A stretch of 64,000 nt of DNA from contig OZ316896.1 of NCBI GenBank assembly GCA_973895155.1, positions 7,325,278-7,389,277 on the forward strand, in the 5' to 3' direction. The translations under genes were made by a program, and so were the position numbers. Under the pieces are notes generated by a model, which saw only the letters and a program-made list of their open reading frames with translations, had not been told where the DNA came from and searched no databases. Numbering within the stretch: the first letter of the stretch is position 1; every line of letters starts with the position of its first letter. Shown piece after piece: positions 1 through 64,000 of the stretch. This DNA comes from Marsupella aquatica. Taxonomy: Eukaryota > Plantae > Marchantiophyta.

Positions 1-251
1 CAAACAATAAAAGTGTTAAGCTTGCATGTACATTGTGAGGGATAAGAACCACAAAGTTAAGCTCATGTTGGAGGAATAGCAATTGGGATGGGTGACCACT
101 TAGTTGAGGAATGAAAAGTTGAAATGTCAAAGGAGATGGGCACCTTGCTCATGGTTGCAAAATGAAAGTAAATATACAAAGGAAGAGATGGGTGACCTGA
201 GCACCCCGCGTCCGCTCCAATGTGTATCCCATTTTCATTGTTTTGCTCTTT

Positions 252-325
252 CCCATTCTCCCAGCATTGGACTTTCCCATTCTCCCAACATCGGACTTTC
301 CCATTCTTTCAGCATTGGACTTTCC
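252..325. repeat. Tandem repeat, 24-bp unit x3
   Basis: Three near-identical copies of CCCATTCTCCCAGCATTGGACTTT. Confidence 0.8.
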
Positions 326-466
326 GATTTAAGTCCGATTGTCGATATCCGATACTTTTATCATGGCATGTTACGATGCCGGCAGAATTGGATGTATGGT
401 TTTTTTATATTTTGTTTTACAAAGACGTCCGATGTGGAGAGAATTGGAAAAAGGAGGTAAAATGTA

Positions 467-1053
467 CTAGTGGGTGTCCACAGGAATTTAACCGTGATGA
501 GTTCTCCTCCTACGAAGGCAAACTTCTGTAGCTCCCACAGTCAAGCGAGCTCCTGCCATTCTCGAGTGGCTCTCTCTGATTCTTTGTCCTTGTAGAGCCC
601 AATGTACTCAATTGCCCGTTCTAACAGGCATCCCCAAAAATGAGCAGCCTGATTGACGTTGCTCATACCCTTCCTTGAATTGATAGTCTGTATCTGCTCC
701 CTCCCCCGCTCCCTCCCCAAGTGCTTGCCTAAGCAGCTGACAGTAGTTGCTTCACGTAGTCGTCTGCTTAGTTCGTGCTTTCAAATGAGCCACCATTCCT
801 TGCGATCAATCCTTACCCCCCTGCCTGGTCTTCCTTCCCGTTAGTTACCCATAGCCGCCGGTACTTAGCGCGTCCTAACCCTAATCATGTTCCCTCTCTC
901 GACGTCCTTACTTCCAGCCTCAGCTCGGGTTCCATAGTCACCCTTAATTGTTTATATTTTCCTTGTTTTTGTTACTATACTAATGTGTTTCCAGGGTACA
1001 CTCCTGATTTTTACCATTTAAACTGGCCTAGTGATTCCTGGCTAGGCATCACA
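467..1053 (-). mobile_element. Truncated 3' LTR of a non-chromovirus Ty3/gypsy element (same family as the solo LTR at 18233-43263)
   Basis: On the minus strand it starts TGTGATGCCTAGCC just after a polypurine tract (AAGTGGGGAG, ~1057-1066) at the end of integrase. Its reverse complement aligns with 18238-18301 plus 23945-24455. Confidence 0.85.
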
Positions 1054-2750
1054 TAGCTCCCCACTTAATTGTGAAGCGTCCTCACAAACAACTTCATCTT
1101 CATCCATATAGTATTTCTTGAGGCGGTTGTAGTGAATGCAAACTGGGTACACCTCTCCAGTTATGTTGGCCAATTGCACGGAGCCATTGGAGAACTTCAT
1201 GGTTATCCTTAAGGGTCCTAACCAGCGAGTGTAAAGTTTACCTGGAAACCTACTATACCTACTGTCGTAAAGTAATACAAGATCTCTTGTGTGAATACTA
1301 ATTGGTTTCAACTTTTTATGATATTGCTGCTTCATGGTATTCTGTCTATATTCTACTCTCTCAGTTGAAATCATTCTTGCCTCTTCTAAAGCTTCTAATC
1401 TATATTCTCGCTCCTCTAGGCTTTCCTCCTCTGAGGCTCTCTCTTTAATTGTAACTTGAAATGTAGGAATCTCAAGTTGCATGGGTACCAGAGCTTCCTG
1501 TCCAAATGTTAAGAAAAAAAGTGTATGACCGGTAGTGGATTTATAGGCTAAATTGTAAGCAAAAACAGCAGCAAACAATTTATCATCCCAATCGAGTTTG
1601 TTCTGGGCTATGGTCTTGTTTAATATCCTTCCTATAATTCCATTGGCTTGTTCTGTCAACCCATTTGCCTTTGGGTGGTAAGGAGTAGTAGGCCTATGTC
1701 TAACTAAATACTGCTTATTTAAACGACTAATTATATCATTCAGAAAATGGGTTCCTCTATCACTAACTAATTCTAGTGGTGCGCCATACCTGGTGAAGAT
1801 CTGCTCAAACATGAATCGAGCCGTAATAATTGCATCATCCTTCGTTGTCGGCCCGGCCTCCACCCACTTAGTTGCATAATCCGTGCCCAGGATTATGTAC
1901 TTGTTCCTCCGAGGATGGGTTAATGGTTTCAGGGGTCCAATGTAATCAATACCCCACTTCTCAAATGGTGCCAGAGGTAGAATAGGGTGCAGTGGATGTC
2001 TTGTGGACGCCCTTGTTCCTCCCGCTCGTTGACAAGGATCGCATTGTTTGATAAACTGATAGACATCCTTGTGCAAGGTGGGCCACTAGTAACCGGCATT
2101 TAATATTTTTTTAGACGTGGTTAATGGAGAAAAATGTCCTCCGGCTTCCTCTCCATGCATAGCCCGTAAGACTCGTTTTACCTCTCCTTTCTCCAAACAC
2201 CTTTGAATTGTGCCGCTGATTCCATACCTGTGTAGCACGCCCCTAATGCATTGATACTGTCTGACCTTCCACAAAAAGACTGCGGCTTGTTCTCGGTTTA
2301 GCCCTGGCTGTAATCTGGATGTGCTGAGAAATTGTAAAATCTCAAGGTACCATGTATCAGCTATTTCCACAACGAATAGTTCCTCATCGGGGAATCAATC
2401 ATCGATGCAATCCGTGGCAGGTTCACCTGTGATCCTTGAAAAGAAGTCGGCATTTGCATGTAGCTTTCCCGGCTTGATTTTTAGCTTGTAGTCAAATTCC
2501 TGTAATAGCAAAATCCATCTTGCTACCCTGCCTGTAAGGTCCGGCTTATTTACTAGGTACTTCAAACTTTCATGATCAGTATGAAAGATTACCTTGTACC
2601 CTAGCAAATAATGCCTAAGCTTTTTACATGAATAAATGACTCCTAATGCTTCTCTTTCTGTGGTGGAGTAGTTTCGTTCGGCATCGGCAAGCTGGTGGCT
2701 TGCGAAGTATATAGGATGGTCCCTTCCTTTCTCATCTAACTGACTTAGTA
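1042..2750 (-). pseudogene. Ty3/gypsy pol fragment (RNase H + integrase), non-chromovirus, Athila/Phygy-like
   Basis: RNase H HTDHESLKYL...RWILLLQEFDY...NADFFSR; HHCC finger HGEEAGGHF...CDPCQ; core WGIDYIGP, VSDRGTHF, YHPKANGLTEQAN. Broken by stops and frameshifts, 5'-truncated near 2750. Confidence 0.9.
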
Positions 2751-3384
2751 GTCTCAGCTAGTCTAAGTCCTTAGTGTGTGTCACCAGCTTAGCGCCTTGC
2801 CTTTGTCGGTGCCACATCTCATTGTCCACAAGTCTCTCCATGCTAAGTCCTCCTTGGATAGCCTATCCGGGCCTGGACCATAAGGGAGCTCGGCGACAGA
2901 GTCAGCGATATTGGAGCTAAGTATAAAGGTAGTCGAGTTCCGTGACTTGCACCCCCCCTTAAAAATGGTCACGTCCGTGTGACCTAAGTAAACGTTTGAG
3001 CATGCCTAGACCACTTTAGGTCTTAAAAATATTATGAGGTAACAAATGGTTTGCCCATAAGGCTGATGCAAACCAGGTTGGTATGCGCATTCCAGACTTA
3101 GGAAATTCCAACCTATCCCACTTATCCAAGTAGGATGCAAGCCCAAGCAGGTAAACTAACTCCAAACTCATCGGACCCATTGTTCTCCCCTTGGGGTATC
3201 CCCTTTAGTTTGAACCAGCCCGCCCACAGATGTGAGGCGGGCGCCATCAACTTCCACTTGCAAAAAGCAAATTGGCCGCCCAACAATCTCTAGCGCCCAC
3301 ACAATCCAACTTTATCCTCAACAGGCCGGGAGGAGTGAAACTAGGATACAACTCACAAAGGTAGTTAGAACTGCCAATACCAGT

Positions 3385-4109
3385 TCACAATTGCGGTAGG
3401 CTGCTTTGCTTACGATAAATTCCAAGGATCTTTGGGGCATTACCCAAATTTCCTTCCGGTTCCCAAGTACTCTCGCCTTGATCATAGCCAACCCACTTCA
3501 TCAAATACTCTAAGATTTGCCTTCCTAACTTGCGTTTGTAACGGTGGTCCAGAATTGCCTCCACCTTAAACTCCTCAGTGTCCTCCACTAGCATGGCGTC
3601 CGGATGCAAGACCTGATCCCGGATGGGATCATTATCTTTGACAAATTTCTTGAGTTGGCTAACATGGCCTATGCCCATTTCCCTTGGGTGTCTCCAACAC
3701 CACTGAAAGCGGATTATCCTTGTGGGCCCATTGTATGATGTAATAAGGCCCGACATATCTGGGAGCTAGCTTCCTACTTATGTTCCCGTGGTATTGTTCA
3801 GGTCTCAACTGCAACCAGACGCTCTCCCCAATTTCAAAGCTTACCTGCCGTCGATGTTTATCCCCTTGCTCCTTGTATCGACTTTGGGCAAGGGTCATAC
3901 CCTTAGTAGCCGCTTTCGCAACTAGGCGCCTCATCCCGTCATCAAATGCTTGGTTGAGTTATACCTAAACTCGGCTATTGTTAAGTGCTTTGCCCAATCC
4001 TTTTGATTGGCCGTCACAAAGTGACGCAAGTAGTCCTTCACGATACCATTGACTCGTTCCATTTGGCTGTCCGTCTCATGATGATACGCTGATCTTCTGG
4101 TGAGGTATG
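3385..4109 (-). pseudogene. Chromovirus integrase C-terminus with chromodomain
   Basis: SAYHHETDSQMERVN, KLAPRYVGPY and EEFKVEAILDHR...EYLMKWVGYDQGESTWEPEGNL (classical chromodomain). Confidence 0.92.
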
Positions 4110-6794
4110 TGTGACGCCGATGACATGGTCCTTATTCTATAATCTGAGTAACTAGGTTGTTGTATGCAAGGAGTAGCTATTGATACCACATAACAATTAG
4201 CAAGCTGGCAAGAATAAGGGCAATCATGGTGTTAAGAGTAGGGATAAAGGTATTTCAGCTTGAAGACTCCACAACCAAGGCAGACACAGTTGAGGTAGTC
4301 ACTGTCAAGGCCACCAAGGAGAAGCTGGCGAAGAGAGGAGGAAGCGAGTCTCCATAACTGAATATGAAGTTGTGTGGTATGGTGATTGTTCTCATGATAA
4401 AATTTGAATGTCTTGGGTGTGTAGCTTCATTTTGTTAGTTAGGTTAGTGGTTCATAGTCTAGTCTTAGAATGTTAGGGAAATAAAAGGCTATGTCGCGCG
4501 TGGTCGGCGACCATATCTCGTTCAATATGTCACCAAATCCGGATCTGTAAAGAGCATTGGAAAGATCTGGCCAAGGCAAGTAAAATCGATATAAAACACT
4601 CGGGAGACGGATGTGTATTAAGGGAGATACGGCCTGATTAGTGTGATGGGTTAACTTGTGGCCGGAATTAGCGGATTCGGCTTCAGTTTCGGGTTAACCC
4701 AAGCTCGGCCACGGCTTAGCTTAGGTAAGCACGGCTTCAGCTTAGCTTAGGTAAGCACGGCTTCAGCTTATCTCAGGTAAGCACGGCTTCAGCTTAGCTC
4801 AAGTAAGCACAGCTTCAGCTTAGGCTTAACTCGGGTTCGGATTAGATTGATCCCGGGTTAGACTTAACTCGGGTTAGCCTAAACTCGGGCTCAGGTTAGC
4901 ATAGGTAAGCTCGGGTTCGGGCTCAGCTTAGGTTAGCGGATAGCGGATAGCGGGTAGCGGCCTAACCCGAGACCACGGATTAGCTCTACTTGGGTTAGAT
5001 AGGATAGCTAGGTTAGCCGAACTCGGGTTAGCTATGTAACTCGGGTTAGTGCAGTAGTGAGTACCCCCTCTCGGTTGCGGGGGCATAACTCTCTGTGTAT
5101 TTGACCAAATCGGCTATAATTGACCTCGTTGGAAAGAGGAGCTCAAGCCGCTTCCAACGCTGCTATCCACGCAGCAAATGGTTGAATAGAGAAATCAGGA
5201 GAGGAGGCACAAGCTCGCGAAAACCATGGAGGAGGGCCAAATCCGAAGTACATAGCCAATTCGAGATAGAAATAAAGTTGCGAGTTAGGGTTCAGTAGTT
5301 AGAGATAGTGGCGGCTCTGTTAGGGCTGGGATGGGGCTCCAGCAGCGTAGTATCCACCCATTTGGGCTCAGTATGAGAGTATATAGAGCAGCCCCCGATA
5401 GAGGCAGGGGGGACTTCAGTTGTGTGATCTCACTTAGACTGAGCAGCAGGGAGGAGCTCTGTGCAAGCAAGGCTGGACTTGGACGCTGCGTGTTGGGGAG
5501 AGCTTGGTTGTGCTATTACTCAGGGAGTAATCAGCCAAGCTTCACAGCAACGGGTTGCTAGGTTTGCGAGCTGGATTGTGGCTCTTTCTAGTGGGCAGCA
5601 CAACTGGGTTCTTTTCCCCCGATATAGAGCCTTGGTGATAGGTGATGTATTGGTGATTGTAAACTGTGGGGAGGATGTCAATTTGATTTGTGGTGAGCAC
5701 ATTAGGGAGGCTGAGACACTGATTGAGGGGCAGCAGGAGGAGCATTTAGAGTTCAGTCTAGCAAGGCTACGTGATCCATGGGGAGTCCCGGCCTTTGTCT
5801 GGTAGAGAGCACTAAGGGATTTATGGCCAGAGCTGAGCTTGTAGGGCAAGCGTGAGGCCGGGCCTCATTGCAGTCTGGGATAGATCGTCGTTAGGCCTGG
5901 TACCAGCTTTGAAGTCGAGTCAACTATGCATGCGTAACTTGACGTTCTGAATTGGAGGTGTGAGATCTGTATGTGCCCCCAAGAATGAAGTGCAGTGAAG
6001 GAGGTTGAGTTCAGGATTGAGTTTGCAAGGCAAGTACAGGATTGGTTTGAGTCCAATCTGCCGTCGCAATCTGGAGTGAGTCGGGCTCAGGTTCAGGATT
6101 GAGCTTGCATGGCAAGCATGGGGCTTGCGGGGCAAGCACGTCACAATCTGGAGGAGACAGCATTCGGCCCTAGTGTTCGGATCAAGTGTTCTTAGTGAAC
6201 TATTGTGCACATCTTTGAATCTAATTGAGTTTTCCTCTCAGGCCTCATTTCTCTCATGGATGTGTGTGTGTGTGAGGCAATTTGAGTGTATGATGGGACT
6301 AGCAGCGCCACTGAGAGGTGTACAGGGTGCATTGAAGCGGGCTGGGTGAGGATTGTACGTCATAGCTCTGATTGATGAGAGTGGAATGGCAGAGTGGTGG
6401 GGCAATGGCTTAGAAGTCCCTAAGCCGGGAATCAGTCAGGAGTCACTGGTTTATGGGTACATTCCGGCGGCAGAATAGAAACATACCTATGACAATAAGC
6501 ATACGTATAGACCTATGCGCACCGTAGCGCTAGGCCCTGTGTGTACGGGCCCGATATGAAGACCCCTTCTCACCAGAACTATCATGAGCGCAGATCTGAT
6601 CCCCAACCTTGGTTCCTTGGGATTGAGCTGGGGTGATGTGTGATAGAGTCTTGCTATGATAGTCTGGTGTTAAGGGCATAAATTGGTGTTTACCGGCCTT
6701 CACAACATCCCTTCGTGATCCTCGGGTACAAGGAGATGGTTTTGGCACCCATAGTGATGTTTTTGGTGTTAAGACCCATGTCAATCGCGTGACA
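4110..6794 (+). mobile_element. Solo LTR A (2685 bp) inserted in chromovirus integrase
   Basis: TGTGACG...CGTGACA termini; 5-bp TSD GTATG/ATATG (one mismatch); excision rejoins integrase in frame; 3' motifs shared with the LTR at 28991-32820. Confidence 0.85.
4708..5050. repeat. Tandem 26-bp repeats plus degenerate CTCGGGTTAG subrepeats inside solo LTR A
   Basis: About 4-5 copies of CACGGCTTCAGCTTAGCTTAGGTAAG, followed by irregular GGGTTAG-rich units. Confidence 0.8.
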
Positions 6795-8933
6795 ATATGT
6801 TCTGGATAACCGGAACAATGCCTTCCAAAAATGGCTCGTGAACTTGGTATCGCAATCAGACAAGATATACAACAACAATCCCCATTGTCGGAAGACATTG
6901 TCAAACACTAGACTGGAAACCTCTCGGGTTGAAACCATTTTCGTACTCGGCAAGAAATACGCCATCTTGGAAATACGATCCACAATTGTTAAGATGGAGT
7001 TACTACCGCAGGATTCAGTTAACCCCACAATGAAGTCCATGGAGATGGACTCCCATGGAGCCGCAGCTACTGGTAAGGGTTGCAGAAGTCCTCCTTTTTC
7101 CTTATAGACCGTTCGGTTCGTTTGGCACGAGTAACAACTTTGCACGTGGCGAAGAACCAATTGCTTTATGTTTGGCCAATACACATCTTGCGACATGTTG
7201 CGATACATAGAAACTTGTCCGCCATGCCCTCTCTAGGGATGTACACACACCTCTGCTTGTATCTGGGTATAACCACTGTGCCAGGAAACTATAAAAAAGG
7301 AAACAACAAACAGTAAACAGTAAACACCAAATGAATTAGAATTTTTTGAAAATTTTTGGAATTTTTTTTTGGAAATTTGTTTGTTTTGTTTGTTTGTTTG
7401 TTTTTTTTGGTTTGTATTTTTGACATTTTTTTACTAGCACCCCAAGCTAGTAATAGTAGCGTCTGGCGCTAGCCAAAAATGATTGTTTTTAAAAATATTT
7501 TGAAAATTTTGAGTTCCAATGAGAAATTTTTTATATTTCATATTTGCTCGTAACAGAAATTTTTTTCTCATAACAGGAAATCATTTACCTGTTTCCAGGC
7601 ACGGTGTAAAGCCTCCTTGTATCTCCATAACTAGACATTTATGCACAGTATCCAACCCCAACAAAATGTGCCTTACCTTGCCTTGGCTAACCCCATTGCT
7701 TTGTCATTCCTTGGCTAACCTGTCATCCCCATATGCCTCGGCCAGAACCTTTGGCCACTCGGATTCGAGCATCGGGATCCCATTGACACATGTGATGATG
7801 GTCCCTATGCGATAGCGTGTCAGCTACCGTGTTTGTCTTCCCCAAAAAGTGACGGACTTTGAAATCAAAATCCGCCAAGAACATCTGCCAGCACATTTTC
7901 TTGGGGTTCAGCCTTGGCTTAGAGTTGAAGTACCCAGTCGGTGATCTATCTATGTGTATTACCACTTTGGGACCGTTCTTAAGGTAAATCTCCCACTTCT
8001 TCAATGCGTAGATCACAACATACATTTCCCTTTTTGGTGTGATCCAATGATTTTCCAACTTACATGACTCACAAGCCATAGGACGCCATTGGCGTAATCA
8101 TTTGCGTCTGTCCAAATCTCAAACGGCTTCCCCATCTCAGGTAACTTTGGAACCGATGGCGTTATCATCAGTCGCTTAAGTTCTAAGAATGCTAACTCGC
8201 AATCTTGTGTCCACATAAACACTTTGTTTTTCATTGTTAGTGCGTTTAGGGGCCTCACAATCCTCGCATAGTCTTTCATGTATCTCTGATAGAACCCCGT
8301 AAATAATAAGAAGGCTCTAACCTGCCTTACATTGGATGGGCGCTCCCATCCTTCAATCGATTTCCTTAAGCTTGTCTTGACTAGGCGTAAACCCCTCTGG
8401 GGTAAAGGTATGGCCAAGGAACTGAATCTTGTTCATCACAAACTTGCACTTGCTAGGTTTAGCAAAGAGACAAGCCTTACGAAGGTGAGAGAACACTTCC
8501 CTGAGCAACTGCTCATATTCCTCCAATGTTTTTGAGTAGATTAGGATGTCGTCAATAAAGAGGACCACTCCTTGGTCCAACAAGTCATGAAAGATGGTAT
8601 TCATCATCTTCATAAACGTCGCTGTTACATTACACAACCCGAACAACATAACCAAAAATTCATAGGATCCAAACCTTGTGCATATTGCAATCTTATACTC
8701 ATCTCCCTTAGCCATGCGGATCTGGTAATACCCAGATCGCAAGTCCACCTTTGAAAACTTCTTATTCTGGAGAGGCAATCAAAGAGGTCATCCATATGAG
8801 GTACCTAACGGGTACTTATTCTTTACTGTTTGCTTATTGAGGGCCTGATAATCTATGCACAATCTCAAAGTACCATCTTTTTTAGACACAAACAGCACGG
8901 GAGCCACTTGGTCGATCAACTCTTCCAAGGCGT
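6795..8933 (-). pseudogene. Chromovirus RT, RNase H and integrase N-terminus (degenerate)
   Basis: [91 protein letters not shown]. Confidence 0.92.
7273..7606. mobile_element. MITE-like insertion (~334 bp)
   Basis: Terminal inverted repeats (TIRs) CACTGTGCCAGGAAAC / GTTTCCAGGCACGGTG; AT-rich interior; apparent TAA duplication; interrupts pol. Confidence 0.8.
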
Positions 8934-10431
8934 TGTCGTGGGGATTCCTTTTAGAAGGCTAGAATCCATATTGTGTTATTTGAGTTTATGTGAAGAGAGT
9001 TTTACTTAAAAGCTTCATAATAATACTATTAGAGCATATATGTTACATTCTATATGTAGTGTGTACATTCTACAATGGTACACAGTAGTTCCACCATTTA
9101 CGCATAGTAGTTTTACAAACTAGATGCATAGTAATTCCACCAACTACGCATAGTAGTTGCACCAATTACACATAATAGTTTCACCAACTACGCATAGTAG
9201 TTGCACCAATTACGCATAGTAGTTTCACCAACTACGCATAGTAGTTTCACCAATTACGCATAGTAGTTGTACCAATTACGCATAGTAGTTCCACCAATTA
9301 CGCGTAATAATTCCACCAACTACGCACAGTAGTTCCACCAACTATGAATAGTACTAGCACACTTATAGGTGCTTGATGCTTGCCACTTGGCTTCCATCCA
9401 AAGGTCAAGGCATCGATCCATGCCCTCTTGGAAAACACAAAGGGGCACTATAAATAAAGTGAAGAGGAGCACACTCTCCTCATTCGCATTGTTTGATCTA
9501 TCGTGTTGGACTTGCAACACTGTAAGGAACTCTTCCCCTCTTGTGCACATGTCTTGTTTATTATTTACCTCCATGCTTGGGTACTAACTTGATTGTTAGC
9601 CTTAGAACTATTTTATGTTTTATGTTTATTAGTCTTGAGATCAATTTAGTGTGCTTGTAATGAATAATATGATAAATGGAGTACCTAGAGTTTATCCCCC
9701 ACCTGCTGTGCCATTTGTTAATCTTTTCTTAATTAGAATTCATTGTCTTAGCAAGCATACCATGAGAATGCATCTTCTTTATCATTTTGGGTTTGAGTTA
9801 ATGGAAACAGTTATGAATAGCGATGCACCATTTGTATACCCGATTGTTGTTTATGGAAATGAATGGAATGTAACTATTTTTATTTTATATTAGATGGATT
9901 TTAATAGACAATCCGTAAATGTACCAGAGTTAGATTTGAATAGGCTTCCTAATAATGTGTCTGATTTTCCTTCATCTATTGACATTAGAGTGGTATGCCG
10001 TAAGAAGGTTGATTGTAGAGATGTTTTAGTTAGAAAGTATGGAGATGAAAGATACAATGTTATATTTAGGATGCCAGAGCCTGTGATTATATCATCTATG
10101 GTAAATCTTAAGATCATAGTCTTTGTTTTCTATAATTGACTTGTCTAATTGTAGGATTCGTTGGAAATTGCAATCTATGACTTGACTTGGGAAGTAAGTT
10201 ATGTGGAAAGAGGATAGGCCGATTCGAGGCTTAGTGTGAGGAAGCCGCTCATCGTAGAGTGGAACAAAGGCTGTGAGAGATATTTTAGAGGATAACGGTG
10301 AGAGAAATTGATCGACAAAGGGGATCGCAAGGGTAATATGAGGTGAGAAAAGACGTATTTTGGAAAGGTTTCTTCCAAGATAGGAAAAACAAGAGCTCGG
10401 TGCTTCCCAAGAACTAAAGATTCCCCCGACA
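8934..10431. mobile_element. Solo LTR B (1498 bp) inserted at the start of chromovirus RT
   Basis: Termini TGTCGTGGGGATTC / GATTCCCCCGACA; 4-bp TSD GCGT/ACGT; removal restores [10 protein letters not shown]. Confidence 0.8.
9091..9352. repeat. Minisatellite, 22-bp unit x ~12, inside solo LTR B
   Basis: Head-to-tail copies of (C/T/G)CACCAA(C/T)TACGCATAGTAGTT without spacers. Confidence 0.9.
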
Positions 10432-11064
10432 ACGTTCTTTAACATCATTCATTCGTTCAGGTTCAGACTATAAGGAGCTTTAGCCTGAGGAGCCGAACTT
10501 GGCTCCAACTCAACTATCTTGGTGATCCATTTCTCTCCGCGGGGGTAAACCTTTAGGTAGCTTTTGCGAGAGGACATCATTGAATTCCTCTAAAATTTCA
10601 GGAATTCAATCGCAGTCGGGCCCAACCTTAGCTGACTTAACCTTTGGCAGCAAAGCAACCTCCTTAACTGGGTGGAGATGAAAGAAGAAACATTCATGTC
10701 CACCCTTGAAGTCTTTCCACCATTGCTTCACCGATACATACCAAACAACCACAACACTTTACTTACTTTGAGAAATCTTTCTTTATTTTTGGTAATTTTG
10801 TGTACAACGATGGGCTAACTCCCCTTATTGGGAAAATTGAGCACCTCATCCCCCGGTTCAAGGTAACATTTTGCTTTCTGAGATAACCTACCAACAAAAT
10901 GAAGTCTACGACTAGACTATCTAGAATATAGAACATCTCCTGACTAACAAAATTTTGTTGTTCGCCTATGACCTCTACCCAAAATCTATGTACCACTCTC
11001 GACACTATCCCTTTCGTGTCGTTGACAAACTTGCACACTAACGGTTGTAGCAACTCTTGCACGT
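10432..11064 (-). pseudogene. Chromovirus protease C-terminus and protease-RT linker
   Basis: VQELLQPLVCKFVND... then EILEEFNDVLSQKLPKGLPPRREMDH and KAPYSLN; continues the protease broken at 44080. Confidence 0.8.
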
Positions 11065-12238
11065 TGTTGTGCCGAAAGATTTTGGCTTAGGAATGGCTTT
11101 TATAGGGGATGATGGGCGAGGCCTCCCGGTTGGGTTGCATGCATGCTGACTCGGAGGGGCTGCTTGGTTGGATGGATTGAGGTTTGGTGATTGGGTGACT
11201 CATCATCACCAGGTTTGGTGTTTGGGTGAGTCCAACAGTTTGTGTGAGTGTTGGATCCAGGTGGGGATTTCTCAAGTTTGGAGCCTCGTCGATCCAGACG
11301 GGGATTTCTCAAGTTTGGAGCCTTGTCGATCCAGGCGGGGATTTCTTGAGTTTGGAGCCTCGTTAGTCCAGGCCCGAGTTTCGTGTGAGCTGTTTTAGAC
11401 TAGTGAAGTAGCTAGTCAAGTTTTGGTTTTGTGAGCTAAGGAGGAAAGTTTTTCCATCAGATTTTGAGTAGATAGTCACGCAAGGAGTTTGGCTTGACAA
11501 GTTAGAGGTAGCGGCCCGCCGTAGGGCCAACTACCACACTCTTGCGGGCAAGCTTACTCGAGGGCACCCATTGTAACCTTTGTGAGAAAAGTAAAAAAAA
11601 TAAAGGAGTGAGAGTTCACTCTGAAAAGTGCTTGTCGCCTGTCCCAATCGCAGCCAAAAATGCGTCGTTTGCCCGAGGAGCCCCTAACTATAAGTCCTCG
11701 CGACATTGGCAACCATACTAGGGATTCCTTGGGGCGATTGGATGAGATGGGTGACTATGACAAAGTTGATCGGATCTCGAGCATCGTCATGTCGATGATG
11801 AGAACCATAAGGAAGGAAGAGCTTGAGGCGGAAAGGGTGAACAAGGAAGCAAATAGAACTACTTGGTGTCTCCAAGAGGTTCTGAAGGAGAATGGGCAGT
11901 TCGATGGGAGAAATGTGACAAGCTACCTTAAGTCTTACTTGACAGATGTAGTTGTCTACAAGTTGGACAAAGGGACGGCGATGAAAGAGTTCATGGTGCT
12001 GGTTGAGAAGGAGTTGAGTTTGATGGTGCGGACCATCGTTGAGTCAGCTGAGGGTTGGGATGACTTCGACCAGAAGATGAAAGAGGAGTTCCAAGCGGAG
12101 GATGTTGATCGGGTCACGCAGGCTACCTTCTTGGATTGGGTGAATGACAGGAACAAGAAGCTGAAGGGGCCGCAAAAGCTCCTAAGGGAGTTCAAGAGAA
12201 GGGTGTCTCAATTACCGAAGAGGGATGTGGGGATCATC

Positions 12239-12524
12239 CTCGGGGGGTTGACTATCAAAAATCTTAGGAACCACGTGCGATCCAAAATAGGTATTTTTGG
12301 TAGAAATTAAATAAAATTTTAAAAAGCGTAGGAGGCAAAAGAAGGTATTATAAACTCATGTTTATAGAATATTCTTTAATATCTACCTTTTGTAAATAAA
12401 ATAGACTATTAATATTGAAAATAGAGAATATTCTTGGAATAATTTCTTTCTAAAATAGGTTTATATATATTAGGCTAGGATTGCACGTGGTACTCCAAAA
12501 TATACACTTAGTTAACCCCCTGAG
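12239..12524. mobile_element. 286-bp MITE with 8-bp TSD, copy 1
   Basis: TIRs CTCGGGGGGTTGACT / AGTTAACCCCCTGAG; perfect TSD GGATCATC. Confidence 0.92.
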
Positions 12525-14232
12525 GGATCATCGAGTTGCAACCCTCGACGCTCTTCTTGAGGGTAGCCGATGAGGACCTTCGAGAGGAGCTTGAGAACGC
12601 GATGGAGCTGCTGGAACCTTCGAGAGTTACCTTATCTAACGACTGGAACCAAGTTGAGAAAGCGGTGTCGAAAGTGAGCAATCAACACCGGCAGCAAGAG
12701 CTGGACAAGGAGGCTACCACTCTCGACCTAAGGCCGCCGGAACCGACATTGAGGAAAGGGAAGTGAGAACCAGCAAAGGATGAGATCAAACCATCGGTGG
12801 ATGATCTCGCGGAAATGATGTAGAACCTAAAGATCTTGGCGGTAGCGAGAGTTGTAGAGTTGGCCATGCATGTGGTGCGACAGCAAAGAGCATGACAAAC
12901 GGGAGTGCCTGGACCTGAGGGAAGCTGCGGATAAAGGGCTGATCAAGTTCATCAATGAAGTTGGTCAGAAAAAGATATCGTTTGCCGATACTGCTCAAGG
13001 AGATGATTCCATTCAACTCCAACAAGGGAGACATGAAGGCTTTGGCTGAGAAGCGAGCTGGGAAGCGAGTCGAAGAGGCGTCCTCTTTGCACCTGGAAGC
13101 AAATGTTTAAAATGTGGAGTTGGATGGCCCCATGATGGAAATGGACAAGTTTTACAAGCGCTTGGCAGATCTGGTGCGAGAAAGATCCGGATGGAGTGAC
13201 CCGGTGCTGATCAATGCGATAACGGTTGAGATTGGGGCTAGTTGGGATGCCTCGGTCGAGTTGAAAAGGAAGAAAACCAACAAGGATGACACTCTGTCTC
13301 AATCAGGGGAACGAGACAGGCGGGATACTCGAGACAAGGAAATGAGCGAGAAAGAACCGGAGAAAGGGAAATCAATCAGGAAGGATCCAGGCTGGGTGCT
13401 TGGCAGGGATGTTGACCAGGCTATGTACCCGGAGGTTGTAGCTGAGAAGTTCTGGAGCCAACAGGCTCAAGGGTTTACCAATGCCGAGTTCTTTGGCAGC
13501 ATGAGGCGGGAGATCCAAGAGGCGATCTTGGAGAGATCCAAGAGGAAACGGATTTACAAAGAGGGCCCTCACACGTTGATGGGGGAGGCTGGCGAGACGG
13601 AAATGGGGAGTTTCCAAACTTACACTACTGGGGTGTCCATGGGTTCAGGAAGCAAGTTTGCTGGCCCCGAAGAGTCAGGCTTGGGGATGCCAAAGAGGAT
13701 CAAGTCCCTTGGAGGGGAGCTCATGGACAATGAGTTCTTCAATGCGGAAGAGGAGCTCATGGACTTGGACGATGAGTTCTTCGATGCAGAAGAGGAGCTC
13801 ATGGGAACCGGAAGCAAAGCTGAGTCTGTGGCAAATAGGGACCCGACTGAAGGGAAAGAGCGAGAAGGCATTACCGCGCAGTCGAGGACCATTCATGTCA
13901 TGGGCTCAATGAAAGGAAACGGTTATGCTTACCTAGATGGATACTGGGCTCGAGCAAGTCCGGAGAGCGAGTGCCAGTTGGAAGGAATGGAAGGCAAGGT
14001 GCAGGCGCTCATTGATATTGGCTCGGAGATCAACTTGATGGATCCAAAGGTGTTTCAAAAGGGGAATTGGCCGGTGGATAATGAGTTGCTTTGGAGTGTG
14101 AACTCGGTGAGTTCGATGAAGGACTATCTTTGGGGCGGATATCCGAATGTGATGGTGAAGTTTGGGAATGTCAAGCAGGCTTGTAACATTTTTGTTCATG
14201 AGCACTTGTCATTTCCGGTGATAGTGGGCATG

Positions 14233-14589
14233 TCGAGGTGTTTACAAAAGACAGCAAACAAGAAACAGGATTTAATAACAGAAACTGGTAACAAGAAAAA
14301 AAACTGGTAACACAAAAATGGGTGGAAATGTTTTTTGAAACTTTTTTGAAACTTTTTTTTGAAATTTGTTTTTTGAGATTTTTTATTTTTTTTCGGTCGA
14401 CCAGTTTTTTTGCTAGCGCCCAAAGCTAGCCAAAAATGTTGCATTGTGAATTTTTTTTGGAAATAACATGTGTTAGGAGACATTTTTAAATTGTCATTTT
14501 TCCTGGTAACAGTAATTTTTTCCTGGTGCATATTAAAAACAGGAAAAAAAATTCCTGTTTACCTATTTCCTATCTCCATCGCTATACCC
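14233..14589. mobile_element. MITE-like insertion (357 bp) in the element C protease region
   Basis: Flanked by duplicated GGCATG; removal restores PVIVGMPFIT; shares internal GCTAGCCAAAAATG and TTTACCT(A/G)TTTCC motifs with 7273-7606. Confidence 0.8.
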
Positions 14590-17500
14590 GGCATGCCGTT
14601 CATCACTGAATGGAGGATGGAGACGAAGGTTCTGGACGATACTACCTCATGGTGAAGGTTCGGAGCAAAGATGGGAAAGAGGTGGTTCAATTTCCGGCTG
14701 TTTTACCTGGAAATGAGAGGAATAGGAAAGGGTTGAGAACTGAGAGTGCCGACTCTGGTCTAGCTCCGGAAAACAACTTGGCACTTTGCTTAAAAGAGTG
14801 GATCGACGGAGTGCTCGTTCCTTAGCTCCTTGTGAAGGGGAAAACACGATGGATAATGGAGAGGATGAGCCACTCAAATGTGCGGAGTCTAACTTGGGAA
14901 GGGACAAGCTGGAGAAGGAATTGGAAAGGCAGTACTCGTCTATGGCCGTGCTTGTATACTCAAGTACCAAATACAAGACGGTCGACAAGAAGGTGAGGCC
15001 GGCGGTGATACATTTGCCGGAAGATGTGATGGAGGTTATGGATCGAGCAAGATTGGAACCAAGGCTGAGGCCAACTGATCGGATAGGGCATAAGTTTACT
15101 CAAGAGAGTTTGGCGAAGCTTAAGATTGGTTTGGATGGGTTACTTACAGAGGTGGAGCAAGTGGCATTTCAAAAGATGATAATGGAGCATGGCAAGACAT
15201 TCTCATTTTCGATTGAGGAGATTGGTTGTGCTGATCCGAGTAAGTTGACACCGATGGTCATTTTTACTGTCCCTCATGTTCTGTGGGATCTGAAACCAAT
15301 TTTGGTTCCGCGGGCTTTGGCTCCAAAGCTTGTAGAACTACTTAAGGAGAAGCTGAGTGCTAGGATTCTCGAGAGGTCTGATGCTCCCTACTCAAACAGA
15401 TGGTTTACAGTGAGAAAGAAAAATGGAAGCTTGAGGTTCATTCAGGATATGCAACCTCCAAACAAGGTGACCATAAGGAATGTGGGAGTTCGGCCACTCG
15501 TGGATGAGTTTGCGGAGGAGTCACTGGGAGGGCAATCTATTCCATGAGTGATTTGTTTTGGGGTTACAACCAGTTCCAGTTGGCGCAAGAGAGCCGAGAC
15601 ATTATGACTATGAGGACCCCGTTGGGCCTCTTGAGGATGTGCACTCTTCCTCAAGGGGCGACGAACTCAGTAGCGCACATGCAAAATGCGATGAGTAAAA
15701 TTTTGGAACCGTTCATTCCGGAAAAAGCGAGACCATTCATTGATGATGTCTCGATTAAGGGGTGCTTGGCTGAAGGGAAGGATGAGACCTTGAGGAGTGA
15801 TGGGATCCGGCAGTTTGTGTGGGATCACATTGCTAATGTTAAGGCGGTTCTCGAGAAGCTGATTGATGTGGGAGTCACTCTTTCGAGGGAGAAGTCTGAA
15901 TTCGGGATGAAAGAGGTGAAAGTCGTTGGGCAAATATGCGGATCTTATGGAAGGATGTCAAACATGGACAAGGTGAGAGCTATTAGCGAGATGAAGGATT
16001 GCAAATCGGTGTAGGAAGTTTGGAGGTTTCCGGGTGCTTGTGTCTTTTACAAGATTTGGATCCCTCACTTCTTGCACCTGGCGGACCCGCTCTATGAGCT
16101 GTTGAGGAAAAAGGTTAAGTGGAGATGGTTACCCAAGCATAGTGAAGCAATGGCCAAGCTTAAGAGCGTTCTCATGAGCCCGCCAGTTCTCCAAGCTGCG
16201 GACTATGAGAGCAAGCGACCATTGATCATGACTGTTGATGCGAGTCCGTTCGCAGCCGGGTGGGCTGTTGGGCAAGATGACGAGAATGGGGAAAGGTATG
16301 CGATCAGATTTGGGGCGAATTTTTTTACGGAAAGGCAAAGAAGATATGCAAGTTAAGAGGGAGCTTTGGGGTGCCAAAGTGACACTCCATCAGGAGAGGA
16401 ACTATTTGATTGGGGCGCTGGTGGTGGTTGAGACTGATTGGCAATCGCTGTTGGGGATGATTGCGAATTATGACACGCCTGACATAGCGATGCTCAGGTG
16501 GATCGCTTTCATTCGGATGTTCAACCCTGAGCTAAGTCACATTGCAGGAAAGGATAATCCGGTTGCCGACATGCTGTCAAGGGCAAGATTCGGAAATGAG
16601 GTAGCAACGAGAGTTGGCGAGGTGACCGAAACCGAACATGTTGGAAGTCTAGAGTTCAAGGAAGAACTCTACTCGGGAGAGTTGCTGGATATCGGGCGTT
16701 ACATTAACACTTTGGAGAAGCAACCAAAGTGAAGTTACCAGGAGTTTGTCAAGATCCAAAAGAGATCTTACAAGTTCCTATTGAGGGAGGGCTACTTGTG
16801 GCGAAGGCATAAGGACCCAAGTCAGTTGTTGCAGAGGGTTGTGGATACTAAGGATGAGAAAGACCAAATTCTCAAAGAGTGCCATGATGCTGACATGGCT
16901 GGGCACAAAGGGGTGCATTCGACTTACGAGAGGGTTTGGAAGCTGTACTGGTGGCCAGGTTTATACCTGGCCGTTCGAGACTATGTTGAAACTTGCGAGG
17001 TTTGCCAGTTTTACTCGAGGATCCGGCATAGGGATGGATTGGTTCCGACTTACCCCGTGGCTCTACACTTTCAATGGGCTGTTGATGTGGTGTACATGCC
17101 GAGAGAGAGCAATGGGGTGAGATACTTGGTTTTGGCGAGAGAATACTTGTCTTCTTATGTGGAAGGGAGAGCGTTGGTTTTGAACACTATTGCTGCCATT
17201 TGCCAGTTCATACTTGAGGATATCATTGCAAGGCATGGATGCTTTACAAGGATCAGAGCTGATAGGGGGGAGCTCAGCTCCAAGGAAGCGCAAGAGTTTT
17301 TTGACCAATACCGCATCAAACTGAAGCTGACATTGAGTTACAATCCGGAAAGCAATCATGGGAATTCTGAAAGGGGGCACATCCAGATTGTGAGCGCTTT
17401 GGCTAAGGCTTGTGATGGGGACTTGGGCAGGTGGTCGAGTCTACTTCCACTTGCTCTGTTAGCAGATCGGATGACTTGTAGCTCAGTGACCGGATACGTT

Positions 17501-18301
17501 CCGGCTGAGCTACTTACTGGGCACTTGCCGATGATGCCACTCGAGGAAGATATTTGCAGCTGGCAACTGATTGGATGGAAAGATGAAGTTTTGAGAGAGG
17601 AGTTGCTGGTTCGAAGGATCAAACACTTCAACTTGTTACCTACAAAGATTGAGGTGGCTCGGAAGCAATTACAGATGGCGAGGTTAAGGAACAAGGGCAG
17701 GTTCGACAAGACTCATCGGTTGAGGCCTGTCTTGGTTAAGGAAGGGGATTGGGTTCTGGTTTACAAAAGTAAGTTGGACAAGCAACACTTGAGCCAAAAC
17801 AAGTTTGCTCGGAGGTGGCAAGGTCCGTATGTGGTGGTTGCTGTTCATGCGAATGCGACCTACACTATTTGGGAGTTGGATGGAACAGTTCACCAAGTAC
17901 CTTACGTAAGGAAAAGGGTGAAGATCTTCAAGAGGAGGACCGAGAAGGGAATGGACTCAAGTTCCGACTTGAGTGAATTTGAAGACGAGGCACTAGTCCA
18001 GGCGCATCCGTTGGACTTGAGTTTTGAAAGTGGCTTGACTGGTTTTGATTCGGATGAGTTGGACTTCGAGTTTCTGGAAAGTGGAGTGCCTAAGGCCGAG
18101 TCTGAAGGCTTTGGGTTTGAGTTTCTTGAGGAGGAAGTGGTCCAGGCGCATGGCTCGAGTTTGGACTCAAACTTAGAGGAAATCTGATGGATTGGAGCAG
18201 ACCAGAGGCTGCTCAGGTTTATTGGGGGAGGATGTACGTGATGCCTAGCCAGGAATCACTAGGCCAATTTAAATGATAAAATAAGGAGTAAACCCTGGAA
18301 A

Positions 18302-21300
18302 TGTTATAAACCAAATACACCAACAATGATATGATCTTCTATTCCAAGGAGAGAATATATACATATGGTAACTCTGGTTGGAGTTAACCATGGGTTCTAA
18401 CTATAGTTAGTATACCCAATCATAGTTAGGGTATAACACTCCCCCTTGGGTGTTATCATTTTAGGAAAAATGTGACAACCAATCTTCTATCAATGTATAT
18501 GAAGGTAGGTGATGGGGGTGCAACCTCATTAAAACCTTCCCTACTTTCTTTTGTGGAAGGAAAGAGTATTGCCACCCTACATCCCTTTAAGTTTAAAATA
18601 AAGTTGTGTCTTTATAAAGTAATCTGTATTTGCATTTGTCTATTCCCTACTTTTCTAGACTAATTCCGTTCAGAGTATATGTGTTTAGGTTTGTATTCTG
18701 GGTTGCGGTGTTGTTCTGCAAGAAGTCCATCGAGTGTAAGTGGTGTTGAAGTTGGTTGTATGAGAGTGGAATGGCGGGTTCTCTTTTGCGCAGGTACTGT
18801 CGATGCCGGGGTGAGCTGCAATTGTTGGAGATGTATTTTCCCTGGGTCTTTGTGATAGGGTCAATCGGAGAGATGCCAGTGCGTCTTCTTGAGGATTCAT
18901 CAAGTTTCGTCTATGGCTCTTGAGGAAGTCAATTGCGAGGGGTTAGTCGAACGACTTATGTTCTGTCAGGCTGGTGTTGTTCGTTCTCGCAACATTCATC
19001 AGGGAAGTCAAATCTTCCCCTCAATCTTTGTATCCTGCAAAAGCTTTGTTATGCTGCGTATTCCTATTGAATAAGTTAGTGATTGATGGAGGGACGGTGG
19101 TAGAGACTTCGTAAGGATATCTGCCTTGTTCTGATTTCCTGGAATCCATTGTACATCAATTTCTTTTCCTTGTTGTTTGTGTGAGAAAAAGAATTTAGGC
19201 GCAATATGTTTTGTACGTTCGCCTTTGATGAATCCGGTTTTGATTTGAGTTATGCAAGGCATGTTATCTTTGAAGAGTATTGTAGGTTTGGTTAATGTTG
19301 GTTTACCTGTGTTGATCAGAATATGATCTAAGACTTTACGTAGCCATAAACACTCATGACTTGCTTCGTAGAGAGCAATTATTTCAGAGTGATTGGAAGA
19401 AGTAGTAGTAAGAGTCTGTTTGGTGCTGCGCCATGAAATTGGTGTCGGGCCCATCAAGAAAATATATCCAGTTTGAGATTTACCATCTTGTGGATCGGAT
19501 AGATAGCCAGCGTCAACATATCCTGTTAAACTGTAATCTGCATCATAAGGAAAGTATAATCCAAAGTCGGATGTACCAATAAGATAACAGAATATCCTTT
19601 TAATACCGTTCCAGTGTTTGATAGTGGGCTGTGCGCTGTGTCTTGCGAGTAAGTTGACTGCGAATGCTATGTCCGGTCGAGTTTGATTAGATAGAAACAT
19701 AAGAGCACCAATAGCCGAAAGGTATGGCATATCTGAACCTAGTAAAGGTTCAAAATCTTCTCTCTTCCTGAACATATCTTTTTGTATGTCTAAGGTACGT
19801 ATATCCATGGGGGACTTCACAGATTTTAACGAGTCCATATGGAAATGTTTTAACACCTTCTTTGTGTAAGTCTCTTGATGCAGGAGAATGCCCGTTTGTA
19901 AATGTTCAAATTGAAGTCCAATGCAGTAAGAAGTTCTTCCTAAATCCCGCATTTCGAATACGCGTTTCAGCGTTTGTATAGATTCTTGCATCATCTTGTT
20001 TGTACCAAACAAGTTGAGGTCATCTACATAAATAGCAATTATTATGAATTCAGGTCCCTTGATTCTTTATGAATAGGCAAGGCGCAATCTCTGAATTTTT
20101 GTATCCCATGGATATCATCTCTGTTTTGAAACGCTGGTACCAGGTACGTCCACTTTGTTTTAGGCCGTAGAGTGAACGAAGAACCTTAATAGCAAATCGG
20201 GTCTTTCTATTTCCAGGAGTTTCCTGGAATGCAATTGCTTTAGAGGTATTGTGGAGTACCAGCTTATTTAAGTAGTCAAATTCATTTGCATGTTTGTTAC
20301 TATGCATATTTGAATCATGATTTGAATTCGCATGGAAATTGACACGTTCTATAAGCTGTGGTGGAGCTTCCATATAGATCACAGCGTCAAGTTGACCGTA
20401 AAGATAAGCGGTCACCACATCTAGTTGATGCATTAAGAGTTTATGTTGGATTGCAAATGCTATCAAGTAGCGATAAGTAGTTACATCCATGAGTGGTGAA
20501 TAAGTTAGGTCATAATCTGTGCCATAGATTTGAGTATATCCCTTTGCAACAAGTCGAGCTTTATATCTCACAATTTCTCCTTGGGAATTCCTCTTTTTGG
20601 TAAATATTATTCTGTACCCTATATGGTGTTGGTCTGGGGTAGCAATGGTTATAGGACCAAATACTTTTCGAGAGATCAAAGAGTCTAACTCAGAGTTCAT
20701 GGCTATTTTCCATTTAGGCCAATCTGTTTGGTTTTGTGCTTCTTTGACAGATTCCGGGTCAGGTAAGTTAGTAATATCCTGTGATATATGAAAGGCAAAT
20801 TGATCATCACGTATTACTCTAGTTCTATCTAAGATATGGCCAGTGGTATTATAATGTATGGCTATCTCTGGGTGATATGATTCTGAAATGTGAGTATGGG
20901 TTTCTGGTCTCATTTCAGATGATGTTGGTAGTTTTCACCTTTGTCTGAGTTGTTTATCGACAGCCCCTACAGGGCGTCCTCTCTTGGGTTTTAATTGTTG
21001 ATCAGAAGCTAACTGAGTTCCAATTTGAATCCGGGATGGGGTATTCGCTGCTGGGATATGGGATTTTGTAACATTCGCTGTATCTGCGAATGAATCAGGT
21101 ATGGCCAGGACAAAGTTCAGGACTAGCTTGCCAGGTGAATATTTTTGGTAATGATTGTTGTTTGCCCTCTAGTAATGTTAGAGTGGGGAAGATGGTTTCA
21201 TAAAAGTGACAATCTGTAAATCGAGCTTTGAATATGTCTGCAGTGGTAGGTTCCATGTAACGGATGATTGATGTAGAGTCGAATCCCACTGTATAGATGC

Positions 21301-23939
21301 CTTTTCTTCTTTGAAGTCCTAATTTTGTCCGTTTTGGACCTAGGATTGGTACAAGGACATGACATCCGAATATCCTCAAGTGTGAAATGTCTGAAGAATT
21401 TCCAAATGCCAATTGATGAGGTGTAATGCTATTGAAGGCTCATGGTCTGTATAGAAGAAGAGATGCAGCATGTAGGACTGCGTGTCCCCATGCAGTTGCT
21501 GGAAGAGAAGATTGCATTAATAGAGGTCGGGCTATTTGCTGTATGCATTTAATAAGTGACTCGGCCAAGAAGGAAATGTACATAAGGTACATTGTATTGT
21601 GAATCAATTCCATTGATGAGGCAAAATTCATCAAAAGTTTTCGATGTGAACTCTCCGGCTCCATCAGTCCTGAGGGTTCGAATTGGGTATTATGGGAATT
21701 GAGCTCTCAGCCGTATAATGTGTGCCAGAATCCTTGAGAAAACGAGGTTCCGGGTTGATAATAGGGAAACCCTTGACCACTTGGAGCTTGCATCTATGAC
21801 GACCAGGAAATAGCGGAATGGGCCATTGGGAGGATCGATGGGTCCGCAAACATCTGCATGGAGTCTCTCAAGAAATGCAGGTATGTGATTTTTGGTTTTA
21901 GAATTGGAGGGAGCAGTAATCATCTTGCCCTGTGAGCAGGCAAGGCATGGTCCTTTGAATGTTCTAGGATGTACTTCTTTTGATACTCCTTTAGAATTAT
22001 TGACAATTCTGTGGAACATGCTTGTTCCAGGATGTCCCAACCGTCTATGCCAGATCTCTGTGAGGTTCTATGATTCAGTTTGAACATGGTAGCATTGAGT
22101 TCGAGTTGCATAGTATCCTAAAGGGTAAGCCTGTAAAGTTTCTTTAACAAGTCTGCCTTTTGATGAGTGAGATACTATTTGTAGAACTTCTCGTGAGTCT
22201 TGAATATCTGTATGAATATGTAGGTTATTCGCTCTTATGTCTTTAAAGCTTGAGAAGGTTTCTCGTTGCTTTGGGGGCATAAATTGCTGATGTGATGTTG
22301 ATTATTGTTCTTTCTGGGAGAACTATTGTGGCTTTGCCATGACCCTCCTCTATTTGATGTGGTCCCATGATAGTTGTTATTTTCCTTTGTGAAGGGGTGA
22401 TTTCGAGGAAATATTTACTATCCCGAAGGATAGTGTGGGTTGTGCCACTGTCGACAATGCAGAAATCTGGATCTTCAATATATAATGATGAATCCAGGAT
22501 ATGTATTTCTAGTATAATCTCTGGTGACTCTAAATAAGCCCCATGAGCTTCGAATTGCGATTCATCCAAGCTCTTCTTATAAAGTAGAACTAGGTGGCTA
22601 GGTGCATGGCATACCTTTTTGGTGTGCCCTTTAGTTCCGCACCTATTGCATGTAATGGGATGCTCTTGTTTATAACTTGAGGTAGGTCTTTGTCGCTCCC
22701 GATTTTGTTGTTGATGATCCGCTCTGTTACTCTTTCAGTTGTTTCAATTCGCATTGTTCATTCTTCCACGACCTCGTCCTCTATAGTTTGAACTGTTTCC
22801 ACCTCTTTGGGAGAAATTACCTCTCCCTCTCATTGTTCCTCGGCCACGGTATGAACCTCTCCCCCTCAATGTGTATCCATTCGTATTTGTCATATTTGTT
22901 TCTGCTGTCATATCCTGTGTAACTAAGTTGGTTTCAGTTTTGGTTGGTACAGGAAGTGTTCCCGAAGGTCTCTCCTTTGCATTGTTCATAAGGAGGATGG
23001 AATTTTGCTCTGCTAAAAGCATATGAGCAATGAGCATCGAGTATGTTATAAATGCCATGTTCCTGTACTGATTTGAAATCACCAAGTTAGTTGGGTGAAA
23101 TGTGGCCAATGTCTTCTCGATTTGTTGTTTATCACTGATTGGTTCTCCACACATTTGGAGTTTATTTGAGATTCTAAACATCTCACTGTTGTATAAATCT
23201 ATTGATTTGAAATCTTGTACTCGTAGAGTAACCCAAGCCTATAGAGCATTCGGCAGATTTATTGTAGTGATATGCTCGAATCTTGATTTCAATGCATCCC
23301 AGAGTAATCTAGGATTGTATACAGTCTTATACTGGCGTTTGAGAGGATCGACTAAGTGATGTTTCAGTAGTACCAAGGCTTGTGCCTTTGTGTATTGATC
23401 CACACCGACGTCTGTGTGTATGGCCTCTACAATTCGTTTTGCCGTGAGATGGACCTCCACATCTATATACCAATCATTGTAATTCTTGCCATCTATTTGC
23501 AAAGCTGGAAATAGAAGTTTTTCAATGGAGTTTGATGTCATTCTCAGTCAAGAATGTCTAATTGTTTTTCGAATGGATGTTTGGGCAGTGGTTCTCAATG
23601 TGTATCAAATTGATGTATGTTATCAAATCTATTTTGTGAATCATCCCCATTATCATCCCTAAGGGTACAATGTTTTACTGAAGAAATAGCCTGCATACGT
23701 TGCCCAAATGTTGACAAATCTGTATAACTGCCAAGTATAACTGCCTCTGACAGTGAACGACCCCTTAAAAAAAAATTTAAGAGCACTCTTGTGCTGATAA
23801 TGTGTTATAAACCAAATACACCAATAATGATATGATCTTCTATTCCAAGGAGAGAATATATACATATGGTAACTCTGGTTGGAGTTAACCATGGGTTCTA
23901 ACTATAGTTAGTATACCCAATCATAGTTAGGGTATAACA
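18302..23939 (-). mobile_element. Ty1/copia retrotransposon, Bianca-like lineage, structurally complete
   Basis: 137-bp LTRs 18302-18438 and 23803-23939 differ at one base; TSD GGAAA; PPT AAGGGGGAG; PBS TTATCAGCAC. Confidence 0.95.
19008..23541 (-). pseudogene. Copia gag-pol (gag, protease, integrase, RT, RNase H), fragmented
   Basis: CIVDSGTTHTIL; LHADVCGPIDPPNGPFRYFLVVIDASS; YKARLVAKGYTQ, SLYGLKQSGRTW, YVDD; GYVDAGYLSDP, ERTKHIAPKFF, ADILTKSLP. Confidence 0.93.
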
Positions 23940-24219
23940 GGAAACACATTAGTATAGTAGCAAAAAGATGGAAAATATAAACAATTAAGGGTGGCTATGG
24001 AACCCAAGCCGAGGCCGGAAGTAAGAACGCCGGGGGAGGGAACACGATTAGGGTTAGGGCGCGCTAAGTGCTGGCGGCTATGGGTAACTAACGGGAAGGA
24101 AGACCAGTCAGGGAGGGGTAAGGATCAATCGCAAGGAATGGTGGCTCATTTGCAAGCACGAACTAAGCAGAAGACTACGGGAGGCCAACTACTGTTCGCT
24201 GCTCAAGCAAGCACTTGGG

Positions 24220-27200
24220 GTGGAACCAGATACCGACAATCAACTCAAGAAGGGTATGAGCAACGTCAATCAAGCTGCTCATTTTTGGGGATGCCTGTTA
24301 AAACAGGCAACTGAGTACATTGGGACCTACGAGGACGAAGAATCGGAGAGAGCCGCTCAAGAATGGCAGGAGCTTGCTCGACTGTGGGAGCTGCAGAAGT
24401 TTACCTTCTTAGGAGGAGAACTCATCATGGCTGAATTCCTATGGACGCCTACTACCAACGAACTCGACGATCTTTTGTTTTGTGAGAACAGAATAGTCGG
24501 CATCTGGGAAGCCATCAACCGCTGCAATGACATACATTGGGAGTTGAAGGGTAGCACGGAGGGGTGGACGAAGGCAACCGTGCTAGGAGAAACATCCACG
24601 GCAGCCGCTATGAAGAGGAAAGGGAACATCAATGAAGAGACCACCCCTGCAAAGAGAACAAGGTCGGCGGCACCAAGGAAGCCAGCCAAGCAAGGGAGCA
24701 GGAGGTAGGAAGAAGCCAAAGAAGAGGAGGTTGACCCCATCAATGTCGTTCCGACAAGAGAGGACACCTGGAAAGGCTGGGCGGCGACCCTCCCCGAGGA
24801 AGTGCAATTACACTTTGCACGTGAAGAGGATGCATGCTTTATGGCTATGTAGACTCAAAAGTACCAAGGCTTCATGGCCGGATCCAGCTTGGAAGCCTTT
24901 GTGAAGTTACCATGGCTGAAGCCGGAGGTGCCGGATTCAGACTTATTAGAATTTTTGGGATCCTGGGAGCCCGAGTCCAATTCCACAAGGGTGTATGGGA
25001 AGGATTTCTATCTCACTCCCCGAGTGATTGCCGAAGCATTTGGCTTGCCGATGGGCAATAAGACCAAAGTTGATACCAAGAACACCTTGCCCGACAAGGA
25101 GTTTCGGTCGTTCCTAGGGCCATCAATGAAGAATGGCTTCTTCCGGAACACCTGCACCAACCCGCACATTGGGGAGATGATCAATTTCTTGCAGGTAACC
25201 ATGCATTGCAACTTGCCAAGGCCAGAGATCGGCAAGGCACAGGTTTACCTGGGGAAGAGGCCAGACCCCAGTCGGGACTACAACGGATACCTCCTCACCC
25301 AATTGAAGAAAATCTTGAAGGAGGAATAGCAGGTGATCGGCAAGGGAAGCGTGACCCGACTTGGCTATCATATGCCGCTGTTGTGCCGGTATGCCCGAAG
25401 TCAGATATTTGCCCCGGTACTTCCCCTACAGGCAAGAGCACCAGAGGAGGTTCCAGAACAGAGGCCGGCAACAGAGAAACCAACCCAGCTCGACAGTCCT
25501 ACAATCGAGCAGGTGTTTAGGCCGAGGAAGGAAGACTTGCTGATGCAGCAACCAGGCATGCAGAATTTGCTGAAATTGCTGGAGAAGGAAAGGAGAACGG
25601 CAATGGCAACGGCAACAGGACCGGTACAGAATACTGCTCTTGAAGTTGGCCTAAGTTCACTAGGGAAAACCCCTTTACCGGGGCCAAGGAGAGAAGGAGG
25701 CCGGAACACGAGCCGGGAGTCCGAATGTATGTAGGAGCCTCAAGTCCCGAAGCCGAGGAAAAGTAGCCTGAAGCTCCTGGTCGCAACAGGGAGAAGAAGA
25801 GATCAACCTGGAAGCCGGAGGAGGAACCAGGACCCGTGATCTGTGAGGCCGTGTTCACGGCAAAACCAGGAGAGCAGCGGGGGGAGCCGGTAGTCCAAGC
25901 CGTGGAGGAGGCGGTAGAAGGCTACGACAATGATGACTCTGGCTACGGGTCGGACCATCATGTTCCAAGAGTAAGGACCTGTGGCAAGTTCATCCCCACT
26001 CTTCCAAGAGTAGTTTGAGGGGACCCCACCCAACATAGCAGCCCCAAGTCTCCCCCACCAGATGTCGCTCCCCCGAGCTTTGACGACATAAAATAGACGG
26101 CACAAGAGTTTCAAGAGCGACTCAGGGAGGAAGAGAAGGCAGCCTTGGCTAGGGAGAAAGATTTGCTAGGGGGAGAATGGCCAGAGCACATCAAGCGGCT
26201 TGCAAAAAAACAAAGCAGCCCTCCAGCCACGATAGAAGAAATCCGCAAGGCGGCTTGGGAACAAAGGCCGCGATGGTTGATGCCGATGACTTCTACTCAC
26301 TCCGCCTATGCTAAAGAAAGAGCCATGGAGTACGGGGAGATGTGTGGAGAACTTGCGCTCAACATCTTTGGGGAGGGGTTGGAGCAGGGACCCTTTTTCC
26401 AGAGGGAGATGTTGGAGAAGCGCCGATTAGAAGAAGCGGTTGCTTTGGAGAGAAGCAAGAAGGACGAGGTCATCCGTCGGCTTAGGGCAAGGGAAGTTGA
26501 GGTAGAAGACCTTAAGGCCGCCAAGAAAGCCCAAGATGAGCTGCAGATTAAGTGGCATGAGCTAAACATCATGCAAGGGCAATTGGATACCGCGCAATCT
26601 GATAATCAGATTATCAAGGATAAACTAACTCGGACCCAAGGAGAGTTGGTCGATGCGATCAAGGAGAGGGATCCCTGACGGCCAGCTTCAAGGCCGACCT
26701 CCGTGAGAAAGACGACCAGCTCGACCAAACTTATGCCAAGATGAATAAAATGGAGTCTAAGGTCGTAACGGAGCTCGGCAAGGAGCTAAGAGCCACCCAG
26801 GAGGAGAAGGCTACCTTAAAAAAGGAGCTAGAGGAAGCCCAGAGAGAGTTGGAGGAAGCCCAGAAGGAGCTGGAGGAGGCATGCAAGGACCTGGACAAAT
26901 TGCAGGAGGAGTTGGAGGAAAGCACGCGGAAGATGGAGAACTTACAGCGGCGAGCCGACAACCAAACGGAGCAGCTGAAGAAACAGGCCGCAATATTTAA
27001 GTGCTTGGCTTCCTCAGGTCCAACTCCAATTGGGGCAACCAAGTTGCCAAGAGTAGTACTGGCCGAAGGACAAGCCAAGACACTCACACCGGTGCCGGAG
27101 GTAAGTGGCAAGGGGAAGGGACCAGCTGCCAAAACAGGGAAGAAGAAGAAGCGAAAACCTTGAGGGTCAAGGAGTAACATGGCTTCTCACGCCGTCGTGA

Positions 27201-27526
27201 CCAAGGAGGTAAACCCAACATCAACCTCAGGCAGGGTCACGGCAGAGGATCCACCTGTCCTACAAGGCGGGGATAGCAAGGGCAAAGTCGGAATGCTCAG
27301 TGATGAGGCCGGTGTACCGAATCCACCACTAGAGCACGTCGGGGAAGCCGTAGCCATATTGGAGGCCGTGGCCAATGCTAAGGCCAAAGCCAAGGGTGGA
27401 CCCAGTCAAGCCGATGGAGAGTTGACTCGGTCCGGAGCAGGTAATCTGTCAGAGGATGGACCTACGGTAGTGGCTACGGAGGAAGTGTTGGGGGCGTCCA
27501 TTGAGGATCAGCCACCACTACCATGA
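24220..27526 (+). pseudogene. Long accessory ORF inside solo LTR D (LPW...FGLP domain, low-complexity linker, coiled coil)
   Basis: ORF pieces starting at 24220, 24874 and 25333 share one frame separated by TAG stops; later pieces give an E/K-rich coiled coil; resembles the ORF in LTR E. Confidence 0.7.
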
Positions 27527-28990
27527 CGGTGGTGGAGGGCCACTCCTTTTAAGGAGGGCGGACGTGGAGGAAGGAGGCGTGAGTGGGAAAGGCGGGCTCA
27601 GATCTCCAAGTTTAGAATTAGGATCAGGAGGCGGCCCTGACACTTAGCTTAGTGGGATTGCGGATCCACTGGTAAGAGCAACACTTGTGCTCCTGCCTCA
27701 TTGTACATAGGTAGATTACGATCAGGTTAGATTAGGCTTACGCTGCAAGGAATTGGGCGGATCCATTGCCAGGATAAGTACTTGGGCAGCGGGGGGTTCA
27801 GCACCTTCTAGCTTCCTTAGCAAGTTTTTCGTGCACCAGCAGGGTTGGGATCAAGTAATTAAAGAAGCTCTCGGTTAGTTATGTTGTGACCCTTGTGTAT
27901 ATTCATGTTTCCTCAGGGTCATTGTAGCGTGCGAGGAAACAGTAAAAAAATCCTCGCACTGGATCATTTTCTCCTTGGAATACCCAAAATTTGGCACGAA
28001 AACAACCTCGCTAGCATAAAGTGACTCTCGCTAGCCTAAAAGGAACCTTCTATTCCACCTATTTATTTAACTCCCGTTGGGTTTAAAAAGACATCCCAAC
28101 GATGCATTGGTACATATTACGTATTCCCCAGACACAAACGATCGTCGACGGCACCATAATTCAATATATAATTCCAACGTACATCAGGCCAGCAAAGTCA
28201 CTAGCCATAACTCTGCCCATCATTCTCGCACAAAATACTCCATGCGGTCATGACCCACACGACAAGCACTCATTAGAAAGCACGGGTTTAAACGGTTGCA
28301 GCAACAGCACTACACCGGATCATATCACGATAGAATCCAACGTCCCCTTCCTCATGAGTGAAGCGTGAAACGCAAAACCGCCGTTGAGGATCTGAGGCTC
28401 CCAAAATGCACTATATGTCATTCGGACCTCTCGACTCATCTCCATTCCTAATAGTGTCCTCACTCTTTCGCGATCGTCTTCGCATCGCAGAGTAACTTCA
28501 ATCGAGCTTGTGTTGTCATATCCACGGGCGAGGAGGGGATCTGGTGTTCTCGGGTGTGCCTCATTCTCGCAAAGTTTTTGTCGCACAAGGAGATGTAAGT
28601 TCAATACCGGGAGACCTCTTCACATCAAGTAGCATTATTGTTAATGAGAAAGTCTGGTTTTCCCAGTTCTATTTTCCTTCTCGTAGTTTTGCGCGTTTTG
28701 ACTCGATGAGCTTGGATGTTTTGAAGGTGACTGTTTCTATTTGGTAAACACAAGTGAGAAAGTAATCTGATACACTGCAGCGTTTGATACAGACAGAAAT
28801 GGCAAAGAACGATGACTCTTCCGCTCCAAAACCCAAATGGGTTCTGGAGGTCCGCCGCTACAACGCCAAAACTGACGGCCTAGTGGACTCGCCACCAAGC
28901 TCTCCTCCGGCAAGGAAGAGTGTACCCCCTCCGCTCAAGACTGGATCATCATCCAGTCGGGTCCCGCCTGTTGTCTGTGCTTCAACTCAG

Positions 28991-31900
28991 TGTGACGCCG
29001 CCGGTACGGCGGTTAATGAGTGATTCAGTCTAACTGCGCTCGGCACGCGCGTTAGGTGGGTCTTAGGCCGCTATTATTAGCATAACGACAGTATTTAGGT
29101 AATCATTAGGGGTAGGACATCATTAGGCAATAAGGGGGACTTCAGGTTCGGGCTGGCGGCGGGTCGCTATTCGCACACCCGGGTTACGAGCGTGGAAGGG
29201 CCCCTCCCTTGGGTCCGTATAACGAACTTAAGGAAGCGGCCACTGACGCACGCTGACTCAGACCGGCGGAGTGGCCGGTACACCACAAGCATGAGCGGTT
29301 TAGCCTATGGGCGTCGAGGAGACGTCGGGGATCGACAAGCCCTCAAAGTATAAAAAGGGAGCCAACCCTTTGTAGTGCACCAGTCCATCAGTCCGCGCGC
29401 CAGCTTTGACCCCAGCTCTCTTGTTCTCTCTAGGTCGCCACTACTATCTCCTCTGAGTGTCGCACACGATCCTCTCCAGTTCGGCCATTCGATTCTGGAC
29501 GCAGTTCCTATCTACCGGAAGGCACTTGGCCGATTCATTGAAACACGCCAACCCGCGCCGATACGAAATCGAACGCGAATACGAGAGAGCCATCCGCCTA
29601 GCAGGATGACACCACTACGTCCTTAACTTTGACTACCCGTCTCAGAGCGAGCTTTACCGACCAGCAGAGGTATCTGGGTACTTCTTCAACGGAGACAAAT
29701 ATATCGGGTTCTGGGAAGCATTGCTTCGGCTTCCGGACGAGGTCTTCAATATCCCGGGTACAATCGACCTGCAGCGACATCACTTCGACCACATCCCTGC
29801 CCGGGTTCGGCTGTCATTAACGGCGAGTCCAGTACCAACCGTTCGAGGGCGTCTACACTCGCTTCGGAGAACTTCTACCAGCACCTGCAGAGCTTCATGG
29901 GAACTCGGCCATCAACCAACATGACCAACTCAGCCGGGCCCGTACCCGTACCCTTGCCCATGCAGCCCCAGCCTCAACCTCAGGCTCAGCTTCAGCTTCA
30001 GCCTCAGCTGCAGCCTAGCCAAACCCCACCACCTATCACCCAGCCAGCACAGGTACGCTCCGTCATCAACACTGTGGATCTTAGCAATGACGACGAGGCT
30101 ACCCCACCCTTGACCAGGCGGCCCAGAGGAACAGGCGCTCGGGGGGCCGACACTATATCATCCCCACCCCCTACTCTGACCCCAGGAGCGGCCCCAACAG
30201 ACAACATGGTGATCGTGGCCGCCCCGGGCCCGTTACCAACCGCAGTGGCACTCCCCAGGCCCGATCGGGAGGATGGGGAAGTATCACCTTCCCCGAGTCA
30301 GTCACGGGGAAAGAAGAGGAAGGAATCCGCCACTGCATCCGGGTTACCGTTGGCCACGGTAGCCGTAGCCAAGGTGACGATGCACCGCATGGGGGAAAAC
30401 GTTCACAGCAACATCCTCCATCCCAAGCATGCAGTGTACCTGAAGACTCAGGGATTTGAGCACCTTACCTCCCTCCCCTGGAACACTTGCAGGTACTACG
30501 GGGAGGACATGACAGAATTCGTCAAGAATTATGATGACGTACGTCAACAGACTCGGCTGCGGGGAAGGAATATGTCCCTCACAGAAGAACGGCTCAAGAT
30601 GATCTTCGGGTTACCCGAAGGTGACCATCGAGTCGAATCACGGGCTCCCGGGGGCAAGGGGGCCAAGTACCAATCTTCAAATTTTCCCTCAGAGGGAGCA
30701 GTAGACAACGGGTTCGTGATGAGGACCTGTCTCATGCCCGAGATAGCGGAGCGGCTGGAGTTCCAAAGGTACGCTCTCCACATGATGGAACCCCGGGGGG
30801 AGATCTCCGCCGCCCAGGTTATCCAGGTCGAGAACTATCGACCTAGGAAATGGGCGTCGTACTTCGCTAAGAAATTCCATGAAAAGATGGAGAGGTGAAG
30901 GAAGACGCTGTACATTGGCGGGAAGGCGTATTTCACTAGCCACATCGAAATCATTCTGGAGTGGTACGCCCGGTTTGATCGACGAACCCTTCCCCGCATC
31001 AACGTTACAAAGCTGGTCCCAGCTAGGTGGGTTTTTCCGGCATTGGAGAGACGGCCCCAACCCGAGGCCCGAAGTCCAGTGGACACGCCAGCTTCACCCA
31101 CCCCACCTCCACAAATAGCTGTAATCGTAACCGAGGAGGCGCCGGAGGGGTTGGTCGTCGCAACCGATGCGACCCAACTAGCCGGGCTAAGTACAGAAGT
31201 TGGTACGGCAGAGGTCTTACCCGAACCCGGGTCTCCCAAGGACCCACCGGTGGCAATTTCGGAGAACCGGACATCGCTACAGGAGGACACTCCAGCCCCT
31301 TCCAACGTTATGTCCCCAGGGCTGGACGTCACTGCCCCGGCCCCTGCGCGTGTTGACGTCTGCCCGTGCCCAAATCCGGACAGGCACAACTTGGACCACC
31401 CGGAACTCTTCGTACAGGGTACGTTTCTGAACGGGCTTCTGGGAGATTTCTCTCATCAAATTGCCCGGGATACCGGGGAGTTCATGGCCCGGAAGGTAGC
31501 CTGTTTCTTCAATCAGGAGTTGGTTGCCACCGTAAAGGCAGGTCGGGCCCAGTCAGAGGCCCTTCAGAGGATAGAGCGGTACCGGGTGGAGTCCGTGTAC
31601 CTAAAGAATGAAGTGGCGGCTCAAGAGGCTGAGCTTCTGCAACTACGACCCAAGGTTGCAGCCGCCGATGAGTTGTTAGCAAAGGCGTACGCTCTTACCG
31701 CCCTAGCCGAGAAGCAGGACCAGCTGGCGGCTAAACTGACGAGCGACGCCCAGCAGCTGGAGGAGGCATGTCAGGAGGCAGCAGAGGAGACGGACGCGGC
31801 GAGGCGAGAGAACGAATCTCTGCTGGACCAGGTCCAGCTCCTCAAAGCGGACAATGACAGGCTTCGAAGGCAGCGGGATGGCCGTTCCCATTCGGGCGGC

Positions 31901-32820
31901 TCTGGCAAGCGTGCCAGGCATTAGCGGCGGAGTAGGAATAGATTAGGATTATGATTGGCTTAGTCAGGCTCTTGGGACAGGCACCTGCCTTAGGTACAGC
32001 AGCGCTGCCCTGCTGTCCAGCCTGCGTAGATTAGGATCTTCTAATAAGACACAGCCGTTTTCCGGCCTGACTGTCAGCTTAGTTAGGACCTTAGTCAGCG
32101 AATCTTCAGTGAGAGGACACCCCGTCCCTCGGCTCTTAGTATTTAGTGCACCCCTCGGTAGAGGCAGGGGGGTTTTTAGTTTCAGAGTCGGACATCCGCG
32201 GGATATGCGGGGAGTCCCGACCTCTGGGAATGACAGAGTACCAAGGGGAGGGGGTAGGACTAAGCTCGTCGGGCGAGTGCGGAGCCGGGCTCCGTTGTAG
32301 TGTGCACCCTCGGCCTTGAACCTGTTCATTCCAGGGCTGTCGGGTCAACTAAGTGTACGCATATGTTCCCTTTGTAGTAAAATCCTTTCCCATCATTTTC
32401 TTTCGTGTAGATCGAGATTGTATGCATGTGTGCGCATATGTGTGTGGGTTTCTCGTATATGGGTGGCAGCGCCAGGCCGAACGCACTACCCGAGACGTGC
32501 ATAGGGTGCAGCCTACGGGTAAGTGGTTGCGAGCACGGGTTGAGGACCTATATCATCGAATCCGGATCGAAGGCGGACAGCATGAAGGCTTAGAAGCCCT
32601 TAAGCCGGGGTCGATCCTGCTATCAACTAAGGTACGTTCCGGCGGCGGAACACAAACCATACCTAGGAGGTGTCCGTATTTAGCAGTATGCACACTTAGC
32701 GCTAGTTTACGAGAATAAGGTGCATTACGTGCTTCCCTTCCTGCCCGAACCCTCAGATTTACGAGGGATGTGCCCATCTAAGCTGAAGTCTGAGTTAAGG
32801 CCGAAGCCTACGACGTGACA
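28991..32820 (+). mobile_element. Solo LTR E (3830 bp) carrying a long ORF
   Basis: TGTGACG...CGTGACA termini; perfect TSD CTCAG; TATA-like TATAAAAAGG near 29349; no terminal direct repeats, PBS or pol. Confidence 0.88.
29897..31924 (+). pseudogene. Accessory ORF of LTR E, 676 codons with one internal stop
   Basis: 29897-30898 and 31043-31924 share a frame and 30899-31042 is open; P/Q-rich N-terminus, LPW...EFVKNYD...IFGLPEG domain, C-terminal coiled coil. Confidence 0.75.
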
Positions 32821-33567
32821 CTCAGCGACCTGCACCGCCAAAGGAAACAACTTCAAGCATTGTTTCCAGAGCACCAATGTCTTCTCGCACAAACCGGAAG
32901 AGAGAGGAAGAGGAGGAGGAGGAGGAGGAGGAGTCTTACTGGAGGGACATCAACATACACAACTACTGGACATCCGATATCCTAGCTTCCTCCGATTATG
33001 ATACGGATTCGGACACAGATTCAGACGCCTACAAGGCAGCATCTCCATGAATAGTACCCTAGACGACAATCACTCTACGTTGTGAACCCCTGTAGTTTTA
33101 CAGTTAATCTCTGACAAGTCCGTGACCTTACAATGAAATGATCGGTAGGACACAAACATTTTGTCAGTTACAGATGTTTTGATAAAGATTGGACACATAT
33201 CTGAATAAAGCTTCAAAAGTTTTTCCAATTTCATGAGTGCATACCTTGCTAGCAAGATCGCTAGTAAATATTGCCTACCGGTACTTGAGTGATTTCCGTT
33301 GTGGATGGCATGAAATCACTCCGTGTATGTTAAACTTTCACAAAAGTTTGGTCGAATTAAATCTTTATGTGTTGTTAATTGTTAGCGACATCACTAGTTA
33401 AAATAGGCAACATTTAGGACCCACACTTATTATACAGAAGATCCTCACTAACATACCATCAACATTCTTATTACTCGGAAAGTGTCCATTGTTCAGGTTT
33501 TGAAACCTGGAATGCGACAAAAACAGGTACTCTTAAACGTCCACCTTAACGGATAAAAGAGATGGAC

Positions 33568-36500
33568 TCAACTATTGTGTAATGGAATCAAACTCCTTAG
33601 TTCACCAATAGTCAGAATTGGCTGTTTCACAAGATTGTCTCTCTCTAGATTAAGCGAAAACTTATTTAAGTACACCCAGAGGAGATGTTTACAAGACATG
33701 TAGGGTCTTCCTCGCGTGTGCCTCTTGTAGAAGTCATCACAAGAGCAACAAGGGAAGCAACACACTTGAACCCAATAGTTGTGTGCAATTCTAGAGTCAC
33801 TCTCGTGAGTAGCGATGAAATATTGCCATCCCCATCCGTTTCCTATGCAAATCTTGTCACTTCCAATGACTCTCATTTGTTCGACAGTTGCAGATCAAAT
33901 GCGTTTAAGAAGCTTCGGGGTGTTCTGGAAACGTTGCCGAATGCCTTTCCCATTCCGAGTCTTCAATCGACGATTTGGATAAGCAATGTCAACCCTTTTG
34001 GGGAAGGCGTTCACATCAATTTAGAGGTCAAGACGACTTGCAGGAGAGAATGACCTGATTGGTGTCGCATCAGAGTATGATAACCCTATGATTTGAAAGC
34101 CATTTCGAAGGAAAAAATCAATCTCTTCAGGGGTCAGACTAGTTCCTCGTTGGACTTGCAGTGCCTCAGGTGGTTGCGGGAGCTGGGCAAGAGTCCTTCT
34201 TCCACCTGTTTTATGGCACTTATTATTTGGACAAAAGTACAGAAGCTGACGATGTGGGGAGGACAACCTCAATCCATGAATGGCCACACCAACAACTCCA
34301 GTCCGGAATGCCTTATATCCAGTTTCCTTGATCAGATTATGGCATTCTTCTCTACCAAAGACACTCCGATCCACTAGTCCGTTGCACACAGGTCCACTCC
34401 CTTTCCCACTTTGTCTCAAATGCCAGGTCCCATACGAAACATCAACCTCTTCAATAAAAGGGATCCTTCGGGGGGCATCCCGAATCTGATCCTGACTATT
34501 TTGAGGAGATGGTATTTCTCCAACATCATTTGTAATCGGTGTTCCTTCTACATCTATTCCAAGGCTTCGTTCTTCACCATCATCTGAGATATTGATAACT
34601 TCACGAGGGAGAGCATCTGTCTGGTGGGTGGGACAGTTTTCATTATCAAGAATACACGACGGTCCCCCAAGGTCAGAACCACTTCTGAAACTACTTAATT
34701 CAGTGTACAGATTCCTTCTTTTCAAGCTTGACGGAGATGTTATTGTACGCAATATTTTATCATGTCGATGAGAATCATTCTCATGAATAGACGCGGAAGC
34801 ATTACCCTTACATTGTCCGAATATCCCCATGTAAAGGCTCTGTTCTATAGAACTCATACTTTCCAGAGGATTCAAATAGTAGATTGGATTCCTTCTCGTA
34901 GGCATCCAACGATCCCATAGTATTTTTATTGCGATAGGCCAGCTCAAATATTGTAGGACCATTACCACGATGACATCCTTCCATATATGCGGTGAACGCA
35001 ACAATCTGTCCAACTGCTCAATTCTGATAAACTTCACATGCTTCCATCAAACCAATTCTCTTCTTCGGTTGGCACAATCGCATGGAAGCATGAGAAGATT
35101 CAGATCCTGCGCAGTTTGGCATCAAGGCAAACTCTTTTGCAGTTTGTATCTGCCACAGAATCAATGTTAGTCAATGTATTCAGGCTAGCGACCTCGCTAG
35201 TAGAAAGCACACTAGTTACAGACTAGCTAGGGTTAAAACAACGATATTTAGGCTAGCAATCTCGCTGGCTTAAATTTATCATAAATGATGGATAAAACTT
35301 ACCACTCGAATAAAATTGCCCCATTGTCTCCATCGCACAACCCACCATGAAATCCAACCTTGAAGGGATTTGAGCTTTGAAGGATGACAATTCCCTTCTT
35401 TCCACCATTTTTGAATGTTGTCTGCAATTCTATACGCTTCGACGTAAGTTGGGGCAATCCTTAACTTCTCCCACATCTTATAATGCTCTGCATGACACCC
35501 CTCCTTGATGCCATCCAATGTGTGTCTCCTCAGGGACTGAGAAAAATGGAAAGCATCGCTGTGCTCTTTCATAGGATTTCGAACACCACCAAAAAAAACT
35601 CGTCGTACAGCAATCCAACCCGCCTCTGCATTGTCAGCTATGAATCCTCCAATAACAGGATTATGCACTCCATTCTCCGATGCCACATCTACCATCAATC
35701 GCCATGCAGTTTCAAGGGACTCGGTGTCTTCGGCTCTCAACTCACAAGTAAAAATTGTACATAGAGCCTGGTAATTGTGGTTATAAACATGTGCACTGAA
35801 TGTCAACCATCCAGTAGTGATGCGATGCATCACGTCAAAACTGACCCAAGCACCTTCCAAAACTCTTCCAGACTCCATGCTCCTCAAAATGTCCACACCA
35901 GATCCAGGTCCGTTTGTACTCATTTTGAATACATGCGCTCGATCATTCTTATTCCCTTGACTAGGAAAAAGGTACCTTTGCACAAAAGGGAAATTATTCC
36001 TTGACTGCATTTCACGAAGGGCATCAAGTTCTCCTTTTTTGGGATTATCCATCTTGATACTCCGGAGTATAGCTTGGAACTTGGGAGTAGTGGAAACCAC
36101 ACCTATGGAACTCCAGATTTCCATCTATTCTTCTCTCGACAACTGAGATGATGATTCCGGATGCAAAAGTGAGACAAGGCTGCCAATGGACTGGTTCCTC
36201 ACAAGTGCTGGAGTTGATACTGGATTCAATCTATGGACCCCTAAAATGACATCTTACGCAGTCTTTCTTGCTGAACGAGATTTCCCTTTCCAAACTGGAT
36301 GGTCATGGAATCCCATATGCACAACCAACCTGGACATATGCATTGAAATGTGACTCTACAAACCTGGCTTAGGGTACACGTACAACAGTTTTGCCGGGAA
36401 ATTTCAAATACAAAGCGGCCGCTCTTCACAAAATCCACAGACAATGTCACCCTCACTCACGTGCTCCTCTCGGGGGGTTAACTAAGTGTATATTTTGGGG

Positions 36501-37768
36501 TACCACATGCGATCCTAGCCTAATATAAATAGACCTATTTTATAAAGAAAATATTCCAAGAATATTCTCTATTTTCAATATGAATAGCCTATTTTATTTT
36601 ACAAAAGGTATATATTAAAGAATATTCTATAAACATGAGTTTATAATACATTCTTTTGCCTCCTACGCTTTTTAATTTTTTTTTAATTTCTACCAAAAAT
36701 ACCTGTTTTAGATCGCACGTGGTTCCTAAGATTTTTTATAGTCAACCCCCCAAGGTGCTCCCCAAGACGAAAGATGTCAGTCAGTAACCCTTTCCCTCTA
36801 AACGAGCAAGCATTTTTCTCATTCGTATGCTTGAACTTCCGACATCCCAAATTTTGGCATTCAAGTATTCCAACACATCGGACTTTTGAGGCAGACCAAT
36901 GGAACCTTGGCTTCAGGTTTGCAGACATAGTGACAAGTCGAGTCCACGGATAGCCGTCGTTCTCTCGATCCATATCTTGAAGACCTCCTCCGCGTCCGGA
37001 CCCTTCGATGGGAGGAAGTTCAAAAACAACGTTACTATTGTATGTCGATAGCAGACTAGGAACCTGGCATTCCTTCCACTAATTCCCTCTTCAAAATTGT
37101 GCAAGTTCACTCACGCCACTTATATTGAGAAAAGCGTCATAAGCACTCATCCGATACACTATTGGCATGGTAAGCACATCCATTTTCTTGACCAATCCTC
37201 CGGGTTCCGAACCACCTCCTGACTTGGCTGACCCACAAGATGTGTCCTGCCTTAGACTATCAAGAGATATTTCAATGATATCCGGGGCCATTTCTTTTGT
37301 AGGCATTTCCAGATCAATCATACGAGTAGTTTTTTCTTCAGGAGGAGAATCCACATGGTCCAGAATGATATTAGGAATGCCATCTTTACTTGACACAACC
37401 TCTACATGAGATCCAACCTTCAATGTCCAAACCCTATTGGAAGTACTACTTTTTTCTCTCAACTCGTGACTACGTGTTCTATTTTGACAATACAACTCAA
37501 ACAACTTGTAGATGATATCACCATCTAGAAGTCCAAACCGAGTTGTAAGGAATGACTCTGTCACTGTCACCTCCGATGAACCTGGTGTGCTAGGAAGCAC
37601 AACTACATCTCCCATCATTCTACGCTCCAAAATGACTTTGCAAGCCATCTCAATCGTCCTAGACAAAATTTTAGATGACAACAAAAGAAGATGACTATGC
37701 TTAGGATCGTCTACATGACCCTTATGATGAAGCTTTAATCTCATTTCATCCCAACGGAAACAACCCAT
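33568..37768 (-). pseudogene. Mutator-like transposase: GCM-like zinc domain, DDE core, C-terminal SWIM finger
   Basis: DGYPW...CVGILECQNLGC...CGFC...HMGFHDHP; WVSFDVM, FIADNAEAGWIAVRRVF...AFHFSQ and, after an intron (~35150-35302), GSESSH; CSCDDF...CKHLLWV. Several stops and a MITE. Confidence 0.82.
36469..36754. mobile_element. 286-bp MITE with 8-bp TSD, copy 2 (inverted relative to copy 1)
   Basis: Near reverse complement of 12239-12524; TSD GTGCTCCT/GTGCTCCC. Confidence 0.92.
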
Positions 37769-38332
37769 TGACCAAATTGTCAGAGAGTTTCCGTTGATGT
37801 GACCGTTGTTTTGTTTTTTACTACTTGTATCGTCGGAGTCCTCATGCTAGTGAGATCTAGCATATAATGACACGCTTTATGGATATATTTATAAAGATTT
37901 TCCTAGATTTTATGTATATATAGACTGCAGATTTCAGGCCAGCGATCTCGCTAGCCAAAAAGTAATTTCAATGGTCTTTAATTTTACCATTGGGATTCCA
38001 TTCATAATAGTCAACGGGTACCAACTACGACCAACACCTATCCTGTTTTGTATGGATTACATACTCCCGGTCGTGAGAGTTGTTCTTCGCATTTTCCCAA
38101 AAGTACAACTAGTGATCTATGCCAGGAGATTTCTGTTATTCCTTCCTCGGATTCGACATCGTCTTCTGTATTCATGACTGTACCTCTTTAGGACTTCATC
38201 TGGTCTTTGTAACAGTCTGTACGGCTGTCCGGTACTGATTGTTGTTGATGTTTGTCACTCGTGCTGGGATTGCATCCTCTGGACAGGAACACTCTTCAGC
38301 AAAGTACACTCTTTGGCGAAGGGTTTTATTTC

Positions 38333-41300
38333 ATGGAGTCGTCGTTGTCTCTAGAGAATATTTCTTTCAGAGGATTGTTCCAGTCCAGGGAGTCGACTAG
38401 AAGAGAAACAAGGTCTATAGCGAACAAGAAGGTGCTAGCATCGGGATTGAAGACTCCAAGACGACCCAAGATGGTGATAGCAGTAGATGTTGTGGCACCG
38501 GTGTTTGATCCGAGCGCTTCGGAACCTTATACTGTTGTCATAAACCATCATCTTTACTCTTTCGGAGTGAATGAGTTTGGTTTTTATCTGGCTCCCCCTT
38601 GAATTCCTCTCTGCAGGATGAGGAACATGCAAATTGTTCGATCTCTGTAGAAGGATTCAACTACGATAGACACACTGAAGTCCGAGTTCAGGACCCAGGG
38701 TTACATTGAAGATGCGCCTCGGTTTTATGTACAGATGACCAACGAGGATGGAGAGCTCCAATTGTGTATTGATGCGATCTGTGAAACTTTGGATGACATT
38801 TGGGTGCTTCAGAAAGAGGAGTTCGAACGCGAATGTGATTCCCATGTATCTTTACACGTCCTCAAAGACAAGATGTTCTTTGTTTTTGATGGAAACCATC
38901 GACTGTATTCTTGGACTCAACTTGTGGAAGAGCATCCGGAAGATATTAAGTACCATCTACGAGTTGTTTGCAAGATTTTTAAGGGTGATAAAAACTCATT
39001 TGTTCAGATCGAGTCGGCAATGCACGCATTGAACAGGTGCAATTTCTAAGTATAACATTTTCTTGAAATTTGTGTTTTAGTTAATCACTTTCTGCTAGCA
39101 ATCTCGCTAACATGAAAATTCTCTGGCAAGTTGACACAATGTCACGTTGAAAACTCCTGGGTTTTGGAGGCCGAACGGGTCCAAAAGATTCTGAACAACG
39201 ACTTGTCAGTTTACAAGGATATCATCGATGCTGAGAATTACAAACTTTTCCAGCAAAAGATGGCAAACATGCGGAAGGCAGCTTGGTATTCCAAGAACAT
39301 GACGCTGGATGCTTGCACTTATATTCTATCCGCTGCTAACATTGCATCTTAGACGGAAGACCTCAAGAAAAAGTTTGCTTTGAAGGAAGCTCAAGGGGAG
39401 CCCCTGTCGAAGGCCTCACAGGAGTTAGCAATGCAGGAGATGATGAAGGAGCAATTGGCTGATTGGAATGTGAAAGTTCCTAAGATCGGTCCATTACTGA
39501 ATCCAAAATTTGGTGACTTTTTCAAGAAATGTGTAGAAATGCATAACTACTGCAAGAATGAGAGAAAGGAGGCCCACAGAACTGATGACAAAGGACGAGG
39601 AAATGTTTCTTGTGGTCTTGATTGAGCTCGGTTGTTCACAGGGGTGACGTCCTTATCCCCAGAACTCCGATGTACACTCCTGGAAGCGTAGTGTTGTCCA
39701 AAGCTTTGAAATAAGTTCTTTCATCCTAGTCAATTTTCAGATAGTGAAACGAAGCTTTGGCTTCACCGCTGGGCAATGTGGGAGCAAGTCGAGTCAATTG
39801 CGTCTTCCCTCATGTCTAAAATTGTGTTTGAGGTTATGCCTACTGTCCCAAAGTCCCGGATCCTTAGTTCTTCAAAAAAGACCAAAGCTTCGCTCATCCT
39901 TGACATTGAGGAGGATTTTGAGGATTTCCAGACTCGTGTTAAGACTCATTTCTTCCTTCAAGCAGATTTGGCCTCCCAAGACAGGAGAGAAGATCGAGAT
40001 TGCATTGTTCCGAAGGAGAGCAAAGAGATACACGTATCAATTTTTTGTAGACAAAGAAGTAGCAGACAAATTCTACTGGTGGTCCTACCCAGCTTGCTTC
40101 TCCCCATGGATTGCAGGAGTTAAAGAGGATCCTATAGGTGACAAATTTGGGGATTATTCTATGTTTCCTTGCGAGGGATGTGAGGCTCCAAGGAGAATGA
40201 GCGAGTGGGAGATTCTTCACTGTCCATGGTATTTGGACTCGGACAAGTGGTCTGTCACCTTCAACACTGCAGAGAAAGCCGCTCTTCATATGATCAATCA
40301 TGGATTCCTTCCGGAGTCTTACATCTCGGAGTCCAAATTGGCACCCACTGACGCTGAAGTTGGTGGTTGCGAGGCTATGGAAAAAGGCTTGTCTTGGTGT
40401 AGCTGCAATAGTGGATAGGAGTCGGTCTCGAAAGCCAAGGAAAGGTGCAGTGAAAGACACATCCAAAGATGGGTCCCAAATATCGGGAAAGCCAAGTAAG
40501 TGTGTCAATGTTTCGCTTCATTTTCTTTTCACGATCTTATGTGTTTCTAAAGAGACAGATTCTAATAGCTATTTTTTGACAAAGAGGAGGAAGGGTACTG
40601 CTTCTGAGAGTTTGAAGAGCGGGGCAGATGATGGAGTGGAACCTCAGTCCCCAGATGTCGAAGTAACAACAAAGAGCACAGTGGATTTGGGAAGTATAAA
40701 GCGTCTGAAATGAAAGAGGAATGTCCAGATTCTGTCGGATTCGGATGATGATGAAGTTTCAGTTGCTCAAGGCGTCGCTCGGATGTGTGGGTTGAAGATG
40801 GATGGCTAGAGACATTTCCTTGCTCGCAGTAATTTGATCGACACTGCGAATTCTATCAGCGTAAAGAAAGTAAGGCCATCTTGGATGGGAGATGGAGACG
40901 ATGGATTTCTGGGATGTCCAACAGTGTCGAATGCCCAAACCCTATCATCATTAATGGCAAGCCATGTATGATGGGATTGGAGCACATTTGGGATTCATTT
41001 CTCTTCCAACAGGGCATAGAACACGCGTTATAGACAAAGAGGTCCTGCCCTGGAATGTGTGGAGCGAGAAGCTGCCTTCTTACTTTTTTGGAGTCACGAG
41101 ACCCATGCTTTCGGACGAAGGATATGTGGCTGTGCTTCATAGCTTGGATTTCAATCACATGCGACAAATATTTATTGCGGTTGAGCAAAAAAACAAATTC
41201 AAACACGTACAACAATATACAGTTTTATTATCCACTCCTTTATGGAGAGCCGATATGGATATTGAGGTACATATTACTGAGATATTTTGATGCGGTTTTA

Positions 41301-41941
41301 TGCTAGCAATGTCACTAACAAACATCTTATCATTTTCAACTTGAAAAAGGTTCATTTCCATCTTTGAATTAATGCTAGCGATCTTGCTAACAAAGTTTCC
41401 AGGCTTTTCTAATAGAATATCATTCTTCCTTCAGGTGTGCACTCTCATTCTGGACGTCTTCTGTCGAGTGGAATTTAATGCAAAAATTCCCAAAGACCCT
41501 GCCTATGTTCCTTTGACGTCTTCGGAAGATGCCAGGCATAAATCAATGCTGAGCGTCTGTTACCCAAAGATTGACCCCTATCCAACAGCGACCGTTGCTG
41601 GATCAAAAAGGCTATCAATTGGCTTCATGCAAGCCGTGATGGAGTTCCTCACAAAGCCGAGAGATATCGTCCTTGACTGGACTATGTGCGATGGAAGCTC
41701 ATTTTCCGTAGGGGAATACTCTGGTCGGTTCGTTGTTGGTGTTGAGGACAGGGACATTCTCCATTCGTGTGCTCAGAAAGGTTTAACAAGCGTTCTGGAG
41801 AGGCACTCTAGCAAGTCCAAGATGATTAAAGATCAGGAAAAGAAGGGTAATCAGGATGCTGGGTCTGATGATGAGTTCACGATACCAGGAGATGAACAGG
41901 CTCGACCTTCAAGCGAGAAAGACAAATTTGACCTAGAGTAA
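38333..41941 (+). pseudogene. ParB/Srx-like domain fused to an N6A/N4C DNA methyltransferase-like domain; intron-containing
   Basis: IPLCRM...LKSEFRTQGY...FFVFDGNHRLYSW (DGNHR at 38888-38902); AHLGFISLPTG...MLSDEGYVAVLH; FMQAVMEFLTKPRDIVLDWTMCDGSS...GRFVVGVED. Introns ~39037-39129, ~40496-40583 and 41267-41434; may extend to ~42380. Confidence 0.72.
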
Positions 41942-44079
41942 AGTACTTGGCCTCTTCTGATGTCGGACTCCCAATTTGGTTTCTTTTGTTTTATTCATTT
42001 TGTTGCTCTTCCTCAACTGATGCCAGTGGTTGCTTCAATGATAGGAGGGTGGATTGGTTTTTTGAGGAGAGATTTTGTCTTCGAAAGGAAGTGGAGGAAT
42101 CCATCCTGGTTACTCCAGAGAAGCCTTTCACTCTTCCGTGCTATGCTGAGAAGTCGGCGAAGGAGGTTGATGACGCTCCTGTGGTCTTGACCTAGGAGGC
42201 GAAAGGGCTTCGCTCAATTAGAGGAGCTCGTAGATATCTGGATTGTTCAAGGGTTATTGACAATGAAGCAGGGACAGTTAGCCAGTATTTAGATGAGTCT
42301 GCCGAGTCAACTGAGAGAAGACCAGTAGCGATCCTAGTAGAAGTTCAATATCTGATGATTCAGTAGATGAGGTTTATGACTAATGCAATAGCTTCAGTGT
42401 TAAACTGGCTATACTGCTTACCATCGACTCTTATAGTTTTTTTCTGTGTGCCGGTTTTTGGATGTCCATACTTTTAATGTATAATGAATGACCATGTTCT
42501 CATGAAAGTGCCTGCTATTCGGTTATTGTTTTCCAATATCGTTGTGCGCAGAGTCAAGTATGGAATGCATATGACAATCATGCATGAATTTCCGTAGTTA
42601 TAACACTTTCATTACTTTGAGAGAGGGAAAATAGTGAAATTTGGTTGTTTTTTCCATTAATGTGGTCGTGAGTTCGATCATAAAATGTGCCTCGCTAACA
42701 ATGCTACCTCGCTAGCAAAAATTCCTGTTTGCTTGCACCGTAAAATTCCTCGTTCCCTCATACCTAAGAGATGAATAGAGTTGGCCTCACGGCTTAGTTC
42801 GCAGATCTTGTGTATGAGAAATACTGTTTGTATGGCAAGTGCATGGTATAACTCAATCAAAAGGAGTCATTTTGCTATTTGTGTGTCGCATTAACTTGTT
42901 TGAAGATTGCCCACATCAACCAAGAAGGGAGTAAGCAAGGTAGTAAGAATTGGATGTGTCGAGCTGAGAGAGGTCTTAGCGGCTTACCCAAGCCAGTTGG
43001 GGATCATTCCGGTGGCGGAATCCAAACATACCTAAAGGAAGACCAGGAGAGGAGGACAAGGGAAGGCATAGAAGAGGCCGGCTACGTATCTCATGACCCG
43101 ATGAAGGATCTGTCTAGTATATGTGTGTAAAATGTTAGTAGAAGGAAGTTAGCAGCGTCCCATGCCGCTAAGCCGCGAAACTGGCCTCGCCAAGAGCAAA
43201 ACCTACGGGAATTGGCTTGTGCACGGGGTTTTTTGGGTTCAGGGAGTCATGGGATGCACCACAGAGGATATCGTGCCAAAAGATTTCGGCTTAGGAATGG
43301 CTTTTATAGGGGATGATGGGCGAGGCCTCCCGGTTGGATTGCGTGCATGCTGACTCGGAGGGGCTGCTTGGTTGGATGGATTGAGGTTTGGTGATTGGGT
43401 GACTCATCGTCACCAGGTTTGGTGTTTGGGTGAGTCACCAGGCTTGGAGTTTGGATAAGCCTCGCTGATGGCAGCTAGCTCAGGCTGGATGGTTGGGTTT
43501 CCAATGCTACTTAAGACTTGAGCCTCGGCTCATTGAGGTTGGCGGTTGTCTATTGAGATCTATTGAGTTTTGTTTTGTGAGTTTCGCTCTGTTCTGCGGA
43601 ACTTGACTATTGTGCGGCGGGTTTGGAGTTCTGTGCGAGTGTTGGATCCAGGTGTGGAGTTTTGGATCCAGGCAGGGATTTCTCAAGTTTGGAGCCTTGT
43701 CGATCCAGACGGGGATTTCTTGAGTTTGAAGCCTCGTTGGTCCAGGCCCAAGTTTTGTGTGAGCTATTTTAGACTAGTGGAGTAGCTAGTCAAGTTTTGG
43801 TTTTGTGAGCTAAGGAGGAGAGTTTTTCCGTCAGATTTTGAGTAGATAGTCACTCGAGGAGTTTGGCTTGACAAGTTAGAGGTAGCGGCCCGCCGTAGGG
43901 CCAGCTACCAGACTCTTGTGGGCAAGCTTACTCGAGGGCACCCATTGTAACCTTTGTGAGAAAAGTAAAAAAAATAAAGGAGTGAGAGTTCGCTCCAAAA
44001 AGTGCTTGTCGCCTGTCCCAATCGCAGCCAGAAATGCGGAGTTTGCCCGAGGAGCCCCTAACTTTAAGTCCTCGCGACA

Positions 44080-45941
44080 ATGTCCACCCCAAGACGTGCC
44101 GCCACTTGTCCACTTATGAAGCAGGCGGTCGTGCCTGTATCCACCAAAGCAATACCCAGATTACCATTAGAAGTGACATTCACAAAAATCAGCTTTTCAA
44201 GATCCATTGTCTTAATCTTAGGTACCTTCTCTTGCACCAACCCTTTCTCTCCGACAGGAACATCCCCTACAAGCACCTCGTCAACTACTAAGGGTTTGGT
44301 TAGAGCGATACTTACCTTAATGCCCTTCTGCCCTCCATCTCTGCTCGGATTGCCACCCTTCAAGGGGTAGTCCTTACTTTGATGGCCCATGGCACCACAT
44401 GTGTAGCACAAACCTTCAGCCGGCCTCCGCTCCATGAGCGCCCGCTTCTTTGCTTTCTGCACCGATGAGGTTCCTTTAGACTTGAAGTTGTTGGCCTTAC
44501 GGTTGTGCTTTGCTTCTCCATTCTGGGGCTGAGGATCCAAACCACCGGCCCCTGCCCCCTTTGACTGCTTGCGCTTATTCCCGGGACCTTTTGCTTTCCA
44601 AGTTTCCCTCTCAGATCCCTTGCCACCCACCTTCGCCAAGTTTGGCCAGTTATTCACCAACGTAGTGGCCTTGTCAAAGGCGTCAAAAAGCGTTTTAAAC
44701 TCATGACTCTTTTCCTATAACTTTTCCCTGAGCAACAGCGGGAGCTTCACTATAAAGTTGTGAAGCTACAAATGAAGGGTCTCCTGCCCCGCCAGGATAC
44801 ACGCCAGCTGGTTCTGGTAATAAGTGATGAACTTTTGGATATCACCCCTGAAGCTCATTTCTGTTACACATTTTTGCGCGTGCCACTCTGGGTTTAGTAG
44901 TGGTGACATGAGCACGGAGACCCTCAACCAAGTTTTCCCAAGTAACGGCAAGGAGGAGTCCTCACGTGACTTCTTCCAAGACTTGTACCAAGTCAAGGCA
45001 TAGTCCTTCAAGTAAGGACGGCTGCAGTAGCCCAAGTAGAACGCTCAACACACGCTTGGAGATGAATCTCCATCGTGGAGAGCTAACTCAGGAACTTTTG
45101 TCCACTTTGTTTGTAGGCCCGTTGTAAGCTAGAGGAGTCGGTAGCTGGTTCACTTGGAAATACTCCGTCCAACTACCATTCCCCCCTTGGGACGCGTCGC
45201 ACTCTAACTACCCAGACTAAGTAAGTACTTAATCTAGGCACCCTTGTTGTGTTCCAATTGCTCATAAATGAGTTGTTGGTCTTGAGTCAACGGACCCAAA
45301 CCATCGTTAGCGGCTGGGCCTCTACGGGTTGTATGAGGATGGTCCTCCAACCGTCTTTCCTTTGCGGGCCACTTGTCCTTAGGTTCCTAGTTTGTGGATT
45401 TTGGTGACATCCCCCGCGACTTGCGGGCACTATGACCTCCCGGGGCTATGGCATCACCCGCATTGCTCTGGTTTTGCTTGGTCAAATTGTCCACGATGAC
45501 GTCCGGCTTGACATCATCCTCTGGTTCCGCATCCAACCCTGAGCTCAAGGTTGGGATCCGTTCCTCTTTTGGGTCTTGACGCTCTTCCTTTGATTCAGTC
45601 TCTAAACCATCATCGCTTCCATCTAAGTCGGAGCCGTCATCGCCTGACCCATCCTCTGGAGGATTGACCACCTCCTTCCCTTTAAGTTGACGACGCTCTA
45701 TACTTGATGTGTTTGCTGTGGTGGTCGACGGTTTGGCCTCCACGTCCTCATTGTCTTGCTTGTAACGCTCATCTAGGGAAGTCGACCCATCCTCCTTCTG
45801 TTCTTCTTGAAATTGGGCTCTCCCCTTGGTGGGAGGAGCCTGCTTGCCACTCTTTGATTGAGTGTTCTTAGCCATGTCTCCGGTAACCAAATCTGCCCGT
45901 AGTCGACCCGCTGGGCACGTGGAAGCAGTTAGTCCTTGCAA
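44080..45941 (-). pseudogene. Chromovirus gag and protease N-terminus
   Basis: YLKDYALTWY (gag); knuckle GLCYTCGAMGHQSKDYP; ALVDTGTTACFIS protease site. Confidence 0.88.
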
Positions 45942-46006
45942 AAATCCGTTAAAATTTTTGGATTCAGACCTAGCACAACCCCGGCCCGGTGTCTATGCCA
46001 ACAATC

Positions 46007-46018
46007 GCTCTGATACCA
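46007..46018 (-). promoter_or_regulatory. Primer-binding site for tRNA-iMet
   Basis: TGGTATCAGAGC on the minus strand, directly inside the 5' LTR. Confidence 0.9.
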
Positions 46019-46020
46019 CA

Positions 46021-47062
46021 AGTGGTGGACTTTGCCACCCAACGCCCTCACCAATCCCAACACTCACACCTAAGTGCCCCTGGTGCCCAAACGCCTCCAC
46101 GAAATACCTCAAGCAAGCAACCTAGTGCCCCTTGCATCACCAACGGCCCCTCCCATATGAAGCCGCACTTGCTCTCTAACGCGACCGCTATTCAATGGTC
46201 CTCACTGTCTGCACAAGCAACCAAGCGTCTCGGTAAGTAACCCTTCAGGATCTAGATCTCCCAAGTCTAGCATCCTAACTCAAGCTCAACAGATTTTGGT
46301 AAGTAGGTCAGCGATAGGTCTTCCCGATGCCATAAGCCGGAACCCAGAACCGACGTCCACTGTTCGTCTAGAATAGCTCCTTCCTTGGGCGTAGCCCGGG
46401 TTTCCCCTCGTACCTATCCATCACCAACTGACCGCCCTGCCCCCAAGACATGTTCATGGCCCAAATAGCATAGCTTGTCCTAAAGCTTGTCCGGGAGCTT
46501 GTCCCAACACGCCGGGACCAGAACGGCCCCGAATTTAGCAACTAACTCCCGGTTCTCACCCCACTGATGGTCTAGGGACCAAGTGCCATTGGGACTCAAC
46601 CTCCATGCCTACTTGGCCTTGCCTCCCCAACGCAAGCTCCCTTGAGAGACTGAACGTGGCTTGGCTGCTATTTTGGCAGGATTTGGCTAGTGGACCAAAA
46701 AACACCTGCAAACCTCAAGAACCTACAGTGCTCCTTGATCCAGCTGAGCTCAAGAGGATGTAGCCCTCCTTGAGAGATTTCCAACACACCCAAGAAGTCC
46801 CCCAACGGACTTCTCGTTGGGAAGTTATTGTCATTTTTGTTTTGTGTTTTCCCTTAGTGTCGCGATCGCCGCGGCTCACGACTTTGGCTCGCCCTTAGCC
46901 CCCAGGGAGACACCACTCCCCTCATATATGCTTCTGGAGACTTGTCACCCCCAGACCAACTTTGATCCCAAAACTTTTGGTCCCCAACCAGGACCCTATC
47001 CTGCATGTCTGGGCGCGCCACCAACTGGCAACGCCCACAACTTCCTAGTTAGGCGTCCCGTG
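46021..47062 (-). repeat. 5' LTR of the chromovirus, outer part missing
   Basis: Adjacent to the PBS; ~46525-47062 aligns with ~58921-59458. Confidence 0.8.
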
Positions 47063-48347
47063 ATGTCTGCATTTAAGGCATTTGCATCCATTGTTCCAGT
47101 CCGTTCCTGTCTGCGTCTGGTCGTCCCAGTCCGCACGCCATTGTTCATGGGAGAATGGTGGGCTGCAATAGGGCTAGTGATTTTGCTGGCCTCATGTATG
47201 TATTCCTTTCAACTTTTTCCTGATTGTTCCTTGGATTCGGATGTTGAAAAGAGGGTACAGATTTTGAATTATTCCTATCCTCGGTTCATGTATGATGCTC
47301 ACTTGTGGCCTAGCCTTCTAGTGAATCCAATACCTCATATCCACAAAGCTTCTGTTCAGTTTAGTTTTTTTGAATAAATTGAACACTGATACTTATGTTT
47401 TACAAACACTTGTTGTAGCCTGGCAAGGGTCATTTCATGCTAGCGAGGCACTAATCATGAGATATTTTGGGTTATGCAAGAAGAAAATGTGCCCGTGAGA
47501 ATAATGTTTTTGATGTTGCTATATGGTGAATGCAACTTTCAGTATTTTGTCTTATTCAAACTTCTTTTGTTATGCATTTTTATTTGAATGTGTCTTACCA
47601 AGGTGCATCCCTTGTATAGTTTAGATTTCAAATTTATTCTGGCACCCCTCTAATTTAAAAAAAATCTTTGCTATATTTAAGATCATCCACCCTTTAACAA
47701 AGCTCGTGTGATTTCTAGCCCTTATTCTCATGAGTGCAGAAAAAATGATCTAAATAAAGTGCACACCTTGTGTCTTTAAGTACTACTCATGGTTTTGTGT
47801 CCTAAATTTATGGTTTTAATTATTTGGAGTGTCATTAGCTAAAGTAAGCACATAAGTATCTCTACTCTTGTACATTATGTGCACATCCCAATATCATAAA
47901 CTTAAACTTTCACTTTCCTATTCATTATTATTTTTCTTTACATGTGTAATTTTACTCTTGTACCTTATGTGCAAAAGTTCAAATATCATAGACTATATGT
48001 CTTCCTAGTTAATGTACTGTTTATATTTTAATTAGCACACTTTAATTAGAACACTTGCATATCGCTACAAAACAAAAATAAAATGAACATGCCATATCTC
48101 GCACGCTACAATGACCCTTACATAGCTTTGTGAACTTGCCTAGTTTAAAAGAGATCACGTCCCGGTATGGCGCTTTTTATATCATAGCTTTGGAAACTTG
48201 CCTAGCTTGAAACAGTGCTGCAACATTAGAACGAGCTCCCGCCATTTCCTGGATTTCCCGATGCCCAACCTACTCTTGTGGAGCTTTCAAACTCTGCAAA
48301 GCCATAGCGTCTCGGTAGCGAATGCCGGAAGAAGAAATCAATCGGCT

Positions 48348-51248
48348 ATGGCGGATGAAGGACTCGACGGAGCAAGAGTGGAAGGGCTGGGCGACGAGGC
48401 AGAGCAAGGACGAGAGCGAGAGGACGAAGATGGCGTTCGACGGAGCAACGGGGCAGCTTCTCTGGCCCGTGTCCCTGAAGCAGAGAGTAGTACGAGTTGG
48501 CCGACGACTTCTTTTGGCGACGGCGATGCTGGAGAAGCAGATGATCTTCATAGCACGGACGTCGAGCTTCTTAGAAGGGTATGGAGTAATGAAAAAGCGG
48601 CACCCGAAATTCTGCGGTACGAGGCTCAGTTGGTGGAGCGAGTTCAAGAGCAGATTCTGCTAATGGTGTGTGTTTGTGTATGTATGCGTGCTGCGTGTTT
48701 CCAGTTGGTTCTGCTGCTCTTCTCTTCTTGCTTGTTGCACTGTGCCGTATACATGCATGCCTAGGTGTCCAGACGAAAGCACTTCGCTGGCATGGATGTA
48801 AATGGAACCTCACGAAGATAACATACACCAAACGAACTCTGTCATTCGGCCAATTGTTCAGGCAGGATCGAAATGCATATCGTGAGCGGTTGAACGGTTT
48901 TATGGTTTCTGAAAACTTATTTCTGTCGTGTGGCGGTGATGATGTAAACTTTAGGAGGAAAACATAGCAGCGTTTTCCACCGAGATATCTGATGAACTTA
49001 TGCTGTCACTGTACCGGATGGACGTGAATCGCGCTCTTTATCTACTGCGATCCTATCTACGGACGCGACTCAGTAAAGTACCTTCATCAGATCTTCTTTG
49101 TGACTAACACAATTGCATGTCATGCCTTCTTTGAATATGTCATCAATACGGTAGCTTAATGTCATAAGCAGTTCGTAGTACGAACCTAACCTGAATTCTC
49201 TGTGGGACGGATGGCAGATAGAACGGTTTCCGATTCACATTGTTAGTACTCCGGATACGAGCGAGAAACTTTCTGAAAGCGAATTAGAGTATGCCTTCAG
49301 GTGAGTGGTGTCTTCAATCCTGCTCCTTTGGAGTCCTTTATAAATCTTCGTTCTCCATCTATCTCAGCAAAGCAAAATGATTCCTTTTGCTATGGGTCTT
49401 TCGTGCTTAGTGCAAGGCAAAGAAGTCTTTCATGTATGCACGCTTCGTGGAAAATGCTGGTTTTTCGTATGGACAGTGATACTTATTTCATTTATTTTAT
49501 TTATCAGGGTCTTCATTTTTCTTTAATCATGAATATTCTTTGATAATTTGAGCTCCTGTATTCTTTTTAAAAAACTGGAAAGATGTTGATCATAGGTATG
49601 GAGAAGCTCTCGCGAAGCACTTTGAGCAAACTGTTTTAAACCGACTACCAGAAGAGTACAACTCGATGTCGAAACAGTACACTTCATCCGAGGAAGGCGA
49701 CATGAGTATCCATTTCACACAATGCAATTAATGAAAGGATGCATCGGAGAGACAAGAGTGCGGCACTGAATGAGTCAATGTTTGTTTTCCTTGTTGCGAA
49801 ACAGCATAGTGTCTTTCATACCTTGTGATTTATTGGAAGACTTCACTGATGACGGAATTGACTTGAATTCCAAGGATTCTGGCGTCCAGAAAAGGATTCT
49901 GAGTTTAGGGTCCCGTTTAGGTCACGGCATTGCAATCACAGGTAAACAACCTTACTTCTAATTCCACAGTACTTGTCGTAACCGACGACCATTGAAGTTG
50001 TCATTCGCATTATGCACGGAAAATTCTAATTAGTTAACGTTGATACGAGCGAGAGAGGACTCTTGCTCTCATCCCCTGGCTACACTTGCATTGATAATCC
50101 TGCTATAGGAAAACTAAACTAATGCACATGTCAAGATATTCTTTGATTGAGTATAAAGAATATTTATGAAAGTCTCAAACTTATTTTCCTGTGTCTTTTA
50201 AGGAAAGCAACCCCGCTGCCGCTGAACGGTTTGAAACCTGGTCTTCATGCCTCACCTTGAGGATAGGATGATGGAACAAAAGATGTTAATAACTGCAAGT
50301 AATCTTTTTGTTTGGGTTCTTCTGTAGAAATACATCCATTTTCGATTCGATGACTTCTTATGACCTACACAAGGAAGGCAACTTGACTTGTGAATATTAC
50401 TCAACAGATCTCTAGCTCTTGGCTGTTAGATTGTTGTGGGTTGCAAATTTCCCTGACAAGATACCAGTTCCAAAACCTCAGTTGGACACGTTTGTTTTCT
50501 GCAAGAGCAAAGGAGCTATTGGCGCTTTCCAGCTGGACGACAAGTAAGTATCTTGAAGTGGATTTGCAGATAGACATTTTAGCGCGGTTCAACATCCTGG
50601 TCCTTGGCTGTTTGAGGTTTCCTAGATCCCGAGGTGGACTCAAGGCTCATGAGGCAAAAATTACTTAATCACCTAGGACACCTGTTGAGCTTGCTATCCT
50701 GTTTCTGTACATTTCAAATACTCATTGGGGTGCCTTTCTTTTCTTTCGTTACTTGCGAGGATTTCGACTCTCGCTGGGTTTGTCTCTGAATTAGATGCCT
50801 TTCGTTTTCCCTGTCTGTAGGACTGTAGAATTACATAGCAGTAGTTTATTGTAATTTAAATGTTCTGGAGTCAGTTTTGGACTCTTTGTGCAAGTTGTGC
50901 AAGCGCTTGAGTTGCGTTACTAGTCTGTGGTGAAGCTGAAGCTGATCAAATGTCACTCAGTTTTATGTTTCTTATGTGCTTGTATAAGAGAGGTCTAAAG
51001 CGCTCAGTATTGAAGGAAAGTTCATCTTCGTGTAGCGCTCCTATGTTTGCTGTCTGGGTAGCCCCGATTTAGACTTTACAATAGTGAGAAATCTGACAAT
51101 TAGGGGATATTCATGGAACTGATTATGCTTGATATTCTTTTGTAACAGGGGAGATGAAACGGTGGATCTTATGAAAGATGATTTGCACATCCTTAGATAC
51201 AAGCCAGTTAGGAGGCTTTTAGAGGCAAACAAGATAGAACTTATTTAA
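48348..51248 (+). CDS. SLD5: DNA replication GINS complex subunit SLD5 (GINS4), 269 aa; exons 48348-48665, 48955-49077, 49218-49300, 49596-49705, 50468-50543, 51149-51248
   Basis: All GT-AG introns, 810 nt in phase; TDVELLRRVWSNEKAAPEIL, YRMDVNRALYLLRSYLRTRLSKIE, PKPQLDTFVFCK, DLHILRYKPVRRLLEANKIELI. Confidence 0.95.
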
Positions 51249-54200
51249 TTAAGTGAAAGATTTTCTATACATAATGTGTGCAGCTTTTCCATCACGTGAT
51301 CTACTTTCACGCAGGAAAAAGGCCTTTGATCTGTACTTGCAGGCGTTTCTGTAAGGTCTGGATCATCATGAAAATATCCTAGCTTCTGTACACAAGGTGC
51401 ACCCCATTCGCTCATTTGACAGCCTTGCTACTGTTTGTCTTGAGATCAAGGTGGAATTCACCGCAAGATTTTCCTATGGTTTACCCTGGAGTGTCGGCCG
51501 GTCACATAGCTTAGACCCAAGATAGGTTTCAAACTTATCTACAATCTTTATCCTGACTTCAAGAGCAAGCTATCGTTGAGGGAAACCCTGTCAGAAGAAG
51601 CCTGAGGGACGTGAAAGCCTAGAAAGTATTCTGGAAGCAGTGGAGATTAGGGAACTTTTGGAGATGGAAATTTTTGCTGAAATTACTAGATTTTTGCCCT
51701 GAAATTTCGTAAAAATATTGCTTCAGCCAAGATATCTGGATGGCAATGCTTTGTAGAGGTTTTGGAAAATTTGTGATACGTGAGATGACAACTTGTTTTC
51801 CAAGTTGTTGCATATGATTCAATGTCCTTGACTACTAGCGATCTTGAATTCAAATGAAAGCTGACAGGATTATTCTGCAGGAGTTTTTCCTTTCAAATTT
51901 CTTCCCCGTGTTCGGCTTTCCCTGGAATGGTTGAAGGCTTTTGGCCACCACGGATCTTGCTTATGTTTACGGGAAGGACTTGTTTGCGTTGCTCTAGCAT
52001 TGATGTCTCACGCCATCAATACCTGTGCTTGACGTTTTGCTGGCGCCCTTCATTCACTCACGGTTGTAGCCAATCACAAATTGTTGGGGACACGGCATGA
52101 GTGAGGGTTTGCCCTTGGAGCTGCAAGAGATAAGTTCTTCCCGAACATTTTTAGTTCATCGCCGTGAGGTAATCGTTATATTTCACATCACCAGCTTCCA
52201 GCTTTTGGTTTTTCCTACGGATGAGTTGCATTAGTATTTACATTTTCAGGAAGAAGCAGAACCGAACCATTATATTCCTGCTCAGTTATTGTTACACATG
52301 TATCTCTCCATCCCAATTGTTTTTCCAATTATCTGGAAAAAAGGAAGCAGTGTCGAAATATCCAAGAAAATACTGCATTGCTCGAGTTTGTTTGGACGTA
52401 CATGCTGGTAACAAGCACGGGGAGTATTTCATGGCTGCCTCCTCACAGCAGATGCCTACACGGAGCAGAGGATATATAGAGGGTGAACGTATAGGCAGAA
52501 CTAAATCGAATCACAGATTCACATCAGTGGATGCTGGTGTTTGCCTATTTGGATGTTTTGAATGTGGAATGGAGTTGACCTTCTAAATTATGATTGCCGA
52601 GGAACGTCTTCATTTACTGCAAAATTTACATGCGTCTCCCGATTTTTAAGCGACGCACACATGCTGTTAGCACCTTGAATGTAAGGTCTATGTTCTGAAC
52701 TGATCTTTGCGACAATGTCCTACTTTTTCGGCAACAAACATCTTGTGATTTCTAAGGCTGTGATGCCATTTCATGCAATCTGTTGTGCTGGTTGAAAGTA
52801 TGCTGATTCCTGTTCGGATATGCAAAAACGGCCTCAATCATGTACGGGTACGGTGCCTCGGGCTTCAGAGGGGCATGATTGCCACGTTCTTGCGTAAATT
52901 ACTCCGACTATTGGACCGTAGTACCCTTGGTTCACGTAGCAGGGGAGGAGAGGAGCGGAGAGGAGAGGAGGAGAGTCGTTACAGCTGCTCAGATCTCTCT
53001 ACACACCGCCTAACTTTTTGACTGCACAGGAGGGAAGCTCACTACCACAAGACTGGAATCACTTAAAAAAAACCCATGTAAAGGTGGAGGAACCCACGTT
53101 TTCCAATCCAAGCTACTTGATTATAGATTCATAGTGGTCTAAGATACTCTCCTAACGTGAGAATACCAGCTTGTGACAAGCGACTGGCTTATGTTTGTGA
53201 TCGTGAGGGGCTCCCGTCTACTGTGCTCAGGCAAGGCAGCTGCGATGGTGCTGTGCCTGCAGCTCTTTTCCATTTTTGGTCGGTGTTTTCCTTGCTTGTT
53301 TCTTGGACTTTCTTCTTCCAGACGGATAATCGCAGGAGTTCAGGCTTGCATGTTGGGTTCTCCGTGGGCCCCACTAATTATTGTGTCGACAGGCAATGCG
53401 AGCTTTGTGGGTTTGCTGATTTCCCTGAACTCAACTCAGCGGGAAACAGAGAAGATTCTTTCAGATGCGCTGTGCTGTGCTGCGCTGTATGGTTACGATG
53501 CACTGTGATGCCAGTGTCTCCATATGTGGCCTAACACACAGGACCTAAACTGAAACTACTTAATGTATCTTGGAAGGGCTTGCGAGTTCTATTTTCAATG
53601 AAGAAAAATCAAGCATAGTGCGCGCTGGCAATATCTATTTTGGAAGAAGTGTATTTTCTTGAAATCAGTTGCTTTTGCGTAATAGAGATTCCGGTATAAG
53701 TGTGAATTGAAACGTGGCCTTTGGGCCGTTAGTCTCATGTCTCCCTCGGACACGGTTCAACCTTAATTCATCTGGATTGCTTGGCAGGCAATTAGTTAAG
53801 TGATGAAGGTTGCGACTTGCTAATTGCGAACCCGCTTGTTTTAGTCGCATTGAGTTTTGTCAGTCCGTGTTTGCAGTTATTAACAGTAATCAAAATATAA
53901 TAATATTTAAAAATCTCCATGTCCTTGTGTGTTGATGTTGGTGAGCAAGGTGCAAATCTGGATGGAGCGGTACATCTTGTTCGCATGTTTGATGTCTTCA
54001 GGCTGGGGTCCACAAATGGCAGTGATTGTCTGTCGCTGACCTTTCTGATTAGTGTCTCGGGAGCGGGAAAGCCAAAATTCAAGCCTGTACTTATTCTCAG
54101 CGATGGGTGCCCGCACTATACCAGGAAAAGAGTCAGACTCTGATACGTCTCATCATGCCTGAATGAAGACAGTGGATCACGTGCGCTCTCCTGAGAATCG

Positions 54201-54874
54201 TCATGTACATCGCAGTCTTTTGGAGGTTCATTCAGAGAATGTGGAGTTCGTAACTGTCCCTTCGTGCAAACGATAATAAGCAAGCCAATTGCTTCGTTTG
54301 CAATTTTCCTCGAAATCGACCTTGTATGCAAATTAAAAGTCGCTTCAAGCCAACGTTTGGAGAGCGTCTAAGGCTGAGAAATGCAATAGCTCTTAATTTC
54401 CAGCGCCAATTTATTCATCAACCAGAATCCTGAGTGCCCAGCAAGGCTGAAAACGAAGGGTTGGTAATGTCCAACACCAGTAATCATCGTCCAAGATTCC
54501 GGATGCCCAGGAAGCAGCGAGGGAATGAATGATTCCGCGCGACTTGACCCGTGTTGACCCGACCTCGTACCTGTAAGGCAGAGGGCTTCTAGGGCGTCGT
54601 GGGAAGGAGTGGCTTGCGTTTAGCCGCTGTATTTGGGCTCATGTTTGTGGGGAGGACGTCGTTTTTATGACGCTCCAGTTGCTCCAGAGAGTTGAGCCCC
54701 TATATTTGGCGGAGGGAGTTTCACCCACGCGGTTTTTTTGAGGCCTTCTCCACGCTGTTCCGGCTTTGGAGAACGGAAAGAAATAGGATAGAGTCATGGC
54801 TTGACGACTATCCCCAGCTCTGATTCGAATCCACTGCCTGGGCACATTTCACGCAAACAGTATACAGTGTCGTG

Positions 54875-54978
54875 TGTCAGGAATTGGGTTCCTTGGCATT
54901 CTTCCTGTAAATGTTGAATAGAAGATGTCAGGAATTGGGTTCCTTGGCATTCTTCCTGTAAATGTTGAATAGAAGATG
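54875..54978. repeat. 51-bp tandem duplication
   Basis: TGTCAGGAATTGGG...GAATAGAAGA occurs twice. Confidence 0.9.
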
Positions 54979-55152
54979 ACTACAGTGACCCGTTCATGTT
55001 CACGATAATGATAGAATCTAGGAATCTTGCCTCTAAAGATGATGAATCTTAAACTACCTTTCCTGTTCATAGTCTCCACGGTGTCCAGTGGAGTAGTAAG
55101 TGCCGATTGATCAGCTCTCTTGAATTACCATAGTGCCTGTTCATGTCAAATG

Positions 55153-55377
55153 GAGGTATTTGCTTGATAGACCCCCAAATTGAAACTTGTTACTTGATGG
55201 ACCCCCTGAGGTCTATCAACGGTCCAAATCTGAGATAGAAAGGTTCATCAACAAATCTGAGATAGAAAGGTCCATCAACGGCCCAGATTGGGGAAAAGTA
55301 TGGAGGGATTGGGGAAAAGTATGGAGGGGTTGATTAAGTAAACTTTTTCCAGGAGGGGGTTACTAAGCATAGCTCTC
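55153..55377. mobile_element. 225-bp Mutator-type MITE
   Basis: Perfect 9-bp TSD TGTCAAATG; imperfect TIRs GAGGTATTTGCTTGATAGACCCC / GGGGTTACTAAGCATAGCTCTC. Confidence 0.8.
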
Positions 55378-57055
55378 TGTCAAATGTATGTCATTTGCGG
55401 TCCCCTCTCTTGCCATCATTGTGTTTCATGTCTTTGTGTCATTATTTAACCAAGGAAGAGGATTATGATTTTAATCGCCCTTGTGTCATTCAATCAAGTA
55501 AGAGTATTATGGATTTAATGGGATATTTGAGATCTTGTTCGTCAGTTGGTGATTGGGTGGTAGGAGGCGAGCCCCAGAAAAGAGAGGTGGGCAGGACACT
55601 AGATACCCCAGGAAAGGTGCATCTCTCCCAATGATCCCAGATTTCTCCAATGACATCTCCCTCCAGACGATACATTCAACAAATTTGTCACATCCACATG
55701 ATTTGTGTTCCCCACCCAGGTTGCAAAACAAAAAATACTCCCCACCTGGCCGGGAAAAGCTCAGGAAGATTTGACATGGGATGAACAGGTTCTTTAATGT
55801 TCTTTGCAGTTTCTCTTTTTCATCAAGCTCAGCACTTATTGGGTGTACTACCCTGAAAAAGATGAAGCAGGAAAAGGTGCATGGATGTGGGACTGTCCTT
55901 GCACATTGAAGGGGCCCTGGTTTGGTTTATTTACAGTAATTCCTCTAACGTGGGCTGCAGATGCGAAACGGGGACAAGAGCTTTTCGGCATGATTTTGAC
56001 ATTGGCCCATGTGTAGGGACAAATTCAGCGTGCAGAAACATTAGTGGCTTTTCAACTCAGGTGGTAGCACCGATGCACGACCCACATGCAGTGGCCTACG
56101 GGACAATTTCCAAAGCCGAGATTGAACTCATTGAAGGAGAGCTCATCATGGCCAATTGAGTGGCACATAAATCTATGCCAGCGATCTACAAATGCTCCGA
56201 TTTTTAAACCGAAAAGCGTCCACGGCTAAAGTCTCTAGGGAACGACGAATACTGATTTTCTGTTGTAGCACTGTTGGCACAAGTACCACAGTGTTGTGGA
56301 TGACTTTCAGAGTTTCCCATGAAGGTGTACCGACAGCTTTGCGTTTGTACATCGGCGTATTGAGTTGGGCAGGCTTCATTTTGAGCCTGGATATCTTAAA
56401 AATTACCTCAAAGTCGATTTTGACGGAATGCGTTCCGAGATTATCTAGAAGAAGAAACCATCTGGAAGACGGATATAGATTCGCCCGACTTTATAATTAA
56501 GCGAAAAGGCAGAGGCGCCTCTAATATTCAGACACCCCGATTCTCACTCACAAGCAACGGGCTAAAAGTCAGGGAGAACCATGTAATCGCCACAGATATA
56601 GGGGGGTATATTTGCTCAATTCAGCTCTAGCGCCAGTTACTTTTTCAACCTCAGTCTTTCGAAGTGTATGCGAGATATTCTTAAGGGCAGATTATAGAGA
56701 TAAGGTGTATGCTTATGTACAATGTTGTACATCTTAATCCAGCCCTTTTCTCGCCTGCTTTCCTTGACGTTCCTCAGAGTGTGCCGGGCGTACTTTGATC
56801 GCCCTGACTTCACTTCACTCGTCTAGTAAATTCTTAATCTCGAATCTCTCTGATCCTTTGTGGGTGGTTCACTGACGTTCAGGTTTTATGCAAGTTGGCC
56901 TGAGTGACTAAACTCGATGGCAGCAATCTTATCCCTAAATTAAGCGAGCTAGGACATTCGTTTGGTTGTAATTCCATGGCAGTCCATCACTTGAAGAAGG
57001 TTGGTTACTGGTAACCTGCAACACAAACTCCACACTGCAAGCAAATTAATCCAAG

Positions 57056-57155
57056 TAAATTAATCCGTGGACCCCATGTTATTTTAGAGGCAATTATCTA
57101 GAAAACAAATTAATTCCTGGACCCCATGTTATTTTAGAGTCAATTATCTAGAAAC
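57056..57155. repeat. ~52-bp tandem duplication
   Basis: AAATTAAT...GGACCCCATGTTATTTTAGAG.CAATTATCTAGAAA occurs twice. Confidence 0.8.
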
Positions 57156-58920
57156 TGAAGAAGTCTAGATGTACCTCCAAATCAAAAGAAAAATAATTCA
57201 AAAATGGACAAGTCAATGTTTGACATTTGAAACAGTTGTCAAAGTTACCAAGGCAACCGTAATTAACATCAATCGCAAAACTAACTGCATTGTGAACTAC
57301 TGTTTAATGTGTGGATAGCTTAATTGCCCACTTCAGCAAAACGGTGTTTGACAGTTTCCTCCACGGTATCAAAGGGATGCTGGATGCACTCAAGTTACAT
57401 CAAAAGTAATCACTTTCAATTCTTACACGTAGATAGACGAAGAGAGAGAAGTCATTGGTGTTATCAAATCATCAACTTTGCATAATCATTTAAGACAAAA
57501 AGTTTCATGGAAACAAATCTCCAATTGTGAAATTTGGAATCGATTGAAAACTAGAGAAGTTAGAAACTCATGACCACTTTAGTACTTGATAAAATCTCCC
57601 AATGTTACACTCATTGGAAAGCTAAAGAACATTGGAAACTTATAATCTACTTAGAATTCAACTAAATCTATCAATGTTAAATTCATTAAAAAGCTAAATA
57701 AATTTTAAAATTCATAATCTCCTTAGTATTTGATAAAATCTGTCAATTTTAGGTTCATTCTCATGGAAGGGGTAAACATTTTAGGGGTTGTACAACAAAG
57801 ATTTCTATTCACGTTAGAGACTATGAAATCACAGGTAAAATCTAATTTTCAAATTATTTATTCAATTCTTACCTAATGATGACAATGCTGAGCTCATCAG
57901 GACCGTCTCTTCAGGATCTTTCTAACGCCATATTATACGTGAGTTTTCATTATGATTTGATTTAGCAATGTCAAATAAAAAATTGCTATCGGGAAAAATT
58001 TATGTTTTGAATAAAATCAAAATATAAATAAAACAGTTATTGGAAGCAGTTTTACCTCAATCTTTTTGTCTTTTGATTTGCATGTCAATTTTTTTACATT
58101 CTTTTTTACGGCATGGCGTCCCAATTTTTACAACAAACTTGCCACAAACACGAATGCAGAACTTAATTTTATCCAAACACAAGTCTCTTCCTGTTTGCAA
58201 CATGCCATGATGATGTGGCGCGCTGTGGAGCCAGAAATTTTACAAAGGACCCCTAATGGGGGCGGGAATGGGGGTCCGTAATTAAGGAACCTGGTCTGCA
58301 TATTGACCAGGTTAGTCCCCACAAAGCATTTGTCTGCCTGAATAGCATTGCCATTATTTTCTAGGTCTGGTTTTACAGTGTTCTTGTACTTCACTTGTTT
58401 GCTGGTAATAAATCTTCTCATCCCACCAAAAAAAGATCATTGCCACAACCAGTACTTCATTTGTGACTTGTTTAAGAAACTTCCAAATAAAATTAAAAAA
58501 TGGCTTTGAATATTTGAGCTTGAAGATGTCATATGTAACTAGTGTGTGGAGGATACTAACTGACCATATCACCATATTCATTAAAAGTGTATTTTATTTT
58601 GTTCACTTTTAGGCCTCGAAATGTACACTTTTTGGTCTCTAAATGTACACTTTTTAACCCCAAAAGGTATATTATAGTACAATACTCTACACCTAAATAG
58701 TCAATTGTAAACTTGAGGGAGAAAAAATGATCTTTACTAGAAGGAGTCTCATCCTAGTTCATTTATAAAAGATGAACATGGTGGTATGTCTGATGGCCAT
58801 CACTTTTATTTCTTGCCCAAATGTACACTTTTTGAAAGCCAAATGTACACTTTCTATTGCCCAAATGTTCACAAATTGAATAATAATTCACTTTTAATGA
58901 ATAGATTGATCCATGGGATT

Positions 58921-59923
58921 GGCCCCGACTCTAGAAATCAACTCCAAGGTTCCCGCTTAACTAGTAGTCTAGGGGCCAAGTGCACTTGGAACTTCACCTC
59001 CATGCCTATTTTGTTTTGATTCCCCAATGCAAGTTCCCGTGGGAAACTGAATGTGACTTGGTTGTTATTTTGGCAGGATTTGGCAAGCAGGCAAGATAGC
59101 CCCCGCAAACCTCTAGAACCCATGACACCACCAGACCTAGCTGAGCTGAGGAGGATGTAGTACTCTTCCAGAGTTTTCCAACGCAGCCAAGAAATTCCCC
59201 AATGGACTTTTCATTGAGAAGTTATTGTTGTTTCTGTTTGACATTTCCTCTTGGTGTCACGATCGCCGCCACTCATGACTTGAGCTCGCCCTTGGCCCCC
59301 AAGTAGACATTGGTCTCCTCATATATGCTTTTGGAGACCTGCTATCCCTGGAATGGCTTTGGACTTCTATATTTGCCCCCTAACCTGGACTCTAACCAAC
59401 ACGCATGGGAACGCAATTAAGTTGCTATGCCCATGACTATCTAGTTAGATGTCCGTAGGCAGAGTACAGTCTTAGTTAGCCGTTGTGATCAGGCCGACCC
59501 AGTGCTCATGCCTAGGTCTTTAGAACCCATTGTCACTCAAGGGTCCCGGACAACCGTACCTGGGTTGCACCGTATCTCATGCGCCAAGCGTCCGTTATGC
59601 ATAAAGCCAACTTCGTTAGCCTTGGCCCCAAGAGGAGCTCTCACTCAAGCCCTCATAACTCAAAGTCTGTCCGGGGGTCCGGACGGTCTACCTTGAGCCT
59701 GGCCCCTTCCCATGACCTGACCAGCCCCAAGCTAGTCTAAGTCCGTAGTGTGCGTCACTAGCTTAGCGCCGTGCCCTTGCTAGTGCAATATCTCATTGTC
59801 CACTAGTCTCCCCATACTTAGTATCCCCCGGATGGCTATTCCGTGGGCTTGGACCATAGAGGAGCTTGGCGTCGGAGTCAGCGACGCCCGAGCTAAGTGT
59901 TAAGGTAGTCAAGTTCCGCAACT
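58921..59923 (-). mobile_element. Diverged LTR fragment of the chromovirus family
   Basis: Left part aligns with 46525-47062; ~59729-59923 aligns with 2756-2947. Confidence 0.85.
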
Positions 59924-59924
59924 T

Positions 59925-60493
59925 TAATCTTGGGAATTGAAGGTACATTGGGAAGCTATCAAGTGGATCTTGAGGTAATTACACAACACATTTGAAGTTG
60001 GTTTATTGTTTGATGCACATTCAAACAATGCCATGATTGACTATGGAAGTGATTTGGATCAAAGAAAGTCTACCATTGGGTATGCTTTCACATTAGCAAG
60101 AGGTAGTGTAAGTTGGCGATCCATGAAGCAAAATTGTGTATCTCAATCTTTAATGTATAACTGAAGCTTAGTACGTTGCAGTAGTAGAAGCAACAAAGGA
60201 GACAATTGGTTGGATAAGCTAGTCCAGGATTTTAGGTGAGGAGTGTGAATCTAGAGTGTGACAGAAATAGTGCTATTCACATTGCGGCTAATGAGATGAC
60301 ACATGGCAAGGTGAAGCACATTGATATCAGGTATCATTTTCTCAGGCATGCATTGTTCAACAAAAAGATTGAGTTATTCAAGATTGATGACAAGCTCAAT
60401 CTGGTTGATATTTTGACCCGGGTTTTGACCAAAGTGATTCCACAAATTGATTTTCTATACATTATAAACCACTACAGATTAACATCGGACTAG
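59925..60493 (+). pseudogene. Ty1/copia RT end and RNase H relic
   Basis: WEAIKWILR, DLDQRKSTIGYAF, VSWRSMKQ, CDRNSAIHIAAN, KVKHIDIRYHFLR, VDILTR; PPT-like AGGGGGGA then TGTTAG at ~60756-60771. Confidence 0.85.
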
Positions 60494-60838
60494 TTAGTAA
60501 CCTTGGGAGTTAGTTAGTTGGCTTTTCTATACATGTATGCTCTATCTGGCGGATTTTCAGCGACTACTTAGTAACCTTGGGAGTTAGTTAGTTGGCTTCT
60601 ATACATGTATGCTCTATCTGGCGGATTGTGAGCTATGGCTTGATTCTAGTTTTAACTCTATTTACAAAGATGAGTTTCCTTTCTGGAATTTCCGTGGAGA
60701 CACATATGGAGAGTAGAAGGAATCATGCTAGGTAGTTAACTCAGGACTAGAGTTCAGGGGGGATTTGTTAGTACCTTGGTTGGTACTCAACTCTAGCACC
60801 TGGCTAGTTTAACTAGGGCATAGATTAATCATGGTTAA

Positions 60839-61171
60839 GGTGGTATATTTCCCATAAAGCGGAAATATACCTCACTCGGACATGTAAAAGAAGTGGACCC
60901 CCCTGCGATCGGGCCCTTTTCGTGTTTACCCCTTGTTATTTCCATTTTACCATTAAAAGTTCCCTTATTACCGGTAATAATTATAATTATTAGTTCAAAA
61001 TGAAAAAAAACTACCCTTCAAGCGTTCGCACGTCCTCCACGTATTAATTAAGACTGAGGGCCCAGGGTCTAAGTACAAACAGGCCTGGAATATTTTGCTG
61101 AATGACAACTTTGTAAATGCAAAACCCTTGATAGTAAGTGTGTATTTCCGCTTTATGGTAAGCGCACAATC
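60839..61171. mobile_element. Possible MITE
   Basis: Inverted repeat CCATAAAGCGGAAATA / TATTTCCGCTTTATGG near both ends; no TSD resolved. Confidence 0.45.
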
Positions 61172-61898
61172 CCATCAAATTGCAATTACTGATAAGCGCA
61201 TGCCATTTTTAAGTAGAGTAAAATATGCACTTATGGAGTAGGACACCAAATTTAGGGCAGGGATATACAATTTGTGCTACAAGCCACGAGACTACTCACT
61301 CACAGACACTACACACACATCTAACAAAGGGATGTAAATCATGCACAATTACTGATCTGAGTGCACATTTTAAGGGTTTGCACTCATCAAGGTGCAGAAC
61401 CTGTTGTAGTACACACTGGATTAGTCTTCCCGAGAGTGTATACTTAGAGAGAGTTAATCTTAGTTTCCTTATAAGCTTTTACAGCATACACAAGGACATT
61501 CCACAAACTAATTACTTTAAAGCATAGGTGAACTCTGACTCTCTGTCCATTTAAAGGAATTATAGTTCCAATAGCCAAATATATGCCATTGAGTTGCACA
61601 GTTGTTACCTTCATGCATGTTGTTGTTGCAAAGTGTTATCGATATAGACAATTAGATGCAAAAGATTGCATGCACTTCCGGGGAGGGAGGGAAAAACTTG
61701 TGCAAATGACAACAAGTTGGAGGCCTGTGACTGGGGGTAATTGGGCCATAAGTCTGGACTGCCCAAGGCAAAGCACCAAGAGGGAGCATGTGTGAGCCCC
61801 TGGGGTGGGCTCCATTACTCCCCAAATTTGAAGCTGATGTGTGGATAGACCAAGCAAGTTGTGATACCCCAAAAAATGAGCATTAAATACAAAGACAG

Positions 61899-62210
61899 TG
61901 TTACGAATTGACTTGAGTTCTCGGCTTAGTTAGTTTGGCCTTACTAGGGTTAGTTAACCCTAGATTACATTAGGATAAGATCCGCTTAGTTTAGACTCAC
62001 ACATCTTGGCCCCCTTGGGGGTATAGGTTGGAGGGAGAGCACTCCCTCATTTTTCACATGTACTCTCATTTGTTATGGAGCCTTTAGGAGTTTCTTCACT
62101 CAGGGTATCTCGTCTGTGTAGTGTCTGATTGAGTATCTCTCATGTTTTCGCATTGCTATCTAGTCCGGAGCCGACGGTTTCTTAGAGAAAGGGTACCATC
62201 TGAGTCAACA
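61899..62210. mobile_element. Possible short solo LTR
   Basis: TGTTACG...GTCAACA, with ACAGTG repeated at both borders; weak. Confidence 0.3.
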
Positions 62211-64000
62211 GTGCCATTATTTCAGAGCAGTCCATGCAAGTTGTAATTGTCCATCCAAGCATCTCAACAAACATTGTGGCTCAAGAGCTTCAGTGGTCCT
62301 CCAAACTCATAATTCAAATGAATTCCTATAGCCATTTTTTCAAATTTCCTGTCATCCAAGTAGACTAAATTAACCCAAGAGGACACTTAAAATTTGGGTC
62401 CATGGACATATGGAGGCTCATACTTCTTCCAACCTAACCCCTCCAATTGTAGAAGTAGGTAAAACGAGGGGAACCAAAATGTGATAGGTTGTGCTCACAC
62501 CTGCCTTCTGGTGAGTGTCGATGGGGAAACCCAGTTCACTCAGTGAGAAGGTACAGTTGGAGGGGGTTGCTCAGGCAAATCATGAGCTCAATGTGAGCAT
62601 GAACCAATTGTGTGCCATCTTTTGTTAGTCAGGTAGTATGTTAAACCAACCATATAGGAGACATGGGGGCAACCAGCGAGGCAACTAGGTGACAACCTGA
62701 TAATGAAATTACACTAGGAGAGAACACGAGAAAACTTTAAAACTGAGTTGCTAAATTGAACAAACCATAATTTCGAGTGAGTAACAAGAGGTTAGTGCCG
62801 TGTTAAGAAGAAACCACCCGAGTGCGCCGGAGGAAGGAGTTGTCAAGGGAAAGTATCGCACCAGCACGTCCGAAAAACAAGTTTTGAGCTGAACACGTGT
62901 TAAACCGACTTCCAATTATCGTAGTGGCGTGACGGTCTCCTGAAGGACTAGTGTGAAGGCTTAAATTCGCAACCACAGCGAAGTACAGTTGTATCAAGCA
63001 TTTTCAGGTACTTGGGATCCATCTGTGTTTTGCAACTAGGTATATCAATGCAGTGGACCAATGTCGTCCTTCTCAGATGATTGGGAGCACTGCCTCCTCA
63101 TTCCTCCGGTAATCCGCTTCCAATTCAGAGGAATTCAGTTATCCGTGCCCATAGATTCCTTTCCATTGTGTGAAGAATGGATTGAACAGAACTTTGATTC
63201 CAATTGTTCATTTCACATAAACCCCAGGTCCAAGGAATGAAAGGCGGTAACGTTCAGAAAAACCCTTCTGTCTCCTCATTGATCCACACTCCAGCGACGA
63301 GGAGTGAAGTCCATGGACTCCCTGCAGTGGCGATTATTTAAAAGAAAGTTGAAGATTGGAGGTGTGTATATCAAACTGCCAAAGTACAAAAAACCCCAAT
63401 CCGGGAGACAGGATCCCAATGGCAAAGCGGAGGTGTCTGGAGAAAATTAGGTCCAGTCCAGCCAGCGTGGGGATCCGTTAATATACTTGATCTGTTGCTT
63501 TTGGCTCGATTTCCTATTCTTAGAAATCATTGGCTCTCGAATGAATCCAAAAGCATGTTCAAAACCTACTGATGAGAACATCCTGTGCTCACAACAGCAC
63601 AGTACAGATTCATCATTTACAGCTAGGAAAGAAAGAAGTCGGAGGAATTGCTCTAGTTAAAACCGTGACTCCGAGGTGGAAAGATGTTATCCGCACAGAT
63701 TTGACGTTGGGACTAATGTATTTCCATGCCGCTTTGTCAGCGTGTAACTTACTCCCTTTGCACGCCTGCCCTAGGTGTGCACTCCCAGAAATATATTCCA
63801 TCCACGGCCGCATGACCGCATGATCGGGAAGGATTCTGTCGCATGCCTGGCACTTGCAGTGACGTTTGCGCGAGCACAGTGATCCGAATTATACATCTGC
63901 AGACAAGGACAGCAGGAGCACGAAGCAGAGCTTACCAGATTGGGAGACTGGGGAAGTGGGGACTGGGGGCGGGCTGAGGAGTGTCGTTTCCAGGGTCAAA

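Follow-up and report, generated by a model that had tools for sequence, protein, structure and literature searches.

A decayed liverwort Mutator-like transposon carries conserved non-coding palindromes and a candidate ParB-like/methyltransferase-fold cargo gene

The idea that a transposon protein binds its own family and opposes host silencing is not new, and two reports, in their accessible parts, have already put it forward for algal transposons (PMC12477816; bioRxiv 2025.02.11.637652). By the account of the second, as far as its accessible text goes, no transposon protein other than VANC has been shown to bind and modify its own element. According to the available text of PMC5735166, VANC is a DUF1985/DUF287 protein that binds non-palindromic 9-mers, arranged in tandem and in one orientation, with hypomethylation shown, and the VANC21 motifs lie in introns, intergenic and terminal regions. 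The Ectocarpus element Sola1-1_Ec32 carries, opposite its transposase, an accessory gene whose product, of about 1,100 aa, combines a ParB-like domain with an N4C/N6A methyltransferase domain and is proposed both to bind and to modify the element that encodes it (PMC12477816, accessible part). Red-algal Plavaka elements carry a ParB-like domain and a PF01555 methylase as cargo (PAG2/PAG3), with homologs on Chondrus Mutator elements; in the available portion of that report such cargo moves between transposon superfamilies, Plavaka inverted repeats are proposed as ParB sites, and an explicit parallel is drawn with VANDAL (bioRxiv 2025.02.11.637652).

The locus analysed here is a decayed Mutator-like DNA transposon (MULE) of a land plant, a liverwort. 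Like Sola1-1_Ec32, it is a giant DNA transposon in which ParB-like and methyltransferase parts appear to be joined in one gene opposite the transposase (the one-gene model being our own). However, Sola1-1_Ec32 is a Sola-1 element of a brown alga; its accessible description (PMC12477816) gives no target word (0 occurrences of 'palindrom'), whereas the liverwort element has a candidate, and, compared by description, treats the enzyme as active, whereas the liverwort family is without catalytic motif IV. The likeness to Plavaka PAG2/PAG3 lies in a ParB-like domain and methylase as transposon cargo and in inverted repeats as candidate sites, but in the accessible Plavaka text two separate genes are involved, one joining ParB to a 2OG oxygenase and the other the methylase to SET, with repeats that form tandem arrays beside PAG3; here both parts probably belong to one gene and the sites are dispersed in introns and intergenic DNA. 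With VANDAL/VANC, as far as described in the available text (PMC5735166), it shares a long Mutator-like body, extra genes and family-specific short motifs in non-coding DNA (9/9 sites here), but the liverwort cargo is an unrelated protein of another fold (no Pfam match to DUF1985/DUF287 in the element ORFs) and the candidate site is an 18-bp palindrome. What is new is thus the land-plant MULE version, the likely catalytically dead enzyme and a concrete, conserved candidate target word; among the papers accessible to a literature search, none described a land-plant Mutator with such cargo.

The element occupies 27916-42751 (14,836 bp, about 14.8 kb) of the 64-kb stretch of DNA that was analysed (the window), and its features are collected in Table 1. 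The two copies of the target-site duplication, GTTTCCTCA and GTTCCCTCA, are identical at 8/9 positions and their length lies in the 9-11-bp range of MULEs; the terminal inverted repeats (TIRs), about 30 bp, are short and degenerate. A TIR score of 21 together with a target-duplication match of at least 8 occurs at no window position other than 42751. Joints skipping exactly 14,845 bp, the element plus one 9-bp duplication, were found in contigs of 3/4 runs, and these empty sites are other copies of a high-copy LTR-like host repeat rather than proven orthologous empty loci. A 20-bp match to the left terminus at 48117 was considered as the right end and rejected, since it is without a target duplication, whereas the empty-site joints and the target duplication fit 42751. 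The original prediction, made from the letters of the sequence, of a decayed TIR-bounded unit at 27927..42739 therefore holds, with the true ends about 11 bp further out on each side. Decay is evident in six in-frame stops in the cargo gene (38333-39955), in four stops in the main exon of the transposase gene, in a frameshift and in the two nested insertions; the present copy is dead and could serve only as a target for protein from an intact copy.

Table 1. Coordinates of the element and its features in the window
Feature	Position	Strand	Remarks
Left 9-bp target-site duplication, GTTTCCTCA	27907..27915	+	End comparison and empty-site joints
Left degenerate TIR	27916..27945	+	21/30 match to right end
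Two subterminal half-sites CGCTAGC	28009, 28029 (28009..28035)	+	Left end
Palindrome 1	28188..28205		Upstream of small ORF; same position in sister-family end at 47173
Small Ser/Pro-rich acidic ORF, 138 aa	28799..33050 (28799-28990 + 32826-33050)	+	Split by nested insertion
Nested 3,830-bp LTR-type insertion, TG...CA	28991..32820		5-bp duplication CTCAG; separate from Mutator
Palindromes 2 and 3	33248, 33381 (33248..33398)		Between convergent ends of small ORF and transposase
MULE-type transposase gene, decayed	33568..37846	-	GCM-type zinc region, DDE core, SWIM-type end (GCM and SWIM putative)
Palindromes 4 and 5	35184, 35252 (35184..35269)		Transposase intron
Nested 286-bp MITE, hAT-like	36469..36754		8-bp duplication; interrupts GCM-type region
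Palindrome 6	37938..37955		Shared upstream region of divergent transposase and cargo genes
Spliced cargo gene, decayed	38333..41941	+	Exon model inferred
Palindrome 7	39094..39111		Cargo intron 1
Palindromes 8 and 9	41302, 41374 (41302..41391)		Cargo intron inside methyltransferase domain
Two subterminal half-sites	42693, 42710 (42693..42716)	+	Right end
Right degenerate TIR	42722..42751	-	21/30 match to left end
Right 9-bp target-site duplication, GTTCCCTCA	42752..42760	+	End comparison

Within these ends lie the transposase gene, the cargo gene head-to-head with it across a shared upstream region, the acidic ORF and the two nested insertions, which make up 4.1 kb of the span and had been absent from the earlier description. 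The acidic ORF of that description stands at 138 aa once the nested insertion is discounted: its frame is continuous after removal of the insertion and one 5-bp duplication, and another copy has a joint, 28963-32820, across the same insertion. GC-rich ORFs at 29633-31924 were considered as cargo and set aside, as they lie inside the TG...CA insertion with its own duplication. The depth of this LTR-type insertion was 45-98 times that of the element core in three runs, and it was nearly absent in the fourth. A second copy of the MITE lies in the window at 12239-12524.

The transposase gene has an intron at about 35295-35154 and DDE-type motifs at 35842, 35638 and 35107, in which the D, D, H and E motifs could be placed. 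Its nearest named clusters in the ESM Atlas were MULE (PF10551, score 0.94), and the best 10 named matches all belonged to a single family or clan. No element ORF, the transposase included, had a significant Pfam family, and a transposase profile had no significant match among PDB sequences. A CxC..CxH pattern at 33759-33679 and a C..C..HDHP Cys/His region at 36877-36296 we take to be SWIM-type and GCM-type, respectively. Of the GCM-DDE-SWIM transposase first proposed, the MULE-type DDE part is supported by the ESM Atlas and the motifs, while GCM and SWIM are putative readings of the Cys/His motifs themselves.

The cargo exons probably make one protein of about 1,050 aa, judging from splice sites and the ORF of an internally deleted relative (P0044), with a ParB/DUF3723-like N-part, a middle region, a beta-class amino-methyltransferase fold and an acidic tail. 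An exon at 38888 encodes DGNHRL, invariant in 5/5 aligned sequences, whose conserved G-x-x-R is presumably the ParB/Srx nucleotide-binding motif. For the relative P0001, the ESM Atlas returned DUF3723 (0.96) and a ParB_N cluster (0.92) in which only 11% of members carry the family, and a PHROG search gave a weak ParB-like match (E 0.016). Pfam found no ParB match, and no significant family at all, in the element ORFs or in 13 relatives, and a ParB profile had no significant match among PDB sequences. The model of the ParB exon (pLDDT 48.5, best structural match Z 3.6) is too poor to judge the fold. Neither Pfam nor PHROG matched the middle region, where no helix-turn-helix or other DNA-reading domain was identified. 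A ParB-like N-part is only moderately supported.

Three cargo stops of the present copy (38600, 38648, 39350) are sense codons in most of the depth in all four runs, so the frame of the family was open at these positions. Cargo and transposase depths were similar in 4/4 runs (median ratios 1.3, 1.5, 1.5 and 0.7), depth not being copy number; linkage of the two genes on one sequence is known from the present copy. The cargo relatives span 30-60% identity, which implies long retention. Two long proteins, P0032 and P0039, were excluded from all alignments as repeat-driven chance matches. Among 19 looked-up matches of the methyltransferase search there was no named alga, and the two that were named are both liverworts. 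A phage tblastn with P0043 gave four methyltransferase matches (E 2e-3 to 7e-3), too weak to name a donor.

By structure modelling of relatives, the cargo C-terminal domain is a beta-class amino-methyltransferase fold of prokaryote type. The model of the relative P0003 matched CcrM (Foldseek E 2e-7; VIA Z 13.0, rmsd 3.8, 201 aligned) and the rotifer N4CMT (VIA Z 11.5), a profile search with cargo relatives matched DpnA/CcrM, and Pfam N6_N4_Mtase was found in 17 of the 22 relatives scanned at E<=0.1, one of them above the curated cut-off. In the relatives the catalytic strand lies N-terminal to the SAM-binding motif, the same permuted arrangement as in N4CMT (PMC8885841) and in Marchantia DN4MT1 (bioRxiv 2021.02.12.428880), the latter also from a liverwort. 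However, as described in the accessible parts of those papers, these are host genes with intact SPPY and demonstrated activity, whereas the liverwort gene is transposon cargo without SPPY. Of the fused cargo originally predicted, the methyltransferase fold is supported, through a relative's model, and the ParB-like part only moderately so.

The catalytic motif of this fold is missing. Motif IV, (D/N/S)PP(Y/F/W), is kept in 0/6 family members covering the position, which read ISLPT, FLPN, FLPN, ALPT, CLPN and DPPT, the position having been placed from the Pfam match of P0043 and a MAFFT alignment rather than a residue-level structural alignment. The closest, DPPT, belongs to a Riccia protein, the most distant member; the present copy has a degenerate ISLPTG at 40997. 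The SAM-binding motif I, D-W-x-x-G-x-G, is largely kept in most relatives and is changed to DWTMCDG (at 41675) in the present copy. In the rotifer enzyme, according to the accessible text, an SPPY to APPA mutation abolishes activity (PMC8885841). From the aligned motifs, the cargo methyltransferase is likely catalytically dead, and the proposed self-marking by 4mC/6mA becomes the less likely branch, since the family is without the amino-methyltransferase catalytic motif.

The repeated 18-bp palindrome of the original prediction, GCTAGCG-N4-CGCTAGC, proved both element-specific and confined to non-coding DNA. Allowing up to three mismatches, the window has 12 matches against 0.93 expected, a number reached in 0/100 shuffles. 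Nine lie in the element, all within the 27% of its core that is non-coding (P about 7e-6 under our gene model), with none in 7.8 kb of coding DNA and none in the 4.1 kb of nested insertions; three lie in the 49 kb outside, one of these in the sister-family end. Outside the element the density is 0.06 per kb, against 3.1, the word being about 50 times rarer there. The sites flank all three genes and include the shared promoter region.

The word is conserved, by sequence comparison, in a divergent relative, L001, about 70% identical to the transposase in the DDE exon. Its corresponding transposase intron has three sites against 0.03 expected, with the same arms and different spacers, and conserved arms around a free spacer fit a dimeric DNA-binding protein. 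At 2,078 bp, L001 is too short to show cargo and ties the palindrome directly to the transposase only. In other copies of the element the intron sequence differs, the alignment stopping or resuming at a palindrome edge; among the rows listed, such joints were 35200-35295 in one run and 41269-41369 in two. A metagenome scan confirmed one locus from 112 pattern matches, and viral scans confirmed 0/25, 0/52 and 0/70. The palindrome in a 20-bp form was matched in about 120 prokaryotic stretches, where chance predicts about 139, and in seven viral ones; none of these 127 loci encoded relatives.

Our preferred reading, held tentatively and with slightly less belief than doubt, is that the cargo protein binds the nine palindromes to recognise its own family, and that it counters silencing by occupancy or recruitment rather than by a methyl mark. 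The second gene would join a ParB-type domain to a methyltransferase fold that is devoid of the usual catalytic motif. Its N-part, if dimeric, would suit a site of two-fold symmetry whose 4-bp spacer is free, and the cargo rather than the transposase would be the binder. Docked on the non-coding palindromes, the protein may keep the family transcribable against host 5mC silencing, an outcome like that of VANC. Of the predicted VANC-like end reached with prokaryote-type parts, the Mutator identity, the methyltransferase fold and the VANC-like motif layout are supported, and the missing catalytic motif counts against self-marking. Also weighed against the preferred reading were the soft ParB identity, the cargo middle without an identified DNA-reading domain, the basis on which motif IV was placed, the changed motif I of the present copy and the half-sites, which lie in clusters no more than 120 bp from each end, as expected of transposase sites.

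These tandem half-sites bear most directly on the strongest rival, unlikely though to be taken seriously, in which the palindromes are sites for the GCM-type zinc domain of the transposase, serving end recognition, synapsis or autoregulation, and the cargo acts elsewhere. TIRs as short and degenerate as these (21/30) are poor for so long an element, the conserved L001 sites sit in the transposase gene, and both a full site and a half-site are retained at the sister-family end. However, 8/9 full sites lie more than 1 kb from either end, three of them inside the cargo gene, and the half-sites point in the same direction at both ends rather than symmetrically inward. If the site does belong to the transposase, it would add a useful, if ordinary, detail to the biology of non-TIR Mutators.

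We also considered a bolder version of cargo binding, which we think improbable: a eukaryotic ParB-parS-like system in which a nucleotide-gated clamp would load at the palindromes and spread along about 10 kb of DNA, carrying with it a catalytically dead methyltransferase domain; this domain would shield or read cytosines and thereby block 5mC by the host. The bacterial CTP clamp likewise has a palindromic site of similar length (PMC8367383, in its accessible part). G-x-x-R recurs here in the predicted nucleotide-binding domain, but the element has no ParA and no identified helix-turn-helix, and the nearest clusters are eukaryotic DUF3723-type proteins. Such a clamp would make a second sequence-specific anti-silencing machine in land plants, one assembled independently, and would give the first target word for transposon proteins across the brown, red and green lineages, in a class perhaps extending to the fungal Starship DUF3723.

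Distinctly improbable, given the motif IV position, is an active cargo methyltransferase that works through a non-canonical active site, writing 4mC/6mA or another mark at or around the palindromes, as proposed in the original prediction and in the accessible text of the Ectocarpus paper (PMC12477816). In its favour, about 30 relatives retain the entire beta-class fold together with the SAM-side motif; at motif IV the window copy shows S and the Riccia protein DPP; and liverworts use a 4mC enzyme (accessible part of bioRxiv 2021.02.12.428880). However, the aromatic residue of motif IV is present in 0/6 sequences, its first position varies (S, F, F, A, C, D), and DIRS1 retrotransposons offer a precedent for methyltransferase domains that are catalytically dead (PMC4738411).

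Five of the nine sites are in introns, and all three cargo-intron sites carry G17>A, which creates CTAAC, presumably a branch-point-like word, 20-110 nt upstream of the acceptor. A signal that faces the host or acts in RNA, whether a site for a host transcription factor or a hairpin or branch-point element aiding splicing, is nevertheless very unlikely, as the other four sites lie outside introns, the word is rare outside the element and the L001 sites keep GCTAGC. Least probable is a passenger cargo with palindromes that are neutral relics multiplied by internal duplication, as the dead present copy and internally deleted relatives such as P0044 might suggest, a reading largely refuted already by L001, where the arms but not the surrounding intron DNA are conserved at 30% protein divergence, and further opposed by the complete avoidance of coding DNA and by cargo relatives at 30-60% identity.

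Algal ParB-methyltransferase cargo is proposed for the same role as VANC, with no target word in the accessible parts of that literature. The liverwort family offers a candidate, a defined and conserved 18-bp site, in plants of liverwort type. Marchantia is a tractable host among these, so that binding and methylome experiments can address the question directly. With the catalytic motif lost, the prediction shifts from a protein that writes a foreign mark to one that binds or shields. Of the 19 differences from the palindrome in the present copy, 16 are C>T or G>A and 9 fall at its two CpGs, a pattern consistent with host 5mC on the sites of this dead copy.

The element is real, well-bounded, dead and Mutator-like. 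Its inverted terminal pair is identical at 21 of the outermost 30 bp, and the 9-mers GTTTCCTCA and GTTCCCTCA border it. When every window position was scanned, only 42751 combined a TIR score of 21 with a duplication match of at least 8. Flank-to-flank joints skip 14,845 bp in contigs of three of the four runs (X1, X4 and X5), matching to the base the 14,836-bp element with a single 9-bp duplication. Because both flanks belong to a very high-copy LTR-like repeat, the joints probably come from other host copies that lack the insertion. The original prediction of a TIR-bounded unit was borne out. The segment 48098-48117 was rejected as a partner end, as its 20-bp match to the left terminus belongs to the end of a sister element.

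The 9-bp duplication together with the transposase evidence makes the predicted Mutator-like identity secure. The DDE exon adjoins MULE clusters in the ESM Atlas (0.94), acidic motifs lie at 35842, 35638 and 35107, and 15 relatives with 46-69% identity were obtained from 297 candidates, three of them named Calypogeia fissa; Pfam gave no family match to the transposase. By their motifs, we take a Cys/His region upstream of the acidic motifs to be GCM-type and a Cys/His finger at the gene's end to be SWIM-type. The copy is also decayed, as had been claimed: the transposase carries four stops in its main exon, a frameshift in its last exon and an inserted MITE, and the cargo gene has six stops in 38333-39955. 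At three of these six sites most of the aligned depth has sense codons in all four runs (among the 40 variant rows listed of about 1,980).

With the two nested pieces discounted, the core element is about 10.7 kb and holds three genes. Removing the TG...CA insertion makes the small ORF continuous (138 aa), and a joint 28963-32820 was seen in another copy of the element. The insertion is high copy in three runs and almost missing from the fourth. It contains two long ORFs at 29633-31924, with a coiled-coil end, and similar-looking ORFs occur in host DNA left of it, in the repeat at 24853-27526. Both copies of the 286-bp MITE have 8-bp duplications, one of them perfect.

Features of the element and its surroundings (window positions)
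Feature	Position	Strand	Details
Element left end	27916		
Element right end	42751		
Nested TG...CA insertion	28991-32820		3,830 bp; 5-bp duplication
Nested MITE	36469-36754		286 bp; 8-bp duplication; hAT-like
Second MITE copy	12239-12524		8-bp duplication
Transposase gene	about 37846-33568	minus	MULE-type
Cargo gene	about 38333-41941	plus	inferred exon model
Palindrome site	upstream of small ORF		
Palindrome sites (2)	downstream of transposase		
Palindrome sites (2)	transposase intron		
Palindrome site	shared upstream region of transposase and cargo		
Palindrome sites (3)	39094, 41302, 41374		two cargo introns
Half-sites (4)	subterminal		
Sister family left end	47148-48117	minus	terminal 20 bp identical; patches 73% and 81% identical

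The cargo gene points away from the transposase, with about 490 bp between them. Its last exon had 44 matches among 1.84 billion representatives, two of which were chance repeats and were excluded; organism names were found for four of the 19 matches looked up, three from Calypogeia fissa and one from Riccia sorocarpa, both liverworts. This makes a liverwort, or something close to one, the likely source of the window. N6_N4_Mtase was matched at E ≤ 0.1 in 17 of 22 scanned cargo relatives, one of them above the curated cut-off, and the family profile matched DpnA (E 4e-7) and CcrM (E 6e-5). A structure model of the relative P0003 (mean pLDDT 63.9) aligned with CcrM (Foldseek E 2e-7; VIA Z 13.0, rmsd 3.8, 201 residues aligned), so that the predicted fold of the C-terminal domain is that of a beta-class amino-methyltransferase. 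The N-part and methylase part share one frame in the deletion ORF P0044, which supports a single cargo gene. P0044, P0072 and P0073 are short ORFs from public assemblies in which the cargo N-terminal part is fused straight to the SAM-side part of the methyltransferase; they are relatives with an internal deletion. The segment 42028-42370 may hold one more acidic exon of the cargo, interrupted by a single stop.

Linkage of cargo and transposase is hinted at in Calypogeia fissa, where a methyltransferase-like protein (P0036, CAM6096687.1) and a transposase (P0052, CAM6096701.1) are 14 accession numbers apart on contigs that are both 18,966,709 long, one of three such pairs. Across the four runs, the median depth ratio of cargo to transposase bins came to 1.3, 1.5, 1.5 and 0.7; this is not a copy number. 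On the refuting condition set originally, a cargo missing from other copies, these two observations bear indirectly; none of the long sequences covered carried both genes in a second copy.

The cargo N-part is likely a ParB-like domain. DGNHRL is unchanged in all five aligned sequences, and a ParB-like PHROGs family was matched at E 0.016. Residues 110-281 of the relative P0001, 56% identical to the window exon, fell among DUF3723 clusters in the ESM Atlas (0.96) and near a cluster (0.92) with ParB_N on 11% of its members. DUF3723 proteins were the nearest clusters to 38651-39046 and P0001. Fungal Starship elements are described as carrying DUF3723 as conserved cargo (bioRxiv 2021.12.13.472469, a text from which the word 'ParB' is absent); DUF3723 may be a ParB-type domain common to unrelated giant eukaryotic elements.

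The amino-methyltransferase-like cargo of the original prediction holds for the fold, not for the catalytic motif. At the motif IV position, located from alignment and from P0043, whose Pfam match starts at profile position 2, the window reads ISLPT and five relatives read FLPN, FLPN, ALPT, CLPN and DPPT; (D/N/S)PP(Y/F/W), whose mutation is reported to abolish a rotifer enzyme (PMC8885841), occurs in none of the six. The SAM-side motif is preserved in most cargo relatives. The domain is therefore probably a pseudo-enzyme, or else its chemistry is altered. Inactive methyltransferase domains are on record in DIRS1 elements (PMC4738411).

The predicted repetition of the palindrome in non-coding DNA was confirmed. 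With up to three mismatches allowed, GCTAGCG-N4-CGCTAGC matches the window 12 times, against 0.93 expected. All nine in the core element are non-coding, although non-coding DNA is 27% of the core (P about 7e-6 under our gene model). Per kb, the non-coding core has 3.1 sites, coding and nested DNA have none, and the DNA outside has 0.06. One inferred cargo intron, at about 40498-40583, carries no palindrome. Of the 19 departures from the word in the window copy, 16 are C>T or G>A, and nine fall at CpG. L001, the only relative with DNA (70% identical; one confirmed of 112 pattern matches), has three palindromes in the same transposase intron, against 0.03 expected, with identical arms and spacers CCGG or CTGG. 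Among the joints listed, variant introns in contigs lose or regain alignment with the window at palindrome edges. Prokaryotic and viral matches were at chance level and unrelated.

The word is two-fold symmetric, with conserved arms around a free spacer, and it strictly avoids coding DNA; together these features point to a dimeric binder encoded by the element. The cargo is the best candidate, since the palindromes are scattered over the element's interior and surround every promoter, a pattern also reported for the VANC21 motifs of VANDAL21 (PMC5735166), and ParB proteins recognise palindromes (PMC8367383). The cargo protein, probably a dimer, would dock on these dispersed sites; with motif IV gone, binding, shielding or recruiting is likelier than writing 4mC or 6mA, and we tentatively favour such an action. 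That the palindromes are instead transposase sites seems rather unlikely. An active, atypical methylase is improbable given the missing motif IV. A host or splicing signal is less probable again; the cargo-intron palindromes at 39094, 41302 and 41374 share an identical G>A change that creates CTAAC, a branch-point-like word, so that a cargo-intron palindrome may also serve as a splice signal. That palindromes and cargo are a neutral relic is the least credible.

The element is a variant of a published kind, transposons with a ParB plus methyltransferase cargo, whose function is a proposal. Ectocarpus Sola1-1_Ec32 is described with a 1,104-aa ParB-like and N4C/N6A methyltransferase gene opposite the transposase (PMC12477816), as in the window. 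No land-plant Mutator with this cargo was found in the literature searched, whose coverage was incomplete. What this case adds is the land plant, the MULE chassis, a methylase that has probably been disarmed and a conserved word as the candidate target.

The sister end carries a full palindrome at 47173, placed as in the element itself, together with a half-site at 47439; no partner end was found within the window, and the sister sequence is cut off by LTR-type DNA. A spliced host gene starts at 48349 on the plus strand; its first exon had no Pfam match, and we take the gene to resemble the GINS subunit SLD5.

Follow-up and report, generated by a model that had tools for sequence, protein, structure and literature searches.

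A decayed Mutator-like element

The window, a stretch of 64,000 nucleotides of the liverwort Marsupella aquatica, contains a Mutator-like transposon with a 9-bp target site duplication (TSD), an IS256/MURA-related DDE transposase and short, degenerate terminal inverted repeats (TIRs). The element spans 14,836 bp, or 10,714 bp after removal of two nested inserts (Table 1). An empty site, in which position 27910 was joined to 42756, was detected in contigs of three of four runs (X1, X4, X5). Further along the window there is a second left end, which is diverged and belongs to a related element; a second occurrence of TTACATAGC at 50831 was considered as TSD of the second element end and rejected, as it lies on the wrong side.

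Table 1. Coordinates of the element, its genes and its palindromic sites in the window
Feature	Position	Strand	Remarks
Mutator-like DNA transposon, decayed copy	27916..42751		termini, TSD, empty-site contigs; sits in high-copy repeat
Left 9-bp TSD	27907..27915	+	GTTTCCTCA
Right 9-bp TSD	42752..42760	+	GTTCCCTCA; 8/9 match to left
Left degenerate TIR	27916..27942	+	19/27 match
Right degenerate TIR	42725..42751	-	19/27 match
Possible short third ORF (ORF3)	28799..33053	+	S/P-rich, acidic tail; split by nested insert
Nested LTR-type insert	28991..32820		TG...CA ends, 5-bp TSD CTCAG, high depth, palindrome-free
Transposase pseudogene	33571..37648	-	GCM-like zinc domain, DDE core, SWIM-like end; stops and frameshifts; tblastn of relatives
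Transposase intron, phase-0 GT-AG	35150..35302	-	position common to relatives
287-bp insert in transposase	36469..36755		93% like 12228-12524 (inverted), palindrome-free
Cargo pseudogene, start uncertain	37980..41941	+	ParB/DUF3723-like N-part, middle part, N6/N4-methyltransferase-like C-part
Predicted cargo introns	39037-39128, ~40496-40580, 41267-41434	+	
Two half-sites CTCGCTAGC	28007..28035	+	20 bp apart, ~90-120 bp inside left end
Palindrome copy, 3 mismatches	28188..28205		pattern scan
Palindrome copy	33248..33265		spacer, ORF3 to transposase 3' end
Palindrome copy	33381..33398		spacer, ORF3 to transposase 3' end
Palindrome copy	35184..35201		transposase intron
Palindrome copy	35252..35269		transposase intron
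16-nt palindrome copy, two bases missing	37846..37861		between divergent genes
Palindrome copy	37938..37955		between divergent genes
Palindrome copy	39094..39111		cargo intron 1
Palindrome copy	41302..41319		cargo intron 3
Palindrome copy	41374..41391		cargo intron 3
Two half-sites CTCGCTA(A/G)C	42691..42716	+	17 bp apart, ~36-60 bp inside right end
Second, diverged left end of related element	47131..48117	-	half-site 47439 and full copy 47173

Seven long proteins were 46-64% identical to the transposase, and 934 profile matches were obtained for it. Among ten relatives that were looked up, three were named, and these came from the liverworts Calypogeia fissa and Riccia sorocarpa; the relative P0055 was labelled SWIM-type by its source. 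Pfam gave no match for 71 members of the transposase family. The best PDB matches of a model of the relative P0001 (pLDDT 86) were to the ISCth4 transposase of the IS256/Mutator group (E 8e-5). The match to the DNA-bound GCM domain (1odh) was weaker (Foldseek E 0.018, probability 0.94, TM 0.41), and the full model aligned to GCM over 138 residues with Z 6.2 and rmsd 4.7. Among the proteins of the element, the transposase is the only one with a modelled DNA-binding domain. Transposase searches yielded one locus, designated L001, from 104 candidate stretches in metagenome contigs, no loci in genome contigs and none in viral contigs.

The divergent gene, referred to here as the cargo gene, appears to form a single gene, with introns predicted from GT-AG signals and from relatives. 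Four relatives were found (41-56% identity), one of which stops at the matching intron position. The N-terminal part has a DGNHR motif and weakly resembles ParB-like proteins, with all matches below curated cut-offs (phrog_1033, E 0.015; TIGR03187 DGQHR, E 0.0012; an ESM Atlas cluster, ParB_N 11%, at 0.91); its nearest named ESM Atlas clusters are DUF3723 (scores 0.95-0.96). Weak but concordant matches of the C-terminal part to N6/N4-methyltransferases (MTases), likewise all below curated cut-offs and compatible with a SAM-binding motif I region, included PF01555 clusters of the ESM Atlas (0.89-0.91), DpnA (E 0.077), PRK13699 (E 0.0046), CcrM (E 0.016) and phage MTases (E 0.1-0.8). No catalytic (D/S/N)PP(Y/F) motif IV was recognised in the decayed copy, which reads SLPT at the likely place. 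The middle domain had no family match in profile searches, and Pfam returned nothing meaningful for cargo pieces and relatives, including no PF12520 match. PDB sequence searches gave no significant match, the MTase-like exon had no relatives among longer proteins, and no cargo was found in viral contigs. A structure prediction for the ParB-like part had a pLDDT of 36.8, too low for use.

A palindrome dispersed over the non-coding DNA of the element

Ten near-full copies of a palindrome and four half-sites were identified in the element, every one in non-coding DNA. The consensus, GCTAGCGA-NN-TCGCTAGC, has 8-bp arms and a 2-nt spacer, and the core common to the element and its relative L001 is GCTAGCG-N4-CGCTAGC. 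A preliminary description of this DNA had listed nine of the copies and the half-sites at 28007, 28027, 42691 and 42708. All of these are present, the copy at 37846 being a 16-nt form that is two bases short. The 18-mer written there is indeed a palindrome, but it is identical to none of the copies, the best being 37938 with one mismatch. In addition, the copy at 28188 had been overlooked. The description had seen no full copy elsewhere in the window; a full copy at 47173 and a half-site at 47439 lie within the second, inverted left end. There, the half-site and a 28188-type copy occupy matching relative places amid indels and otherwise hardly alignable DNA.

None of the copies is perfect, and the nine 18-bp copies have 1-3 mismatches each. 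All 19 departures from the consensus in these nine copies are transitions, including 16 C>T or G>A changes, and nine of them lie at CpG; we take this to mean that sites that were once good have decayed in a dead copy. When up to two mismatches were allowed, a degenerate pattern gave 20 strand-matches (10 sites) versus 0.43 expected, which none of 100 shuffles reached, a contrast that is inflated because the pattern was derived from the same copies. GCTAGC itself occurs 11 times in the 10,714 native bases of the element and five times in the 48,146 bases outside, being about tenfold denser inside, and is absent from the 3,830-base nested insert. Allowing three mismatches added one unrelated site in the ~48 kb outside the element (45128), and allowing four added two more (11399 and 27998).

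The placement given in the preliminary description (two copies in the transposase intron, three in cargo introns and two between the divergent genes) was confirmed; within the window, all 14 sites lie outside predicted exons. The non-coding share of the native element is 28%, which gives p ~3e-6 for the 10 near-full copies with partly inferred exon boundaries. Seven of eight non-coding intervals have one to three sites each, the short second cargo intron being without any, and both nested inserts are free of the palindrome. In native coordinates (of 10,714), the site clusters lie at 92-273, 1498-1631, 3434-3502, 5809-5901, 7057, 9265-9337 and 10654-10671, a spacing of 1.2-2.3 kb once the nested inserts are removed. 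The copies are dispersed, and since their flanks bear no relation to one another, they did not arise by tandem or segmental duplication. The right half-site pair is oriented in the same way as the left pair, not as its mirror image. The terminal half-sites are explained by the transposase no less well than by the cargo.

It had also been suggested that CTAAC in the cargo-intron copies may double as a branch point, which our analysis does not support. If a branch point is expected ~18-40 nt upstream of the 3' splice site, this idea fits one of three cargo-intron copies and one of five intronic copies overall. Only in the 39094 copy is CTAAC at branch distance (~18 nt from the acceptor predicted there); in cargo intron 3, copies 41374 and 41302 are 44 and 116 nt from the acceptor, and a separate CTAAT lies at 22 nt. 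In the transposase intron, a CTAAC is present apart from the palindrome, and no CT(A/G)A(C/T) was found in the L001 intron. The CTAAC form represents one G-to-A transition and occurs outside introns too (33381, 42691).

Conservation of the palindrome in related elements

The sole relative with readable DNA is L001, whose transposase is 64% identical and whose contig ends short of the cargo. Cargo and palindrome have been observed together in this window only. The orthologous transposase intron of L001 is longer than that in the window and otherwise different in sequence, and it contains three GCTAGCG-N4-CGCTAGC copies (0, 0 and 1 mismatch). The eighth arm pair is C-G in all three L001 copies versus A-T in all 10 aligned window copies, both sides having changed. 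In addition, intron read-through in P0070, which at 74% identity is the protein nearest to L001, gives LLAPALAI, the translation of the L001 form of the palindrome, twice (0.02 expected). P0070 is the one of 25 read-through tails with the motif, most tails being too short to reach it. Positional conservation between copies, on which the preliminary description had made its proposal depend, was observed in the orthologous intron of L001 and in the read-through of P0070. As judged by sequence comparison, the palindrome is maintained rather than a product of chance, because it is present in the L001 intron and in the intron read-through of a third element (P0070).

Among closer copies, most of cargo intron 3 has been replaced in a sister copy (one contig each in X1 and X2), with homology resuming just before the 41374 copy. 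In family contigs, variant density was similar in the motifs (5/36) and in the rest of the transposase intron (18/117; p=1.0), and transversions were borderline (0/36 versus 11/117; two-sided p=0.07). The five motif variants are all transitions, of which two restore the consensus and three are CpG decay. A motif scan of viral contigs found seven loci, each with a single central match; none had a series of dispersed sites, and they were taken as chance.

The copies could instead be neutral relics, inherited after internal duplication of subterminal repeats or as footprints of repair, or branch points under selection. The variant density among close copies and the one CTAAC at branch distance would fit, but such explanations are very unlikely given that the copies have unrelated flanks, that three near-perfect copies occur in an L001 intron of other length and sequence, and that branch points misfit four of five intronic copies and L001.

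What may read the palindrome

The preliminary description had proposed a parS-like or transposase-binding site. What stands of this proposal is a putative element-specific protein-binding site, to which the non-coding placement, the intron conservation in L001 and P0070 and the terminal half-sites point. Protein binding is suggested because the sequence is kept between distant elements, is restricted to non-coding DNA, is evenly spread and occurs as lone half-sites at the ends. We consider that the palindrome is a likely docking site for a protein encoded by the element, most likely the cargo, with an effect on marking or activity of the element, and assign this reading a probability of about 40%. 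That the reader, be it cargo or transposase, is encoded by the element itself is probable.

Here and below, published systems are taken as described in parts of the cited sources. The cargo is preferred as reader because the sites span the whole element and because proteins with a ParB fold are loaded at palindromes, from which they slide (PMC12704722). The cargo would load at the palindromes and then act along the element; this action may mark the element or sustain its activity, in the way that VANC serves VANDAL, and could help it evade host silencing. Protein binding, the cargo as binder and an effect on chromatin or DNA modification are what we infer in this proposal. A more specific version, in which the cargo would clamp palindromes every 1-2 kb in a ParB/parS-like load-and-slide manner and carry an N4-C/N6-A methyltransferase along the element, leaving a private protective mark, is doubtful. 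The parS site is a 16 bp palindrome and thus similar in size to that of the element. Unlike in ParB-parS, the cargo is eukaryotic, intron-containing and located on a DNA transposon, and its ParB assignment comes from weak matches.

A possible, though less probable, reader is the transposase. In this case, the unit TCGCTAGC would be the site of its GCM-like domain, terminal half-sites would aid transpososome assembly, and internal inverted pairs would serve as autoregulatory or enhancer sites. Half-site pairs are located 36-120 bp inside both ends, the TIRs are poor (19/27) and share GCGAG with the half-site, and the P0001 model aligns to the DNA-bound GCM domain. Furthermore, Muta1 has subterminal tandem repeats (PMC5225508), and self-regulation via internal sites has been suggested for WRKY-GCM1 transposases (PMC1702500). 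However, inverted pairs make up 10 of the 14 sites, and the majority of sites are located kilobases away from either end, within introns of the transposase and of the cargo gene. The pairs at the two ends do not mirror each other in orientation, and known MULE sites are terminal.

That the palindrome acts as a structure, i.e., an RNA hairpin in introns and UTRs or a DNA hairpin or cruciform, and not as a sequence read by a protein, is improbable. In L001, symmetry runs 6, 21 and 4 bp past the core, and the intron has a folding z of -10 to -11. By contrast, folding of the introns in the window does not surpass that of shuffled sequences (z -1.5, 0.0, -0.5), and the symmetry of flanks in the window does not reach significance (p 0.06-0.35). 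A flanking pair covaries (T-A in 7 and G-C in 3 of 13 copies), with a score that 1 of 500 shuffles reached, for copies that are related and a structure derived from these same copies. When 15 distinct tails were subjected to a back-translation palindrome test, the P0001 tail was consistent with a long palindrome that is centred on GCTAG and differently spaced (1/1500 shuffles), P0167 reached 43/1500, P0168 of the P0167 cluster 0.03 and the others at least 0.14, in a test that used 100 shuffles for 13 tails, misses the known case P0070 and therefore has low power. On the other hand, the sequence itself, beyond pairing, is kept between distant elements, the lone terminal half-sites are unable to pair, the unpaired A at 35258 had no variant in four runs, and an Rfam search gave no match.

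Still less probable is a host factor that reads the palindrome and is exploited by the element, e.g., for germ-line expression. Two copies do lie between the divergent genes, and conservation across related hosts could arise in the absence of an element-encoded reader; however, the scarcity of sites in the ~48 kb outside the element (a single unrelated one at up to three mismatches) is against it, and the eighth pair varies by element clade, as expected if the reader evolves with the element.

Relation to known systems

In VANDAL21, the target motifs of VANC21 occupy introns as well as non-coding DNA between genes and at the ends (PMC5735166). As in the VANDAL/VANC system of Arabidopsis, a Mutator-like element here has extra genes and a family-specific non-coding motif, in this case seen in one window (PMC5735166), and the motif varies between related families (PMC5735166; PMC10398659). 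In contrast, VANC motifs are 8-9-nt, non-palindromic and arranged in one-orientation tandem arrays, whereas those described here are 18-bp palindromes dispersed singly or in pairs (PMC5735166; PMC10398659). The cargo, ParB-like and MTase-like by weak matches, is likened to VANDAL/VANC by layout, not by protein comparison. We do not class the element as VANDAL/VANC because there is no tandem array and no shown VANC gene.

Features in common with Muta1/ISCth4 include the 9-bp TSD, the DDE transposase, a candidate WRKY-GCM1-type zinc domain, SWIM and a motif near both ends (PMC5225508). Unlike in Mutator/IS256 elements, the TIRs are short and degenerate, each end has two half-sites that are not mirrored, and most sites are internal.

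Fusions of a ParB fold with an N6/N4-MTase are known in phages (PMC12704722), and the cargo has the same order, with a DGNHR motif followed by a C-terminal MTase-like region (PMC12704722; PMC4738411). Chlorophytes and chytrids have eukaryotic N6A-MTases joined to a ParB-type HTH, and other eukaryotic N6A-MTases derive from phage ParB loci (PMC4738411); the parts of that source used here contain no Mutator-borne case of such MTases. DUF3723 (PF12520) of fungal Starships is likewise a conserved passenger with no assigned function on a large eukaryotic transposon, but Starships move by a tyrosine recombinase, and no associated palindrome was seen in the parts of the source used (PMC9156397). Prokaryote-type beta-class MTases are also represented by MpDN4MT1 (10.1101/2021.02.12.428880), which provides a liverwort context, and bdelloid N4CMT (PMC8885841). 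By their published descriptions, on which this comparison is based, these are host genes with SPPY, whereas no SPPY was recognised in the cargo. In the mostly open-access literature covered, supplements apart, we found no account of the element or the palindrome and no paper linking DUF3723 with ParB.

Within the literature searched, VANC/VANDAL is the one worked-out plant case of transposon self-recognition via a non-coding motif. If our reading is correct, the seemingly unrelated system of liverwort Mutators would mean that the strategy evolved more than once, here with a palindrome and a ParB/methyltransferase protein of phage-like type. With the site and both candidate readers delimited, the proposal can be put to a direct test. 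It may also help to explain what DUF3723 does in Starships and, if true, would point to a transposon as a possible source of DNA modification other than 5mC in early land plants.

Domains of the cargo and transposase

Among proteins in the ESM Atlas, the nearest neighbours of the ParB-like part of the cargo pseudogene (window 38396-39037; residues 95-281 of P0012, the protein handle paired with it) were fungal DUF3723 clusters. DUF3723 is described as conserved cargo of Starship transposons (PMC9156397). DUF3723 and ParB were not found together in the literature searched; a ParB fold may be proposed for the DUF3723 protein. In the model of P0001, a relative of the transposase, residues 1-83 were predicted to adopt a ubiquitin-type/DWNN-like fold (Z 7.2, rmsd 2.8, 74 aligned).

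A possible short third gene keeps its frame across the nested LTR-type insert (window 28799-28990 and 32826-33053), and its product would be Ser/Pro-rich, with poly-Glu and an acidic tail.

Second left end and other repeats

The second left end is interrupted by approximately 590 bp of inserted AT-rich DNA, its opposite end is absent from the window, and it lies directly upstream of a host gene. The peptide of the host gene at 48350-49700 suggests that it may encode the GINS subunit SLD5. Elsewhere, two copies (93%) of a MITE-like, AT-rich, high-copy insert of approximately 290 bp were observed (12228-12524 and 36469-36755).

Additional features of the window
Feature	Position	Remarks
Tandem array	9082-9389	period 22 nt
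Second left end	47131-48117	same element group, diverged; inverted orientation
Host gene	48350-49700	multi-exon

Palindromes in introns of relatives

In L001, DNA of a relative with three palindrome copies in the orthologous transposase intron, the middle copy forms the centre of an inverted repeat (1172-1231) whose arms, approximately 30 bp each, match perfectly. Read-through of the same intron forms the C-terminal tails of two protein relatives; at the peptide level, that of P0001 fits a GCTAG-centred palindrome with a short spacer, and that of P0167 a palindrome of unrelated sequence. Both tails can accommodate palindromes that differ from the one described here, a hint that the motif varies between subfamilies.

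Follow-up and report, generated by a model that had tools for sequence, protein, structure and literature searches.

We propose that the gene at positions 38333..41941 of the analysed Marsupella aquatica DNA (a stretch of 64,000 nucleotides, hereafter the window) is the decayed second gene of a Mutator-like transposon, whose intact protein of ~1200 aa would bind the element's own non-coding palindromes, likely without methylating DNA, as a self-recognition or anti-silencing factor. We assign this reading a probability of roughly 0.45. The analyses below directly support the element itself with its palindromes, the head-to-head layout of its two genes, the methyltransferase fold and, less firmly, the ParB/Srx-like one, the family-wide loss in motif IV, the retention of the SAM motifs, and purifying selection acting on the ParB exon.

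The element and its two divergent genes

Contig joints and a target site duplication delimit a Mutator-like element of 14,836 bp, including nested insertions, at 27916..42751. Contigs from runs X1, X2 and X5 (three of four runs, from two studies) join positions 27905-27912 to 42751-42758 and represent empty-site joints. At the ends set independently by these joints sits a 9-bp duplication, GTTTCCTCA on the left (27907..27915, + strand) and GTTCCCTCA on the right (42752..42760, + strand), identical at eight of nine positions and of a length within the 9-11 bp range of Mutator/MULE elements. The left terminus (27916..27942, + strand) is a short imperfect inverted repeat that matches the reverse complement of the right terminus (42725..42751, - strand) at 19 of 27 bases. 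Long terminal inverted repeats are characteristic of the Mutator/MULE superfamily, though Mutator-like elements lacking them exist. Two inverted blocks at 47148-47500 and 48098-48118 were considered as the right end and rejected, as they lack a target duplication and the joints put the end at 42751.

An Atlas search revealed a broken MULE-type transposase gene at 33568..37846 (- strand), for which the reading frames indicate an RNase-H-like core at 35279-36466 and an intron at about 35128-35290, while a SWIM-like finger at 33568-33894 was recognised by eye (all - strand). The score to the MULE cluster was 0.94, with 165 of 256 features shared and all ten top family matches in one clan; Pfam was silent on the transposase ORFs. 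This gene and the ParB-methylase gene are arranged head-to-head on opposite strands. The MULE neighbour, the ends and the target duplication together bear out the transposon-borne location that the initial annotation had suggested. Inside the transposase gene lies a repeat fragment (36469..37080, right limit approximate), of which 36469-36764 is 93% identical to 12228-12524, and a nested repeat insertion is probable at 28900..32800 (limits approximate), as inferred from unrelated ORFs and a much higher summed contig depth. As a separate observation, run X5 gave no cover over about 29.1-32.4 kb.

Alignment to homologues identified the four-exon gene as a dead copy with eight in-frame stops, located in the aligned frames at 38600, 38648, 39350, 39623, 39689, 39707, 40711 and 40807, and at least three frameshifts, at about 39952, 40895 and 40965; the acceptor of intron 1 also appears to be broken. 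Among the matches listed, contigs of related copies carry C in place of T at no fewer than four of the eight stops (38600, 38648, 39350 and 40711). In each run, 92 to 1128 contigs that are 80-99% alike map onto the gene, which suggests many divergent copies, depth not being taken as copy number.

Exon 1 (38333..39036, + strand; stops at 38600 and 38648) encodes the ParB/Srx-like domain, assigned from motif, fold and homologue alignment, with the signatures IPLCR..VR, DGNHR (38888-38902) and MHxxN. Exon 2 (39130..40495, + strand, start approximate), which holds four stops and the frameshift near 39952, encodes a conserved middle region that aligns to the Riccia protein P0154 and is 41% identical to exon 2 of locus L002 (E 7e-53). 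Alignment placed the acidic linker and the first half of the methyltransferase in exon 3 (40585..41266, + strand; two stops, two frameshifts), which is 72% identical to P0181 and contains motif IV as SLPT (41000-41011) within FISLPTG, in the same register as DLPY and DIPY of phage enzymes. In exon 4 (41435..41941, + strand), profile and motif comparison placed motif II (GVED) and the SAM-binding motif I, which reads DWTMCDG (D at 41675) in the stretch LTKPRDIVLDWTMCDGSS. Intron 1 (93 nt) corresponds to a gap of 31 residues and intron 3 (168 nt) to one of 56 residues in the alignment to P0154 and P0176, and intron 2 was placed by its GT/AG ends; many database fragments stop at the position of intron 1. 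Since homologues are collinear over the entire gene (P0154, E 5e-40; P0176, E 1e-45), the fusion of ParB and methyltransferase parts is real, and one annotated Riccia protein of 1207 aa (P0154), the longest of the named members, likewise carries both domains. The spliced fusion of a ParB-like domain with a beta-class amino-methyltransferase, as first read from the sequence, was thereby confirmed, and the three motifs named at that time, DGNHR, SLPT and motif I, are all present.

A search with the ParB exon returned 161 clusters at 50% identity, 150 of which were listed; P0095, a false match representing a PAS kinase, was rejected as a family member and removed before motif counts. The relatives whose names were looked up derive from Riccia sorocarpa, Calypogeia fissa and two Adiantum species, with no algal protein among them. 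Metagenomes contributed 41 loci, probably from mosses, of which 30 are distinct after removal of 11 redundant ones before locus counts and tree construction, and methyltransferase exons were found downstream of the ParB exon in L003, L015, L017, L026, L033, L034 and L036. A word-based search with exon 4 gave no match, none of 73 candidate viral contigs contained a relative, and a phage tblastn search with the ParB part returned a single match at E 2.

The ParB exon is under purifying selection, with dN/dS values of 0.04-0.12 in six of six pairs among four close loci (simple counting method), and the motifs and the position of the first intron are conserved over 150 proteins. These values largely refute, for the ParB exon, the notion of passive cargo, in which a captured prokaryotic ParB-methylase decays, with the palindromes as repeat debris unrelated to it. 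Such cargo would agree with the broken state of most copies seen and with the quasi-palindromic repeats common in the window, and is opposed further by the conserved motifs and intron position and by the recurrence of transposase linkage and orientation described below; we regard it as highly improbable. That the gene is an accessory gene of a transposon under selection is, in our assessment, nearly certain.

A ParB/Srx-like domain and a methyltransferase with an altered motif IV

The ParB exon of the window copy was modelled at pLDDT 89. In a VIA structural search, ParB/Srx-fold proteins occupied the top seven of 31 rows at weak Z scores of 3.2-4.6 (69-75 aligned), and Foldseek placed ParB/Noc proteins in the top rows of the PDB at E 0.5 or worse; in BFVD the best viral structural match, at E 0.08, was a phage protein of 479 aa that bears the name DNA methylase. 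Each of these hits is weak individually and all are consistent with one another, so that the N-terminal domain is likely ParB/Srx-like. Pfam gave no ParBc match for this domain, PDB sequence searches returned chance matches only, whether the query was the ParB exon or a profile of it, and PHROGs held no match to the ParB parts. ParB/Srx motifs are defined by a conserved upstream arginine and a G-x-H/R-R box, and this pattern is found in the family: DGNHR is kept with G in 138 of 146, N in 143 of 146, H in 135 of 146 and R in 118 of 145 rows, and the upstream arginine (VR) in 79 of 95 rows. The box of the CTP-clamp ParB proteins of ParABS systems is GERR, in place of which the family has GNHR. 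Between the two domains lies a conserved middle region of about 600 aa, and no helix-turn-helix was recognised in the protein. An Atlas search with the N-terminal half pointed to DUF3723 at 0.83-0.84, which we treat as a lead only.

The C-terminal domain adopts the beta-class N6A/N4C methyltransferase fold (PF01555), as modelled for P0176, a relative from Calypogeia (mean pLDDT 55), and not for the window copy. Foldseek of this model retrieved CcrM at E 2.4e-8, a structural search returned MboIIA (Z 12.7, rmsd 3.9, 188 aligned), CcrM (Z 12.1), PvuII (Z 11.5) and N4CMT (Z 9.9), and the sequence profile independently matched M1.HpyAVI (E 2.5e-4). Of 28 rows, 19 had a PF01555 match, the best at E 2e-7, with the individual scores seen below the gathering cut-off; on the window exons, Pfam reported neither a ParB nor a methylase match. 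Of the two folds initially suggested, that of the methyltransferase thus reached significance, and the ParB matches were consistent without any single one being significant.

Motif IV precedes motif I, so the beta-class order of the initial annotation, with the catalytic motif before the SAM motif, holds. The GxG of motif I retains its first glycine in 22 of 23 and its second in 21 of 23 regex-matched proteins, an acidic motif II is present in the family, and loci from liverworts, ferns and metagenomes alike retain the SAM motifs. In the window copy the first glycine of motif I is replaced by cysteine; two relatives of its clade have glycine, and the replacement appears to be private to this copy.

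In amino-methyltransferases, the aromatic residue of motif IV stacks on the flipped base. This fourth residue of the DPPY-type motif is retained in one of 30 sequences, comprising 22 pattern-matched proteins, the window copy, P0181, P0194 and five loci, so that the family departs from (D/N/S)-x-P-(Y/F/W); P0181 and P0194 represent one cluster, and 18 of the 22 pattern-matched proteins lie outside Adiantum and Calypogeia, mostly in Riccia. The variants are DLPS, DMPT, DLPT, DMPS, DMSS, DLSS, DFPI, DVPF, FLPN, SLPT, DYPE, DIPE, DVPS, NVPG and NVPS, among which DVPF, from one Adiantum protein, is the only one with an aromatic residue, substituted elsewhere by T, S, E, I, N or G; SLPT of the window is common to another copy. 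As 29 of 30 sequences lack the aromatic residue, the deviation is a property of the family, and judging from these motifs the methylase is likely disabled. Of the earlier statement that both motifs deviate, the part on motif IV therefore applies family-wide, and the motif I cysteine looks like a change of this copy. The accompanying idea that the gene is simply mutated in this copy agrees with the cysteine and disagrees with the motif IV change, which is not copy-specific.

With the first residue of motif IV (D/S/N), its proline and the SAM motifs conserved, and with DVPF in one Adiantum protein, catalysis is conceivable. An intact protein could be an active amino-methyltransferase with a non-canonical site and N-terminal targeting, which would place 6mA in D-x-P clades, or 4mC in the S-x-P clade that includes the window gene, on its own element and so block 5mC or mark the element as active. 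The complete beta-class fold, the conserved SAM motifs, the alignment of a downstream tryptophan and of the first and third residues of motif IV with two phage enzymes (DLPY, DIPY), the serine at position 1 that recalls TSPPY of MpDN4MT1, and the same proposal made for an Ectocarpus protein are in its favour. Set against the near-universal lack of the residue that would hold the flipped base and the variation of position 1 itself (D, N, S, F), we consider an active enzyme unlikely.

Palindromes and transposase linkage

A pattern search with up to three mismatches located nine copies of the 18-bp palindrome GCTAGCGA-NN-TCGCTAGC in the element, at 28188, 33248, 33381, 35184, 35252, 37938, 39094, 41302 and 41374 (span 28188..41391). 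The entire window contains 11 matches where 0.05 would be expected, an enrichment that is inflated because the pattern was derived from the same window; the palindrome was also recovered de novo. All nine copies within the element are non-coding, whereas non-coding sequence makes up some 35% of the DNA that belongs to the element itself (rough P 7e-5). Three of eight control tiles outside the element contained quasi-palindromic tandem repeats with periods of 22-26 bp, whereas the element's own sites are dispersed.

Palindromes differ between clades of related loci. AACTTTTG-N4 occurs in L011 (six copies), L017 (seven) and L026 (nine), a clade with support of 99, and AGGTGCCT-N4 occurs in L007 with 17 copies; searches with given motifs showed one palindrome in common to L011/L017/L026 and another to L007/L010. 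A de novo scan of 14 loci yielded other arrays in L007, L016/L017, L026, L033 and L038, and eight of the 14 (L003, L011, L015, L019, L020, L034, L036 and L039) were without an evident array, that of L011 appearing later with the given motif. The array of L024 is located 9 kb from the gene. Because kin share sequence and the palindromes are inherited with the whole element, they could just as well be bound by the transposase.

Six distinct metagenome loci have at least 6 kb of upstream flank. A relative of the window transposase lies upstream, head-to-head on the opposite strand, in two of them (L011; L022-24), and no window-type transposase was found upstream in the other four. One of these, L019, gave a weak TNP-like RNase H match in Pfam (E 0.018), to a different transposase type, and the remaining three gave no transposase match; the Pfam scan covered 32 out of 97 short ORFs upstream of the gene in L007, L011, L019, L020 and L026, with L033 outside it.

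Another reading is a transposition cofactor in the manner of MURB or TnpA, without an epigenetic function, in which weak ends would be joined through palindromes occupied by this protein or by the transposase. In its favour, the terminal repeats are short and poor, ParB proteins bridge DNA, and partial sites are found near both ends of the element (27998-28037; half-sites at 42692 and 42709). Most palindromes, however, are internal and intronic, distant from the ends, and ParB accessory genes accompany unrelated transposase superfamilies in algae and possibly, on the weak match above, at L019, with which a portable self-marking module fits better than the partner of a single transposase. We therefore judge a transposition cofactor to be quite unlikely.

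For the reading we prefer, a self-recognition or anti-silencing factor, all steps from binding onward are a proposal. The N-terminal half would recognise the two-fold symmetric palindrome and the ParB domain would bind a nucleotide, while the methyltransferase fold, as a pseudo-enzyme comparable to METTL14, would grip DNA or read its methylation state. Occupied introns and an occupied shared promoter region could keep both divergent genes expressible against host 5mC silencing, comparable to VANC on VANDAL. A bolder version, which we hold to be rather doubtful, would have plant transposons carry a miniature parS-ParB system, in which a nucleotide-gated clamp loads at clade-specific intronic palindromes, spreads along the element, and by the methyltransferase fold that it carries shields DNA from 5mC or writes 4mC/6mA via an unconventional site, with liverworts, ferns and probably mosses as hosts; if true, it would represent a prokaryote-derived, sequence-specific epigenetic switch in plant nuclei. 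If the enzyme were active, plant genomes would receive 4mC or 6mA from a transposon, and a family-wide pseudo-methylase under selection is unexpected.

Comparison with known systems

In eukaryotes, MpDN4MT1 and the rotifer enzyme N4CMT (8s9n) share with the window family a prokaryotic-type beta-class fold, and, unlike the window gene, they are described in the accessible accounts as active host enzymes. The motif of MpDN4MT1 is TSPPY, and ParB goes unmentioned in the available text (bioRxiv 10.1101/2021.02.12.428880). The window gene has SLPT in place of SPPY, and N4CMT ranks 11 in the structural search, below ten bacterial enzymes (Z 9.9 versus up to 12.7). A link to these enzymes, which the initial annotation had envisaged, found no support, and nothing favours the family as a source of the Marchantia or rotifer 4mC enzymes. 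M.MboIIA, CcrM, M.PvuII and M1.HpyAVI have the fold, the motif order and the SAM motifs in common with the window family, which differs from beta-class enzymes and from phage ParB-methylase fusions in lacking the aromatic residue of motif IV, in its middle region of about 600 aa and in being spliced. Iyer 2016 (PMC4738411) reported inactive DIRS1 methylases as well as a Dam family fused to ParB-HTH, and its accessible part contains no land-plant ParB-methylase family. ParB is likewise unmentioned in a 2026 preprint on transposon regulators, and the literature searched, with subscription journals outside it, held no land-plant description of such proteins.

Among transposon-encoded factors, VANC of Arabidopsis VANDAL elements is likewise an accessory gene product of a Mutator-like element, with family-specific motifs that were gained via tandem repeats and that, according to the available text, occupy introns and other non-coding regions (PMC5735166). 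At 8-9 bp, in one orientation and not palindromic, the VANC motifs (PMC5735166) contrast with the 18-bp palindromes of the window element, and VANC activity was demonstrated, whereas that of the window family is inferred. In the Plavaka elements of Bostrychia, as far as the accessible account extends, the ParB-oxygenase PAG3 lies beside inverted-repeat arrays, so that an accessory ParB domain with adjacent arrays is shared with the land-plant family, and accessory genes move between transposon superfamilies; the ParB domain is, however, fused to a 2OG-oxygenase, the methylase is encoded with a SET domain by a separate gene (PAG2), and the host element belongs to EnSpm/Plavaka (bioRxiv 10.1101/2025.02.11.637652).

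The Ectocarpus element Sola1-1_Ec32 encodes an accessory protein of 1104 aa with ParB and N4/N6 methylase domains opposite the Sola transposase, and similar proteins in green and red algae are cited in the same paper (PMC12477816). The land-plant family follows this pattern, with a ParB-like domain and an N4/N6 methyltransferase in one protein of similar length on the strand opposite the transposase, and for the Ectocarpus protein the proposal is that it binds the element encoding it and modifies that DNA, much as considered here. The two are likened by description only and differ in host and superfamily, a brown alga and Sola as opposed to land plants and, in the window family, Mutator; the available part of the account contains no motif analysis and no palindromes (PMC12477816). 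The algal ParB-methylase proteins are proposals in organisms that are hard to work with, and the occurrence of their architecture in land plants, where one full-length protein is annotated and each of several clades has its own candidate binding sites, makes the self-modification idea directly testable through DAP-seq and methylome assays. Overall, the architecture and the self-modification idea are already published for transposons of brown and red algae, and what is new is that the host is a Mutator element of land plants, that the active site is degenerate and that the palindromes go with the clade.

Surroundings and inner structure of the element

To the right of the Mutator-like element carrying the ParB-methyltransferase gene, inverted matches to its left end were detected at window positions 47148-47201, 47413-47500 and 48098-48118, comprising a tip with 21/21 identical positions and two inner blocks with 73-81% identity, and a single copy of the palindrome lies among them at 47173. 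A search for a target duplication at these matches (47148-48118) found none. They probably represent the end of a related element. Within the Mutator-like element itself, a short acidic ORF (32799-33050, + strand) lies convergent with the transposase gene. It may be the 3' part of a third gene of the element, split by the probable nested insertion.

The remainder of the window contains decayed LTR retrotransposons (1042-2085, 6690-8778, 11612-18187, 19008-23238 and 43273-46400), whose ORFs were assigned by eye to integrase, reverse transcriptase and gag-protease, with Pfam matches to a zinc knuckle and a protease at 44067-44714 in the last of these. Short-period tandem repeats (22-26 bp) occupy 4701-4932, 9082-9389 and 58597-58890. 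Positions 48340-48700 (+ strand) hold the start of a host gene, which we take to resemble the GINS subunit SLD5; a Pfam search with this exon gave no match.

Palindrome arrays and a possible transposase at metagenome loci

Metagenome locus L007 contains 15 palindromes upstream of the gene, spaced roughly 105-290 bp apart, and 2 more downstream of exon 2 (1754-3941 and 5678-5836), which together form the clearest candidate binding array. At locus L024, 12 quasi-palindromes recur every ~71 bp (19099-20060) in an array that lies downstream of the ParB match, at a distance of 9 kb. At locus L019, a region upstream of the ParB gene and on the opposite strand (5549-5734, - strand) weakly matches PF21787, TNP-like RNase H, at E 0.018; P-element-like transposons may be further carriers of this gene.

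Database names and distant relatives

Several Riccia members of the protein family (P0152, P0154, P0155 and relatives) bear the UniRef name 'Trimethylguanosine synthase'; the evidence on the fold favors beta-class DNA methyltransferases over this name. For residues 165-690 of P0154, a Riccia protein with both domains, the nearest Atlas clusters were fungal DUF3723 proteins (0.83-0.84), a likeness we regard solely as a lead, and the two may hypothetically share a ParB-like origin; DUF3723 is named in parts of the Starship literature.
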